Of a stretch of DNA of 43,416 nucleotides, positions 1-43,416 are shown in pieces. This stretch comes from a bacterium (GTDB lineage: Bacteria; Babelota; Babeliae; Babelales; CAIQNR01). The stretch is taken from positions 1-43,416 of the forward strand of contig CANNMA010000002.1 in NCBI GenBank assembly GCA_947505805.1. Reading direction: 5' to 3'. Both the position numbers and the translations under genes were made by a program. A model generated the notes under the pieces. It ran no database searches, was not told the DNA's origin, and saw only the letters and a list, made by a program, of their open reading frames with translations. Numbering within the stretch: position 1 is the first letter of the stretch; the number at the start of each line of letters is the position of its first letter.

Positions 1-44
1 TCAGAGTCGTCTCATTTACTCCCTAACCATTCAAGGAGAACACC

Positions 45-1007
45 ATGACAGACAGAGCAATATCTATCCTAAAAAATTCTAGCCATTTCTCATTTTTTTC
101 AATTTTATTACTTTGTTCTTGTATTCATATCTCACTTTACGCAAGTGAAAATGAATACCAGCGCCCCTCGACCTACCAGTCTCCATTTGAAACAACTTCA
201 CAACAAACTGGACAATCTCAAGCAGTATCATACCCACACCTTGAAACTCCAACACAGCAACCTTTTCGGAGTAATTATCAGTGGCAACCAGGTGATGGCA
301 TTCCCGCACAAACAGCAGCACCTTCACAACAATCTCTTTATTCTGCAACCCCACCAATACCAATTCCGGCTGGATATCAAATGTTTTATACTGGACAACC
401 TTCTTATTATGGATCAGCACCACAATCGTCTGTACCGCCTTACTCAGCAACCGAAAAGACCCCTGATTCCGCTTGTGTTGGGTCACCATCATCTCATCAA
501 TTTGGGCATAGAAGATCTCGCTCAAAAAGTATGGAAGAATTAACTGCGGCAATGGCGGCAGGATCAACATTTGCACTTGCTGGCCATGCTGGAGCAGATG
601 CAGAAACTGACTCTGAAATTGATACACAAGAAAAATATGCTAGCTTTTCAGATGAAAAAATTCTGCAAATGTTACTTGAAGCTGATAAAAAAGCTACTGA
701 TAATCTTACACAACTGATACAAGGGATACAGCAACGAACCATTACTCAAACTCAAGAATGGAAAAATGTAGTCAAAAAAGCAAACACTCAATCACCAACG
801 AGCCGAAGAGCAAGTTTATTAGACACATTCCAATCAAAAGAAAAAAAAGCTGCCAAAGCACGAGAACGTGAGCTTAATCAGCATGATGCTGAAATTAAAC
901 CAGCAAAACGCTCCCTGATTGCAGCTATAGGATTACTTGATTCCATAGGAGACCATGCGGCGCTATCTCTTAGAAGAGTTAATGGAAAAGAAACCCCTAC
1001 AAAATAA
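45..1007 (+). CDS. hypothetical exported or membrane-anchored protein; Q/P/S/Y-rich low-complexity N-half and charged helical C-half
   Basis: ATG at 45 is preceded by AAGGAG (33-38). Hydrophobic N-terminal segment FSFFSILLLCSCIHISLYA. Hairpin terminator follows at 1035-1061. No family recognised. Confidence 0.6.
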   Translation: MTDRAISILKNSSHFSFFSILLLCSCIHISLYASENEYQRPSTYQSPFETTSQQTGQSQAVSYPHLETPTQQPFRSNYQWQPGDGIPAQTAAPSQQSLYSATPPIPIPAGYQMFYTGQPSYYGSAPQSSVPPYSATEKTPDSACVGSPSSHQFGHRRSRSKSMEELTAAMAAGSTFALAGHAGADAETDSEIDTQEKYASFSDEKILQMLLEADKKATDNLTQLIQGIQQRTITQTQEWKNVVKKANTQSPTSRRASLLDTFQSKEKKAAKARERELNQHDAEIKPAKRSLIAAIGLLDSIGDHAALSLRRVNGKETPTK

Positions 1008-1034
1008 GTTTTCTTAATACTATTTTAATGGAAA

Positions 1035-1061
1035 AGAGTCGTCCAAAAAACGACTCTTTTT
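1035..1061 (+). terminator. intrinsic terminator hairpin after the 45-1007 gene
   Basis: 8-bp stem AGAGTCGT/ACGACTCT with 7-nt loop CCAAAAA, followed by a T-run. An A-run upstream makes it formally bidirectional. Confidence 0.6.
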
Positions 1062-1160
1062 CATTAAAAATGGATTAATCTTAGAAGTCGTATTAGACTA
1101 AGTTTTTCTTAATTACAAAAATAATACTAGATTCAAATCGCCCACAGACAAGGATGTTTC

Positions 1161-3554
1161 GTGTTTACTGTTGATCTTTCTATTCCCCAACCACAAATCC
1201 AATTTACCCACTATCTTGAAACTCAACTTAATGCTGAACAAAAAGAAGCTGTTCTCCATAAAAATGGCTGCATTCTTGTTATAGCTGGAGCAGGATCTGG
1301 CAAAACACGCCTGATCACCTCACGAATTGCCTATCTTCTTATTGAAGGAAAAGTACAACCATCGCAAATAGTAGCACTTACTTTCACTAATAAAGCTGCT
1401 CAAGAAATGAAAGAACGAGTTCATTCATTCACCAATTCCAAAACACACAATCCTTTTATTGGCACTTTTCACTCATACTGTTTGTATCTACTGAGACTCC
1501 ATCAATCACTTTTACCCTTTGATACTTTTTCTATTATCGATGAAGATGATAAAAAAGCGTTGCTTACCAAAATTCTCAAAAAAAGCCCTCTTTACAAAAA
1601 ACTCACACCCCAAACACTTTCTCATCAAATATCTCGAGTAAAAAATCAACTTCCTGGTGATTCAATTATGCAAGATCTTTCATTTGAGAATCCTAATCTT
1701 GCTGAAATTTTGCATGAATATGAAAAAGAAAAAAATCTAAGTAAATGTTTTGATTTTGATGATTTGCTCCTCGAAGCTCTCAAACTTTTTAAAAATCACC
1801 CTCAAGTTAAACAACTTCATCAAGAACGAGTTCGTCATTTACTTGTTGATGAATACCAAGATACCAACACTATTCAACATGCACTTCTTTCTGAAATGGC
1901 TATTGATAGTAAAAAAGTGTTCTGTATCGATTCAATTTGTGTGGTAGGAGATGAAGATCAATCAATTTATTCTTGGCGTGGAGCAACAGTCGATAACATT
2001 ATCAACTTTAGATCTGACTTTAAAAACACCAAATTTGTAAAAATTGAACAAAATTACCGGTCAAAACAACCAATTCTTTCCGTTGCAAACAATCTCATCA
2101 AACACAACAGTAAACGAAATGAAAAAAAACTCTGGTCAGATAAAAAAGGGACTGATTGCGTACGAGCACTCCGCTGCCTATCAGGCTACCAAGAAGCTGA
2201 AATTATTGGACGTTTTTGCAAGCTACTGCATTCTCAAAAAAAATTAACATCTACCGCTGTTTTATATCGAACACATTATCAATCTCGAGTCATTGAAGAA
2301 GCACTTTTAAGGCACTCTATTCCTTATACAATCATTGGAGGAATCCGATTTTATGAACGAAAAGAGATTAAAGACATCATGGCTTATGTTCGTCTAATCA
2401 TAAATCCATTTGATAAGGTTGCCTTTGCTCGGGTCATAAACTGTCCGCTTCGTGGGCTTGGAGATAAATTTCAAGAAACGCTCCTTGATTTTTGGCATGC
2501 TGAACCACTTCTTGACCTTCATCATATGGCAAAAAAAGCTCATGATGTGAAATTATTTCCTACTACAAAACTCGAAGCTCTCAACAAATTTTGTGCACTT
2601 ATTAAAAAGCATAAATCTTACGATTCTGCTACTCAAGTAATTGCAGACATTGTCCTTGATACGGAATATATAGCCCATTTAAAAAAAGATTATGAACCTA
2701 ACGAAGCTGATGAGCGCCAACAAAACATTAAAGAACTGTTAAACGCGGCTCATTATTTTGGAAATCAAGGAAAATCAACCATTACATCATTCTTTGAAGA
2801 AGTTTCTTTACTCCAAGAACAGATTGATGCTCAAGCCGCTACAGAAAAAAATGTTGTTACTCTCATGACTCTTCACGCAGCTAAAGGCCTTGAATTTGAT
2901 AATGTAATCATTTCAGGAATGGAAGAAAATATTTTACCTTCTGGCAGATCGCTTGATAGTAAAGAGAACCTTGAAGAAGAACGTCGTTTACTATACGTCG
3001 GTATTACCCGTGCAAAAAATAGACTTTTATTTACTTTTGCTCGTTACCGACAATCATTTGGCCAAATGGAAGATCAAATTCCTTCACGATTTTTACAAGA
3101 ACTCCCTCATGAACATTGCAAATTTGAACAAGCTGATCGTTGGCAATATTATGAGCTAGACGCTTATCTTTCACAGTGGCTAGGGATAACCCAAGGAAAT
3201 CCAGAAGTTTTTGTCTTTTCAAAACCTTCTCAAACACCAACCCATTCTGAAGCTGTTATAAAAGTAAGTACTACTCCCAAAAAACTAGACCTTCTATCTC
3301 CGGTTAAATCAGCACTAAAGCCTCGCAAATCAGTTACTAATAAATCCGAAAAAGTTTCTAAACTACCAGCTTCACACCCTTCAACTGGAGTTTTAAGTTC
3401 AGGAAAGTTTAGAAAACATCAAAGCGTTAAGCATGAAACATTCGGACTTGGAGTCATTCAAGCTCTTGAAGAAAAGCGAGGAAAGACCATTGCACATGTG
3501 CATTTTAAAGATGGACTGAAAAAGATTGACGCTTCCTATCTAGATACAATTTGA
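1161..3554 (+). CDS. pcrA: ATP-dependent DNA helicase, UvrD/PcrA/Rep superfamily 1
   Basis: GTG start at 1161 with AAGGA 6 nt upstream. Walker A AGAGSGKT, LLVDEYQDTN (motif II), VGDEDQSIYSWRGA, EQNYRS, TLHAAKGLEFD and YVGITRAK motifs. S/T/K/P-rich linker plus a C-terminal small domain (HETFGLGVIQ). Confidence 0.93.
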   Translation: MFTVDLSIPQPQIQFTHYLETQLNAEQKEAVLHKNGCILVIAGAGSGKTRLITSRIAYLLIEGKVQPSQIVALTFTNKAAQEMKERVHSFTNSKTHNPFIGTFHSYCLYLLRLHQSLLPFDTFSIIDEDDKKALLTKILKKSPLYKKLTPQTLSHQISRVKNQLPGDSIMQDLSFENPNLAEILHEYEKEKNLSKCFDFDDLLLEALKLFKNHPQVKQLHQERVRHLLVDEYQDTNTIQHALLSEMAIDSKKVFCIDSICVVGDEDQSIYSWRGATVDNIINFRSDFKNTKFVKIEQNYRSKQPILSVANNLIKHNSKRNEKKLWSDKKGTDCVRALRCLSGYQEAEIIGRFCKLLHSQKKLTSTAVLYRTHYQSRVIEEALLRHSIPYTIIGGIRFYERKEIKDIMAYVRLIINPFDKVAFARVINCPLRGLGDKFQETLLDFWHAEPLLDLHHMAKKAHDVKLFPTTKLEALNKFCALIKKHKSYDSATQVIADIVLDTEYIAHLKKDYEPNEADERQQNIKELLNAAHYFGNQGKSTITSFFEEVSLLQEQIDAQAATEKNVVTLMTLHAAKGLEFDNVIISGMEENILPSGRSLDSKENLEEERRLLYVGITRAKNRLLFTFARYRQSFGQMEDQIPSRFLQELPHEHCKFEQADRWQYYELDAYLSQWLGITQGNPEVFVFSKPSQTPTHSEAVIKVSTTPKKLDLLSPVKSALKPRKSVTNKSEKVSKLPASHPSTGVLSSGKFRKHQSVKHETFGLGVIQALEEKRGKTIAHVHFKDGLKKIDASYLDTI

Positions 3555-3894
3555 TTGCATCCAGATAAATAGTTATTACGAAATAAAAAAGAGTGGATAT
3601 ATCGAATACTGAAGAACGCATACTGAAAAAAGTATACTTAAAAAAATTGCTGCAAAAATTGGAAAGTACTGAATGTACCACGACTGATGCGCATGATTCT
3701 TTCTTTTTCTAGAAATAAACTTCAACATTCTCATTCCCTTTTCCTAACCCTTCACGTCTGAGAAATTAATCTTAGCAAGATAAGAAAATCAAATGCAAGA
3801 GTTGCAAATTATAGTATTCACTATTTTTAAAGAATTGCGTACGATCTTATATGATTAGGATATAATTTCAGAAAAAATATAAAAGGAGACCTCT

Positions 3895-4368
3895 ATGAAA
3901 AAAAATATAAAAGAAAAGTTAAGTTTTATAGTATTTGTTATAGGAACATTTGGAGCTTCATTCGTTGGACAATTATTCACATCAAAAACAAACTATACCT
4001 GGTATAACAGCCTCATAAAAGCTCCGCTAACTCCACCTTCATGGACATTCTCAGTGGTTTGGACTGTTCTTTACCTGCTTATGGCAACAGCTGCATGGAT
4101 CATTTGGAAACGTACCAGTCTTTTCAGCAAAGCACTCTGTTGGTATTATGCCCAACTTATAATCAATACATTGTATATGCCTCTTTTTTTTGGGTTGCAT
4201 CTTCTTTTGCCATCAACACTCTGGATTATTTTTTTACTCGTTGTTCTTGCGCATACCATACAAATTTTTTTAAAAATCAATCGATTGGCAGGATTATTAC
4301 TTGTACCCTATTTTATCTGGAGCTGTTTTGCTCTGTACTTAAGCGCTGGATTAACTTTTTTAAATTAA
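3895..4368 (+). CDS. tspO: TspO/MBR family tryptophan-rich sensory protein
   Basis: 157 aa with five hydrophobic segments. Characteristic WYNSLIKAPLTPPSWTFSVVWTVLYLLMATAAW block. AAGGAG RBS upstream of the ATG at 3895. Confidence 0.85.
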   Translation: MKKNIKEKLSFIVFVIGTFGASFVGQLFTSKTNYTWYNSLIKAPLTPPSWTFSVVWTVLYLLMATAAWIIWKRTSLFSKALCWYYAQLIINTLYMPLFFGLHLLLPSTLWIIFLLVVLAHTIQIFLKINRLAGLLLVPYFIWSCFALYLSAGLTFLN

Positions 4369-5739
4369 TCAGCCTGCAGTAAAAAGTAATTTTGCTTTCT
4401 TACTTTGGTCTCCATGATCAAACATTGGTACAGGGTACCCTTTATGAGACTGTGTAGCTTTATACCATTGCTCTATCGGTTTAATAGAAAGGTCCTCTAG
4501 TTCAGGAATCCATCTTTTAATATAAATGCATTCAGGATCAAATCGTTTTTGCTGCAACCAAGGACTAAAAATCCTAAAATATGGTTGAGCATCGGCACCC
4601 GTTGATGCTGACCACTGCCAATTTCCATTATTGACACAGGGATCATAATCAGTAAGTTTTTGAGCAAAATACCGTTCACCCCAACGCCAGTCTATGAGCA
4701 TGTCTTTTGTTAAAAATGAAGCTACAACCATACGAATACGATTATGCATAAATCCAGTAGCATTCAATTGACGCATTCCAGCATCAACAATCGGAAAACC
4801 CGTTGTCCCTTCACACCAGCGCTCAAACCATGATTTGTTATGAGACCATGCGATATGATCATATTTTTTAACAAACGCATGACCAAACACAGTCGGATTA
4901 TGATAACCAATGTAAGTAAAAAAATCTCGCCAATACAGCTCCATAATAAGCTGCTTATCAACCCGTTCTTTTTTACACGCTGCATACACCTGTCTTATAG
5001 AAACAGTACCAAATTTATTATGAGCAGAAAGACCTGTTGTTTTCAGTGAAGGAATATTTCTGCTATCAGTATAGTTTTTGAATGCTCCAATAGTAGAAAG
5101 AATCTTATGCGCAGCATGGGTACCACCTACCTGAAACAAATCAGAGTTAGGTATAATCAGTTCTCGCTTTATAGAAGAAAGTTGAACCTCATCTGTAATG
5201 TGCCCTTTAAAAAAAAGAGCTTGACCGATTTTTTTTGGTTCCTGTACTCCTAGTTCCCATGCTTTTTTTAAAAAAGCAGTGTAGATCGTATAAGGTGTTC
5301 CCTTTCCAGTAAAAAGCTTGTCTGGACTACATAATAAGGCATCATCGCATGATATCCATGTTGCTCCTGCATGTTCTACCTGTTTTTGAAGGTCAGCATC
5401 ACGCTTACGAGCAAAAGGAGTATAATCCCTGTTAGAAAATACTGCGTCAATCTGCTGTTCTTTTACCAATCGTTTAATAATTTCTTGTGTATGGCCATGA
5501 AAGAAAAAAAGCTTTCCACCCTTTTCATGTACCTGACCTGCAAGGTCTTCAAGTGATGCAACCATAAACTCAAGCGCATTAGAACTGCGATACTCATTTA
5601 CTGTACCTACTTGCATTCTGTCAAAAATAAATACCAGCATAACTTCTTGAGATTGAGCAACTGCTTGCACAAGTGCGGTGTTATCTTCTAATCGTAAATC
5701 ACGATGAAAAAGCATTATCGATCGTTTAAACTGCTTCAT
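4369..5739 (-). CDS. phrB: deoxyribodipyrimidine photo-lyase (class I CPD photolyase/cryptochrome family)
   Basis: N-terminal FHRDLRLEDNTAL. C-terminal FAD-binding block WRWGERYFAQKL..DYDPCVNNGNWQWSASTGADAQPYFRIFSP. Confidence 0.92.
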   Translation of the reverse strand: MKQFKRSIMLFHRDLRLEDNTALVQAVAQSQEVMLVFIFDRMQVGTVNEYRSSNALEFMVASLEDLAGQVHEKGGKLFFFHGHTQEIIKRLVKEQQIDAVFSNRDYTPFARKRDADLQKQVEHAGATWISCDDALLCSPDKLFTGKGTPYTIYTAFLKKAWELGVQEPKKIGQALFFKGHITDEVQLSSIKRELIIPNSDLFQVGGTHAAHKILSTIGAFKNYTDSRNIPSLKTTGLSAHNKFGTVSIRQVYAACKKERVDKQLIMELYWRDFFTYIGYHNPTVFGHAFVKKYDHIAWSHNKSWFERWCEGTTGFPIVDAGMRQLNATGFMHNRIRMVVASFLTKDMLIDWRWGERYFAQKLTDYDPCVNNGNWQWSASTGADAQPYFRIFSPWLQQKRFDPECIYIKRWIPELEDLSIKPIEQWYKATQSHKGYPVPMFDHGDQSKKAKLLFTAG

Positions 5740-5754
5740 GCTTTCCTCTTTTTT

Positions 5755-6777
5755 TTAGTAATTCAAATGCATAACTTCTTTAACTTCTTTAAGCGTTTCA
5801 GCCGCAACACCTTTAGCCTTTTGAGTCCCTTCCATGAGCATCCCCATAACTTGAGCACGATCTTGTTCATACAACTTTCTACGAGTACGAATAGGAGCTA
5901 AAAATGCTTCCAACACATCCAGTGCATATTTTTTAACTGCCATATCACCAAGACCACCTCGCTGATAATGAGCTTTAAGTTCAGCAATTTTTTCAAGATC
6001 AGTACCAAACGCATCAAGGTATTCAAAAACTGGATTACCTTCAACGTTTCCTGGATCTTCAACACGTAAATGATTGGGGTCGGTATACATACTTTTTACT
6101 TTACGAGCTAACTCATCAGCTGAATCGGAAAGAAAAATTCCATTATTAAGCGATTTAGACATTTTTGCCTGCCCATCAATCCCTGATAAACGCCCTACTT
6201 TAGGAACAAGAGCTTTTGCTTCAACAAGAACTTCTTTTTTATAAATACGATTAAAAGAACGAACAATCTCATTTGTCTGTTCAATCATCGGTAATTGATC
6301 ATTACCTACTGGAACAAGAGTTGCTTTGAATGCAGTGATATCAGCAGCTTGATTTATCGGATACACAAAAAAACCAACCGGAAGACTTTCTTCCATATGT
6401 TTTTGTTTAATTTCAGCCTTAACTGTTGGATTGCGAGTTAACCGAGCAACTGTCACCAAATTCATGTAATACATGGTAAGCTCGGGAATAGCAGGAATCA
6501 TCGACTGCAAAAAAATAGTCGTAACACACGGATCGATACCAACAGCTAAATAGTCACACATAACTTCAAAGACACTATCGTGAATTTTTTGAGGATCTTC
6601 AAAATTATCGGTAAGCGCCTGAACATCTGCAATCATCACAAATTGATGATGTGAATTTTGCAACAATACACGATTGGCAAGTGACCCAACATAATGGCCT
6701 AAATGCAACTTACCAGTGGGACGATCGCCCGTTAAAATGATTTCTTTTTTACTCATGAGTAATCCTTTATAAATCAA
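5755..6777 (-). CDS. trpS: tryptophan--tRNA ligase
   Basis: Class I synthetase HIGH-type motif (GKLHLGHY) and KMSKS motif. Length 340 aa, typical of TrpRS. Confidence 0.93.
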
Positions 6778-6806
6778 AATTGATCTTTAAAGCATACCGT
6801 ATTTTC

Positions 6807-6834
6807 AAAAAAAAGAGCCCCGCGATTGCAGGGC
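6807..6834 (-). terminator. intrinsic terminator downstream of the 826-aa gene (copy A of a repeated hairpin)
   Basis: Minus-strand RNA GCCCUGC-AAUC-GCGGGGC (7-bp stem including one G.U) followed by UCUUUUUUUU. Lies about 100 nt after the stop at 6939. Confidence 0.75.
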
Positions 6835-6938
6835 CATAAGTTCATTAATGTTCGAGACAAATTTCTTTCTAAAGTCATCCCGAGAGATACGAGATCTTTA
6901 GATCGAGTAACAGTGGGGATCTCAATCCAAATAAAAAA

Positions 6939-9419
6939 TTATTGAGCTGCAGCCATTCGTTTTTGATAATGCTCTCTAACCCAAGCTATAACTTCTTTTC
7001 GTCGCTTTACATATTTCATATATTTTTCTGTTCGTTGATAAATGGTCGGATCAATACCTTTAATCTTAACACCAGCCTCTTGTGCAGCTTTTGGATCAAG
7101 AATTTTTTTAGAAAGAATAATGGCAAACTCATGGTAAAATGGTGCTTGATTATGATTATCAGCTATTTCAACAACATCAGTCGTTTCTTTGCCATTAATC
7201 ATAATTGGTTTAAGCGGCCCACCTGATGTTGTTGAGTACGCAAGTTCACGAGCAGTATCTCGAGACATAGAAATCATAAGCAGTCTTCCAAAATCCCCCT
7301 GATCTTTAATCGCGTCTTCATACAGATCGTACAATTCATCAAAAACTGTTTTATCTCCTGAACTCATTGTACTAAGTAACATTTGATATTCTTCAAAAAG
7401 ACCTAAATTTTTAAACATTTCTTGTAACGCATTCTTAAAATCATATCGTTTCTGACCAACAGTTTGATCTGAGTTGGTAGTAACATAGTGCCATGAATTT
7501 GATCCGGAACTATTTGCAAATAGATGCAAATTCGCAAACAATATTGAAAATCTATAGTATTCAAAAGTTTCTTTAGTAAGCCCATTTGTACAAAGCATAG
7601 ACACTTCTTCATCAGTTAAAAATGAGTCATTTGAAAATCGAAAAGGAACAAAATTATCTCCAAAAAGAGCTTCTCTTTCTTGAACACAGTGCGAAAGTTC
7701 AGTAAACCATTCTCCTAAAAATGCCCATTGTGAATGCTGCCCATGAAAAAAAACAATGCGATCATCTTTGTATTCCTGCTCAACATACTCTGTAATATCC
7801 CACAACAAAGCTTTTAGATTTTCACTTTCTTTTTCTTCTATAACGCACAGTATTTTAGAAAAATTTTTAATAAAAAAATCTGAAAATAAAGGACCTTTTA
7901 TTCCTGAAGACATTTTTTTAGATAATAACGGTACAAATTCTACATAAGTATCACTCAAAAATTGCAGCATCTCTTCTTGACTATAATAAAAATTCATCAG
8001 ATAGAATTTCTTTTGTACTGTAAGATTATTACCGCATATCTCAAATACAAGATGCGCATAGTACATAGCTTCTTCTTTTGAAAAATCTTTAAATATTTTT
8101 TCAAAATCTAATTGACTCAAGACGTTTGAATCTTTTACATCAACACAATCAGCTAAATAGTCTAAACGATCCTTATAAGATAAATTCTCTAAAATATTAT
8201 TTTCAAGCAATCTCCATGTTACCAATTTACTAGCCATACTCTCTTTTAAAGAATTTTCTTTCCAATGTTTCCATACACTTAGCAGCATCCTCTCAGATTC
8301 TTTTTTAGGTAGATAAAACCCTAAATACCTTACAATATCATCTGCCTGATCTAAATCTAAATCATCAATCAACATCACTGCTAACATTTTTTCAGTATAA
8401 TTTATTTGGTCATTTTCACATGAACAATAAAAAGACTTGCCTATCTTTAATTTTTCTTCAAAAGAAATTGTTTTTGATTGAACTAATAAATCAAATAGTA
8501 GCTCCACTAATTGATCTTTTATTTTGTTTTTATCTTCTATTAATGTTCTCCAATCGTGATTAATAGACATAAACAAAGACCATCGCATGTCTCTAAAAAA
8601 ATCACACATATTTGAAATAATACTCTCTATAGTTGAAACATCTTGAGGAAATTTAAAAAATTCTTTTAACAACTGACAAATACACAGTATCTTTTGATCT
8701 TCAGAATCAACCAAATCAAGAAATAAAGAGCATGATTCGACAGTAGAAACAAGCGGTCCATTAAAAACTTTTGAAAGAACTAATAATCGATCTTCCGGCA
8801 AAACCATATCCCATAATTTTTTTAAAATTTCTTTTGGATTTTTATCAGGAAAATATCGTGAATTTGCCTGACCTTTTTCCCATAACAATGCTATACCACC
8901 GTGCTCCAGTCCCTGATCAAAATATTTTTTAATCAAAGCATTATGTTCTTCTTTAGAATCAGAAGATCCTTGAATTTTTTCAATAATCCGTTCACCTTCA
9001 CTAATCCAATCAAAAACAGCATCACTTGGTTTATACAGCCAATAATCAAAGTCATCTAATGCCCCTAATGTTACAAAACCCAACAATGGAAAAAAGCCTA
9101 AAGAAAAATCTTGGTTTCCCTTAGCTTTAGACGACGCAGCAGTAACTACTGGTAACGCTGAATACTTTGTATTGATAAATGATTTTGGGGCAGCAGGAAC
9201 TCGTGATTTTATATCCGCATGAGCAGCAGATTGAGTGGAGCTGGTAGCTTGAGCTGATGATCCACCAAAACGAGACGAAACTTCTTTTGCAGCAACAACT
9301 GATCGTTTAAATGCATCACCAAAACATGAAGCCGCTTGTCTAAAATAGGCAGCTTGAACAGGTGCAAAAGCCCCTGCCATAAGCATAACCATGCTTATTA
9401 TGTATAACTTTTTATTCAT
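6939..9419 (-). CDS. large hypothetical exported protein (826 aa), no family recognised
   Basis: Long uninterrupted ORF. N-terminal signal-like MNKKLYIISMVMLMAGAFAPVQAA. Has its own terminator. The antisense ORFs in this span are short. Confidence 0.75.
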   Translation of the reverse strand: MNKKLYIISMVMLMAGAFAPVQAAYFRQAASCFGDAFKRSVVAAKEVSSRFGGSSAQATSSTQSAAHADIKSRVPAAPKSFINTKYSALPVVTAASSKAKGNQDFSLGFFPLLGFVTLGALDDFDYWLYKPSDAVFDWISEGERIIEKIQGSSDSKEEHNALIKKYFDQGLEHGGIALLWEKGQANSRYFPDKNPKEILKKLWDMVLPEDRLLVLSKVFNGPLVSTVESCSLFLDLVDSEDQKILCICQLLKEFFKFPQDVSTIESIISNMCDFFRDMRWSLFMSINHDWRTLIEDKNKIKDQLVELLFDLLVQSKTISFEEKLKIGKSFYCSCENDQINYTEKMLAVMLIDDLDLDQADDIVRYLGFYLPKKESERMLLSVWKHWKENSLKESMASKLVTWRLLENNILENLSYKDRLDYLADCVDVKDSNVLSQLDFEKIFKDFSKEEAMYYAHLVFEICGNNLTVQKKFYLMNFYYSQEEMLQFLSDTYVEFVPLLSKKMSSGIKGPLFSDFFIKNFSKILCVIEEKESENLKALLWDITEYVEQEYKDDRIVFFHGQHSQWAFLGEWFTELSHCVQEREALFGDNFVPFRFSNDSFLTDEEVSMLCTNGLTKETFEYYRFSILFANLHLFANSSGSNSWHYVTTNSDQTVGQKRYDFKNALQEMFKNLGLFEEYQMLLSTMSSGDKTVFDELYDLYEDAIKDQGDFGRLLMISMSRDTARELAYSTTSGGPLKPIMINGKETTDVVEIADNHNQAPFYHEFAIILSKKILDPKAAQEAGVKIKGIDPTIYQRTEKYMKYVKRRKEVIAWVREHYQKRMAAAQ

Positions 9420-9670
9420 TGAAAACCTCCATTTTCATATATTTTGAATTGTATGAGTACATTAAAAATCCTAATTACATAAGCTTAAACTTATAAAGCC
9501 ATTTTTAATTATTATAATAGAAATTATAATTTTGTAAACAAGTTTTACAAAATGAAATATTATCAATATAAAATAAGCTCATTTAGCGCTTATCCAAAAA
9601 TAGAATTTTACAGAATAAATTACTATTGGTTTAAAAAAACCTTTTCATTAATGCGAACAGCTTATTTTTT

Positions 9671-9926
9671 TATGTCATTACCAGTGAAGTGACAGCGTGG
9701 TAGAGCGTTTTACGCTCTAATAGCGAGAATAAGCGTGTGTAACCCAAACGTAACAAGAAAAAATCATCTTTGATTTCATATAGTACAAACCATTACTATA
9801 AACTCTATTCAAAAAAAATTTATCATAGGAATTTTTACAAAGTAACGTTTGGGTTACACACGCTCAATCGATCTGTCCAGAGTGCATAGCACTCTGACGC
9901 GATCTCATTTCACTGGTAATGACATA
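9671..9926. repeat. 256-bp composite imperfect palindrome (MITE-like element or structured RNA/DNA locus)
   Basis: Outer 18-bp inverted repeat TATGTCATTACCAGTGAA (9671-9688 / 9909-9926). Inner 20-bp inverted repeat AGCGTGTGTAACCCAAACGT (9732-9751 / 9845-9864). Each arm has its own local hairpin (9701-9719 and 9878-9896). AT-rich 87-nt centre. No ORF. Confidence 0.8.
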
Positions 9927-9998
9927 TTTGAGAACTTATTAGTTTGCTTGATAAAGCTTTTATTTAGATGTTGAATTTTTGTATAAATTCATCTCTAC

Positions 9999-10025
9999 AA
10001 AAAAAGAGCCCCGCGATTGCAGGGC
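9999..10025 (-). terminator. intrinsic terminator downstream of the 10056-10373 gene (copy B of the repeated hairpin)
   Basis: Same sequence as 6807-6834 (AAAAAAAGAGCCCCGCGATTGCAGGGCC). A T-run is also present on the plus side (10029-10036), so it could act bidirectionally. Confidence 0.75.
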
Positions 10026-10055
10026 CACTTTTTTTTCAGTCAAGAAAAATTACAC

Positions 10056-10373
10056 CTATTCCATAGAAACTGTTTGCTCTTGAGATCCATCACTGAGTTG
10101 AGCGCTTGATGCTTCTTTAAGAGTCATTTTTGCTACTGCTATTTTTAACAATTCTTCATTAGATTGTTTCAAGCTCTTATGCACATATCCAGCACCAATA
10201 AGTGATTGTGATAGCTCAAAACACCCCACACGACATTGCGGAGACAGTGGTGCATCATATTCTTGCACATCAGTGAGCGGCTTACGTGGTGAATCTGGAC
10301 GATAAAAATCACCTGCCTGAACTAAAGAAAAATTAACTCCAAAAAAAACAATTAACGCAAGTTGTTGCTTCAT
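10056..10373 (-). CDS. small hypothetical exported protein
   Basis: The ORF track extends to 10430, but the internal ATG at 10373 gives a classical signal peptide MKQQLALIVFFGVNFSLVQAG. Terminator about 20 nt after the stop. Confidence 0.55.
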   Translation of the reverse strand: MKQQLALIVFFGVNFSLVQAGDFYRPDSPRKPLTDVQEYDAPLSPQCRVGCFELSQSLIGAGYVHKSLKQSNEELLKIAVAKMTLKEASSAQLSDGSQEQTVSME

Positions 10374-10540
10374 AAAAACCCCTACAGAAATATACATTGA
10401 TCCCAGAAGTGTACAGATTTTATAAAACAATACTACGTTATTTTTGATTTTTTATTACCGAGTCATTGCTGTTGAAAGAAAAAGCTATTTATACTCAGGA
10501 TCATCTAACCTGTGAAAAAATTATTACTCAAGGAGTCATT

Positions 10541-11383
10541 ATGATGCATGAAATTCCATTCTGGTGGTATCTACTGATAGCCCGCTGGCAAGATATAATT
10601 GAAATAATCATCTTAAGCAGTGGTATTTATTATTTTTCATTGTGGCTCTCATATGACAAACAAAAACCACTTGCTCTTTCATTGTATGGATACTGTTTTG
10701 CTCTTATAGCAACTCAATTGATGAATCTTTCAACAATCTATCTTCTACTGGTTATCCTCTGCCCACTTGTTTTTTCTGTATTCATACTTCTACATCAAGA
10801 AACAATTCAAAAAAACTTTATAGGACTCCATGCTATTCAACCAGTTCAAAAACCTACCAATGATTGGATTGAATTAGCAGTTAGAGCAGCGCTTACTGCG
10901 GCAGGAGACAATAAAACAGTCTGTTATCTTATTGAAAAAAAAGATGATCTTTCAATGCTTGTTAATACCTCTCAGCTTGTAGATGCGCCTCTTTCTTTGT
11001 CACTTTTAAAATTAATCACAACAAGCAATCTCTATCAACAAGATAAAATGATATGGATCAACAGTCATACAAAAATAAAGGGCTATAATACTGACTGGAT
11101 CAAAAACTCTGTTGATACGTGGCTCACTAAAGACCTACAAATGCAAGACCAGTGGGTTCAAGATGCTCTTTTTTTCAGTACTAAAACAGATGTACTACTC
11201 GTAAAATGCATTCCAACAACACGCACATATACCATCATTGCTGGAGGAAAGCATAAAGAACACTTATCAGCACAAAATACCTGTATCGCAATCAAACAAT
11301 ACCTTTCTTCGTCTCATTCTTTACCAGGAGATTTTCATGCTCAATTCACCAAAACCACATCATCTCAAAAAACTCTTTCTTAA
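10541..11383 (+). CDS. CdaA-like membrane protein (diadenylate-cyclase-like architecture, catalytic motifs not detectable)
   Basis: ATG at 10541 with AAGGAG at 10530-10535. Three N-terminal hydrophobic helices plus a roughly 190-aa soluble domain, collinear by eye with CdaA. Followed by a YbbR-like gene and glmM, as in cdaA-cdaR-glmM operons. No DGA or RHR motif found. Confidence 0.45.
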   Translation: MMHEIPFWWYLLIARWQDIIEIIILSSGIYYFSLWLSYDKQKPLALSLYGYCFALIATQLMNLSTIYLLLVILCPLVFSVFILLHQETIQKNFIGLHAIQPVQKPTNDWIELAVRAALTAAGDNKTVCYLIEKKDDLSMLVNTSQLVDAPLSLSLLKLITTSNLYQQDKMIWINSHTKIKGYNTDWIKNSVDTWLTKDLQMQDQWVQDALFFSTKTDVLLVKCIPTTRTYTIIAGGKHKEHLSAQNTCIAIKQYLSSSHSLPGDFHAQFTKTTSSQKTLS

Positions 11384-11714
11384 ATGCTGTGCACTTCTCT
11401 TTGGATACAGCCTCTGGCTTGGTTTCACTGAACATCACAAGATACAAAAAACGATTTCAGTTCCTCTTACTTTTTTTAATGTTTTAGATGATATAAAAAT
11501 TGAAGCTCCTGAAACGGTACAACTCTCTTTATATGGAACACGACGAGCATTAGCTAATGCTCATTATAAAGCATCAATACATTGTAATGCTGCGCAATAC
11601 ACACAAGAAAAACAGATCCTTACACTCCATAATCAGCAGATCTTTTTGCCGAAAAATGTGCGCTTGTTACACTGTATACCAAGCACCATTACTCTTGAAA
11701 TTAAACAGAGTTAA
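11337..11714 (+). CDS. YbbR-domain protein (CdaR-like, single domain)
   Basis: ATG at 11337 with AGGAG at 11326-11330, overlapping the upstream gene by 47 nt. N-terminal TM (LFLKCCALLFGYSLWLGF), then a YbbR-like beta-rich block TISVPLTFFNVLDD..ETVQLSLYGTRRAL..STITLEI. Confidence 0.55.
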   Translation: MLNSPKPHHLKKLFLKCCALLFGYSLWLGFTEHHKIQKTISVPLTFFNVLDDIKIEAPETVQLSLYGTRRALANAHYKASIHCNAAQYTQEKQILTLHNQQIFLPKNVRLLHCIPSTITLEIKQS

Positions 11715-11795
11715 AAAATACTGCTATACCTCATGCCTGAACCTATTTTTTATACACTGGCAATTGGCCGCTTTATAACTCTTAAAGGACTTACC

Positions 11796-13115
11796 ATGCA
11801 AACGATTTTTGGTACCGATGGAATACGAGGAAAATTTGGAATAACACCACTCTCACCGCTCGATCTTATACAATTAGGAAACGCACTTGCACATTGGACT
11901 CAAAAATCACTCTCAACTAGTCCGCGAATTCTTATAGGACATGATACACGTGAATCAGCATCGCTCATGAAAGCTGCACTTAAAACAGGACTTTTACAGC
12001 ATGCGACTACACTATTTGACGCCGGAGTAATTCCAACTCCCGCCCTTTTTTACCTCGTTACAAAAACAAATGAGTACGATTTTGGCATAATGCTCACTGC
12101 ATCACATAATCCCTATCAAGATAACGGTATCAAAATTTTCAGTAAGAAAAATGGCAAACTGTCTGTAACTGAAGAAGCGGAAATTACTAAACTGTTTTAT
12201 GAAGCGCCATTGCATCAAGCCATGAACCAACTAGGAACAGATACCCCAAGCCCACTCGCTCTTGATACCTATTACAATGCACTCAAAAAAATGTTCCCAA
12301 AACATTTTTTACGTGGTCTTTCATTAGCTATTGATTGTGCTCATGGAGCCTATGCTCAGACAGCTCCTGCATTTCTTGAAAGCCTTGGCGCCAATCTCAT
12401 TTCTTTAGCAACAGAACCTAATGGAAAAAATATTAATGATCAGTGTGGATCGCTTCACCCTGAAACTATACAACAGATCACTCTTGATCATTCCGTTAAT
12501 GCTTCTTTTGCTTTTGACGGCGATGGAGACAGAATATGCGCTCTAACCGAGTCGGGGACCATTATGGATGGAGACGATCTTGTAGGTTTTTTAATGCATC
12601 ATCCTCAGTATGAAAAAAATAGTGCGATCGTGGGAACAATCATGAGTAATCAAGGCCTTGAATCATTTGTGACAGACCAAAAGAAAACGTTTTATCGAAC
12701 CCCTGTAGGAGATAAACGAGTACTGGAAAAAATGAAGGAACTTGGAAGTACCATCGGAGGCGAACCATCAGGCCATATTATTCTTAAAGATTTTTCTGAA
12801 ACCGCTGATGCTTTATTCGTACTGCTTCGAATTATCGAAACAGCCTTACTTACAAAAAACTGGTCATTACATGCTTTCAGTAAATTTCCGCAAATACTGA
12901 TCAATACCCCTGTTGCATGCAAAAAAGATCTTTCACAAAAACCGTATGTTGACATTATTGCGGCACAAGAAACGTCACTATGCAATGGTCGATTAGTAGT
13001 ACGTTATTCAGGCACTGAATCACTTTTACGAGTCATGGTTGAAGCAACCACAGAAGAACAAGCACTTTCAGTTGGAACAGTTCTTTCTGAACAATTAGCG
13101 CAAGCTTTAAAATAG
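11796..13115 (+). CDS. glmM: phosphoglucosamine mutase
   Basis: MQTIFGTDGIRG N-terminus, active-site TASHNPYQDNGIK, FDGDGDR metal loop, GGEPSGH sugar loop. The ATG at 11796 is preferred over the ORF-track start at 11733. Confidence 0.93.
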   Translation: MQTIFGTDGIRGKFGITPLSPLDLIQLGNALAHWTQKSLSTSPRILIGHDTRESASLMKAALKTGLLQHATTLFDAGVIPTPALFYLVTKTNEYDFGIMLTASHNPYQDNGIKIFSKKNGKLSVTEEAEITKLFYEAPLHQAMNQLGTDTPSPLALDTYYNALKKMFPKHFLRGLSLAIDCAHGAYAQTAPAFLESLGANLISLATEPNGKNINDQCGSLHPETIQQITLDHSVNASFAFDGDGDRICALTESGTIMDGDDLVGFLMHHPQYEKNSAIVGTIMSNQGLESFVTDQKKTFYRTPVGDKRVLEKMKELGSTIGGEPSGHIILKDFSETADALFVLLRIIETALLTKNWSLHAFSKFPQILINTPVACKKDLSQKPYVDIIAAQETSLCNGRLVVRYSGTESLLRVMVEATTEEQALSVGTVLSEQLAQALK

Positions 13116-13173
13116 AAAATTATTCATTAATGCCATCTCAACAACAATTATTTGAAACTATAGAGGAACAAAT

Positions 13174-13824
13174 ATGATGAAAAAAATAGTACCAAAAGTA
13201 CGCAAACTGACCTCACGAATATTCAATAAAATATGGAGTCTGCTTATTGATGGATTTTTTACACTTCTTCCCATCTGTTTAACCATAACGATAGTAACTT
13301 TCTCATTTGCTCTACTTAAGACAGTGCTAGCTCCTCTTCAAAATTTTACTATTCCTATACTTTCTAACATTCCCCACAATGAAATCATCGTAATGCTTTT
13401 GATCATTTTTTTAGCAGGACTCTTTCTTAAATCAATTGTAATGCGTTCGTTTTTTAATCTCTTTGAAGCACTTTTTTCACGCATACCTCTTGTTCGACCA
13501 ATTTATTTAGGAATCAAGCAGCTTGTTAATGCATTTTCACCAAGTGATAATCCCACCTTTAAAAAGATTGTCTTAGTAGAATTCCCACGTAAAGGGATGT
13601 ACAGCATCGGATTTTTAACCAGTGAATTTTCTTCTCAGCTTACCCCAGCTGATAAACACGAAACTTACTATTCAATATTCGTTCCAATGACACCCAACCC
13701 AACCAATGGATTTTTCATCGCTATCACAGAAAATGATTTCACTGAAATTAACCTGACTATCCAAGAAGCGATGACCCTTGTCATGTCCGGAGGCATCATT
13801 CAGCCAGATCATTTAAAGAAATAA
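13174..13824 (+). CDS. DUF502 family membrane protein
   Basis: Two N-terminal TM helices, then IPLVRPIYLGIKQLVNAF and the PNPTNGF block typical of DUF502. RBS AGAGGA upstream. Confidence 0.7.
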   Translation: MMKKIVPKVRKLTSRIFNKIWSLLIDGFFTLLPICLTITIVTFSFALLKTVLAPLQNFTIPILSNIPHNEIIVMLLIIFLAGLFLKSIVMRSFFNLFEALFSRIPLVRPIYLGIKQLVNAFSPSDNPTFKKIVLVEFPRKGMYSIGFLTSEFSSQLTPADKHETYYSIFVPMTPNPTNGFFIAITENDFTEINLTIQEAMTLVMSGGIIQPDHLKK

Positions 13825-13887
13825 AAATCTATGAATAGCTTGTTTATTCATTTTTATGGAAAAAAATTTATTCTGTAAATGTTTTAA

Positions 13888-14829
13888 CTAAAACTGCTTG
13901 TTAAGAAAACTACTATAAAAACAGTCGAGGAAAAATTCAGAATTCCCATTCTTTAAGGCACAATCACCTTCATATAAAAAAGCATGAGCTTTACGAAGTG
14001 ACTCGACTGAATGGAGCTTCCAATCTCGTTGTATGAACGAAAACGGCAACCGAAAAGCAAGTTGCTTTGCTTCGATAATTTTATTTTGCTGATAAAAACC
14101 AACTACCATCGATGCACGCCATAATTGCTCCGACCAATAGGTTGTCCAAAATGGACCTGCATAATCATCTTTTAATGCATGCCAGGCATTCCAAAAAGGA
14201 ACTGTTTTCAATCCAAAAAAATATTGGGAAAGCTCAAAGAGTGAGTTTTCTGTAGCAATAAGTTTTGGTAACCACTGCTTATTAAATTCAGTACTATTCT
14301 TTCCAAGAAAGGGAATGTACTGCATAAGTAAAAGCATCTGATCAAGAGAAGATTTAGGAAAATATTTCATAAGATCTTTGATTTTTACAAGATCAATTTG
14401 AGGAAACAAAAAACTGCTTATTAATGCTCGATCAGATTCAGAAACAGGTTCTTCTAACATAATTAATGAAATAGATGCATGTTTCCAGTCGTCTGAATGG
14501 ACCGAGCCAATAAGTACATGTGGCCCCTTATAGGAGCCTAAAAATTGTAATAACTGTTTTTTGACAGAAGCATCTTCAATAGCTGAAATATCACCCAACC
14601 ACAAGATCTCTTTTTGTCCCAAAAAAGTAGTTGAAAACTGTCCCTGAATAGAAGAAAAGGGAACTCCCTCAAAAATTATTTTCTTAGGAATAGTAGGATA
14701 GTTATTTCTGAGATGGGATAGTACTGTTGAAAAAAAAAGAGCTGGATACTGTTTACATCCAAAAAGTACAACCGAATTGGCATTCAATGACTGTGAATTG
14801 CATGCAGAAAAAAACTGCGTAAGATTCAT
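13888..14829 (-). CDS. holA: probable DNA polymerase III subunit delta (HolA-like)
   Basis: 313 aa. Layout resembles HolA: an N-terminal VVLFG block, a mid LFELSQYFF helix and a C-terminal SLRKAHAFLYEGDCALKNG block (compare the HolA D..lK.g motif). ATGA start/stop overlap with rph. Divergent, assigned by eye only. Confidence 0.45.
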   Translation of the reverse strand: MNLTQFFSACNSQSLNANSVVLFGCKQYPALFFSTVLSHLRNNYPTIPKKIIFEGVPFSSIQGQFSTTFLGQKEILWLGDISAIEDASVKKQLLQFLGSYKGPHVLIGSVHSDDWKHASISLIMLEEPVSESDRALISSFLFPQIDLVKIKDLMKYFPKSSLDQMLLLMQYIPFLGKNSTEFNKQWLPKLIATENSLFELSQYFFGLKTVPFWNAWHALKDDYAGPFWTTYWSEQLWRASMVVGFYQQNKIIEAKQLAFRLPFSFIQRDWKLHSVESLRKAHAFLYEGDCALKNGNSEFFLDCFYSSFLNKQF

Positions 14830-15605
14830 GCGGCGGTACTGAATGATTGCTGTTTTTTAGAAAGTGGCAAAGCTGTCATGGTAACTTGAGACTGTTCAAT
14901 TGCCATAAGCAAATCATGAACACCCTGTTGAGCACTAAGCCTCATTTCCTGAACAGCATCCCAAGGTAAGGGCGCTCCTTCAGTTCCACCTTGTATTTCA
15001 ACCAACTCATTTTTTCCGGTCATAACAAAATTAAAATCGGCCTGAACAGAAGAATCTTCTTGAAAATCAATATCTAAAAGAGGCATACCATTCACCCAGC
15101 CAACAGAAACAGCTGCTAGAGAGTCGGTTAAAAAAGTAAGGGGATTTGCTTTGCCCAGATGTAACTGAGCTTGAGCGTGATACAGCGCACAGTATGCGCC
15201 AGTAATTGAAGCAGTACGAGTTCCCCCATCTGCTTGTAAGACATCACAATCAATATGAATTGTGCGCTCACCTAATTTTGTAAAATCAACAACCGCACGC
15301 AACGCTCTGCCAATGAGACGAGAAATCTCCACAGAGCGATTGTTACGCTTCATAGTAATTATTTCACGAGGAGTCCGAACTCGGGTAGCTGCAGGGAGCA
15401 TAGTATACTCCGCAGTAAGCCACCCTTGACCTTTACCTCGTAGAAAAGCTGGGACACCATCCTGTATCAAAACGGAACACAAAACCTTTGTGTTCCCCAT
15501 TTCAAACAAAACTGATCCATCAGCATTTCCATAAACACCATAGGTTATTTTCAGAGGACGAATCTGAGTAGACAGACGACCATTTTGGCGTTTCATACTT
15601 ACCAT
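14826..15605 (-). CDS. rph: ribonuclease PH
   Basis: RPLKITYGVYGNADGSVLFEMGNTKVLCSV, GWLTAEYTMLPAAT and DCDVLQADGGTRTASITGA motifs. Confidence 0.93.
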   Translation of the reverse strand: MVSMKRQNGRLSTQIRPLKITYGVYGNADGSVLFEMGNTKVLCSVLIQDGVPAFLRGKGQGWLTAEYTMLPAATRVRTPREIITMKRNNRSVEISRLIGRALRAVVDFTKLGERTIHIDCDVLQADGGTRTASITGAYCALYHAQAQLHLGKANPLTFLTDSLAAVSVGWVNGMPLLDIDFQEDSSVQADFNFVMTGKNELVEIQGGTEGAPLPWDAVQEMRLSAQQGVHDLLMAIEQSQVTMTALPLSKKQQSFSTAA

Positions 15606-15626
15606 TCCTTAAGGATGAAATTCCAA

Positions 15627-17723
15627 TTAGCTGACGATCTTTAAACGAACGCGATCTAATTCTGAATCATATTCAATTACTTCAACACGACATTTCATGC
15701 CGATTGGGTAATTTTTATCAAGATCTTGTTGGTTTTCACGAGGAATTGCTGAGATATGCACAAGACCATCTTTACCTGGAACTATTTCAACAAATAATCC
15801 AAATTGAGCGGTACGGCGTACGATACCATCATACAAAGAACCTTTTTTGATTTGGCCAGCGAGAGTTTTAACCCACATAACAGCAAGATCTGTTCCTGCG
15901 CCTGGTTGACCAAATATCTTAACGGTTCCATCACTTTCAATATCAATAGTTGTTCCGGTTGCTTCAATGATCTGACGGATAACTTTACCGCCGCTACCAA
16001 TAACTGCACCAATTTTATCTGTATCAATTTTGAAAGTCACAACTTGTGGGACCAATTCTGACAAATTTTCATTCGGTTTTGACATAACTTCTTTCATCTT
16101 TCCTAGGATATGTAAACGACCAACACGAGCTTTTTCCAATGCATTTGCAAAAACGTCTTTTTCAAGCCCGCCTTTATATTTAATATCCATCTGGATAGCA
16201 GTAATACCTTTTTCAGTACCAGCTACTTTAAAATCCATAAGGCCAAAAGCATCTTCAAAACCACTAATATCAGTCAAGACTGTAAAATCACTTTTTTTGC
16301 TTTTTAAAAGGCCCATTGCAACACCACCGACCATATCTTTAATTGGCACACCGCCATTTAAAAAGGCCATAGTGGAACTACAAACAGTAGCCATCGAACT
16401 TGAACCATCAGATTCCAAAATATCGGAAACAATTCTGATAGTGTATGGGAACGATTCTTTATCAGGCAAAATGTATTTGAACGCTGAAGCTGCCAAGTGA
16501 CCATGGCCAACTTCACGACGACTTGGAGCACGAAGAGGCTTAACCTCACCAACTGAGAACGGAGGGAAATTATAATGAAGCATGAAGGAACCATCAACTT
16601 CACCGCCCATAATATCTTCTATACGTTGCTCATCTTGTCCGCTACCTAAAGTTAAAGTCGCTAAACTTTGAGTATCACCACGAGTAAAAAGTGAAGAACC
16701 ATGCGTGAAAGGAAGCAATCCAACTTCAGTTGAAATTGCTCTTACCTGATCAAATGAACGACCATCAGCACGTTTACCACCTTCACAAATAAGCTCTGTT
16801 GCTCTTACTTGAAACTCTTCTTCAAAGATATAATCAATAATTTTTTTCTGGGTATCAGAAGCTGCAGTAATATCTTGCTCATGCTGAGCAAATAAACCTT
16901 TCTTGAGATCATCAATAAAAGCATTACGTTGAGTTTTATTGCATCCAATCAGACCTTGCATTTTTTCTGCTGTTAAATAATCATAGGTTCTTTTTTCCCA
17001 TGTATTCCAATCAACAACCAAAGCAACTTGTTCTTTTGGAACTCCCAATTGCTTAACAATGTCATTCTGCCAGACAACTACTTCTTTAATTGCATCATGA
17101 GCAAGGAACAAAGCTTCAACGCATTCTTTTTCAGAAATTTCATTAGTAGCACCCTCAACCATACAAATACCTTCTAAAGTACCTGCAACAGTAATTTTTA
17201 CATCTGATTCTAATGATTGTTCATAACTTGGATCAACAACCCATTTGCCGTCAAGACGGCCAACTTCAGTTATTGCAATAGGACCCATAAATGGAATCTT
17301 TGAAACACTTAATGCAAGTGATGCAGCAAGTGATGCAATAGTCGGAGTAGTATGTTCTTTATCAACAGAATAAACCGTTATAATAATCTGAACCTGATTG
17401 AAATAATCTTTAGGAAACAAAGGACGAATAGCACGATCAATAATACGAGAAGTCAAAATTTCTTTATCAGTAGCTCTTCCCTCACGCTTAAAATACCCAC
17501 CAGGTATTTTACCTGCAGCAGAAAATTGCTCCCGGTAATCAACCGATAACGGAAAAAATCCCGGAAAATCCTTAGCAGGAGCAGATACTGCTGTTGCCAA
17601 TAAAACAGTTCCACCTTGCTGTAACCATGCTGATCCATCAGCTTGTTTAGCCACACTATTTATTTTTACTTTGTAGCCATATTTTGGCAATGTGAAGTCT
17701 TTCGACATAGAAAAATCTCTCAC
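15627..17723 (-). CDS. pnp: polyribonucleotide nucleotidyltransferase (PNPase)
   Basis: Two RNase PH domains plus KH (GAVIGSGGKVIRQI) and S1 (GSLYDGIVRRTAQFGLFVEI) domains. The start may be the ATG at 17708 rather than the GTG at 17723. Confidence 0.95.
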   Translation of the reverse strand: MRDFSMSKDFTLPKYGYKVKINSVAKQADGSAWLQQGGTVLLATAVSAPAKDFPGFFPLSVDYREQFSAAGKIPGGYFKREGRATDKEILTSRIIDRAIRPLFPKDYFNQVQIIITVYSVDKEHTTPTIASLAASLALSVSKIPFMGPIAITEVGRLDGKWVVDPSYEQSLESDVKITVAGTLEGICMVEGATNEISEKECVEALFLAHDAIKEVVVWQNDIVKQLGVPKEQVALVVDWNTWEKRTYDYLTAEKMQGLIGCNKTQRNAFIDDLKKGLFAQHEQDITAASDTQKKIIDYIFEEEFQVRATELICEGGKRADGRSFDQVRAISTEVGLLPFTHGSSLFTRGDTQSLATLTLGSGQDEQRIEDIMGGEVDGSFMLHYNFPPFSVGEVKPLRAPSRREVGHGHLAASAFKYILPDKESFPYTIRIVSDILESDGSSSMATVCSSTMAFLNGGVPIKDMVGGVAMGLLKSKKSDFTVLTDISGFEDAFGLMDFKVAGTEKGITAIQMDIKYKGGLEKDVFANALEKARVGRLHILGKMKEVMSKPNENLSELVPQVVTFKIDTDKIGAVIGSGGKVIRQIIEATGTTIDIESDGTVKIFGQPGAGTDLAVMWVKTLAGQIKKGSLYDGIVRRTAQFGLFVEIVPGKDGLVHISAIPRENQQDLDKNYPIGMKCRVEVIEYDSELDRVRLKIVS

Positions 17724-17753
17724 TCTCGTTTTAGAAAGTACGTATGCAAGTTA

Positions 17754-18011
17754 TTACTTTTTCAAGCCAAGAACAGTTAAAACTTTCTTGTATTCTTGTA
17801 CGTCAGTTCTTTTTAAATATTTTAAAAATCTTTTTCTCGTCGCTACTTTTTTCAAAAGCCCTCGACGGGAGCTGCTGTCTTTTTTGTTAATACCAACATG
17901 AATTGTAAGACGCGTAATATCATCTGTCAGTAATCCGATTTGCACTTGTGCAGAACCTGTATCACTACTGTGTTTTTTTAATTGTTCTTGTACATTCATC
18001 CGTTCACTCAT
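17754..18011 (-). CDS. rpsO: 30S ribosomal protein S15
   Basis: 85 aa. DTGSAQVQIGLLTDDITRLTIH..KKDSSSRRGLLKKV..RKRFLKYL matches the S15 consensus. Confidence 0.93.
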   Translation of the reverse strand: MSERMNVQEQLKKHSSDTGSAQVQIGLLTDDITRLTIHVGINKKDSSSRRGLLKKVATRKRFLKYLKRTDVQEYKKVLTVLGLKK

Positions 18012-18062
18012 ACGTTATAGCTTTATTTAGAAGCTTTTTGTTATCTAAGAATAGCAATCATC

Positions 18063-18137
18063 TGGTAGGCACGAGCGGGATTGAACCGCTGACCCCTGCT
18101 ACGTCAAAGCAGTGCTCTACCACTGAGCTACGCGCCT
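18063..18137 (-). tRNA. tRNA-Val (anticodon GAC), CCA encoded
   Basis: Hand-folded cloverleaf: acceptor AGGCGCG/CGTGCCT, D arm GCTC-AGTGGTA-GAGC, anticodon arm CTGCT-TTGACGT-AGCAG, T arm AGCGG-TTCAATC-CCGCT. Confidence 0.9.
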
Positions 18138-18172
18138 ATTTTAATCTGCTTACTTCTAACTGTATCATTCTT

Positions 18173-21100
18173 TTAATTTTTTGCACGCTCTTCCATCATA
18201 CGCATACGATTTTCTTCTTCCTGAGCTCGACGTTCAAGATCTGAAAGATTATCACCTATATACTTTTTACGAAATGAGGCAATTCCCGTTCCAGCTGGAA
18301 TAAGCTTACCAATCGTAAGATTTTCTTTAAGACCATACAAATTGTCTATTTGTCCTGAAATTGCTGCTTCAGCCAATATTCTTGTAGTTTCTTGGAAAGA
18401 TGCTGCTGACAAAAAGCTTTCTGTGGTTAAAGAAGCTGTCGTAAGACCAATTAAAACTGGAGTACCAATAGCAACTCGTTTACCTTGTTCTCTTAACATT
18501 TCATTAACTGTTTTAAAGTGAATCTTGTCTACCCTATCTCCAACCAAGAAATCAGATTCGCCAGGTTCTACAACCCGAACTTTACGCATCATTTGTCGAA
18601 TAATCACTTCAATATGACGATCATTAATATCTACACCTTGAAGACGATAAATTTCTTGAATGCGATCAACAATATAACGCTGCAATTTTTCAGGTCCAAG
18701 AATTCTTAAAATATCTTGAAGAAGCGGGGATCCGTTAGTTAAAGTATCACCAGCTTGAATTTTATCACCATCGTGAACAATCAATTGCTTATCTCTAGGA
18801 ATAAAATAATCATACGATGTATTACCAGAACTTACCGTAACTTTACGCATACCTCTATACAGCCCTCCGAATGAAGCCGTTCCATCAATATCTGATAAAA
18901 TTGCAACATCTTTTGGAGTACGCGCTTCAAAAAGTTCTGTAATTCTTGGTAGACCACCAACTGTAATATCTTTTGTTTTAGAAGCTGCGCGAGGAGTTTT
19001 AATAATTACATCACCACCTGAAACTTTTTCGCCATTTTCAACGACTAAATAAGCACCAACAGGTATATAATAATGAGCTATTTCGTTACCAGCATCATCA
19101 AGAACAGCAATCGCAGGTTGATGTTTTTCACCTTTATGGCTTAATACAATCTTAGCACTTCGTTGCGTTTCTTCATCAAATTCTTCTTGCAACGTAACAT
19201 TTTTTATCAAATCAACATACTCAACAGTTCCCTGTTTTTCAGTCATGATAACATGAGCAGAAGTATCCCATTCGGCTAATTTATCACCTTTTTTAATTTT
19301 TTGTCCGTCAATAACAAGAACATGCGATCCATAATCAACAACATTAGTTTGTAATTCACGCCCATCTTCAGCACGAATGACAACTTCACCTTTGCGACTA
19401 AAAACAACTTCTTTACCATTCTTATTTTTAATAGTACGAACACCACGCAATTCAATAGTACCATCATTTTTTGCTTCAAAAAATGACTGCGTAGCTTCAC
19501 CACTAGCTGTACCACCAACGTGGAAAGTTCTCATTGTGAGCTGAGTACCAGGTTCACCAATCGATTGCGCTGCAATAATACCAATAGGCACACCAATATC
19601 TGCAATAGCGCCACGCGATAAATCATATCCATAACATTTTTGACAAATACCACGTTTTGCTTGACACACAAGAACAGAACGAATCGCTATTTCAGTAACT
19701 GCAGATTTTGAAATTTTATCCATCAAATGACGGCTTATAACTTCACCTTGCTTAACTAAAATTTCACCTGTAACAATATCTCTTACATCTGTTGCAACTA
19801 CACGACCATAGGAACGAAGACTAAGAGGCGAAACAATGTCTCCACCCTCTTTCAAATCAGTCACCATGATATAACCAAGAGTTTTACAATCAGCAACTGT
19901 AACTACAAGATCATGGGCCACATCAACAAGCTTACGCGTCAAATATCCAGAATTTGCTGTTCTTAGCGCGGTATCTGCCTGACCCTTACGAGCACCATGT
20001 GTTGAAATAAAGTATTCAAATACACTGAGGCCCTGTGTAAAGTTTGTCTTAACAGGAGTTTCAATAACGTCACCTGATGGTGTAGACATTAAACCACGCA
20101 TACCAACTAACTGTTTAATTTGCTCTCTAGAACCTTTAGCTCCAGATGCCAAGAACATATAGACAGGATTAAAGGGAACATTTTCAGAATTTTCATTTTG
20201 ATATGCTTCCTTATCCTGACTCTCAAATCCTTTTAACATTTCATTTGCAATTTCAGATGTTGCATGGAACCATGTACTAATAACTTTATTTTTACGTTCA
20301 CCATTCGTGATGACACCATCACGATACAATTTTTCAGTTTTAACAACTTCTTTTTCAGCTGTACGTATAATAGCTTCTTTAGCTGGAGGATTTACTAAAT
20401 CCATCATACCGCAAGAAGATCCACTTTGAGTTGAATAAAAGAAACCAAGTTTTTTAATTTTATCAAGAGATATAATTGTTTCAGGAGCACCAAATTTATA
20501 ATAAATAATCTCAATCATTTTCTTAAGATCATTTTTTTGAAGAACCTTATTTACCCAATCAAAATCAGAACCTACAGGAAGTGCTTCGTATAAAATAACA
20601 CGCCCAACAGTTGTAGAAATAATAATTCCCGACTCAAGACGTACTTTTATACGAGCATGCAAAGAAGCTTTTCCACACTGAAATGCAGTAATAACTTCAC
20701 GTACACTTGAAAAGACAATCCCTTCTCCAAAAACATTACAACGAGCTTTAGTCATATAATGAAGACCCAAAATCATATCCTGTGAAGGAACAGTTACTGG
20801 ATTACCATTTGAAGGAGACAAAATATTATGTGTTGAAAGAATAAGATTTTCTGATTCTTTACAAGCTTTTGTACTTAATGGAATATGAACCGCCATTTGA
20901 TCACCATCAAAGTCAGCGTTAAATGCGGCGCAAACGAGTGGATGAATGGTAATTGCTTTTCCTTCAACAAGAATGGGGTGGAATCCCTGAATACCAAGTC
21001 TATGAAGTGTAGGAGCACGATTAAGAAGAACAGTACGATTTTTAACTACCTCTTCAAGTACATCCCATACTTCTGGGAGACTATCTTCAACCATTTTTTT

Positions 21101-22306
21101 AGCAACACGTAAATTTGCCGCCATTTCATTTCTTAATAAACCGGCATACACATATGATTTAAAAAGCTCAAGCGCCATTTTTTTTGGTAATCCACATTGA
21201 TCCATCTTTAATTCAGGATCAACTACAATTACTGAACGACCTGAATAATCAACTCGCTTACCAAGCAAGTTTTGACGGAAACGACCTTGTTTACCACGAA
21301 GCATTTCACTCAATGATTTTAATGGACGCTTATTAGAACCACGAACAGGCTGTCCGCGACGACCATTATCAATAAGAGCATCAACAGATTCCTGGAGCAT
21401 CCGTTTTTCATTTTTTATAATAACTTCTGGAGCTTCAATTTCAATCAAGCGACGAAGACGAATATTTCTATTCAACACACGGCGATAAAGTTCATTTAAA
21501 TCAGAACTCGCAAATCTACCACCAGGGAGCAATACCAACGGACGTAAATCAGGTGGCAAAACAGGCAAAATATCAAAAATCATCCATTCTGGACGCATAT
21601 TAGCTTGCGACAAATTAGTAAATACACGAATTCTACGAATCAACTTATGGCGAGTCGCAACAGAATTAGTCTTTTTATAATCTTCTTTTAAGAAATTAAT
21701 CTCTTGCTGTAAATCAATAGATGAAAGAATTTCTTTAACTGCTTGCGCACCACTACCAACCTTAAAAAACATATCTTCTGGATGATTATCAATGTATTGA
21801 TCAGCTTCGGCTGAACTTACTAATGTCTTGCGAGGAAATGGAGAATTTCCACGATGCACTACAATAGAAGAATCAAAATACATGACTCTTTCAAGATCTT
21901 TAATAGACATATCCAAAATAAGACCGAGGTAACTTGGAATACCTTTTAAGTACCAAATATGACAAACTGGAGCTACCAATTCTATATGACCCATACGTTC
22001 ACGACGAACACGCGATTGAATTACTTCAACTCCACATTTTTCACACGTAACACCACGATGCTTCATACGCTTATACTTACCACAATTACATTCCCAGTCT
22101 TTTACTGGACCAAAAATTCGAGCACAAAAAAGACCGTCTTTTTCTGGTTTTAGTGTTCTGTAATTAATTGTTTCAATTTTTTTAACTTCACCATAAGAAA
22201 GCGCTCTAATCTTTTCAGGAGAAGCCAAGCCTATGCGAAACGCATTAAACTGAGTAACATTTACATACTCTTTAAAACGTTCTAACAATTGATTATTCAC
22301 TGACAT
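18173..22306 (-). CDS. rpoC: DNA-directed RNA polymerase subunit beta prime
   Basis: N-terminal Zn finger CNCGKYK..CEKCGVEV, catalytic NADFDGDQM, bridge helix and trigger loop regions. 1377 aa. Confidence 0.97.
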   Translation of the reverse strand: MSVNNQLLERFKEYVNVTQFNAFRIGLASPEKIRALSYGEVKKIETINYRTLKPEKDGLFCARIFGPVKDWECNCGKYKRMKHRGVTCEKCGVEVIQSRVRRERMGHIELVAPVCHIWYLKGIPSYLGLILDMSIKDLERVMYFDSSIVVHRGNSPFPRKTLVSSAEADQYIDNHPEDMFFKVGSGAQAVKEILSSIDLQQEINFLKEDYKKTNSVATRHKLIRRIRVFTNLSQANMRPEWMIFDILPVLPPDLRPLVLLPGGRFASSDLNELYRRVLNRNIRLRRLIEIEAPEVIIKNEKRMLQESVDALIDNGRRGQPVRGSNKRPLKSLSEMLRGKQGRFRQNLLGKRVDYSGRSVIVVDPELKMDQCGLPKKMALELFKSYVYAGLLRNEMAANLRVAKKMVEDSLPEVWDVLEEVVKNRTVLLNRAPTLHRLGIQGFHPILVEGKAITIHPLVCAAFNADFDGDQMAVHIPLSTKACKESENLILSTHNILSPSNGNPVTVPSQDMILGLHYMTKARCNVFGEGIVFSSVREVITAFQCGKASLHARIKVRLESGIIISTTVGRVILYEALPVGSDFDWVNKVLQKNDLKKMIEIIYYKFGAPETIISLDKIKKLGFFYSTQSGSSCGMMDLVNPPAKEAIIRTAEKEVVKTEKLYRDGVITNGERKNKVISTWFHATSEIANEMLKGFESQDKEAYQNENSENVPFNPVYMFLASGAKGSREQIKQLVGMRGLMSTPSGDVIETPVKTNFTQGLSVFEYFISTHGARKGQADTALRTANSGYLTRKLVDVAHDLVVTVADCKTLGYIMVTDLKEGGDIVSPLSLRSYGRVVATDVRDIVTGEILVKQGEVISRHLMDKISKSAVTEIAIRSVLVCQAKRGICQKCYGYDLSRGAIADIGVPIGIIAAQSIGEPGTQLTMRTFHVGGTASGEATQSFFEAKNDGTIELRGVRTIKNKNGKEVVFSRKGEVVIRAEDGRELQTNVVDYGSHVLVIDGQKIKKGDKLAEWDTSAHVIMTEKQGTVEYVDLIKNVTLQEEFDEETQRSAKIVLSHKGEKHQPAIAVLDDAGNEIAHYYIPVGAYLVVENGEKVSGGDVIIKTPRAASKTKDITVGGLPRITELFEARTPKDVAILSDIDGTASFGGLYRGMRKVTVSSGNTSYDYFIPRDKQLIVHDGDKIQAGDTLTNGSPLLQDILRILGPEKLQRYIVDRIQEIYRLQGVDINDRHIEVIIRQMMRKVRVVEPGESDFLVGDRVDKIHFKTVNEMLREQGKRVAIGTPVLIGLTTASLTTESFLSAASFQETTRILAEAAISGQIDNLYGLKENLTIGKLIPAGTGIASFRKKYIGDNLSDLERRAQEEENRMRMMEERAKN

Positions 22307-25300
22307 CCTCCTTACCGACTTTGCACAAGTCGACCTGCAACCCTAAACTCTGCAATTCTTTAATAAGTACGTTAAACGATTCTGGCAATCCTGGTTCTGG
22401 AATTTCTTCACTTCTGACAATAGATTCATAGACACGATGCCTACCGGTTACATCATCAGACTTATAAGTCAGCATTTCTTGTAACGTGTACGCTGCACCA
22501 TATGCCTCCAATGCCCAAACTTCCATTTCACCAAGACGTTGGCCACCTTGCTGAGCTTTACCACTCAACGGTTGTTGAGTAACAAGTGAGTATGGTCCAA
22601 CAGAACGAGCATGCAATTTATCGTCAACCATATGGTTCAATTTCATCATATAAATAAAACCAACCGTAACAGCTTGATCGAATAAATCACCGGTACGACC
22701 ATCTCGAAGAGTATAAGTCGCGGATTCTGGCAAATCTAATTTTTTCAATAATGGTCGAATGTCTTTATCAAAAGATGGACCTTCAAAGACAGGCACTCTG
22801 TAATGGACACCTTTTTTAGCTGTTTTTTCAGCTAGCATACGAAGTCCATCCGCACCTTCTTCTTTTTCGTATTGATTAATAAAATCTTTACCATAGTATT
22901 CTGATAAAAATTCTTTAGTTTCTTTTTCACTTTGATCAGCAAGCATTCTTTTCAATTGAAGCCCAATTGAACGCCCTGCAAAACCAAGGGCTGTTTCTAA
23001 GATTTGACCAACGTTCATACGAGCAGGAACACCAATAGGGTTCAATACTATATCAACAGGGGTACCATCTCTTAAACATGGCATATCTTCACGTGGAACT
23101 ATAATTGAAACCACACCTTTATTACCATGACGTCCAGCAACTTTATCACCAGCTTGAATACTTCGTTTCATAGCGATATAAACTTTAACCATTTTAATAA
23201 CACCTGAAGGAAGAGGATCACCTTTTTTAAAGCGATTTATCTTTTCTTCTTTAATACCATCAAGAACTTGAATCTGTGTTCTTAGCGATGTTACTAAATG
23301 AATAATTTCAGCATCAATCTTTTTATCACCAACTTTTGTAGACAAGATTTTTTCAATATCTTCAGTAGGTTTTATGATGTGATCAGCTTCTTTTGCAAGT
23401 TTTTTAATCTTTTCAATGGTCATACTGCGAAGACAAATTTGATGTTGAGAAAAATCTTCTTCAAGTTTTTTAATCTGCTTAACCACTTCATCTTTATAAC
23501 GCTTATCTTTACGAATACCGCTTCTAGAAAATATTTTTACATCTGTAACCATACCTTCAACGCCTGCAGAGACACGTAATGAAGTATCGCGAACTTCTCT
23601 AGATTTTTCGCCAAAAATAGCGCGTAACAATTTTTCTTCAGGAGAATACTGAATATCACCTTTAAGAGTAACTTTACCGACTAAAATGTCGCCTCCCTTA
23701 ACACGAGAGCCAACTTTAATAATCCCATCTTCATCTAAAGCAGAAAGAGCTGATTCACCCACATTTGGAATATCGCGAGTAATTTCTTCTGGACCAAGTT
23801 TTGTATCACGAGCATCGACAACATATTCATCAATAGTAACAGATGTTAAAACATCATCAGAAACTAAACGTTTACTTAAGATAATAGCATCTTCAAAGTT
23901 GTATCCATGCCATGGCATAAAGGCAACTAAAAGATTTGCTCCAAGAGCTAATTCTCCATTATCCATAGAAGAACCATTTGTAATGACATCGCCAACTTGA
24001 ACTCGTTGACCCATTTTTACAATAGGCACATGATGAACCCAAGTACTCATACTTGATTTTTGAAATTTCTTTAAATGATAAATATCAACACCACGAGCAA
24101 TCCAATCTTCCACAGTATCAAACTGATCGCGATCAGCGCGAATCATAATTTTATCTGCAGAAACATATTCAACCACACCCGCATGATGAGCTATAAGAAC
24201 AGAATTTGAAGCCTTACCAACTTCTTTTTCCATACCTGTACCAACTAATGGAGCTTCAGTTTGAATAAGAGGAACAGCTTGGCGTTGCATGTTAGCACCC
24301 ATCAAAGCACGAGATGCGTCATCATGTTCTAAAAATGGAATTAATGCTGTTGAAACAGAAACTAACTGCTTTGGAGAAAGATCAATATAATTAAGCTGAT
24401 TAACATCAACAACTTTAAAAGTTCCTTCACGACGAGCAACAACCTCAGTAGTATCAAATGTTTTTGAGCCAGGCTCAACCGCATCAGCTTGAGCAATAAA
24501 TTTACCCGATTCATCAAAAGCATCTAAAAAGACTACTTCATCTTTAATTTTTCCATCCTTAACAGGACGATAAGCAGTTTCAATAAATCCTAAATCATTT
24601 ACCATTGCATAAGTTGCAAGAGATGAAATCAAACCAATAGTTTGACCTTCAGGAGTTTCAATAGGACAAATACGACCATAATGAGAAGTATGCACGTCAC
24701 GTACTTCGTACGTTGCGCGATCCTTCAATACACCACCAGGCCCGAGGGCTGACAAACGACGCTTATGAGCAATTTCTGCAAGAGGATTTGTTTGGTCCAT
24801 AAATTGAGATAACTGACCAGTACCAAAAAACTCACGTAAAATAGCACTCAGAGGCTTTACATTGAGCAAGTCTTGAGGCATTAATGTCCCAAAAGATTCT
24901 TGCATTCTAAAACGTTCTCTTACAATACGTTCTATACGTAAAAAACCAAGGTAGACTTGATTACTTAGAAGTTCACCTACAAGACGAACACGCCTGTTAC
25001 CTAAATGATCAATATCATCCAGTTCACCTTCAGCACGTTCACGTAACCCAATAAGATATTTCATTGTTGCAACAATATCTTCACGAGTTAAACAACGAAC
25101 TTCATTAGAGATAGTCAGTCCCAATTTTTTATTAATACGAACACGACCAACAAGTGTCAAATCATAATAACGCGAATTAAAGAACATATTTTCTAAACGT
25201 TCTTTAATTTCATCAATAGATGAATTATCACCTGGCCATACTTTAACATGAAGCTCTTTTAAAGCCTCATCTTGAGTATAACATTGATCATGAAGCAATG

Positions 25301-26552
25301 TAGCCGCCATAGTTGGCTGAGATATATAACCTGACGAAGCAATCAAAGCAAATTCAATTGAACGAGTTTTAAGCTCTTGATAAAAATCTTCAGTAAGAGG
25401 CTGACCTTGCTCAGCAAGAATTTCACCACTTTTTTTATCAACAACATCAATTGCAAAAATACGATTTAAAAGATGATCAGGCAAAAGAGTAAGTGCGTTA
25501 ATTTTAAAAGCTTTTAGCTTACTAATAATGTCTTTTGTAAGTCGACGCCCAACAAAAGCAAGTTCGTGTTCAACAGGAACCATGCCTTTTTCAATACGAA
25601 GCCCTAATGCATTGTCGTCAAGATAAAGAAGGAAATCACCTTTTTCAACATGCACAACATCAGCTTTATAAAAATGAGCAATAATTTCTTCTCGAGGAAT
25701 ACCTAAAGACTGTAAAAACGTAGTTGCTAAAATCTTTTTCTTTTTATCGATTCTAACGTACAAGTAATCATTACTATCAAATTCAAAATCCATCCACGAT
25801 CCACGCATTGGAATAACACGTGCAAGATAATAATAACGCCCTCTGACATCTTTTATTTTTTTGCTTTGTGAAAACACAACACCTGCAGACCTATGAAGTT
25901 GACTAACAACAACACGATCTATCCCGTTGATTAAAAATGTTCCCTCTGAACCAAGAAGCAGACGGCCACCACGCTCATAAAGATCTGACATTACTGGAAT
26001 ATCTGCGAAGAAAATATCTTGTTCTTTAATATCACGAACAATTTTATCTTTACCTTCACCATCCCAACAAATCAATTGTATTTTTACCTTAAGAGGCATA
26101 GAAAACGTTTGACCATTTGCCCGACATTCATCAACTGACATAGGCAATTGAATAGTAACCCTAGACAAACACGTTGAACATGTTCTGTAACGAGCCGTTT
26201 TTGGAGCAGATAAATCTTCTGATAAACACGTAATGCCAGATTTTTTAGTTACTGGACAATACCATGAATAACGATTTTCAATTCCTTTTAGCTTGCCACA
26301 CGTACAAGCCCACACTCCCAACTCATAACTAACATACTCAAGCGACATTTTTCCGTTGTAATCAACAGGAAAAATATCACGCAGAACTTTTTCAAGCCCC
26401 GTGTTTTTTCGCTCAGAAGGTAAATAATCTAACTGTACAAAATCATTAAAAGATCGAGATTGAATCTCGATCAAATTGGGAACTGGAACAATATCTTGTG
26501 CTTTATTAAATGATTTACGAATCGTCTCTCTGCCCACCTGCAGGTTACTCAT
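22293..26552 (-). CDS. rpoB: DNA-directed RNA polymerase subunit beta
   Basis: Conserved blocks GTFLINGIDRVVVSQLHRS, RGSWMDFEFD, HYGRICPIETPEG, GDKVAGRHGNKGV and GGQRLGEMEVWALEAYGA. 1419 aa. Overlaps the rpoC start by 14 nt. Confidence 0.97.
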   Translation of the reverse strand: MSNLQVGRETIRKSFNKAQDIVPVPNLIEIQSRSFNDFVQLDYLPSERKNTGLEKVLRDIFPVDYNGKMSLEYVSYELGVWACTCGKLKGIENRYSWYCPVTKKSGITCLSEDLSAPKTARYRTCSTCLSRVTIQLPMSVDECRANGQTFSMPLKVKIQLICWDGEGKDKIVRDIKEQDIFFADIPVMSDLYERGGRLLLGSEGTFLINGIDRVVVSQLHRSAGVVFSQSKKIKDVRGRYYYLARVIPMRGSWMDFEFDSNDYLYVRIDKKKKILATTFLQSLGIPREEIIAHFYKADVVHVEKGDFLLYLDDNALGLRIEKGMVPVEHELAFVGRRLTKDIISKLKAFKINALTLLPDHLLNRIFAIDVVDKKSGEILAEQGQPLTEDFYQELKTRSIEFALIASSGYISQPTMAATLLHDQCYTQDEALKELHVKVWPGDNSSIDEIKERLENMFFNSRYYDLTLVGRVRINKKLGLTISNEVRCLTREDIVATMKYLIGLRERAEGELDDIDHLGNRRVRLVGELLSNQVYLGFLRIERIVRERFRMQESFGTLMPQDLLNVKPLSAILREFFGTGQLSQFMDQTNPLAEIAHKRRLSALGPGGVLKDRATYEVRDVHTSHYGRICPIETPEGQTIGLISSLATYAMVNDLGFIETAYRPVKDGKIKDEVVFLDAFDESGKFIAQADAVEPGSKTFDTTEVVARREGTFKVVDVNQLNYIDLSPKQLVSVSTALIPFLEHDDASRALMGANMQRQAVPLIQTEAPLVGTGMEKEVGKASNSVLIAHHAGVVEYVSADKIMIRADRDQFDTVEDWIARGVDIYHLKKFQKSSMSTWVHHVPIVKMGQRVQVGDVITNGSSMDNGELALGANLLVAFMPWHGYNFEDAIILSKRLVSDDVLTSVTIDEYVVDARDTKLGPEEITRDIPNVGESALSALDEDGIIKVGSRVKGGDILVGKVTLKGDIQYSPEEKLLRAIFGEKSREVRDTSLRVSAGVEGMVTDVKIFSRSGIRKDKRYKDEVVKQIKKLEEDFSQHQICLRSMTIEKIKKLAKEADHIIKPTEDIEKILSTKVGDKKIDAEIIHLVTSLRTQIQVLDGIKEEKINRFKKGDPLPSGVIKMVKVYIAMKRSIQAGDKVAGRHGNKGVVSIIVPREDMPCLRDGTPVDIVLNPIGVPARMNVGQILETALGFAGRSIGLQLKRMLADQSEKETKEFLSEYYGKDFINQYEKEEGADGLRMLAEKTAKKGVHYRVPVFEGPSFDKDIRPLLKKLDLPESATYTLRDGRTGDLFDQAVTVGFIYMMKLNHMVDDKLHARSVGPYSLVTQQPLSGKAQQGGQRLGEMEVWALEAYGAAYTLQEMLTYKSDDVTGRHRVYESIVRSEEIPEPGLPESFNVLIKELQSLGLQVDLCKVGKEDVSE

Positions 26553-26612
26553 TCAGCTGCTCCTTATAAAAACGGTATATTCACTCGAACACGCTTTGTT
26601 ACAAGAAAGAGC

Positions 26613-26996
26613 TTATGACAGTTCTACCTTAGCACCAGCTTCTTCTAACAGTTGTTTCATTTTTTGCGCATCAGCTTTAGATGCAGCTTCAGCAATAACC
26701 GTTGGTGCTTCTTCTACAGCTTTTTTAGCTTCAGCAAGACCTAATGTTGTTACTACTTGACGAAGAGCTTTAATAACATTTATTTTGTTAGCTCCGCTTT
26801 CTTTCAAAGTAACTTTATATTCTGATTTTTCTTCAGCCTTAGCTGGAACTGCTTCTGATGAAACCGCAACTGCAGCAGATGCAACAGGCATTTCAACTTC
26901 AAATCTTTCTTTCAAAGCTTTTACAAGTTCTGCTAATTCAGTAACTTTCAATTCACCAATTTGATCAACTATTTTTTCATATGATTTTGCTGACAT
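26613..26996 (-). CDS. rplL: 50S ribosomal protein L7/L12
   Basis: ATG at 26996 sits 7 nt after AGGAG; the track start at 27002 is too close to the RBS. VTELAELVKALKERF..Ala-rich hinge..INVIKALRQVTTLGLAEAKKAVE. Confidence 0.93.
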   Translation of the reverse strand: MSAKSYEKIVDQIGELKVTELAELVKALKERFEVEMPVASAAVAVSSEAVPAKAEEKSEYKVTLKESGANKINVIKALRQVVTTLGLAEAKKAVEEAPTVIAEAASKADAQKMKQLLEEAGAKVELS

Positions 26997-27038
26997 AATC
27001 ATGCTCCTGGATATAAATATGGACTATTTTTACCGTTA

Positions 27039-27560
27039 TTATTCTGTTTTCTTTTTCTCAACTTGTTCAATGATAGTAACTACTTGAGCCATCATTTGAT
27101 TAGTTATAAAGACCAATCCCACTAAAGGCGACTGCATTGCTTGAACAACCTGACCAAGTAACACTGGACGAGATGGCAACGTAGCAAGCGATCTTACTTC
27201 GTGCGCAGTCAAAAGGGATGCTTCCATAGCTCCTGCAACTATTTTGAATGATTCAACTTCTTTCGAAAAATCAGACAAAATTTTTGCAATAGCTGGAGCA
27301 CTCTCAGATGCAAACACAACTCCTATTTGCTCTTTCATGTAAGGCTCAAGAATTTGAACATCTTCTACAAGATTCATCGCACGCTTCATTAAGCGCACTT
27401 TAACCACTTGTAAACGTCCGCCCTTATCACGAAGTTTTCTACGCAAAGACTCCGATTGTGAAACAGTAAGCCCTTTTACATTAACTAAAAACGACGCTTC
27501 GTTTTGAGAAAAATTTTGTTTTAAAGAAGAAACAACTACTTCTTTTTGTTGCTTATTCAT
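27039..27560 (-). CDS. rplJ: 50S ribosomal protein L10
   Basis: Position between rplA and rplL. MNKQQKEVVVSSLKQNF..LTVSQSESLRRKLR. The ATG at 27560 is preferred over the GTG at 27566. Confidence 0.9.
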   Translation of the reverse strand: MNKQQKEVVVSSLKQNFSQNEASFLVNVKGLTVSQSESLRRKLRDKGGRLQVVKVRLMKRAMNLVEDVQILEPYMKEQIGVVFASESAPAIAKILSDFSKEVESFKIVAGAMEASLLTAHEVRSLATLPSRPVLLGQVVQAMQSPLVGLVFITNQMMAQVVTIIEQVEKKKTE

Positions 27561-27574
27561 ATGCACATGCCTTC

Positions 27575-28267
27575 TTACTTGACGAGGTCTTCAACACGCA
27601 CGCCCATTCCTGCACCCATGGTGGAAGAAAGCGTGATCTTCTTCACAAATTTACCTTTTGATGAAGCCGGTTTTGAACTCACTAATGCACGTACAAATGC
27701 GTTAATATTTTCTTTAAGCTTTTCTTTATCAAAAGAAATTTTTCCCAAAGAAAAATGAACCACTGCATTTTTATCATTTTTAAAAAACATACGTCCACTT
27801 TTAAGCTCTCTAATGATATGTTCAACATCAAAAGTCACCGTTCCAATTTTTTTGTTAGGGAGTAAACCTCTAGGACCTAATAGCTTTGCAAGTTTACCTA
27901 CAGCATCCATAACATCTGGTGTTGCAACAGCATATTCAAAATCCATCCACCCCTTACTGACTTTATCAATAAGATCTTCAAGCCCAACATAATCAGCACC
28001 AGCCTTTAAAGCTTTATCAACGTATTCACCTTTAGTGAATACTACAACTCGGACTTTTTTACCGCTACCATGAGGGAGCACTACTGACCCTCTGACTACC
28101 TGATCCCCCTTAGAAGGATCGATACCAACGTTAACATCTAAGTCAACGCTTTCATCAAATCTTGCAAAAGCTCTCTCTTTCATCTGAGTAACTGCATCAT
28201 CGAGAGAGAAAAACTTTCCCTTTTCGACTCCAGCAGCAGCTTTTTTATATTTTTTTCCACGTTTCAT
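27575..28267 (-). CDS. rplA: 50S ribosomal protein L1
   Basis: MKRGKKYKKAA..FDESVDLDVNVGIDPSKGDQVVRGSVVLPHGSGK..LGPRGLLPN consensus. Confidence 0.95.
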   Translation of the reverse strand: MKRGKKYKKAAAGVEKGKFFSLDDAVTQMKERAFARFDESVDLDVNVGIDPSKGDQVVRGSVVLPHGSGKKVRVVVFTKGEYVDKALKAGADYVGLEDLIDKVSKGWMDFEYAVATPDVMDAVGKLAKLLGPRGLLPNKKIGTVTFDVEHIIRELKSGRMFFKNDKNAVVHFSLGKISFDKEKLKENINAFVRALVSSKPASSKGKFVKKITLSSTMGAGMGVRVEDLVK

Positions 28268-28294
28268 AACAGCTTCTTTCCTTGCCTAAACCAA

Positions 28295-28717
28295 TTAGCT
28301 CTCTAAAACTTCCACACCCATACTGCGCGCAGTACCTGCAACAATTTTAGTTGCAGCAACCAAATCAACAGCATTCAAATCTAAAAACTTAATTTTTGCT
28401 ATCTCTTCCACATCTTTTTGAGTCAATTTTCCTACTTTGACTTCATGTGGACGAGCAGAACCTTTTTTCAGGTTAGCTTTTTTTCTAATAAGCTCAGATG
28501 TTGGAGGTGTTTTAACTATAAATTCAAATGTACGATTTTTGAAAACAGTAATAACAACAGGAACAGTTTCACCTTTACGCTGAGCTGTCTGTGCATTAAA
28601 TTGCTTACAAAAATCCATCATGTTAACACCATGAGGTCCAAGAGCGCTACCTATAGAAGCAGGAGTCGCTGCACCACCAGGGATTTGTATTTTAACTTTT
28701 GCTTTTATCTCGGCCAT
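28295..28717 (-). CDS. rplK: 50S ribosomal protein L11
   Basis: Likely start ATG at 28717 (MAEIKAKVKIQIPGGAATPA..GPHGVNMMDFCKQFN). The track start at 28762 would overlap the nusG 3' end. Confidence 0.93.
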   Translation of the reverse strand: MAEIKAKVKIQIPGGAATPASIGSALGPHGVNMMDFCKQFNAQTAQRKGETVPVVITVFKNRTFEFIVKTPPTSELIRKKANLKKGSARPHEVKVGKLTQKDVEEIAKIKFLDLNAVDLVAATKIVAGTARSMGVEVLES

Positions 28718-28730
28718 ACCGCATACCCTA

Positions 28731-29252
28731 TTACTTTTTAACCTGATCAAACGTAAGTTCAACAGGTGTCAATCTACCGAAAATGCTTACCATAACAGTA
28801 ATCCGTTCGCTTTCTTCATCAATCTTGTCAACAATACCAACAAAACCTGAAAACGGACCTTCTGCAATATCAATTTCACTTCCCACAACAAAATCACCTT
28901 TTTTAGCCGCAGGAACAACTACTCCACCCTTAACCTGAGCCAACATGCGCTCAACTTCCTTTATAGATAAAGGCGCTGGCCTATCTCCACCTAAAAACTT
29001 AAGCACTTTTGGCGTCGAAGTAACCATATTGAGAGTTTCTTGATCTAATTCCATTTCAATCAAAATATAACCAGGGAATAATCGCTCATCTTGCTCTTCT
29101 TGATCAACCAAAAAGAAATTTTTTAATTTCACAGAAGGAATAAGAACTTGACCAAATCTTTGATCATCAGTTTCTTTTATCCGTCTCATAATATCTTTTT
29201 GAACAATTTCTTCATATCCGGCATACACTTGAGCCACGTACCATCGTTTCAT
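28731..29252 (-). CDS. nusG: transcription termination/antitermination factor NusG
   Basis: MKRWYVAQVYAGYEE NGN start, FPGYILIEME, and a C-terminal KOW (GPFSGFVGIVDKID). Synteny secE-nusG-rplK. Confidence 0.93.
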   Translation of the reverse strand: MKRWYVAQVYAGYEEIVQKDIMRRIKETDDQRFGQVLIPSVKLKNFFLVDQEEQDERLFPGYILIEMELDQETLNMVTSTPKVLKFLGGDRPAPLSIKEVERMLAQVKGGVVVPAAKKGDFVVGSEIDIAEGPFSGFVGIVDKIDEESERITVMVSIFGRLTPVELTFDQVKK

Positions 29253-29270
29253 TATAGTATCACAACCTCT

Positions 29271-29462
29271 TTAAAAAACACGTGCTGCCAGCTTCGCAAA
29301 CATAAAATCTATAAAACCTAAATATACGGAAAAGAAAAGAACCAATATTAAAACCACCATAGTAGTCCCAATAAGTTCTTGTCTTGTAGGCCAAGTAACT
29401 CTCGAAAACTCAAGATTAACCCCGCTTAAAAATTGCAAAAGACTTTTTAATTTTTGAATCAT
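29271..29462 (-). CDS. secE: preprotein translocase subunit SecE
   Basis: 63 aa with a single TM. EFSRVTWPTRQELIGTTMVVLILVLFF consensus. Synteny. Confidence 0.88.
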   Translation of the reverse strand: MIQKLKSLLQFLSGVNLEFSRVTWPTRQELIGTTMVVLILVLFFSVYLGFIDFMFAKLAARVF

Positions 29463-29496
29463 TATTTAATCCACCGCTTAATGTAACTCTTAATAC

Positions 29497-29572
29497 TGGC
29501 AGGCCAGGAGGGATTTGAACCCCCATCCATCAGATTTGGAGTCTGCCGCTCTACCGTTCGAGCTACTGGCCT
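29497..29572 (-). tRNA. tRNA-Trp (anticodon CCA), CCA encoded
   Basis: Hand fold: acceptor AGGCCAG/CTGGCCT, anticodon loop CTCCAAA, T loop TTCAAAT. Classical position next to rpmG/secE. Confidence 0.9.
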
Positions 29573-29581
29573 CTCACCAAT

Positions 29582-29740
29582 TTACTTTGTTTCTTTGTGT
29601 AGATTATGTTTGCGACACCATGCACAGTATTTTTTCAAACGAAGAGAACCAACGGTTCTTTTCTTTGAAACTAGTTGTGTATAATTACGATGTTTACAAT
29701 CTTCACACGATAAGCTCGTGATTACTTTATTTTTAGCCAT
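29582..29740 (-). CDS. rpmG: 50S ribosomal protein L33 (52 aa; below the ORF-track cutoff)
   Basis: My own translation: MAKNKVITSLSCEDCKHRNYTQLVSKKRTVGSLRLKKYCAWCRKHNLHKETK*. It has the CxxC..CxxC zinc-ribbon form of L33. Synteny with secE. Confidence 0.88.
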   Translation of the reverse strand: MAKNKVITSLSCEDCKHRNYTQLVSKKRTVGSLRLKKYCAWCRKHNLHKETK

Positions 29741-29773
29741 TTTTCCGTACCTTTTGCCCAATTTAAATTTTTC

Positions 29774-29849
29774 ATGGAGCCCGCGACCGGATTTGAACCG
29801 GTGACCTTTCCCTTACCATGGGAATGCTCTACCAACTGAGCTACGTGGG
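29774..29849 (-). tRNA. tRNA-Thr (anticodon GGU), CCA encoded
   Basis: Hand fold: anticodon arm TTCCC-ATGGTAA-GGGAA, T arm ACCGG-TTCAAAT-CCGGT. One A.C mismatch in the acceptor stem. Confidence 0.88.
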
Positions 29850-29944
29850 CATTCCTAACACTGATTCACAGGCATTCTTTAAAACTAAAGGAAAAAAACT
29901 AAAAAGACAAATCTTTTTAGCTATTCTGTCCACACTTTTAAGTA

Positions 29945-30020
29945 TGGAGCTGGCGACTAGATTTGAACTAGCGACCTACTGATTACAAATCAGTTGCTCT
30001 ACCAACTGAGCTACGCCAGC
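29945..30020 (-). tRNA. tRNA-Thr (anticodon UGU), CCA encoded
   Basis: Hand fold: acceptor GCTGGCG/CGCCAGC, anticodon arm ACTGA-TTTGTAA-TCAGT. Confidence 0.88.
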
Positions 30021-30038
30021 ATCCTTAAGCTTAAAATT

Positions 30039-30115
30039 TGGAGCGGGAAACGAGACTCGAACTCGCAACCTACAGCTTGGAAGGCTGTCGCTCTAACCAA
30101 TTGAGCTATTCCCGC
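30039..30115 (-). tRNA. tRNA-Gly (anticodon UCC), CCA encoded
   Basis: Hand fold: acceptor GCGGGAA/TTCCCGC, anticodon arm ACAGC-CTTCCAA-GCTGT, T arm GCGAG-TTCGAGT-CTCGT. Confidence 0.88.
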
Positions 30116-30126
30116 AAATTTTTTTT

Positions 30127-30211
<85 letters not shown>

Positions 30212-30315
30212 GAAATTTAAAATAATGTCAAATTTTTATGCTTGCTCATGAACATCAATCAACTTAAGTGGAGTAAAGGATAATGACTTTCTCACACAAT
30301 TTCAAATTTAATATA

Positions 30316-30525
30316 CTATTTTTTATCAATGCTCGCATTCGCCTCTTTCAAAATCTGCATAACTTCATCAATGCAACTGGAGCATCCGGTTCCAACCCCC
30401 AGGCTTTCTGACAGCTCCTGAAAGCTCTTTGAACCATTTTCAATAGCTTCAACAATCTGACTGTACATAACTTCCATACAAGTGCATACCAAATAATCAG
30501 GTTTTTGATGCAAAGGACTCTTCAT
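30316..30525 (-). CDS. BFD-like [2Fe-2S]-binding domain protein
   Basis: 69 aa with the Cys pattern CTC...(x)...CSSC (VCTCMEV..GVGTGCSSCIDEV) typical of bacterioferritin-associated ferredoxin domains. Confidence 0.7.
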   Translation of the reverse strand: MKSPLHQKPDYLVCTCMEVMYSQIVEAIENGSKSFQELSESLGVGTGCSSCIDEVMQILKEANASIDKK

Positions 30526-30592
30526 AATTATTTTCCAATCATTTTATTGGTCAAAGATACCTACCAAAAACAGCTTTCATCTGTAGTTCTTA

Positions 30593-30620
30593 TTGACTTC
30601 AACTTTCTATAGCATACACT
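30593..30620 (+). promoter_or_regulatory. candidate sigma70-type promoter for the first MutS-like gene
   Basis: TTGACT (30593-30598), 16-nt spacer, TACACT (30615-30620), about 48 nt upstream of the ATG at 30668. Motif match only. Confidence 0.2.
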
Positions 30621-30667
30621 ATAGCTGCTGTCTATATAGTATTTATTTCATAATCTAAGGGATCTTT

Positions 30668-32623
30668 ATGAAAAAACTTTTAGTATTTTGCTTATTAACA
30701 TCACCACTTGCGTGTCTTACGGGAACACCTATTCCTGAACAACAAGTAACATCACAAAATCCTCTTTTTGAGATTACACAATTACATCTTTCAAGTCTTG
30801 CTATGCCTATTGTACAAGTAAAGAAAGAAAAAACAGAAGCTGAAAAAACATTTTTTGAAAAAATAACAAAACTAGAAGAACCTGAATTTATCATTCCAGA
30901 AAGTTCCAAATATGAGCAAATTTCACTTGCCTATACACTTCTTGCTCCCTACGTTGAATTGCCTGAAGAAAAAGTTGCAAATCAAAATGCGCTAAAAGAC
31001 CTTGAAGTTCTTGCTGGAAATCACACTAAAGCAAACAACCTTCTAAATATTTTTAATAGAACACATCTTCCAGAAGGTGAAGTCTATTTAGCAGAGCTCT
31101 TAACTCATCCAGTTACAGACATTCAAGAACTGCAAAAACGCCAAAATATCATTAAAGCTCTTGTTGAAAATCCTGCAATGGAAATTGCACTTGATGAAGC
31201 TCTAGCAGAATTTAAAAAACATCACACAACTTTCAATAGTCTTTGGACTGCTGAATCAAAAGCAAATAGCGTTTTTGTTGATGGACACTTTTGGCGTTGG
31301 AAGTTTTTGGAAGGTCTTAATACAAATTCTAAATATCAACATGCTGTGACCAGCTTTAATCTTTTTGTACAACCTGCAACCTCAATTTTACCAATGGCTC
31401 TAATGCAAGGTCTTATAACCTATCCAGTAATCACTACACCCGAATTAAGATCAAACCCTGTGGAAGTAGGATCAGCAGTATTTGCAAATGCTTATGTTGG
31501 ATTCATTACCTACATTTTAGCCCAATCAGTCAAAAAGAATTTCGATGCTCTCAACTATCTTCAAGGAAAAGCTATTTCTGTTGCTAGTCTTGTAAGAACA
31601 ATTGATGCTGCCCAAAAAGCAATTGAACTACACCCAGAATTACAGGAATTAGATTATGCTGATGTACTAGCAGCGTTTTCTAAAGGGACCGCATCTGTCT
31701 CATCCAAAATGAGAAGACTTGTTACCCTTTTAAGAACAAACACTTTCAAAAATGAGCCCTCTGTATTCTCTCTCCAAGGTCGCGTTAAAGTTGCCTATGC
31801 GCTTATTGAACAGATCAAAGATGAATTAGCTCCTGCACTCGTTGCACTTGGTGAACTTGATGCGTATCTTTCATGTGCAAAGCTTTATAAAGAATTTGAA
31901 AACAAAGATAACAAATTCGTTTTTGCACAGTACATCACATCAAACAGTCCCTCTATTACTATGGATGCTATGTGGAATCCATTTGTTGGTTCAGAAAAAT
32001 CGGTCGTTAACTCTATTGAATTTGGTAAAAGCAATCCTCGTAACATGATTTTGACTGGCCCAAATGCTGGTGGTAAATCAACATTTGCAAAAGGCCTAAC
32101 CTTAAATGTTTTTCTTGCTCAAACGATCGGCATGGTCCCTGCAAAGTCATTTGCACTAACACCATTTGCAAAGATCAATACCTACATGAACATTAGTGAT
32201 GATACAGCTGGTGGAAATTCACTCTTTAAATCTGAAGTTATGCGAGCACAAGAACTTATCGACACTATCAAAAGTCTTCCAAGTAAAAAGTTTTCATTCT
32301 CAGTTATGGATGAAATGTTCAGCGGAACCTCTCCAAAAGAAGGTGAAGCTGCTACCTATGCAGTTGCTGATGATCTTATGAAACAATCAAACTCTATCTT
32401 AATCTTGGCAACACACTTTCAAAAACTGAAAGAACTTGAATCAACCACAACACTTGTAAAAAACTATCAAGTACGAGTTGTCCGCTATGAAGATGGCTCA
32501 TTCAGCTATCCATTCAAATTAGAAGAAGGAGCTGCAGATCAAAATGTTGCTATCGATATTCTAAAACAAGAAGGCTTTAGTAGCTCTATTCTTGATAAGG
32601 CATATCAGATTTTACAGAACTAA
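30668..32623 (+). CDS. MutS-family protein, paralog A (core domain III-like plus domain V ATPase; N-terminal hydrophobic leader; no mismatch-binding domain)
   Basis: Leader MKKLLVFCLLTSPLACL. MutS core motif NRTHLPEGEVYLAELLTHP..RQNII. Two central hydrophobic segments. Walker A LTGPNAGGKSTF, signature GNSLFKSEV, Walker B FSVMDEMFSGTSPKEG, and ATHF. Confidence 0.85.
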   Translation: MKKLLVFCLLTSPLACLTGTPIPEQQVTSQNPLFEITQLHLSSLAMPIVQVKKEKTEAEKTFFEKITKLEEPEFIIPESSKYEQISLAYTLLAPYVELPEEKVANQNALKDLEVLAGNHTKANNLLNIFNRTHLPEGEVYLAELLTHPVTDIQELQKRQNIIKALVENPAMEIALDEALAEFKKHHTTFNSLWTAESKANSVFVDGHFWRWKFLEGLNTNSKYQHAVTSFNLFVQPATSILPMALMQGLITYPVITTPELRSNPVEVGSAVFANAYVGFITYILAQSVKKNFDALNYLQGKAISVASLVRTIDAAQKAIELHPELQELDYADVLAAFSKGTASVSSKMRRLVTLLRTNTFKNEPSVFSLQGRVKVAYALIEQIKDELAPALVALGELDAYLSCAKLYKEFENKDNKFVFAQYITSNSPSITMDAMWNPFVGSEKSVVNSIEFGKSNPRNMILTGPNAGGKSTFAKGLTLNVFLAQTIGMVPAKSFALTPFAKINTYMNISDDTAGGNSLFKSEVMRAQELIDTIKSLPSKKFSFSVMDEMFSGTSPKEGEAATYAVADDLMKQSNSILILATHFQKLKELESTTTLVKNYQVRVVRYEDGSFSYPFKLEEGAADQNVAIDILKQEGFSSSILDKAYQILQN

Positions 32624-32799
32624 AGAAAACCAAAAGGGACTAGCCGTATTCTAATTGAGTATTCACTATCATCAAAACTTCCTACTACGCTCTAAAAGCC
32701 GCATAGAAAAAGATAGAATGATTTTAAATATAGAGAGAAATAGGTTGGTCCCTTTTTTAAAAAAATCATTTCACAATTTTAAATTTGAAAAGGTTCACC

Positions 32800-35478
32800 A
32801 TGATATATTCATCAAAAAAAACACCTCTCCTTTTATTCGTACTTTTAGGATCAACACCTGTTGTTCTAAAAGGAGTACATAAAAACAATAACCACTCTAC
32901 TCTTTCTCATTATAACCCCAATGAACAATCTCCTTTTGGTGACATTGCACGCGAATATATGAAAAACCAAAAAGTTCAGAAGCCGTCTCTCTTAACAACT
33001 GAAGAACAAGAACAGCTAAAAACAGATATTTCAGAAATCCCCTTTTCTACAAAATGTCGGCATCTCTATGGTATCTGGCAACAACCTGCTCTTTTTTGTA
33101 CACACAATTCAATTTTAGATAAAAATGGATGGCAAAATCTTGAACTCCTTTCTGGAAGCCATGATGGAGCACCTGATGTTGCACACTTATTAGATCAAAC
33201 AGAAACTATTTTTGGTAAACTTTTTAGCACCTATTTACTCACATCTCCAACTAGCGACACAACAGTTCTGCAGAATCGACAAGCGGTCATTAAAGAGTTT
33301 TTAAATAACAAAGAACTTTCTGCCAAAATCACCGAATCACTTAAAAAGACTGCTGCTGCTCAAAACACTTTCTTCTTTTTATATGAAGACGAATCTGATT
33401 TTAATTTTGAAGAAATTAGTAAGTACTTTTTTACCACTCAATCTCCGGTCTTTAAATATCTTAAGTATGCAAATACCAGTTCTGTTGCAATGGAACTTTT
33501 ATGCCTAAAAGGTCGTATGTTTTCATATGCCCTACCAGCTGCACTGCCGTATCTTTTTTTCTGGACTACTCAAAAAATTCATGAAAACTTAGACTTTCAA
33601 AAAACTAAAACCGCATTTAGTGAATCTGAAGATTTTACTAAAATGAGTGCCAACATTGCTGAAGAATTCAGAAAAAACAAAGTTAGCAAAGATCGATTTA
33701 TTGAAATTTTGAATAAATTTTATACAAGTATAGAAGATAATCCTATAGCAGCTCAAATGGTTCCAAATATTCGTACTATTGCACGTGATAACGGAGCAGC
33801 ACAAAGATTATTTTGGGCAAATCCTAATGCTATCGCACAGGCATGCACTGAAGGATTAATTAATCCTGTAGAACAAAACATTATTACTGATGCTCTTAAA
33901 AAATCATTTGGTAACCTTCCACAAGGATGTGAAGCTGGCCTTAAATCTTGGAATGTTGCACTTGCTCAATTAACAAATGAATGCCGTAAAAAAGCAGCGT
34001 GGAGCATGGTTGACGGGTTAACGCCATGGCAACGAGAACTCAAAAATACCTCTGATGTTGAACAAATAGAAATAACTAGACTAAATCCTGAACTAACTGC
34101 AGAAAATCCAGAAATTTGGATAAAAAAACTATTTAAAATGCAAAACGATGACCTAAAATGGCTCTTGTTCCAAAAAGACGTTTTTACCAAATATACAGCT
34201 GGTGACAGAATAAAATTACTGCAATTAGCTCGTAAAAAATGTGCTGAACAAAGCCTTGTTGATCAATCAAACATGAGCCCTGCAACTATGAGCGGTATTA
34301 TTAAAGCGCTTACTATTTTTACCGGTACCGTTGGCGCTGTTGAAGGTCTTGCTGCTTATTGCTGCTATTCACGAGAAAACAGTTACAACACTCTGACCAA
34401 CTACCTTCAAATGCAAATGATTGCTGTAGGAACTGTTGTTCGAACCATGAAACTAGTAAATGAAGAAATCAAAAATAATCCTGTACTGACTGCTGGCCTT
34501 AATCATTCACAGCACTTGACCGATCTTTTTGATACACAATCAAAAACTGTTTCTAGTAAATTGCATCAACTTGTGAATCTTCTTTTGACCAATACATTCA
34601 GCGGTGAGCCATCATATTTTAGCTTTAAAGGTCGCGTTCTTGCTGCCTATGCTCTTATGAAAGAAATCAGACAAGAACTTGCTCCAGCACTCTTTGCTCT
34701 TGGTGAAGTTGATGCATACCTTTCATGCGCAAAACTTATGGAAAAGCATGAAAATAAAGAAAATAGATTTACCTTTGCAACATACGTTGACCAAGATGCT
34801 CCCTACATTAATTTACAAAACATGTGGCATCCATTTGTATCATCTGAAAAAGCTATTGCAAATTCTATTGAATTAGGTGGTCAATACACTAAAAACATTA
34901 TTTTAACTGGCCCTAATGCTGGTGGTAAATCAACTTTTTCTAAAGGTCTAGCAACAAGTCTTTTACTTGCTCAAACAATTGGAATTGTTCCAGCACAATC
35001 ACTTGTGTTTACTCCTTTTGCAAAAATAAACACATATATGAACATTACTGATGATACTGCTGCAGGCAATTCACTCTTTAAATCAGAAGTCCTAAGAGCA
35101 CAACAGCTTTTAGAAACCATTAACACGCTTGATAAAAACAAGTTTTCATTCTCAGTCATCGATGAAATGTTTAGTGGAACTTCTCCAAAAGAAGGTGAAG
35201 CGGCAAGTTATGCTGTTGCAAAAAACCTTGCTACTAATAGTAACTCTATAGCAGTTATTGCAACACATTTTCCAAAACTAAAAGAGCTAGAAACAACGCT
35301 TGGAACCTTTAAAAACTATCAGGTACGAGTGATTCGTTACGATGATGGTTCATTCAGCTATCCATTCAAACTGGAAGAAGGGGCTGCAGATCAAAACGTT
35401 GCTCTTGATATTTTACAACAACAAGGATTTGATAGCAGTATTTTAGACGATGCACAAGCAATTTTAAGAAACAATTAA
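32800..35478 (+). CDS. MutS-family protein, paralog B (as A, with a roughly 235-aa insertion between the hydrophobic segments)
   Basis: ATG at 32800 (the track starts at TTG 32785). Leader KKTPLLLFVLLGSTPVVL. C-terminal half is highly similar to paralog A: LTGPNAGGKSTFSKGL, TPFAKINTYMNITDDTAAGNSLFKSEV, FSVIDEMFSGTSPKEGEA, YQVRVIRYDDGSFSYPFKLEEGAADQNVA. Confidence 0.85.
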   Translation: MIYSSKKTPLLLFVLLGSTPVVLKGVHKNNNHSTLSHYNPNEQSPFGDIAREYMKNQKVQKPSLLTTEEQEQLKTDISEIPFSTKCRHLYGIWQQPALFCTHNSILDKNGWQNLELLSGSHDGAPDVAHLLDQTETIFGKLFSTYLLTSPTSDTTVLQNRQAVIKEFLNNKELSAKITESLKKTAAAQNTFFFLYEDESDFNFEEISKYFFTTQSPVFKYLKYANTSSVAMELLCLKGRMFSYALPAALPYLFFWTTQKIHENLDFQKTKTAFSESEDFTKMSANIAEEFRKNKVSKDRFIEILNKFYTSIEDNPIAAQMVPNIRTIARDNGAAQRLFWANPNAIAQACTEGLINPVEQNIITDALKKSFGNLPQGCEAGLKSWNVALAQLTNECRKKAAWSMVDGLTPWQRELKNTSDVEQIEITRLNPELTAENPEIWIKKLFKMQNDDLKWLLFQKDVFTKYTAGDRIKLLQLARKKCAEQSLVDQSNMSPATMSGIIKALTIFTGTVGAVEGLAAYCCYSRENSYNTLTNYLQMQMIAVGTVVRTMKLVNEEIKNNPVLTAGLNHSQHLTDLFDTQSKTVSSKLHQLVNLLLTNTFSGEPSYFSFKGRVLAAYALMKEIRQELAPALFALGEVDAYLSCAKLMEKHENKENRFTFATYVDQDAPYINLQNMWHPFVSSEKAIANSIELGGQYTKNIILTGPNAGGKSTFSKGLATSLLLAQTIGIVPAQSLVFTPFAKINTYMNITDDTAAGNSLFKSEVLRAQQLLETINTLDKNKFSFSVIDEMFSGTSPKEGEAASYAVAKNLATNSNSIAVIATHFPKLKELETTLGTFKNYQVRVIRYDDGSFSYPFKLEEGAADQNVALDILQQQGFDSSILDDAQAILRNN

Positions 35479-35482
35479 TAAC

Positions 35483-35510
35483 AAAAGGGAGTGCAACCAG
35501 ACTCCCTTTT
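35483..35510 (+). terminator. intrinsic terminator after MutS-like paralog B
   Basis: Stem AAAAGGGAGT/ACTCCCTTTT (core GGGAGT/ACTCCC) with 8-nt loop GCAACCAG, followed by a T-run. Confidence 0.65.
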
Positions 35511-35537
35511 TAATCTTTAAAAAAAGAGGCTTTCATT

Positions 35538-36842
35538 ATGATGACTTATACTCAAAAAACAGTAACATTGTTTATCTCTAGTTTATTAACGTTTTCATTG
35601 ATTCACTCAAGCGAAAACAACGCACATAACAAATCTAAGCATCCCTTTTTTGATATCGCTCAACTTCACCTTGCTAGTCTTCCGTTTCCTGCAACTCGCG
35701 CAAACGAAAAAGTTGACACTGAAGAAAGTGTAATTTTCAAACGATTACAAGCTTTAGAAAATCCAAACTATACGATTCCTTCATTTTCAAAGTATGATCA
35801 AATAGCCCTTGCTTATACGCTTCTTGCCCCTCATGTTCCATGCACACAAGAAGATTGTTCTGAGGCTTTAGATCTTTCATTATTTCAATCAACGAGTGAC
35901 TACAAAAATACCCCCTTCCCCATTTTCAACAGAACATATCTTCCAGAAGGCGAAGTGTATTTAGCACATATTTTGACTCATCCAGCAAAAAATCAACAAG
36001 AATGGATGAATCGTCAAAATATTTTGAATGCGCTTACTGCAAATCAAGATTTTTGTAATGCTTTAACTGATATTTTCCGTAATTTACAACTTCATCATGA
36101 AGCACTTTATAGTCTATGGGCGCTTGACCAAGAAATGCATCGCTCACTCATGGCAACACAATATTTTCAAGCATTTGGATGGAGATGGCTCAATACCAGC
36201 AAAACCTTCCAGTACAGTGCAAATTTTGTAAAAATCTTTGGTAAATCTACAGGTGTTGCATCAGCATTAGTCACAACAGCAGGAGCAACCGTAGGCTTTC
36301 TTGCAAGGCCAGGAATTTTTTCATTAGCAGGAGCTTCTATTGTTAGTGGCACGAATTTATTAATGGCTTCCTACGGGGCAGATTTTATTAAAGCTGATCT
36401 TGAAGTTCTCTCTCATCTTCATACAAAAGTACACGCTGTAAGAGAACTCATTCTTGCAGTTGAACTTATAGAAAGAAAGATTAATGAAAATCCAGCTCTC
36501 TATGAATTAAACCATGCAACTACATTTACAACGTTTGCAAGACATAAAGAATCTCTGTCTTTAAAAATGCAAAAACTTATTTCATTAGCTAAAACAAGAA
36601 CATTCACCGAAAAGAATACATTCTTTACCTTACATGGACGTATTAAAGTTGCTTATGCACTCCTTGAAGAAGTCAAGGAAGAATTGACTCCTCTTTTTGC
36701 GGCATTAGGGGAACTTGATGCGTATCTTTCATACGCGAAAGTGTATAAAGAACTTGGTGAGTTTGATATACTTAATGAAGGATTTTCTGGAATTACGGAA
36801 TATTTAAAAGGGGAAATCTTACGTGTAGCGTGCGACTTTTAA
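35538..36842 (+). CDS. MutS-family paralog C, truncated (N-terminal and core region only; ATPase domain absent); possible gene remnant
   Basis: N-terminus is collinear with paralog A (PFFDIAQLHLASL, SKYDQIALAYTLLAP, IFNRTYLPEGEVYLAHILTHP, LGELDAYLSYAKVYKE). It ends 28 aa after the point where A and B continue into the Walker A region. Confidence 0.7.
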   Translation: MMTYTQKTVTLFISSLLTFSLIHSSENNAHNKSKHPFFDIAQLHLASLPFPATRANEKVDTEESVIFKRLQALENPNYTIPSFSKYDQIALAYTLLAPHVPCTQEDCSEALDLSLFQSTSDYKNTPFPIFNRTYLPEGEVYLAHILTHPAKNQQEWMNRQNILNALTANQDFCNALTDIFRNLQLHHEALYSLWALDQEMHRSLMATQYFQAFGWRWLNTSKTFQYSANFVKIFGKSTGVASALVTTAGATVGFLARPGIFSLAGASIVSGTNLLMASYGADFIKADLEVLSHLHTKVHAVRELILAVELIERKINENPALYELNHATTFTTFARHKESLSLKMQKLISLAKTRTFTEKNTFFTLHGRIKVAYALLEEVKEELTPLFAALGELDAYLSYAKVYKELGEFDILNEGFSGITEYLKGEILRVACDF

Positions 36843-36886
36843 TTTTGCACAAAAAACAATAAACTTATTTTTGAATTTAAAAAAAG

Positions 36887-36917
36887 ATGGCCTCTGAAAA
36901 AGGGGCCATTTTTTTTA
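36887..36917. terminator. bidirectional intrinsic terminator between MutS-like C (+) and tsaE (-)
   Basis: Stem ATGGCCTC/GGGGCCAT (8 bp with one G.U on the plus RNA), 7-nt loop, flanked by an A-run upstream and 8 T downstream. Confidence 0.7.
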
Positions 36918-36983
36918 GAAAAATTTATAAGAATTTTTCTAATTTTTTTCACCGCATTTGTAAACTTTTACACATACATTGCT

Positions 36984-37415
36984 CTACGATATAGAAATAA
37001 GTCGCAGATTTTCTTCAGTTCCATATTCCAACACAATATGACCAACAGTATCTGCTGGCAAGTAAGGAATAACAATTTCTGGCCATTCTATAAAACAAAT
37101 ACCATTTTCATCATGCAAATACTCGTCAAATCCAGCCTGTACAAACTGCTCATATGAAGAAAGTCTGTACAAATCAAAATGATACACCGTGCGACCATCA
37201 GCAAGATGATAGAGCGTTACATACGTATAGGTTGGACTTTGAACCGGCCCAACAACACCTAATTGCGCAAGCATCTCTTGAACAAGAGTCGTTTTACCTG
37301 CACCTAAGGTACCCGTTAAGGTCCATATTTTAACGGGAGAATGTATAAATTCTCTAGCACAATCAGCCATTTGCGAACGAGAAACAGTTTTTTGTATCAT
37401 CATATTTTTCTTCAT
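36984..37415 (-). CDS. tsaE: tRNA threonylcarbamoyladenosine (t6A) biosynthesis ATPase TsaE
   Basis: Walker A GTLGAGKTTLV, SPTYTYV, and the YHFDLYRL motif characteristic of YjeE/TsaE. Confidence 0.88.
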   Translation of the reverse strand: MKKNMMIQKTVSRSQMADCAREFIHSPVKIWTLTGTLGAGKTTLVQEMLAQLGVVGPVQSPTYTYVTLYHLADGRTVYHFDLYRLSSYEQFVQAGFDEYLHDENGICFIEWPEIVIPYLPADTVGHIVLEYGTEENLRLISIS

Positions 37416-37996
37416 AATTTATCAATTACTCTTTTATGCGCTTTTTCTTTTTTTGATTGTCGATCAGATGACATACCTATTTTTTCTAAGTAGTTTTCTT
37501 TTTCATCTTTGAAAGGAGTTTTCATGGATGCTGCTTCATGCATCAAACTATCAAGATCAGGATTATGTTCATCAGATAATTTTTGAATATTTCCATACTG
37601 GTTATTATGTGCCACAACTTTTGGATGACATAGATCTTGAATTTTTTGATAAAAAAAGACCGGATCAGCTGTTTCTGCACGACATTCTCCTACTTTTTGA
37701 CGAATTTCTCGATCAAGAGTTATCACTAAAAATTCTTTATTTTTATGCTCCCTTACATACGAAATAATAAGATCATCGGCAGATTGATATTCACCACTAT
37801 ACCAGACAGAAACACCCTTTTGCTTTTCTTTCATAGGGTTAAGACAAGGACCACCATCAAAAACGATATAAACCTTATGCTGCCTTCTTTTTAAATAGGC
37901 ACCAAGCAAATTCACAAAAGCAGCTCGTTGGCTTTCTGTGACTTGCGGTCCATGAATTTTTTTAAGCAAGTTATAACCGTCTATCATAATAATCAT
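37412..37996 (-). CDS. YacP/Rae1-like NYN (PIN-like) domain ribonuclease
   Basis: MIDGYNLL start, VYIVFDGG, and VWYSGEYQSADDLIISYV blocks typical of the YacP-like NYN family. ATGA overlap with tsaE. Confidence 0.7.
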   Translation of the reverse strand: MIIMIDGYNLLKKIHGPQVTESQRAAFVNLLGAYLKRRQHKVYIVFDGGPCLNPMKEKQKGVSVWYSGEYQSADDLIISYVREHKNKEFLVITLDREIRQKVGECRAETADPVFFYQKIQDLCHPKVVAHNNQYGNIQKLSDEHNPDLDSLMHEAASMKTPFKDEKENYLEKIGMSSDRQSKKEKAHKRVIDKL

Positions 37997-38136
37997 CTTT
38001 AATTCCCTCGTCTTTTTATCATATCATACTCATAAAACTTATGCCGAATTTACAACCAATAAAAATTCTAACTTGTAATCTTAAAAGCCATACCATAATC
38101 TCATTACTCTAAAGAACTGTGGTGCGACTGAAAACG

Positions 38137-38165
38137 TTGAAAAGTAGAGCAAGACCAAGTATTCT
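38137..38165 (+). promoter_or_regulatory. candidate sigma70-type promoter for atpG
   Basis: TTGAAA (38137-38142), 17-nt spacer, TATTCT (38160-38165), 38 nt upstream of the ATG at 38204. Motif match only. Confidence 0.25.
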
Positions 38166-38203
38166 TGAACCTAATATGTTTTATAGCAGTAAGAGGAAAA
38201 ACT

Positions 38204-39049
38204 ATGTCGCAGCTCATTCATCTTGCCCAACGAATAAAAGCGGTTACAACCATTAAAAAAATTACAAGCGCTATGCGACTTATCTCTCGTTCATTTCATA
38301 CCCGTATGCATAAAGAAGCAAAATTTGTAAATGATTATACCCATGCACTTCATAAAACAGTTGATGAGCTGTATGCACATCTTCCAGAAAAAAGCGCCCT
38401 ACAAACCCCTGTAAGCATACATGGCAAAAAATTAATCATACTTATAGGATCACAAAAAGGGCTCTGTGGAAGTTACAATACAACCATAATTCATTGGATA
38501 CATACACATTTACGAAAATTACAATCAGAAGATATGCATCTAATTGTACTTGGAAAAAAAATTGATGATTATCTTAAAAACCTCCATATACATCATCAAC
38601 GGTTACTTCCTGAACTCAAATTATCAAATATTAGTTCTGTCACTCAAAAACTTCTTGATGAAATTAATGGCTACACAGATGTAAAAGCAGTTAGTAACTG
38701 GCCAAAAACATTCTTATCCCATGAATATAGAGAGACCCAATTAATTCCGTTTAACTATACCCATAAAAAATCATCCTCCGAATGTGGCGATTATGCATGG
38801 TCTCATAGTCCTGAAATAATTTTAGAAACAATTATGAAAACTGAATTACACGTTAACCTGTATTCTTTATTGTTTTTTTCATTATCAGGAGAACAATCAG
38901 CTCGATTTATTGCAATGGATAATGCAACCAGAAATGCAAACAAATTTCTTGATAGTATGAAGTTACAATTTAATAAAATGCGACAAGCAAAAATCACTAA
39001 AGAACTTTCGGAGCTTGCTGGAGCATTTGAAACGCAATCATCTATTTAA
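38204..39049 (+). CDS. atpG: F-type ATP synthase gamma subunit homolog (stand-alone)
   Basis: ATG at 38204 with AAGAGGA RBS. N-terminal helix RIKAVTTIKKITSAMRLIS, GLCGSYN loop, C-terminal helix GEQSARFIAMDNATRNA..FNKMRQAKITKELSEL. Confidence 0.85.
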   Translation: MSQLIHLAQRIKAVTTIKKITSAMRLISRSFHTRMHKEAKFVNDYTHALHKTVDELYAHLPEKSALQTPVSIHGKKLIILIGSQKGLCGSYNTTIIHWIHTHLRKLQSEDMHLIVLGKKIDDYLKNLHIHHQRLLPELKLSNISSVTQKLLDEINGYTDVKAVSNWPKTFLSHEYRETQLIPFNYTHKKSSSECGDYAWSHSPEIILETIMKTELHVNLYSLLFFSLSGEQSARFIAMDNATRNANKFLDSMKLQFNKMRQAKITKELSELAGAFETQSSI

Positions 39050-39051
39050 AA

Positions 39052-40392
39052 TCATTCTCGTAAAACGATTGAAGCCCCAAGCTGCCGAAGCTTATTTTCT
39101 AAGCCATCGTAACCGCGTTTCCAATGATAAACACCAGAAATAGTGGTTTGCCCTTTAGCAACTAACCCTGCAAGCGCTAAACAACATGAAGCACGAATAT
39201 CACTTGCTATTACATGAGCCCCATACAGCTCTTCAACTCCACGAATAGTTGCCGTGTCATATGCTATTTCAATCTGAGCTCCCATTTTTACAAGCTCCCG
39301 AGCATGCATAAGACGATTTTCATACACCGTCTCTTGTACCTTTGAAACCCCCTGAGCCATCGCAAGAGCAGCCATTAATGGTGCCTGCAAATCGGTCGGA
39401 TAGCCTGGATAAGGAGCAGTTTTTATTGAAACTGCGCGCGGATTTTTGGTTGCACGAATTTTGACTCCAATACCATTTTTTCCAATTAAAATCGTATGCC
39501 CCATCTCTTGTAATTTAATCAGAAATAAACCCATCGTATGGGCCGGTGCTTGAGGAAGATGTACATACCCACCAGTAATAGCTCCTGCCAGTAAAAGCGG
39601 TCCAGCTTCCATACGGTCAAACATTACCGTGTGATCAGCAGGAAGAAGCTGATCAACTCCTTCAATCACTAATGTCGCTGGTACTTCTATTGAAATGCGC
39701 GCTCCCATGGAACGTAATGACTCAATAAGATCAAATACTTCTGGCTCAAGCGCAGCATTAATAATTTTAGTTGTTCCTGGAGTAAGTACTGCAAGCATTA
39801 AAAGGTTTTCTGTTGCGCCAACAGAAGGATACTCAAGGAGTAAGTTTCTACTTTGTAGATGGTTTACATATGCAGTTAAAAGATCTCCATGCTGTTCAAC
39901 CGTAACGCCCATTTTTTCAAAATTTTTTAAATGATAATCAACTGGTCGTTCACCAATAACATCTCCTCCTGGAAAAGCTATTTCAACTTTTCCAAACCGA
40001 GCAAGAAGTGGCCCCATAACAAGTACTGATGCACGCATTTTTTTCATAATATCAGGGCTAACTCTGTACCCATCCAATTTACGAGTATCAACCTCTAAAA
40101 TATTATCCCGTTCATCAAAAGTAATACAAGCTCCTAACTCTGTTAAAAGCTTAATCATTTGAAACACATCATCAGAAGCAGGAACATTGCGTAAAATAGA
40201 AATACCACGCGATAAAATAAGTGAAGTCATAATAACAAGCACTGCATTTTTTGCGCCTGACAAAAATAATTGCCCATCTAACGCAAGCGATTGTTCAACT
40301 ATTAAATAGGGCGCTTCTACAGAAATTTTTCCCGTCAATGGTTGTTCTTTAGCTCTATGAGAATCATGATTAAACAATGTCTGATTAGACAT
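39052..40392 (-). CDS. murA: UDP-N-acetylglucosamine 1-carboxyvinyltransferase
   Basis: LSGAKNAVLVIM, MRASVLVMGPLLARFG, FPGGDVIGERPVDYH and YPGYPTDLQAP motifs. Confidence 0.95.
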   Translation of the reverse strand: MSNQTLFNHDSHRAKEQPLTGKISVEAPYLIVEQSLALDGQLFLSGAKNAVLVIMTSLILSRGISILRNVPASDDVFQMIKLLTELGACITFDERDNILEVDTRKLDGYRVSPDIMKKMRASVLVMGPLLARFGKVEIAFPGGDVIGERPVDYHLKNFEKMGVTVEQHGDLLTAYVNHLQSRNLLLEYPSVGATENLLMLAVLTPGTTKIINAALEPEVFDLIESLRSMGARISIEVPATLVIEGVDQLLPADHTVMFDRMEAGPLLLAGAITGGYVHLPQAPAHTMGLFLIKLQEMGHTILIGKNGIGVKIRATKNPRAVSIKTAPYPGYPTDLQAPLMAALAMAQGVSKVQETVYENRLMHARELVKMGAQIEIAYDTATIRGVEELYGAHVIASDIRASCCLALAGLVAKGQTTISGVYHWKRGYDGLENKLRQLGASIVLRE

Positions 40393-40500
40393 GAGATACT
40401 ACCTTTTGCTGATAATGTGTATACGATATTTTTGGCTAGTGTATACTAGGAAAACATTGTTTACAAATTGAATAAATCTTATTTTTTTCAAAAGGATTAT

Positions 40501-41103
40501 ATGTATAGCTCATCACCAAAAAAAGGATTCCTTGAAGTTATCTGTGGGCCAATGTTTTCAGGAAAATCAGAAGAGCTTATTCGCCGATTACGTCGCGCAC
40601 AAATTGGTCAGCAATCTGTTATTTCATTCAATCCAGGCATTGATACACGAACACCTTCCCATAAAATTGCTTCCCATAATGGAACATCATTTCAGGCGGT
40701 AACCATTCAGTCACCTGAACAAATGATGAATTTTATAACAACTACTCATAACGTAATTGGCATCGATGAAGCTCAATTTTTTTCAGCTGATCTTGTGAAT
40801 ATTATTTGTGACCTCATCGACTCAGGCAAGCGAGTTATTGTCACAGGCCTTAACCTTGATTTTAAAGCAGTTCCATTCGGTACTATCCCATTGTTAATGG
40901 CTATTGCTGATACGGTAACCAAGTTAAGTGCCATCTGCGTACTATGCGGAAATGATGCTTACCTAACACAACGAATTGTAAACAATGAACCAGCAAAATT
41001 TGATGATCCTATTATAAAACCAGGCGCTCAAGAATCATATCAAGCTCGCTGTCGTTCATGTCACGTCATTGATAAGAAGCCTCTATGGCAAAAAACTCTG
41101 TAA
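40501..41103 (+). CDS. tdk: thymidine kinase
   Basis: GPMFSGKSEELIRR P-loop, IGIDEAQFF, and a C-terminal Zn-binding C..C...C..C. The ATG at 40501 is preferred over the TTG at 40468. Confidence 0.92.
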   Translation: MYSSSPKKGFLEVICGPMFSGKSEELIRRLRRAQIGQQSVISFNPGIDTRTPSHKIASHNGTSFQAVTIQSPEQMMNFITTTHNVIGIDEAQFFSADLVNIICDLIDSGKRVIVTGLNLDFKAVPFGTIPLLMAIADTVTKLSAICVLCGNDAYLTQRIVNNEPAKFDDPIIKPGAQESYQARCRSCHVIDKKPLWQKTL

Positions 41104-42473
41104 GTTTTTCCTGTTCAAACTGCCAGCATAGCTCTATCAAATGGTTAGGATGCTGTCCTTCATGTAATGAATGGAATAGTTTTATTGAAGAAAAAGCACA
41201 TTTTAGTCCTGTGCTTGGTGGGAAAAAAACAGGAACATCTAGAACAGCAACGGGAGAATTGCTACCACTCAAAACGCTTCATGAAATTGAATTTTCCGAA
41301 CAAAAACGAATGCTTTCTGGAATAGCTGAATGGGACAATGTGCTTGGTGGAGGGATAATGCCAGGGTCTTTATTAATTTTGACAGGAGACCCAGGAATTG
41401 GAAAATCTACTTTGCTCTTACATGTAGCACATAAGTTAGCAAACAATTATTCTGTTTTTTACTTTTCATCAGAAGAATCACTTGAACAAGTTAAAAATCG
41501 TGCAATGCGAATTGATAGTATTCATGATTCACTTTTGTTTTCAGATAAAGCAAATATTGAAGGCATTATTCATACTTCTCAAGAACGCAAGCCAGATATC
41601 ATTATTATTGACTCCATTCAAAACTGCTTCTTTTCTGAAACACAAACCTTTCCGGGAACTGTTGGACAACTTCGAGAAACCTCATTCGCCCTTATGCGCC
41701 TTGCAAAAGAGCATGGCATTGCAGTTATTATCACCTGTCACATTACCAAAGAAGGTCATATGGCAGGACCAAAAACATTAGAACATATGGTCGACGGAGT
41801 TTTTTATTTACAAGGTGAAGATCGCTGGCATACCCGTATCCTACGAAGCGTTAAAAATCGTTTTGGCGCACTTCATGAACTTGGTTTTTTTTCAATGACT
41901 GAAAAAGGTATGGAAGAAGTTCCACACATTAATCAATTTCTTTTAAGCGAATCAACAGCAGCGGCAGGAGCAGTACTGGTCAGTTGCTTAGAAGGGTCAA
42001 GACCGCTACTTCTTGAAATTCAAGCGCTCGTAGTTCAATCAAAATTTGGAGTTCCTCAACGAGTAGTAACAGGACTTGATCATAAGCGAGTTGTACTTAT
42101 TGCCGCTATTTTAGAAAAATATTTATTCATCAAATTCAGCTCTCAAGATATTTTTGTAAAAGTAAGTGGTGGCATAAAACTTACTGAAAGCTCATCAGAT
42201 CTTGGAATTGCACTTGCACTTCTTTCAAGTTATTTTCAGCAAGCCCTACCAGAAAAATCAATGGCACTTGCTGAAATAAGCCTTACAGGAGCACTCAAAC
42301 CAATTAATGGTATAGAAACCCAATTAAAAGAAGCTCAAAAATTTGGAATCAAAAAAATATTTGTTGCGGCAGGACAAAAAACAACAAGTACCAGTATCAA
42401 AGCATTTTCTTCTGTCTATCAACTTCTCAGTTTATTTGATGATAGCCCGGATCAAACCATAGAACAAAAATAG
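41085..42473 (+). CDS. radA: DNA repair protein RadA (Sms)
   Basis: N-terminal zinc finger CSNCQ..CPSCNEW, Walker A GDPGIGKSTLLL, KNRFG motif, and a Lon-protease-like C-terminal domain. Overlaps tdk by 19 nt. Confidence 0.94.
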   Translation: MAKNSVSFSCSNCQHSSIKWLGCCPSCNEWNSFIEEKAHFSPVLGGKKTGTSRTATGELLPLKTLHEIEFSEQKRMLSGIAEWDNVLGGGIMPGSLLILTGDPGIGKSTLLLHVAHKLANNYSVFYFSSEESLEQVKNRAMRIDSIHDSLLFSDKANIEGIIHTSQERKPDIIIIDSIQNCFFSETQTFPGTVGQLRETSFALMRLAKEHGIAVIITCHITKEGHMAGPKTLEHMVDGVFYLQGEDRWHTRILRSVKNRFGALHELGFFSMTEKGMEEVPHINQFLLSESTAAAGAVLVSCLEGSRPLLLEIQALVVQSKFGVPQRVVTGLDHKRVVLIAAILEKYLFIKFSSQDIFVKVSGGIKLTESSSDLGIALALLSSYFQQALPEKSMALAEISLTGALKPINGIETQLKEAQKFGIKKIFVAAGQKTTSTSIKAFSSVYQLLSLFDDSPDQTIEQK

Positions 42474-42607
42474 TTGCTGGATAATTCAAATAATAAAAGT
42501 ACTTACTTAAAAGCCTTTCCGTCATAACATTTACAAACAGTAAAAAAGATTCTATGCTTTTTATTTATTATTAATATTTTTACCTTATTTTATTTTAAAG
42601 GATTTTT

Positions 42608-43219
42608 ATGAAATACTTATTAAGCATGTTTATACTTTCTAGTGCTCTTTTTGCAGCCGAATCACCAATAACTCCATCATCTATGTCACCAGCAAAACAG
42701 AGCGAGCCTTCGCCATTTGCAGAAATAGAAAAAATGACACTACGAGAATTAGAATGCTATGAAAAACATTTTAAAAAAGCTGCAGAAACAATCACAACTG
42801 ATTGGACAAATGCAAAAAAAGATGGTCGTATAACTCCAAAAGGCCTTGAACGTATTCGCGAAAAACTACATCCTAAACAAATAGCTCTTGAAATCCTCAA
42901 CTTTGAACAAAAAAAACGCCGCGAAGGTGGAGCTCTTAGGGATGCAGAAGAAGCTGATCGATACACAAAACTATTAGAACTATTTAATGAAAAGTGGAAA
43001 AACCAACCAGCTGCAAAACCAAGAAGTAGATCTGCATCAGCAACTTCTATGGATGCGCAATCTAATAGCAGATCTGCATCATGCCCAGTTGCCTTAATGC
43101 CAATCCTTAAAACTCGTTCTTTAGCTGTCGTAGCATCACCTCTTACAACTACATCAAGCCCGCTACGTTCTTCTTCTGCAACAGTTCATTTTTCATTCGA
43201 TACTATTGATAAGAGCTAA
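42608..43219 (+). CDS. hypothetical exported protein; charged helical middle and S/T/R-rich tail
   Basis: Signal-like MKYLLSMFILSSALFAAES. ATG at 42608 preceded by AAAGGA. No family recognised. Confidence 0.6.
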   Translation: MKYLLSMFILSSALFAAESPITPSSMSPAKQSEPSPFAEIEKMTLRELECYEKHFKKAAETITTDWTNAKKDGRITPKGLERIREKLHPKQIALEILNFEQKKRREGGALRDAEEADRYTKLLELFNEKWKNQPAAKPRSRSASATSMDAQSNSRSASCPVALMPILKTRSLAVVASPLTTTSSPLRSSSATVHFSFDTIDKS

Positions 43220-43311
43220 AAGGCTAACACGTTCTAAAAATGTACTTTTGCTAATCATCACAAAAAGAATTATTCTTAAAAACTATAATTTTTCTATTTT
43301 TGGAGTATTGC

Positions 43312-43416
43312 ATGAATGCCTCATTTAATGTGCTAAGACGAACTAGTTTTTGGTCTATAATTACAGGACTTGTTGTAGCAAGTATCATTTTTACAGCTGC
43401 ATTTTTTTCTCATAAC
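43312..43416 (+). CDS. 5' fragment of a membrane protein gene (runs off the window)
   Basis: ATG at 43312 with GGAG 8 nt upstream. MNASFNVLRRTSFWSIITGLVVASIIFTAAFF is an N-terminal TM anchor. Open to the window end. Confidence 0.4.
   Translation, partial: MNASFNVLRRTSFWSIITGLVVASIIFTAAFFSHN

Follow-up and report, generated by a model that had tools for sequence, protein, structure and literature searches.

A composite palindrome in a strain-variable gene block of a Babeliales-like bacterium: a candidate inverted pair of a small mobile element

We describe a composite palindrome of 256 bp, a symmetry far beyond chance, at positions 9671-9926 of a 43,416-nucleotide stretch of DNA from an uncultured bacterium (hereinafter, the window, meaning the whole stretch analyzed). 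The palindrome consists of two inverted units in which two sequence blocks are almost perfectly conserved, whereas the intervening sequence has diverged with the preservation of a local hairpin. It lies within a lineage-specific insertion, and a probable third unit was detected in a related genome, in the form of a discrete insertion flanked by a short direct repeat. In our assessment, the chances are about even that the palindrome is a foldback, that is, an inverted pair of a small non-autonomous mobile element. Most likely, the element represents a new family within a known class of repeats rather than a new RNA, and the palindrome is, in all probability, a selfish repeat that resides in a variable island of effectors.

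Conserved blocks and hairpins in the two arms

The ends of the palindrome are formed by a perfect 18-nt inverted repeat, TATGTCATTACCAGTGAA (block A), with the left copy at 9671-9688 on the plus strand and the right copy at 9909-9926 on the minus strand. Further inward lies a perfect 20-nt inverted repeat, AGCGTGTGTAACCCAAACGT (block B), at 9732-9751 on the plus strand and 9845-9864 on the minus strand. Both repeats had been noticed in an earlier, sequence-only reading of this DNA and are confirmed here. When up to three mismatches are allowed, block A has two matches in the window, compared to 0.05 expected by chance; for block B, the chance expectation is 0.00, and neither repeat occurs anywhere else in the window even at this level of tolerance. 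The two pairs of repeats share a center of symmetry (9798.5 and 9798.0, respectively).

The arms, 84 and 85 nt in length, show a mosaic pattern of conservation. Within blocks A and B taken together, 40 of the 41 positions are identical between the arms, compared to 25 of the 44 columns in the stretch between the blocks (57%; the by-eye estimate had been about 60%). The difference is non-random (Fisher p = 5e-6) and points to a sequence-specific constraint that affects the same two blocks in both arms. The arms are GC-rich (44-46%) relative to the flanking spacer (20-24%), and the center of the palindrome (9755-9841) is an 87-nt segment with a GC content of only 19.5%; in both respects, the earlier description holds. 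Stop codons are present in all six frames of the element, and no gene is called over the palindrome in the source contig.

The two long stems of the palindrome comprise 38 base pairs, all of which are Watson-Crick pairs, with zero G-U pairs. The predicted RNA fold of the whole element has a free energy of -110.8 kcal/mol on either strand (z = -15.5 and -15.0), and the predicted DNA fold reaches -66 kcal/mol (z = -13.8); none of the shuffled sequences folds as well. The only other inverted repeat of note in the window is a small palindrome at 23897-23928.

Between blocks A and B, each arm folds locally, in accord with the earlier proposal. The left hairpin, TAGAGCG-TTTTA-CGCTCTA, is located at 9701-9719 on the plus strand and can be extended by an optional lower stem, CGU/GCG; the right hairpin, CAGAGTGC-ATA-GCACTCTG, is located at 9878-9896 on the minus strand and has the lower stem GATC/GATC, which is unrelated in sequence to its counterpart on the left. 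The sequence-only reading had identified a single compensatory change, from C:G to T:A. The claim of compensation turns out to be correct and even stronger, although the count does not stand: three pairs of the stem are changed on both sides (C:G to T:A once and T:A to C:G twice) and none is broken. In an alignment of the central hairpin that includes the probable third unit, which was fitted to the model and consists of three sequences, 100% of the cells are paired and 3 of the 7 pairs are changed on both sides; the hairpin of the third unit has a shorter stem and an apical extension. The folds of single units are only marginally better than those of shuffled sequences (z between -0.8 and -3.0). 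We know of no requirement for an internal hairpin in DDE-type elements. Only in one feature, the preservation of the hairpin structure during evolution, does the palindrome depart from what is routine for a simple transposase-recognized repeat, and this is also the sole aspect that might lead anywhere new; in all other respects, this is an ordinary finding.

A probable third unit and traces of further copies

A covariance model of the arm was run over 518 kb of loci, and the best non-self match (23 bits, E = 0.022) was found at positions 6753-6865 of a locus, denoted L025, from a related Babeliales genome that encodes a tryptophanyl-tRNA synthetase (TrpRS) 80% identical to the one in the window. 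When the search was limited to the window and L025, the same match had E = 0.0028. For this similarity, blastn yielded E = 0.022, and an nhmmer profile built from the two arms alone yielded E = 0.15. In Smith-Waterman comparisons, the best place for the L025 element in the window was 9672-9776, that is, an alignment that spans the left unit, with 6 of 150 shuffles scoring as high; conversely, the best match for the left unit in 269 kb of sequence from relatives was L025 6733-6864 (1-based), a score reached by 1 of 60 shuffles. The right unit alone gave no significant match in the same 269 kb.

The match in L025 coincides with a 142-bp insertion (6732-6873) between pgm and a gene for a DUF502 protein, and this insertion is flanked by an 8-bp direct repeat, AAGGAATA. 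The nearest relatives of the L025 genome lack the insertion: at the same spot in L109, L108 and the P0008 locus, the two genes are joined by a 5-nt junction (AAGGAATAAATCTCATG in L109), overlap, and are joined by a 5-nt junction, respectively. Together, the insertion, the flanking 8-bp repeat and the empty sites in relatives identify a discrete insertion that duplicated its target site, which is a hallmark of transposition. The similarity of the L025 element to the arms is borderline (E values from 0.003 to 0.15) and, taken by itself, is suggestive of homology; the case is strengthened by the location of the match precisely at an insertion, so that the L025 element is probably homologous to the arms of the palindrome.

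With the L025 element as a guide, the palindrome can be read as two units of approximately 105 nt that are arranged tail to tail and separated by an AT-rich spacer of about 37 nt. The left unit (9671-9777, plus strand) consists of block A, the hairpin, block B and an AT-rich tail, and the right unit (9815-9926, minus strand) has the same layout in the inverted orientation; the 3' limits of both units are approximate. The spacer between the unit tails (9778-9814) has no counterpart in L025. All three units share the start, ATGTCATyCCCAG, the block B sequence AACC(C)ARACGTAAC, and an AT-rich tail ending in GATTT; in the middle of each is a hairpin that differs in sequence and length but retains the pairing. 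The L025 element is a single unit, not a palindrome, and contains 9 nt (AAAAAATCA) before ATGTCAT that are absent from the units in the window. The left unit scores 110 bits with model R1.

A coding role of the units was considered and rejected. The L025 unit contains a 37-aa open reading frame, the ends of which (MSSP... and ...EPDVTR) echo blocks A and B. Against this possibility, both arms in the window have an in-frame TGA at codon 7, TGA being a stop codon in the source genome, and the right arm is out of frame. No homolog of the 37-aa sequence was found in a word-index search, which also missed real homologs of the 826-aa protein discussed below.

A hint at an additional copy comes from an independent assembly. 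Logan contigs are derived from a de Bruijn graph with k = 31 in which every 31-mer is unique (PMC12424806). Among the contigs of run SRR7054680, those with exact matches to the window have ends at positions 6807, 9701 and 9999. The contig that ends at 9701 (L002) stops exactly 31 nt into the left arm, which implies two contexts for the 30-mer at 9672-9701 among those reads. The similarity to the L025 element begins at 9672, the first base of ATGTCAT. The contig end at 9701 fits, and hints at, a second copy of the unit elsewhere; it could instead stem from a variant at 9702. As for the contig ends at 6807 and 9999, the 29-bp terminator repeat is by itself too short to create a branch at k = 31, and these ends fit a coexisting allele that lacks the 3.2-kb block described in the next section (junction A + repeat + C). 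Both readings are drawn from the contig ends and not from the reads themselves, and one more contig end, at 13634, lacks a comparable explanation.

Other searches for relatives of the palindrome returned L025 only or nothing. The 59.5 kb of the source scaffold that was read contains no second copy. Profile and covariance models of the unit detected none, apart from L025, in about 330 kb of related Babeliales-like loci, and L025 was likewise the only hit in all 1.57 Mb of loci, a set that includes these relatives as well as the remainder of the source contig. Exact matches to the 20-mer are lacking in 185,579 GTDB species genomes, and neither the 20-mer nor the 18-mer has one in IMG/VR. In JGI metagenomes, the 18-mer has 21 single exact matches, which is the chance level, and none of these is accompanied by a second arm or by extended similarity. 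The gapped A...B pattern has no match in IMG/VR, and blastn searches of plasmid and phage collections yielded nothing relevant. The negative results obtained with exact seeds carry little weight because seeds of 18-20 nt would miss diverged copies. A literature search found no paper that contains both 'Dependentiae' and 'miniature inverted-repeat'.

The inserted block and its genomic setting

The source sequence was read over 59.5 kb of a 62-kb metagenome scaffold (ENA ERZ28613056, MEHR18-3, scaffold_503). The TrpRS encoded in the window is 71-88% identical to those of metagenome-assembled genomes. These genomes, several of them labeled Candidatus Babelota or Babeliales, also have the wider gene order in common with the window. 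In several relatives, trpS lies next to, and is divergent from, the gene for a CdaA-like protein (which has 305 aa in the window), and in the close relatives, a gene of about 100 aa is located between them.

In the window, the order on the minus strand is a gene for a 113-aa protein (10056-10397), its terminator (10026-10007), a 72-nt spacer, the palindrome, a spacer of about 130 nt, a promoter-like site (9538-9511), the gene for the 826-aa protein (9419-6939), a spacer of about 100 nt, the terminator sequence again (6836-6808) and, finally, trpS preceded by its promoter region. The terminators of the 113-aa and 826-aa genes are identical 29-bp direct repeats, DR2 (9999-10027) and DR1 (6808-6836), both on the minus strand, and these repeats are the edges of a 3,191-bp block; the palindrome is located 72 nt from the block edge. 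The terminator next to the palindrome had been described as bidirectional. It is called, at 10007-10026, on the minus strand only; two pairs that are G-U on that strand turn into C-A mismatches on the plus strand, so that the earlier description holds only weakly. In L108, the closest relative with available flanks (TrpRS 88% identical), the homologous small gene is followed by one terminator and then trpS, without the block, and this single terminator copy has the same flanks on both sides as the copies in the window. Given this empty site, the 3,191-bp segment, with both the palindrome and the 826-aa gene inside it, is inserted DNA with a duplicated 29-bp terminator on its two sides.

The cargo of the block is the 826-aa gene (6939-9419, minus strand), for which the best promoter-like site, TTTACA-16-TATAAT (9511-9538, minus strand), is located between the palindrome and the gene. 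The encoded protein has a hydrophobic, signal-peptide-like N-terminus, as judged by eye from the translation, and no match in Pfam, NCBIfam or PHROG. In an exhaustive search, its C-terminal region of about 300 aa was found to be shared by 91 uncharacterized proteins, some of which are fused to ankyrin repeats or to an Exo_endo_phos domain. With its signal-peptide-like N-terminus and a C-terminal part that is common to such fusions, the 826-aa protein looks like a modular effector of an intracellular bacterium. The block most likely is a recent, strain-variable acquisition in an uncultured bacterium of the amoeba-symbiont type. Since cells of one population apparently differ in whether they carry the block, the palindrome marks a place where the set of genes for interaction with the host is changing; the family, if confirmed, could serve to mark recent gene flux among these bacteria, which are obligately intracellular.

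Two further candidates for related sequences were rejected. A possible degenerate unit at the opposite end of the block (6870-6925), which would suggest a composite transposon, matches L025 block A by eye at 15 of 17 positions and contains GAGATC...AGATCGA, also found in the right arm; this similarity is not significant (p = 0.11-0.17), and nhmmer detected nothing at this location. Other GC-rich inserts that occupy these spacers in relatives (L080 9744-9886 and L113 ~1385-1530) show no homology to the palindrome.

Competing explanations and known systems

If the palindrome is indeed a pair of inverted non-autonomous mobile units, a trans-acting transposase or recombinase would recognize blocks A and B, and this would explain the identity of these blocks in both arms despite the divergence of the remainder. 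The element family would depend on the hairpin as a structure, be it in single-stranded DNA or in RNA. The pair would need no host function in its present place, having either traveled with, or inserted into, the 3.2-kb strain-variable block with its effector-like gene, and it would have at most an incidental effect, as a barrier to, or a processing site for, read-through transcripts. We infer that additional copies of the unit and a cognate transposase exist; a Pfam search that covered the window and the remainder of the contig read detected no transposase, recombinase, integrase or invertase. A mobile palindrome was among the possibilities raised by the sequence-only reading; the L025 insertion, the strain-variable block and the contig end at 9701 speak for it. 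The target-site duplications that this reading had proposed to look for at other copies are exemplified by the 8-bp repeat in the probable L025 relative; in the window, neither the two units nor the palindrome as a whole are flanked by an 8-bp duplication, and the only repeats available there, TA (which lies inside the palindrome) and TTT, are uninformative. A more far-reaching version, which we consider a long shot, is that the units belong to a mobile family of Babeliales (Dependentiae) in which the hairpin is under structural selection, in a REPIN-like manner but with larger units and a target duplication, or that they are a mobile cis-acting RNA module that insulates or processes transcripts in the neighborhood of effector genes.

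The sequence-only reading had also raised a structured non-coding RNA, which could be either one long transcript that folds with a closing stem, a hairpin on each side and an apical stem, or a pair of convergent small RNA genes, one for each unit, in which the conserved blocks are single-stranded and the hairpin is structural. Such an RNA would account for the very stable fold (z about -15), for the GC-rich arms in an AT-rich spacer, for the maintenance of the hairpin through both-side changes in 3 of its 7 pairs, and for the sense orientation of the L025 unit in an operon spacer, where the sense strand folds better than the antisense strand (z = -2.5 vs -0.7). However, the Rfam scan of 9400-10100 yielded, at best, 27.5 bits against a threshold of 139.7, with a plant miRNA hairpin model, and the scan of the L025 unit produced sub-threshold hairpin models only, in agreement with the earlier failure to place the element in a known RNA family; tRNA and tmRNA scans detected none near the palindrome. 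There is no promoter-like site within the element or beside its ends on either strand, the nearest one on the plus strand (9535-9563, 9/12) being some 110 nt upstream. Neither unit is flanked by a terminator-like site, the sole such site being the minus-strand terminator at 10007-10026; on the minus strand, the element follows this strong terminator and precedes the next promoter. The single-unit folds, as noted, barely exceed those of shuffled sequences, and the 38 Watson-Crick pairs without a single G-U, along with the equal folding of the two strands, fit identity at the DNA level better than selection on RNA. Thus, a structured RNA seems unlikely. The view that the palindrome is a functionless relic, an inverted duplication that arose during the assembly or insertion of the 3.2-kb block and is now decaying, appears improbable as well. 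It is compatible with the single copy in all searchable sequence, the lack of a visible target duplication, the location in a young, strain-variable block, and the common center of symmetry, as would result from a single inverted duplication. Neutral decay, however, would not yield 40 of 41 identical positions next to a stretch with 57% identity, nor would it maintain a hairpin of 8-9 bp in each arm across three double changes, and the probable homolog in L025 is an independent insertion.

A third view, that the palindrome is a protein-binding regulatory site of the 826-aa gene, recognized by a dimeric or tetrameric regulator and perhaps involving DNA looping or cruciform extrusion, strikes us as quite improbable. 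Two perfectly symmetric pairs of sites are indeed located 130-410 bp upstream of the predicted promoter of this gene, and the conserved property is sequence identity, beyond mere complementarity; but these sites are far upstream of the promoter, there is no adjacent regulator gene, and neither the hairpin-preserving changes nor the insertion of the L025 unit in an unrelated operon spacer would be explained. The cruciform variant, proposed in the sequence-only reading, fares poorly because a non-palindromic center of 87 nt strongly disfavors extrusion from duplex DNA. It seems very unlikely that the palindrome is the recombination site of the block, a folded hairpin site similar to attC or phage attP that is served by a recombinase encoded elsewhere. 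This possibility derives from the nature of the block as an insertion bracketed by a 29-bp duplication, from the contig ends at 6807 and 9999 that fit a coexisting block-less allele, from the distance of only 72 nt to the block edge, and from the sequence GTGTAAC / GTTACAC in block B, which is one mismatch from the attC core RYYYAAC / GTTRRRY. The junctions of the block, however, are in the terminator repeats and not in the palindrome, no integrase is encoded nearby, the length of 256 bp exceeds the attC range of 57-141 bp, and a 29-bp repeat can be deleted by ordinary slippage or homologous recombination. An invertible switch, in which the segment between the repeats would flip to turn the 826-aa gene on and off, is highly implausible. 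The size and position of the palindrome resemble those of known invertible promoters, which are found upstream of genes for surface and secreted proteins, and the inverted repeats are perfect. Yet there is no internal promoter-like site on either strand, the best promoter (9511-9538) being outside, and no invertase is encoded in the contig read; flipping at the 18-nt repeat would break the k = 31 graph near 9688, not at 9701, whereas the Logan contig includes 13 bases specific to the left arm past the repeat, in the same orientation as in the window.

Among the known systems, integron attC sites, which function as a folded strand, contain short conserved boxes and a variable center, are 57-141 bp long and are located at the 3' ends of cassettes, together with an integrase or an attC array, share with the palindrome the form of an imperfect palindrome linked to a gene cassette; the palindrome is longer, at 256 bp, its boxes contain one mismatch each, and it comes with neither an integrase nor a cassette array. 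The palindrome-associated elements derived from IS200/IS605 have subterminal hairpins but neither terminal inverted repeats nor a target duplication; the palindrome has perfect terminal inverted repeats, and its L025 relative is flanked by an 8-bp duplication. A REPIN consists of two hairpin-forming repeats in inverted orientation, the variable parts of which keep the pairing (PMC3337134), and REPINs are REP doublets that are mobilized by RAYT transposases (PMC3337134, PMC3116915). REPs are short imperfect palindromes, the illustrated REPIN is 89 bp long, and REPINs are present in hundreds of copies along with a RAYT gene (PMC3337134). The palindrome resembles a REPIN in its shape, a doublet of hairpins, but differs in having units of about 105 nt, a doublet length of 256 bp and one known locus; no Y1 transposase or RAYT was seen in the 59.5 kb read. 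Furthermore, single-strand transposition of the IS200/IS605 type, to which RAYTs are related, makes no target duplication, whereas the L025 relative is flanked by an 8-bp one.

The closest kind of element is the bacterial miniature inverted-repeat transposable elements (MITEs), such as the Correia elements of Neisseria and the ERIC sequences of enterobacteria. MITEs are characterized by several copies per genome and by a related autonomous element that has the same ends. The palindrome differs from these in that no sequence similarity to any known family was found, in that its arms are homologous over about 84 nt, with two blocks and a hairpin, rather than sharing a terminal repeat of 20-30 bp, and in that one locus is known, with no target duplication in the window and a non-palindromic relative in L025. 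At the same time, like MITEs, it is short (256 bp, within the limit of approximately 600 bp), non-coding in all six frames and intergenic, has perfect terminal inverted repeats (18 bp), can fold over its entire length into a long hairpin, and adjoins a gene the transcript of which it could affect, and its L025 relative is a discrete insertion with a target-site duplication.

The 3.2-kb block and its terminator repeat

The 826-aa gene and the palindrome (9671-9926) lie together in a block of 3,191 bp that is bounded by the two copies of a 29-bp perfect direct repeat (6808-6836 and 9999-10027), which corresponds to a minus-strand terminator. Because the locus of the closest relative (L108) contains a single copy of this repeat and lacks the block, the block is, as judged from this comparison, a recent insertion, with which the terminator was duplicated. 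Two pairs of the terminator hairpin at 10007-10026 are G-U when read on the minus strand, and their plus-strand counterparts are C-A mismatches, so that, despite the A and T runs that flank the hairpin on both sides, the terminator is predicted to work essentially on the minus strand.

Two Logan contigs of run SRR7054680 that match the window exactly (L002 and L106) terminate at positions 6807, 9701 and 9999. Judging from these contig ends only, in a k=31 graph, the pattern fits the coexistence in this run of two alleles, with and without the 3.2-kb block; the contig ends, taken by themselves, also imply a second context for the 30-mer 9672-9701.

The 826-aa protein and the far end of the block

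The 826-aa gene (6939-9419, minus strand) encodes a protein with a signal-peptide-like N-terminus and no match in the domain libraries. A word-index search had presented this protein as an orphan, a result that was overturned by an exhaustive search, which recovered 91 proteins that have the C-terminal ~300 residues in common with it; among these are fusions to ankyrin repeats or an Exo_endo_phos domain. The 826-aa protein appears to be a member of an effector-like domain family that is uncharacterised. A 37-nt direct repeat with 73% identity (9543-9579 and 9606-9642), located in the AT-rich spacer that separates the palindrome from this gene, overlaps the predicted promoter region.

At the opposite end of the block, the region 6870-6925 contains a stretch, AAAGTCATCCCGAGAGA, that resembles block A, the conserved outer 18-nt block of each palindrome arm, and is identical in 15 of 17 positions to block A of the insertion in the related locus L025; beyond this stretch comes GAGATC...AGATCGA, which the right arm also has after its block A. 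The interpretation of this region as a third, degenerate unit was rejected, being without statistical support (p = 0.11-0.17), and nhmmer finds nothing there.

GC-rich inserts and palindromes in related genomes

The L025 insertion itself, a probable additional unit, is GC-rich, spans 142 bp (6732-6873, minus strand) between pgm and a DUF502 gene, and is accompanied by an 8-bp target duplication, AAGGAATA; the nearest relatives have an empty site at this position. The insertion encompasses an intact 37-aa ORF for which a word-index search detected no homolog.

In a more distant Babeliales genome (L080), the corresponding spacer, between the CdaA-like gene and trpS, contains a composite palindrome (9744-9886) with a perfect 20-nt inner hairpin and 18-nt outer arms, unrelated in sequence to the window palindrome. 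This L080 palindrome could represent a terminator or a further small repeat. Another related locus (L113) carries a lineage-specific GC-rich insert of ~150 nt (about 1385-1530) that separates the trpS start from the conserved promoter region of this gene; the insert has internal inverted repeats and no match in Rfam. GC-rich inserts seem to recur within the AT-rich spacers of this clade.

Follow-up and report, generated by a model that had tools for sequence, protein, structure and literature searches.

Tandem MutS8-affiliated paralogues with signal-peptide-like leaders and a predicted hydrophobic hairpin in an intracellular Dependentiae parasite

Results

Organisation of the array

The window analysed here is a 43,416-nucleotide stretch (GCA_947505805.1 CANNMA010000002.1:1-43416) from an intracellular parasite of the Dependentiae (TM6/Babeliales). 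It contains three consecutive, mutually paralogous open reading frames on the plus strand, designated A, B and C (Table 1), with the sizes given in an earlier note made from the sequence alone (651, about 892 and 434 aa). Gene B can be read from a TTG or from an ATG at 32800; the latter is the start in a near-identical database protein (P0035) and is probably the true one. As the earlier note had remarked, no mutL is found close to the array, and a search for a conserved partner gene of the array found none. The same note took the neighbouring tRNA cluster as a hint to function. This did not hold, as the array lies between conserved housekeeping blocks and the syntenic site carries 1 to 3 or more copies in related genomes. 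The array region contains a weak candidate promoter and a terminator-like hairpin; promoter-like sites in this region are not more frequent than in shuffled sequences and the total of terminator-like sites does not exceed the shuffled expectation.

Table 1 Features of the array. Positions are counted from the first nucleotide of the window.
Feature	Position	Strand	Description
Candidate promoter 5' of A	30593..30620	+	Sigma-70-like; TTGACT, 16 nt, TACACT; weak
Gene A	30668..32623	+	ORF, 651 aa; leader, core N part, hydrophobic hairpin, core C part (lever), ATPase; full-length MutS8-type
A leader, residues 1-27	30668..30748	+	Sec signal-peptide-like; MKK, then hydrophobic core
A helical hairpin, residues 226-294	31343..31549	+	Hydrophobic segments 232-255 and 267-288; site of the MutS clamp (domain IV)
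A ATPase domain, residues 441-651	31988..32620	+	MutS domain V (Pfam MutS_V 1e-32); Walker A, Walker B and H-loop intact; C-terminal helix pair
Gene B	32785..35478	+	ORF, Pfam; B-type paralogue; 897 aa (TTG start) or 892 aa (ATG start)
B-specific insert, residues 280-498	33622..34278	+	All-helical (AF2); at the hairpin tip, separating the two hydrophobic segments
B ATPase domain, residues 686-897	34840..35475	+	Pfam MutS_V 1.7e-30
Terminator-like hairpin	35483..35510	+	Directly past the B stop codon; 10-bp stem, then T-run; consensus scan only
Gene C	35538..36842	+	ORF, 434 aa; leader, core N part, hydrophobic hairpin, lever; ATPase-less paralogue
C hydrophobic hairpin, residues 238-277	36249..36368	+	KD 1.26-1.43; rich in Gly, Ala, Ser and Thr

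Domain content

Pfam searches matched MutS_III in A, B and C and MutS_V in A and B. No Pfam match to MutS_I, MutS_II, MutS_IV, Smr or HNH was found in the three proteins (for MutS_I and MutS_II, none at E ≤ 1), and the absence of a mismatch-binding domain and of Smr, which had been claimed from inspection, is therefore borne out by the profiles. The ATPase motifs listed previously (GPNAGGKST, GNSLFKSEV, DEMFSGTSPKEG and ATHF) are found in both A and B, and the block LGE(L/V)DAYLS(C/Y)AK in all three proteins. The core motif IFNRT(H/Y)LPEGEVYLA..LTHP..RQNI, by contrast, is not in every copy as had been stated but in A and C only, as B carries the diverged form LLDQTETIFGKLFSTYLLTSP..NRQAVI. Residues G464, N466, G469, K470, S518, D548 and T554 of the A ATPase are invariant over 82 sequences; this family-wide conservation of the catalytic motifs suggests that the full-length members would be active ATPases.

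The array proteins could not be identified with MutS1, MutS2 or MutS7. Domain V is present in A and B but domains I, II and IV of the mismatch-repair protein MutS1 are absent, and the NCBIfam MutS equivalog scored 141-146 bits against a cut-off of 480. The MutS2 model TIGR01069 (93-103 bits) was also under its cut-off (400); there is no Smr and the chains end at the domain V helix pair. Neither domain I nor HNH, as in MutS7, is present, and the viral MutS7 structural match is weaker than that to MutS8. Scores for the KamC-type reactivase ATPase (NCBIfam NF052383; 82-86 bits) were below the cut-off of 300, and the PADLOC anti-phage defence models gave only marginal P-loop matches, to mad8 (E 0.0015-0.035).

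Leaders

Leaders were called by a hydropathy and charge heuristic (basic n-region, h-region of 10-15 residues and small residues at the cleavage site). The hydrophobic N-terminus that the earlier note ascribed to each copy was recovered as a putative Sec-type leader in A, B and C, whereas none of ~19 cytoplasmic housekeeping proteins in the window was flagged. Leaders were also called in 72-79 of 93 Dependentiae homologues and in 10/10 members of a second leader-bearing group (group X, ~570 aa); with the same heuristic the count for viral homologues was 0/120. The A leader has an 11-residue h-region (KD 2.31) with K/R but no D/E ahead of it and, in the AF2 model, is disordered (pLDDT <50 for residues 11-27) and not packed on the hairpin. 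The h-regions of the leaders are short (~11-15 residues), with K/R ahead of them and small residues behind, which fits a cleaved signal peptide and not a 20-residue anchor.

Predicted structure, hairpin and B insert

The AF2 models of A (pLDDT 93.4, pTM 0.90) and B (pLDDT 86, pTM 0.76) are all helical over residues 1-420 and 1-660, respectively, with zero beta strands ahead of the ATPase domain. In A this excludes a cryptic domain I or connector, either of which, according to the earlier note, would make these proteins ordinary MutS homologues. Foldseek aligned the A model with MutS/MSH structures over 587-645 columns (E about 1e-19).

Membrane segments were called by hydropathy heuristics. 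Two internal hydrophobic segments had been reported for each copy and both are present in all three, but in B they are not adjacent, as an insert of ~240 aa separates them. The A segments (KD peaks 1.39 and 1.57) are modelled as helices H221-256 and H264-321. Their lengths, and the geometry of the hairpin in the AF2 model, are compatible with a pair of hydrophobic helices, each at least 19 residues long, with a short connecting loop. In the models, the two long lever helices end in this hydrophobic hairpin, which appears to replace the MutS clamp and is predicted to be long enough to span a bilayer. In 81 of the 91 ORFs of the family, the N and M domains are separated by hydrophobic segments, and those of the viral homologues align to the position of the A hairpin.

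In A, B and C the hairpins have only moderate hydrophobicity (KD 1.3-1.6) and could alternatively form a protein-protein interface, for example a four-helix bundle closing a ring. In many relatives, and in all 120 viral homologues, the segments reach KD 2.0-2.5 over 19 residues. The median peak KD is 2.09 in the viral and 1.58 in the bacterial proteins, as would be expected if the latter had to pass through export without becoming trapped. In A, the second hydrophobic segment is followed by KK; the family-wide charge statistics at the hairpin flanks (a positive-inside analysis, uninformative overall) do not favour cytoplasmic flanks.

The B insert is homologous among the B-type proteins yet fast-evolving (25-58% identity) and is the site of 19 of the 37 between-strain differences. 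It is absent from the B orthologue P0032/L006.

Phylogeny

A neighbour-joining tree, in which MutS1 was the only named subfamily, placed the Dependentiae proteins, group X and a viral group (group Y) in one clade in 98/100 bootstraps, on a long branch from MutS1. The viral clade is nested within the Dependentiae diversity and group Y is located on giant-virus contigs. The best viral structural match (BFVD) was to a Yasminevirus protein (E 2.4e-28, TMt 0.74), while the values were E 6.7e-22 and TMt 0.66 for the Tetraselmis virus 1 'MutS subfamily 8' protein and E 1.7e-18 and TMt 0.35 for viral MutS7. By genomic context and structure matches group Y is probably MutS8, and the array proteins would thus fall within or beside this subfamily, known from giant viruses and Amoebophilaceae symbionts. 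The earlier note had pointed to an uncharacterised family of membrane-associated MutS-related proteins; the array does belong to such a branch, but the family is not nameless, as clade and structure matches affiliate it with MutS8.

As cited in two articles (PMC3749498, PMC5698495), Ogata et al. 2011 (ISME J 5:1143) established the MutS8 subfamily from the giant viruses PoV and PpV, with homologues in 'Candidatus Amoebophilus asiaticus'. The annotation is also present in Tetraselmis virus 1 and CpV-BQ2. The distribution of the family is restricted to giant viruses and intracellular bacteria, and in the Dependentiae it has expanded to 797 clusters (E ≤ 1e-10) that share the architecture described here. 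The MutS8 type and the signal peptides on Cardinium MutS8 proteins were already known (2017, PMC5698495). What is new is the expansion in arrays in the Dependentiae, the hairpin at the clamp site, the leaders that are bacterial and not viral, the B insert and the recurrent ATPase-less paralogues.

Evolution of the array

A and B share 63% identity in their C-terminal halves and 26% in their N-terminal halves, in keeping with the disparity noted before. The recent duplication or gene conversion offered to explain it is contradicted by the tree, where A-type and B-type proteins of different genomes form separate clades that are kept across genomes, and by the DNA of the conserved half, which is 68% identical overall but 52% at third positions, with a longest identical run of 21 nt. 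The similarity is attributed to constraint after an old duplication. Between strains there are zero non-synonymous changes in A and in the B ATPase domain, and the omega of B is 0.21 (versus strain L088).

C matches only MutS_III in Pfam, is 36% identical to A over 391 aa and ends ~30 residues past LGELDAYLSYAK, at the domain III/V boundary. The next gene follows after just 140 nt, so no ATPase remnant is hidden downstream. The frames of C and its orthologue P0052, which retains a degenerate Walker A stub, are both open (54-56% identity) and an omega of about 0.3 indicates purifying selection on C. The omega values (B, 0.21; C, about 0.32) indicate that the genes are not pseudogenes. ATPase-less paralogues recur in the family, and split genes occur in L032 and L035.

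There are several loci per genome, with arrays of varying composition, and the family evolves through gene birth and death in these arrays. The pattern is effector-like, with variable copies, recurrent ATPase-less forms and no conserved partner gene.

Discussion

The mismatch-binding domain, the connector and the clamp are all absent from the array proteins, which makes a role in mismatch repair very unlikely and sustains the earlier proposal of a function unrelated to it. In C. destructans, canonical mutS and mutL are encoded separately and signal peptides are found on 44% of the CDS (PMC6561590). The Dependentiae import host ATP and possess Sec and type II secretion (PMC4776705).

The reading we favour, to which we would give an even chance, is that A, B and C work as dimeric, ATP-driven switches that are exported and anchored in a membrane at the host-parasite interface; we infer the export, the membrane insertion, the topology, the dimerisation, the source of ATP and the cellular target. 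The proteins would leave the bacterial cytoplasm via the Sec-type signal peptide and the hairpin would anchor them in a membrane, either on the periplasmic side of the inner membrane or, once they are released, in a membrane derived from the host. The ATPase heads may dimerise (A-A, B-B or A-B), and binding and hydrolysis of host-derived ATP would open and close the levers, as in the MutS switch. This motion would pass to the membrane-embedded tips of the hairpin and, in B, might also reach the extra helical domain across the membrane. C and similar ATPase-less paralogues would be retained non-catalytic versions, probably acting as modulators or competitors of the full-length proteins. A cleaved signal peptide together with a two-helix hairpin would put the ATPase outside the cytoplasmic membrane, where it needs extracytoplasmic ATP. 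Such an ATPase is unusual, yet plausible for an energy parasite. A difficulty for the host-membrane site is that a Sec substrate with a hydrophobic hairpin must cross the outer membrane.

The leaders and the MutS core and ATPase fold, kept over nearly full length, would also suit soluble effectors that leave the bacterium and bind or clamp DNA of the host, of mitochondria or of another foreign source, with the moderately hydrophobic hairpins of A, B and C closing a dimer ring and not entering a membrane. This possibility was raised for the Cardinium MutS8-type proteins (PMC5698495), and the giant-virus literature treats MutS8 as a DNA-repair gene (PMC3749498). We consider it unlikely, as both DNA-contacting MutS domains (I and IV) are missing, there is neither a nuclease domain nor a nuclear-targeting feature, and the more hydrophobic segments of many members and of the 120 viral homologues have the hydrophobicity typical of a membrane helix, unlike helices of soluble bundles. 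The mature proteins are also acidic (pI 5.7-6.2) with a net negative N domain, which is weak evidence in the same direction. It is likewise improbable that the proteins are inner-membrane proteins facing the cytoplasm, tethered by the hairpin for DNA or nucleoid housekeeping, with a leader that is an uncleaved anchor or non-functional for export. ATPases are normally cytoplasmic, the soluble domains of the leaderless viral homologues must face the cytosol and the KK of A is expected of a cytoplasmic flank. The short h-regions, however, speak for a cleaved signal peptide, the AF2 leader is not packed on the hairpin, even an N-in anchor would put the N domain outside the cytoplasm, the family-wide flank statistics give no support, and multi-copy, fast-changing arrays are unlike housekeeping genes.

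Decay of mismatch-repair genes in a reduced genome, with C as the most advanced remnant, would account for the lost ATPase domain of C, the Walker A stub of P0052, the split genes and the differing copy number among related genomes. It is nevertheless highly improbable, and largely refuted for A and B, given their intact, invariant catalytic motifs and the selection on their sequences; the open frames and omega of C and P0052, the A-type and B-type clades conserved across genomes and an architecture common to about 800 clusters also argue against it.

Beyond the reading of the array as exported, membrane-anchored switches, a wider proposal can be made, although we regard it as rather doubtful. 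MutS8-type proteins may be a tool common to giant viruses and protist-dwelling intracellular bacteria, spread by horizontal transfer. The MutS switch ATPase would have been turned into a machine that is anchored in a membrane and operates inside the host cytoplasm or on a surface exposed to it. The bacterial version would be exported, to be driven by host ATP beyond the bacterial cytoplasm. Its task might be the remodelling or tethering of membranes of the host or the vacuole; alternatively, it might act as a sensor of host ATP that signals across the parasite inner membrane through the hairpin (and the trans-side domain of B). If such a membrane machine exists, 'MutS8' would not be a DNA-repair gene at all, and giant-virus genomics would have to revise its use as a repair marker.

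Comparison with known systems

With MutS1/MSH proteins (E. coli MutS, human MSH2/3/6) the array proteins share the domain III levers and a domain V with Walker A, Walker B, a signature-like S-x-F, the H-loop and C-terminal dimerisation helices; they lack domain I, the MutL-docking connector (II) and the clamp (IV), and possess a leader and a hydrophobic hairpin. MutS2 is a Smr endonuclease and a ribosome-collision and recombination factor, cytoplasmic and soluble. It too is without domains I and II and keeps the core and ATPase, a precedent for reuse of the MutS chassis in tasks beyond mismatch repair, but the array proteins have no Smr or KOW domain. In the Type VII ABC mechanotransducers (MacB, FtsEX and LolCDE) the nucleotide cycle of an ABC-type ATPase dimer is relayed by long helices to membrane segments, and a further domain, inserted between two membrane helices, lies on the opposite side. 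The likeness may be one of functional analogy only, in which the B insert would hold the place of the far-side domain; the membrane part is non-homologous, the array chains have two hydrophobic helices each and the predicted orientation would be inverted, with the ATPase outside the bacterial cytoplasm.

MutS3 and MutS4 are uncharacterised bacterial branches from free-living Firmicutes, Myxococcus, Gloeobacter, Thermoplasma and others (Lin, Nei and Ma 2007, PMC2190696). Compared by their description there, they resemble the array in having a C-terminal ATPase, sometimes the core, and often A/B paralogue pairs (MutS4A/B are adjacent), whereas leaders and membrane segments are not reported for them.

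The Cardinium hertigii proteins CAHE_0017 and CAHE_0267 are MutS8-affiliated, 40% identical paralogues, two per genome, both with predicted signal peptides and with Amoebophilus homologues, and were proposed as secreted host-interaction candidates or effectors (Mann et al. 2017, PMC5698495). Like the array, they are diverged MutS8-affiliated paralogues with predicted signal peptides, and they come from an obligate intracellular symbiont; Cardinium belongs to the Bacteroidota, and tandem arrays, a membrane hairpin, an insert and ATPase-less copies are not described there (PMC5698495). MutS8 itself consists of only the core (III) and ATPase (V), without I, II, IV or a nuclease, has its hydrophobic hairpin in the same position and is confined to entities that replicate inside eukaryotic cells. 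The Dependentiae members differ from it in having predicted Sec-type leaders and less hydrophobic hairpins, in forming multi-copy arrays with separate lineages of A-type and B-type proteins, and in the 240-aa insert of B and the paralogues without an ATPase.

Results

Pfam profiles matched MutS_III, the core domain, in A, B and C and MutS_V, the ATPase domain, in A (1e-32) and B (1.7e-30), and none of MutS_I, II, IV and Smr was matched in the three proteins, even at E ≤ 1. Scores of the array proteins against the NCBIfam models MutS, MutS2 and KamC were far under the cut-offs. A and B are 63% identical across the last 358 residues and 26% in the N-terminal part, A and C are 36% identical over 391 residues, and C terminates about 30 residues past LGELDAYLSYAK, that is, at the core/ATPase boundary. 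The motif IFNRT(H/Y)LPEGEVYLA, which the earlier note had placed in every copy, is found in A and C only, B carrying a diverged equivalent. The ATG start of B is the one used in P0035, its near-identical database counterpart, and agrees with the length of about 892 residues originally given. The catalytic motifs are invariant throughout the family, and the proteins keep a functional-looking ATPase switch.

Features of the window (positions in nt)
Feature	Position	Strand	Description
Gene A	30668-32623	+	ORF, 651 aa
Gene B	32785-35478	+	ORF, 897 aa from TTG; 892 aa from ATG at 32800
Gene C	35538-36842	+	ORF, 434 aa
tRNA cluster	29497-30211	-	Tyr-Gly-Thr(tgt)-Thr(ggt)-Trp
Terminator-like hairpin	35483-35510		10-bp stem and T-run
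Lone atpG	38165-39049	+	ATP synthase gamma subunit
ORF without Pfam match	6939-9419	-	826 aa
ORF without Pfam match	42608-43219	+	203 aa
ORF without Pfam match	10056-10430	-	124 aa
ORF without Pfam match	45-1007	+	320 aa

The array is surrounded by ordinary housekeeping genes, with rpoB/C, the ribosomal protein genes rplKAJL, nusG and the tRNA cluster upstream and tsaE, yacP, atpG, murA, tdk and radA downstream. In the closest genomes (L001-L007) it occupies the same site, with nusG and tRNAs on one side and tsaE-yacP-atpG on the other, and the site holds from one to three or more copies in differing combinations. Homologues of A are almost all metagenome proteins, the named ones belonging to Candidatus Dependentiae, Babeliales or TM6. 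An exhaustive search with the non-ATPase part of A (residues 28-440) gave 797 clusters at E ≤ 1e-10, and a scan covering GTDB at one genome for each species gave 192 relatives, from which 79 loci were retained, nearly all in Dependentiae MAGs and frequently several per MAG. The number of clusters, together with the dominance of Dependentiae among the loci, indicates a large, lineage-centred family. It is a multi-copy, birth-and-death family with no constant operon partner across the 79 loci, and PADLOC was negative for membership of a defence system.

The lone atpG is flanked by yacP and murA in a window that holds no other atp genes, and its placement is kept in L001-L007. The tRNA cluster lies upstream of nusG and lacks tuf, which in many bacteria sits between such tRNAs and secE-nusG. 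MAGs bearing the family are often labelled 'uncultured Pseudomonadota', 'Alteromonas naphthalenivorans', 'Cytophagales' or 'Oligoflexales' (L001, L002, L003, L007, L076, L077 and others). As rpoB, the ribosomal proteins and nusG of L001-L007 are 70-85% identical to those of the window, and their gene content is also Dependentiae-like, the non-Dependentiae labels among L001-L007 are probably wrong.

The AF2 model of A, built from an 82-sequence alignment, has a pLDDT of 93.4 and a pTM of 0.90, and the leader is its sole disordered part. Residues 28-420 are wholly helical and, since domain I, the connector and the clamp all contain beta sheets, none of the three is hidden there. A cryptic domain I or connector is ruled out by the empty Pfam searches and by the lack of pre-ATPase beta structure in the models, in agreement with the earlier note, which had found neither a mismatch-binding domain nor Smr. 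Neither mismatch recognition nor MutL docking in the known way is possible for A, B and C. In Foldseek searches, A aligns with MutS/MSH structures over about 600 columns (E ~1e-19), and its ATPase domain closes with the usual helix pair. At the position of the DNA clamp the model has a hairpin of two long helices (221-256 and 264-321), the tip of which holds hydrophobic segments (232-255 and 267-288) of predicted membrane-spanning length.

The model of B (pLDDT 86) follows the same plan, and the 220 or so additional residues form an all-helical domain past the hydrophobic stretches of its hairpin. Were the hairpin to cross a membrane, the N-terminal and ATPase domains would be on one side and the extra domain on the other. 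The insert is 97% identical in P0035 and 58% identical in P0027; a word-index homologue search with the insert alone gave a false negative, both proteins being present in the database. A B-clade orthologue of 684 aa in MAG CANNBR (L006 2-1969, the same protein as P0032) does without the insert (about 240 aa), its sequence aligning directly with B residues 47-266 and 510-897; gain or loss of the insert therefore took place inside the B lineage.

Leaders were scored by a heuristic requiring an 11-residue window with a hydropathy (KD) of at least 2.0 near the N-terminus, with K/R ahead and no acidic residue. A, B and C were positive, as were 72 of 93 family ORFs from the loci, and none of about 19 identifiable cytoplasmic proteins of the window was flagged. 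The leaders resemble cleaved Sec signals, with predicted sites (slash) such as SFSAFA/EQ and TSVFA/NA. Hydrophobic 19-mers lie between the N-terminal domain and the lever part of the core in 81/91 ORFs. Export-type leaders are predicted alongside the hairpin, and the central idea of the earlier note, membrane-leader MutS paralogs with a role other than mismatch repair, is sound and the observation real.

The four window ORFs without a Pfam match all have a hydrophobic N-terminal stretch, and those of 826, 203 and 124 aa pass the same heuristic; the N-terminus of the first reads MNKKLYIISMVMLMAGAFAPVQA/AYF. All four may be further secreted parasite proteins.

Gene C has an orthologue, P0052, in the syntenic position of another genome (56% identity over 376 aa), which keeps an ATPase stub, LSGQNNTIPTT, at the position of LTGPNAGGKST in A. 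Copies without an ATPase adjoin full-length ones in L001, L052 and L065, the third copy of L001 (381 aa) terminating at the same boundary as C, and in L025 an ORF with only the N-terminal domain (531 aa) lies beside a full-length copy. Further ATPase-less representatives in the library are P0294, P0283, P0318, P0350 and P0363. The omega of C against P0052 is ~0.32, an approximate value because dS is close to saturation, compared with 0.13-0.14 for the flanking tsaE and yacP. Only 140 nt separate C from the next gene, and tblastn found no ATPase remnant there. That C is a pseudogene hiding such a remnant is ruled out by the short gap, the negative tblastn and the omega value; C is a non-catalytic paralog that has been retained, with constraint that is relaxed yet real, and not a fresh pseudogene.

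Between B and C, five bases after the B stop and 27 before the C start, there is a candidate terminator-like hairpin, a hint at possible transcription of C apart from A and B; neither promoter-like nor terminator-like sites were enriched above shuffles. In L080 an extra gene of 378 aa with a leader (2267-3403) lies between P0052 and tsaE; it has no Pfam match and no MutS-family similarity, and the window has no counterpart at that site. Split family genes occur in L032 (7653-9761, N-terminal domain and lever, then ATPase) and L035 (2294-4298, N-terminal domain, then lever and ATPase). Frameshifted pseudogenes and sequencing errors are both possible explanations, and the split genes fit ongoing gene death in the MutS8-type family.

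Trees were built separately for the N-terminal domain and for lever plus ATPase; in them the B-type proteins (857-928 aa) of different genomes form one clade and the A-types fall in others. In their conserved halves, the genes for A and B share 68% DNA identity overall and 52% at third positions, with a longest identical run of 21 nt, and a repeat search found only tracts of 75-78% identity. The recent duplication or gene conversion put forward in the earlier note is ruled out by the trees, the repeat search and the codon-level comparison; the low identities and short identical runs show that the duplication is old. The higher C-terminal similarity instead reflects stronger constraint on the ATPase.

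Against L088, an ENA contig (ERZ27280198) from a near-identical strain, divergence across 31334-35475 is mosaic. The last 429 codons of A have one difference (dS 0.003), B has 37 differing sites, 19 of them within the 234-codon insert (insert dS 0.089, omega 0.14), and the intergenic regions on either side show 99-100% identity. Either recombination has brought in a B allele from a more distant source, as the pattern suggests, or the assembly carries an artefact of mixed strains.

A, B and C are MutS8-type proteins. The best match of A in the viral structure library is a Yasminevirus MutS-family protein (E 2.4e-28, TMt 0.74), followed by a 562-aa protein and the Tetraselmis virus 1 'DNA mismatch repair ATPase MutS subfamily 8', with viral MutS7 scoring behind these three. 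A leaderless set of distant homologues of about 600-660 aa (group Y), with more than 450 relatives, is encoded on contigs with giant-virus content, where genes for a fused eukaryotic-type topoisomerase II, SWIB, a TBP-like protein, DNMK and SAP also occur; the same proteins are found on two IMG/VR viral contigs (72 and 170 kb). With canonical MutS as the root, a neighbour-joining tree unites the Dependentiae proteins, leader-bearing distant homologues of about 570 aa (group X) and the viral group in a single clade (98/100). Within it the viral proteins are monophyletic (95/100) and branch from among Dependentiae sequences, a nesting that is weakly resolved. An N-terminal leader is found in 0/120 viral proteins compared with 79/93 from Dependentiae, and the homologous hairpin segment is more hydrophobic in the viral proteins (median peak KD 2.09 versus 1.58).

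The giant-virus contigs L082 (10001-11995) and L086/L087 (IMG/VR UViGs) encode the leaderless P0105 (664 aa), annotated in one source as 'EcfA2 transporter ATPase'. Its proline-punctuated, strongly hydrophobic segment, LYRIIGSPIIGIVSPIMYFVVPYLVL, makes the viral MutS8-like proteins look membrane-bound too, a character of which no mention was found in the literature examined.

Discussion

The 2011 abstract by Ogata et al. reportedly places the MutS8 of PoV and PpV closest to homologues from Candidatus Amoebophilus asiaticus. MutS8 was defined in that work (Ogata et al. 2011, as cited in PMC3749498 and PMC5698495), and MutS7 and MutS8 are regarded as repair hallmarks of the Megaviridae (PMC3749498). 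Cardinium hertigii has two MutS8-affiliated proteins, 40% identical and both, 'somewhat surprisingly', with signal peptides, which were listed as candidate secreted host-interaction proteins (Mann et al. 2017, PMC5698495); Amoebophilus has two homologues as well (PMC5698495). The earlier note had called the family uncharacterised, which holds for its function, although the name and a published remark on signal peptides exist; MutS3 and MutS4 have been described as uncharacterised (Lin et al. 2007, PMC2190696). Members of the Dependentiae live as obligate intracellular energy parasites and possess ATP/ADP translocases, the Sec pathway and type II secretion (PMC4776705), and C. destructans has signal peptides on 44% of CDS and encodes canonical mutS/mutL separately (PMC6561590). 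Our literature search found no publication tying the Dependentiae to the MutS8-type family.

We propose that the proteins would be exported and membrane-anchored, would dimerise through domain V and would apply the ATP-driven movement of the MutS lever to a host-interface membrane and not to DNA. Extracytoplasmic ATP would be plausible given an organism that imports host ATP. One main rival is a secreted DNA-binding effector, which would also account for the leaders. Another, a cytoplasm-facing inner-membrane protein, would share the membrane segments, and the flank charges of these gave no clear orientation in a positive-inside analysis. Action beyond the bacterial cytoplasm is supported by the restriction of the family to giant viruses and intracellular bacteria, by the presence of leaders in the bacterial members only and by the lower hydrophobicity of the bacterial hairpins. 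Effectors with membrane segments show the same trend, avoiding capture in the bacterial inner membrane. The last main rival, gene decay, would suit the split genes and is largely excluded for A and B.

If the proposed action at a host membrane is right, the family would be a rare P-loop ATPase predicted to work outside the bacterial cytoplasm. The candidate effector repertoire of the Dependentiae gains about 3-5 genes per 1-1.5 Mb genome. The family is also a concrete link of gene exchange between Dependentiae and giant viruses of the same protist hosts. Since 2011, lists of giant-virus hallmarks have carried MutS8 under 'DNA mismatch repair', and it has served as a phylogenetic marker. The replacement of the clamp by a hydrophobic hairpin in high-confidence models, the export leaders in bacterial and not viral members and the expansion in a phylum of obligate energy parasites argue that this annotation is misleading, and suggest a MutS chassis converted to a membrane-associated ATPase at the host interface. 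The name MutS8 and the note on signal peptides were already known; the new elements are the expansion in Dependentiae, the hairpin as read from the structure models, the insert of B, the repeated occurrence of paralogs without an ATPase and the contrast between viral and bacterial members.
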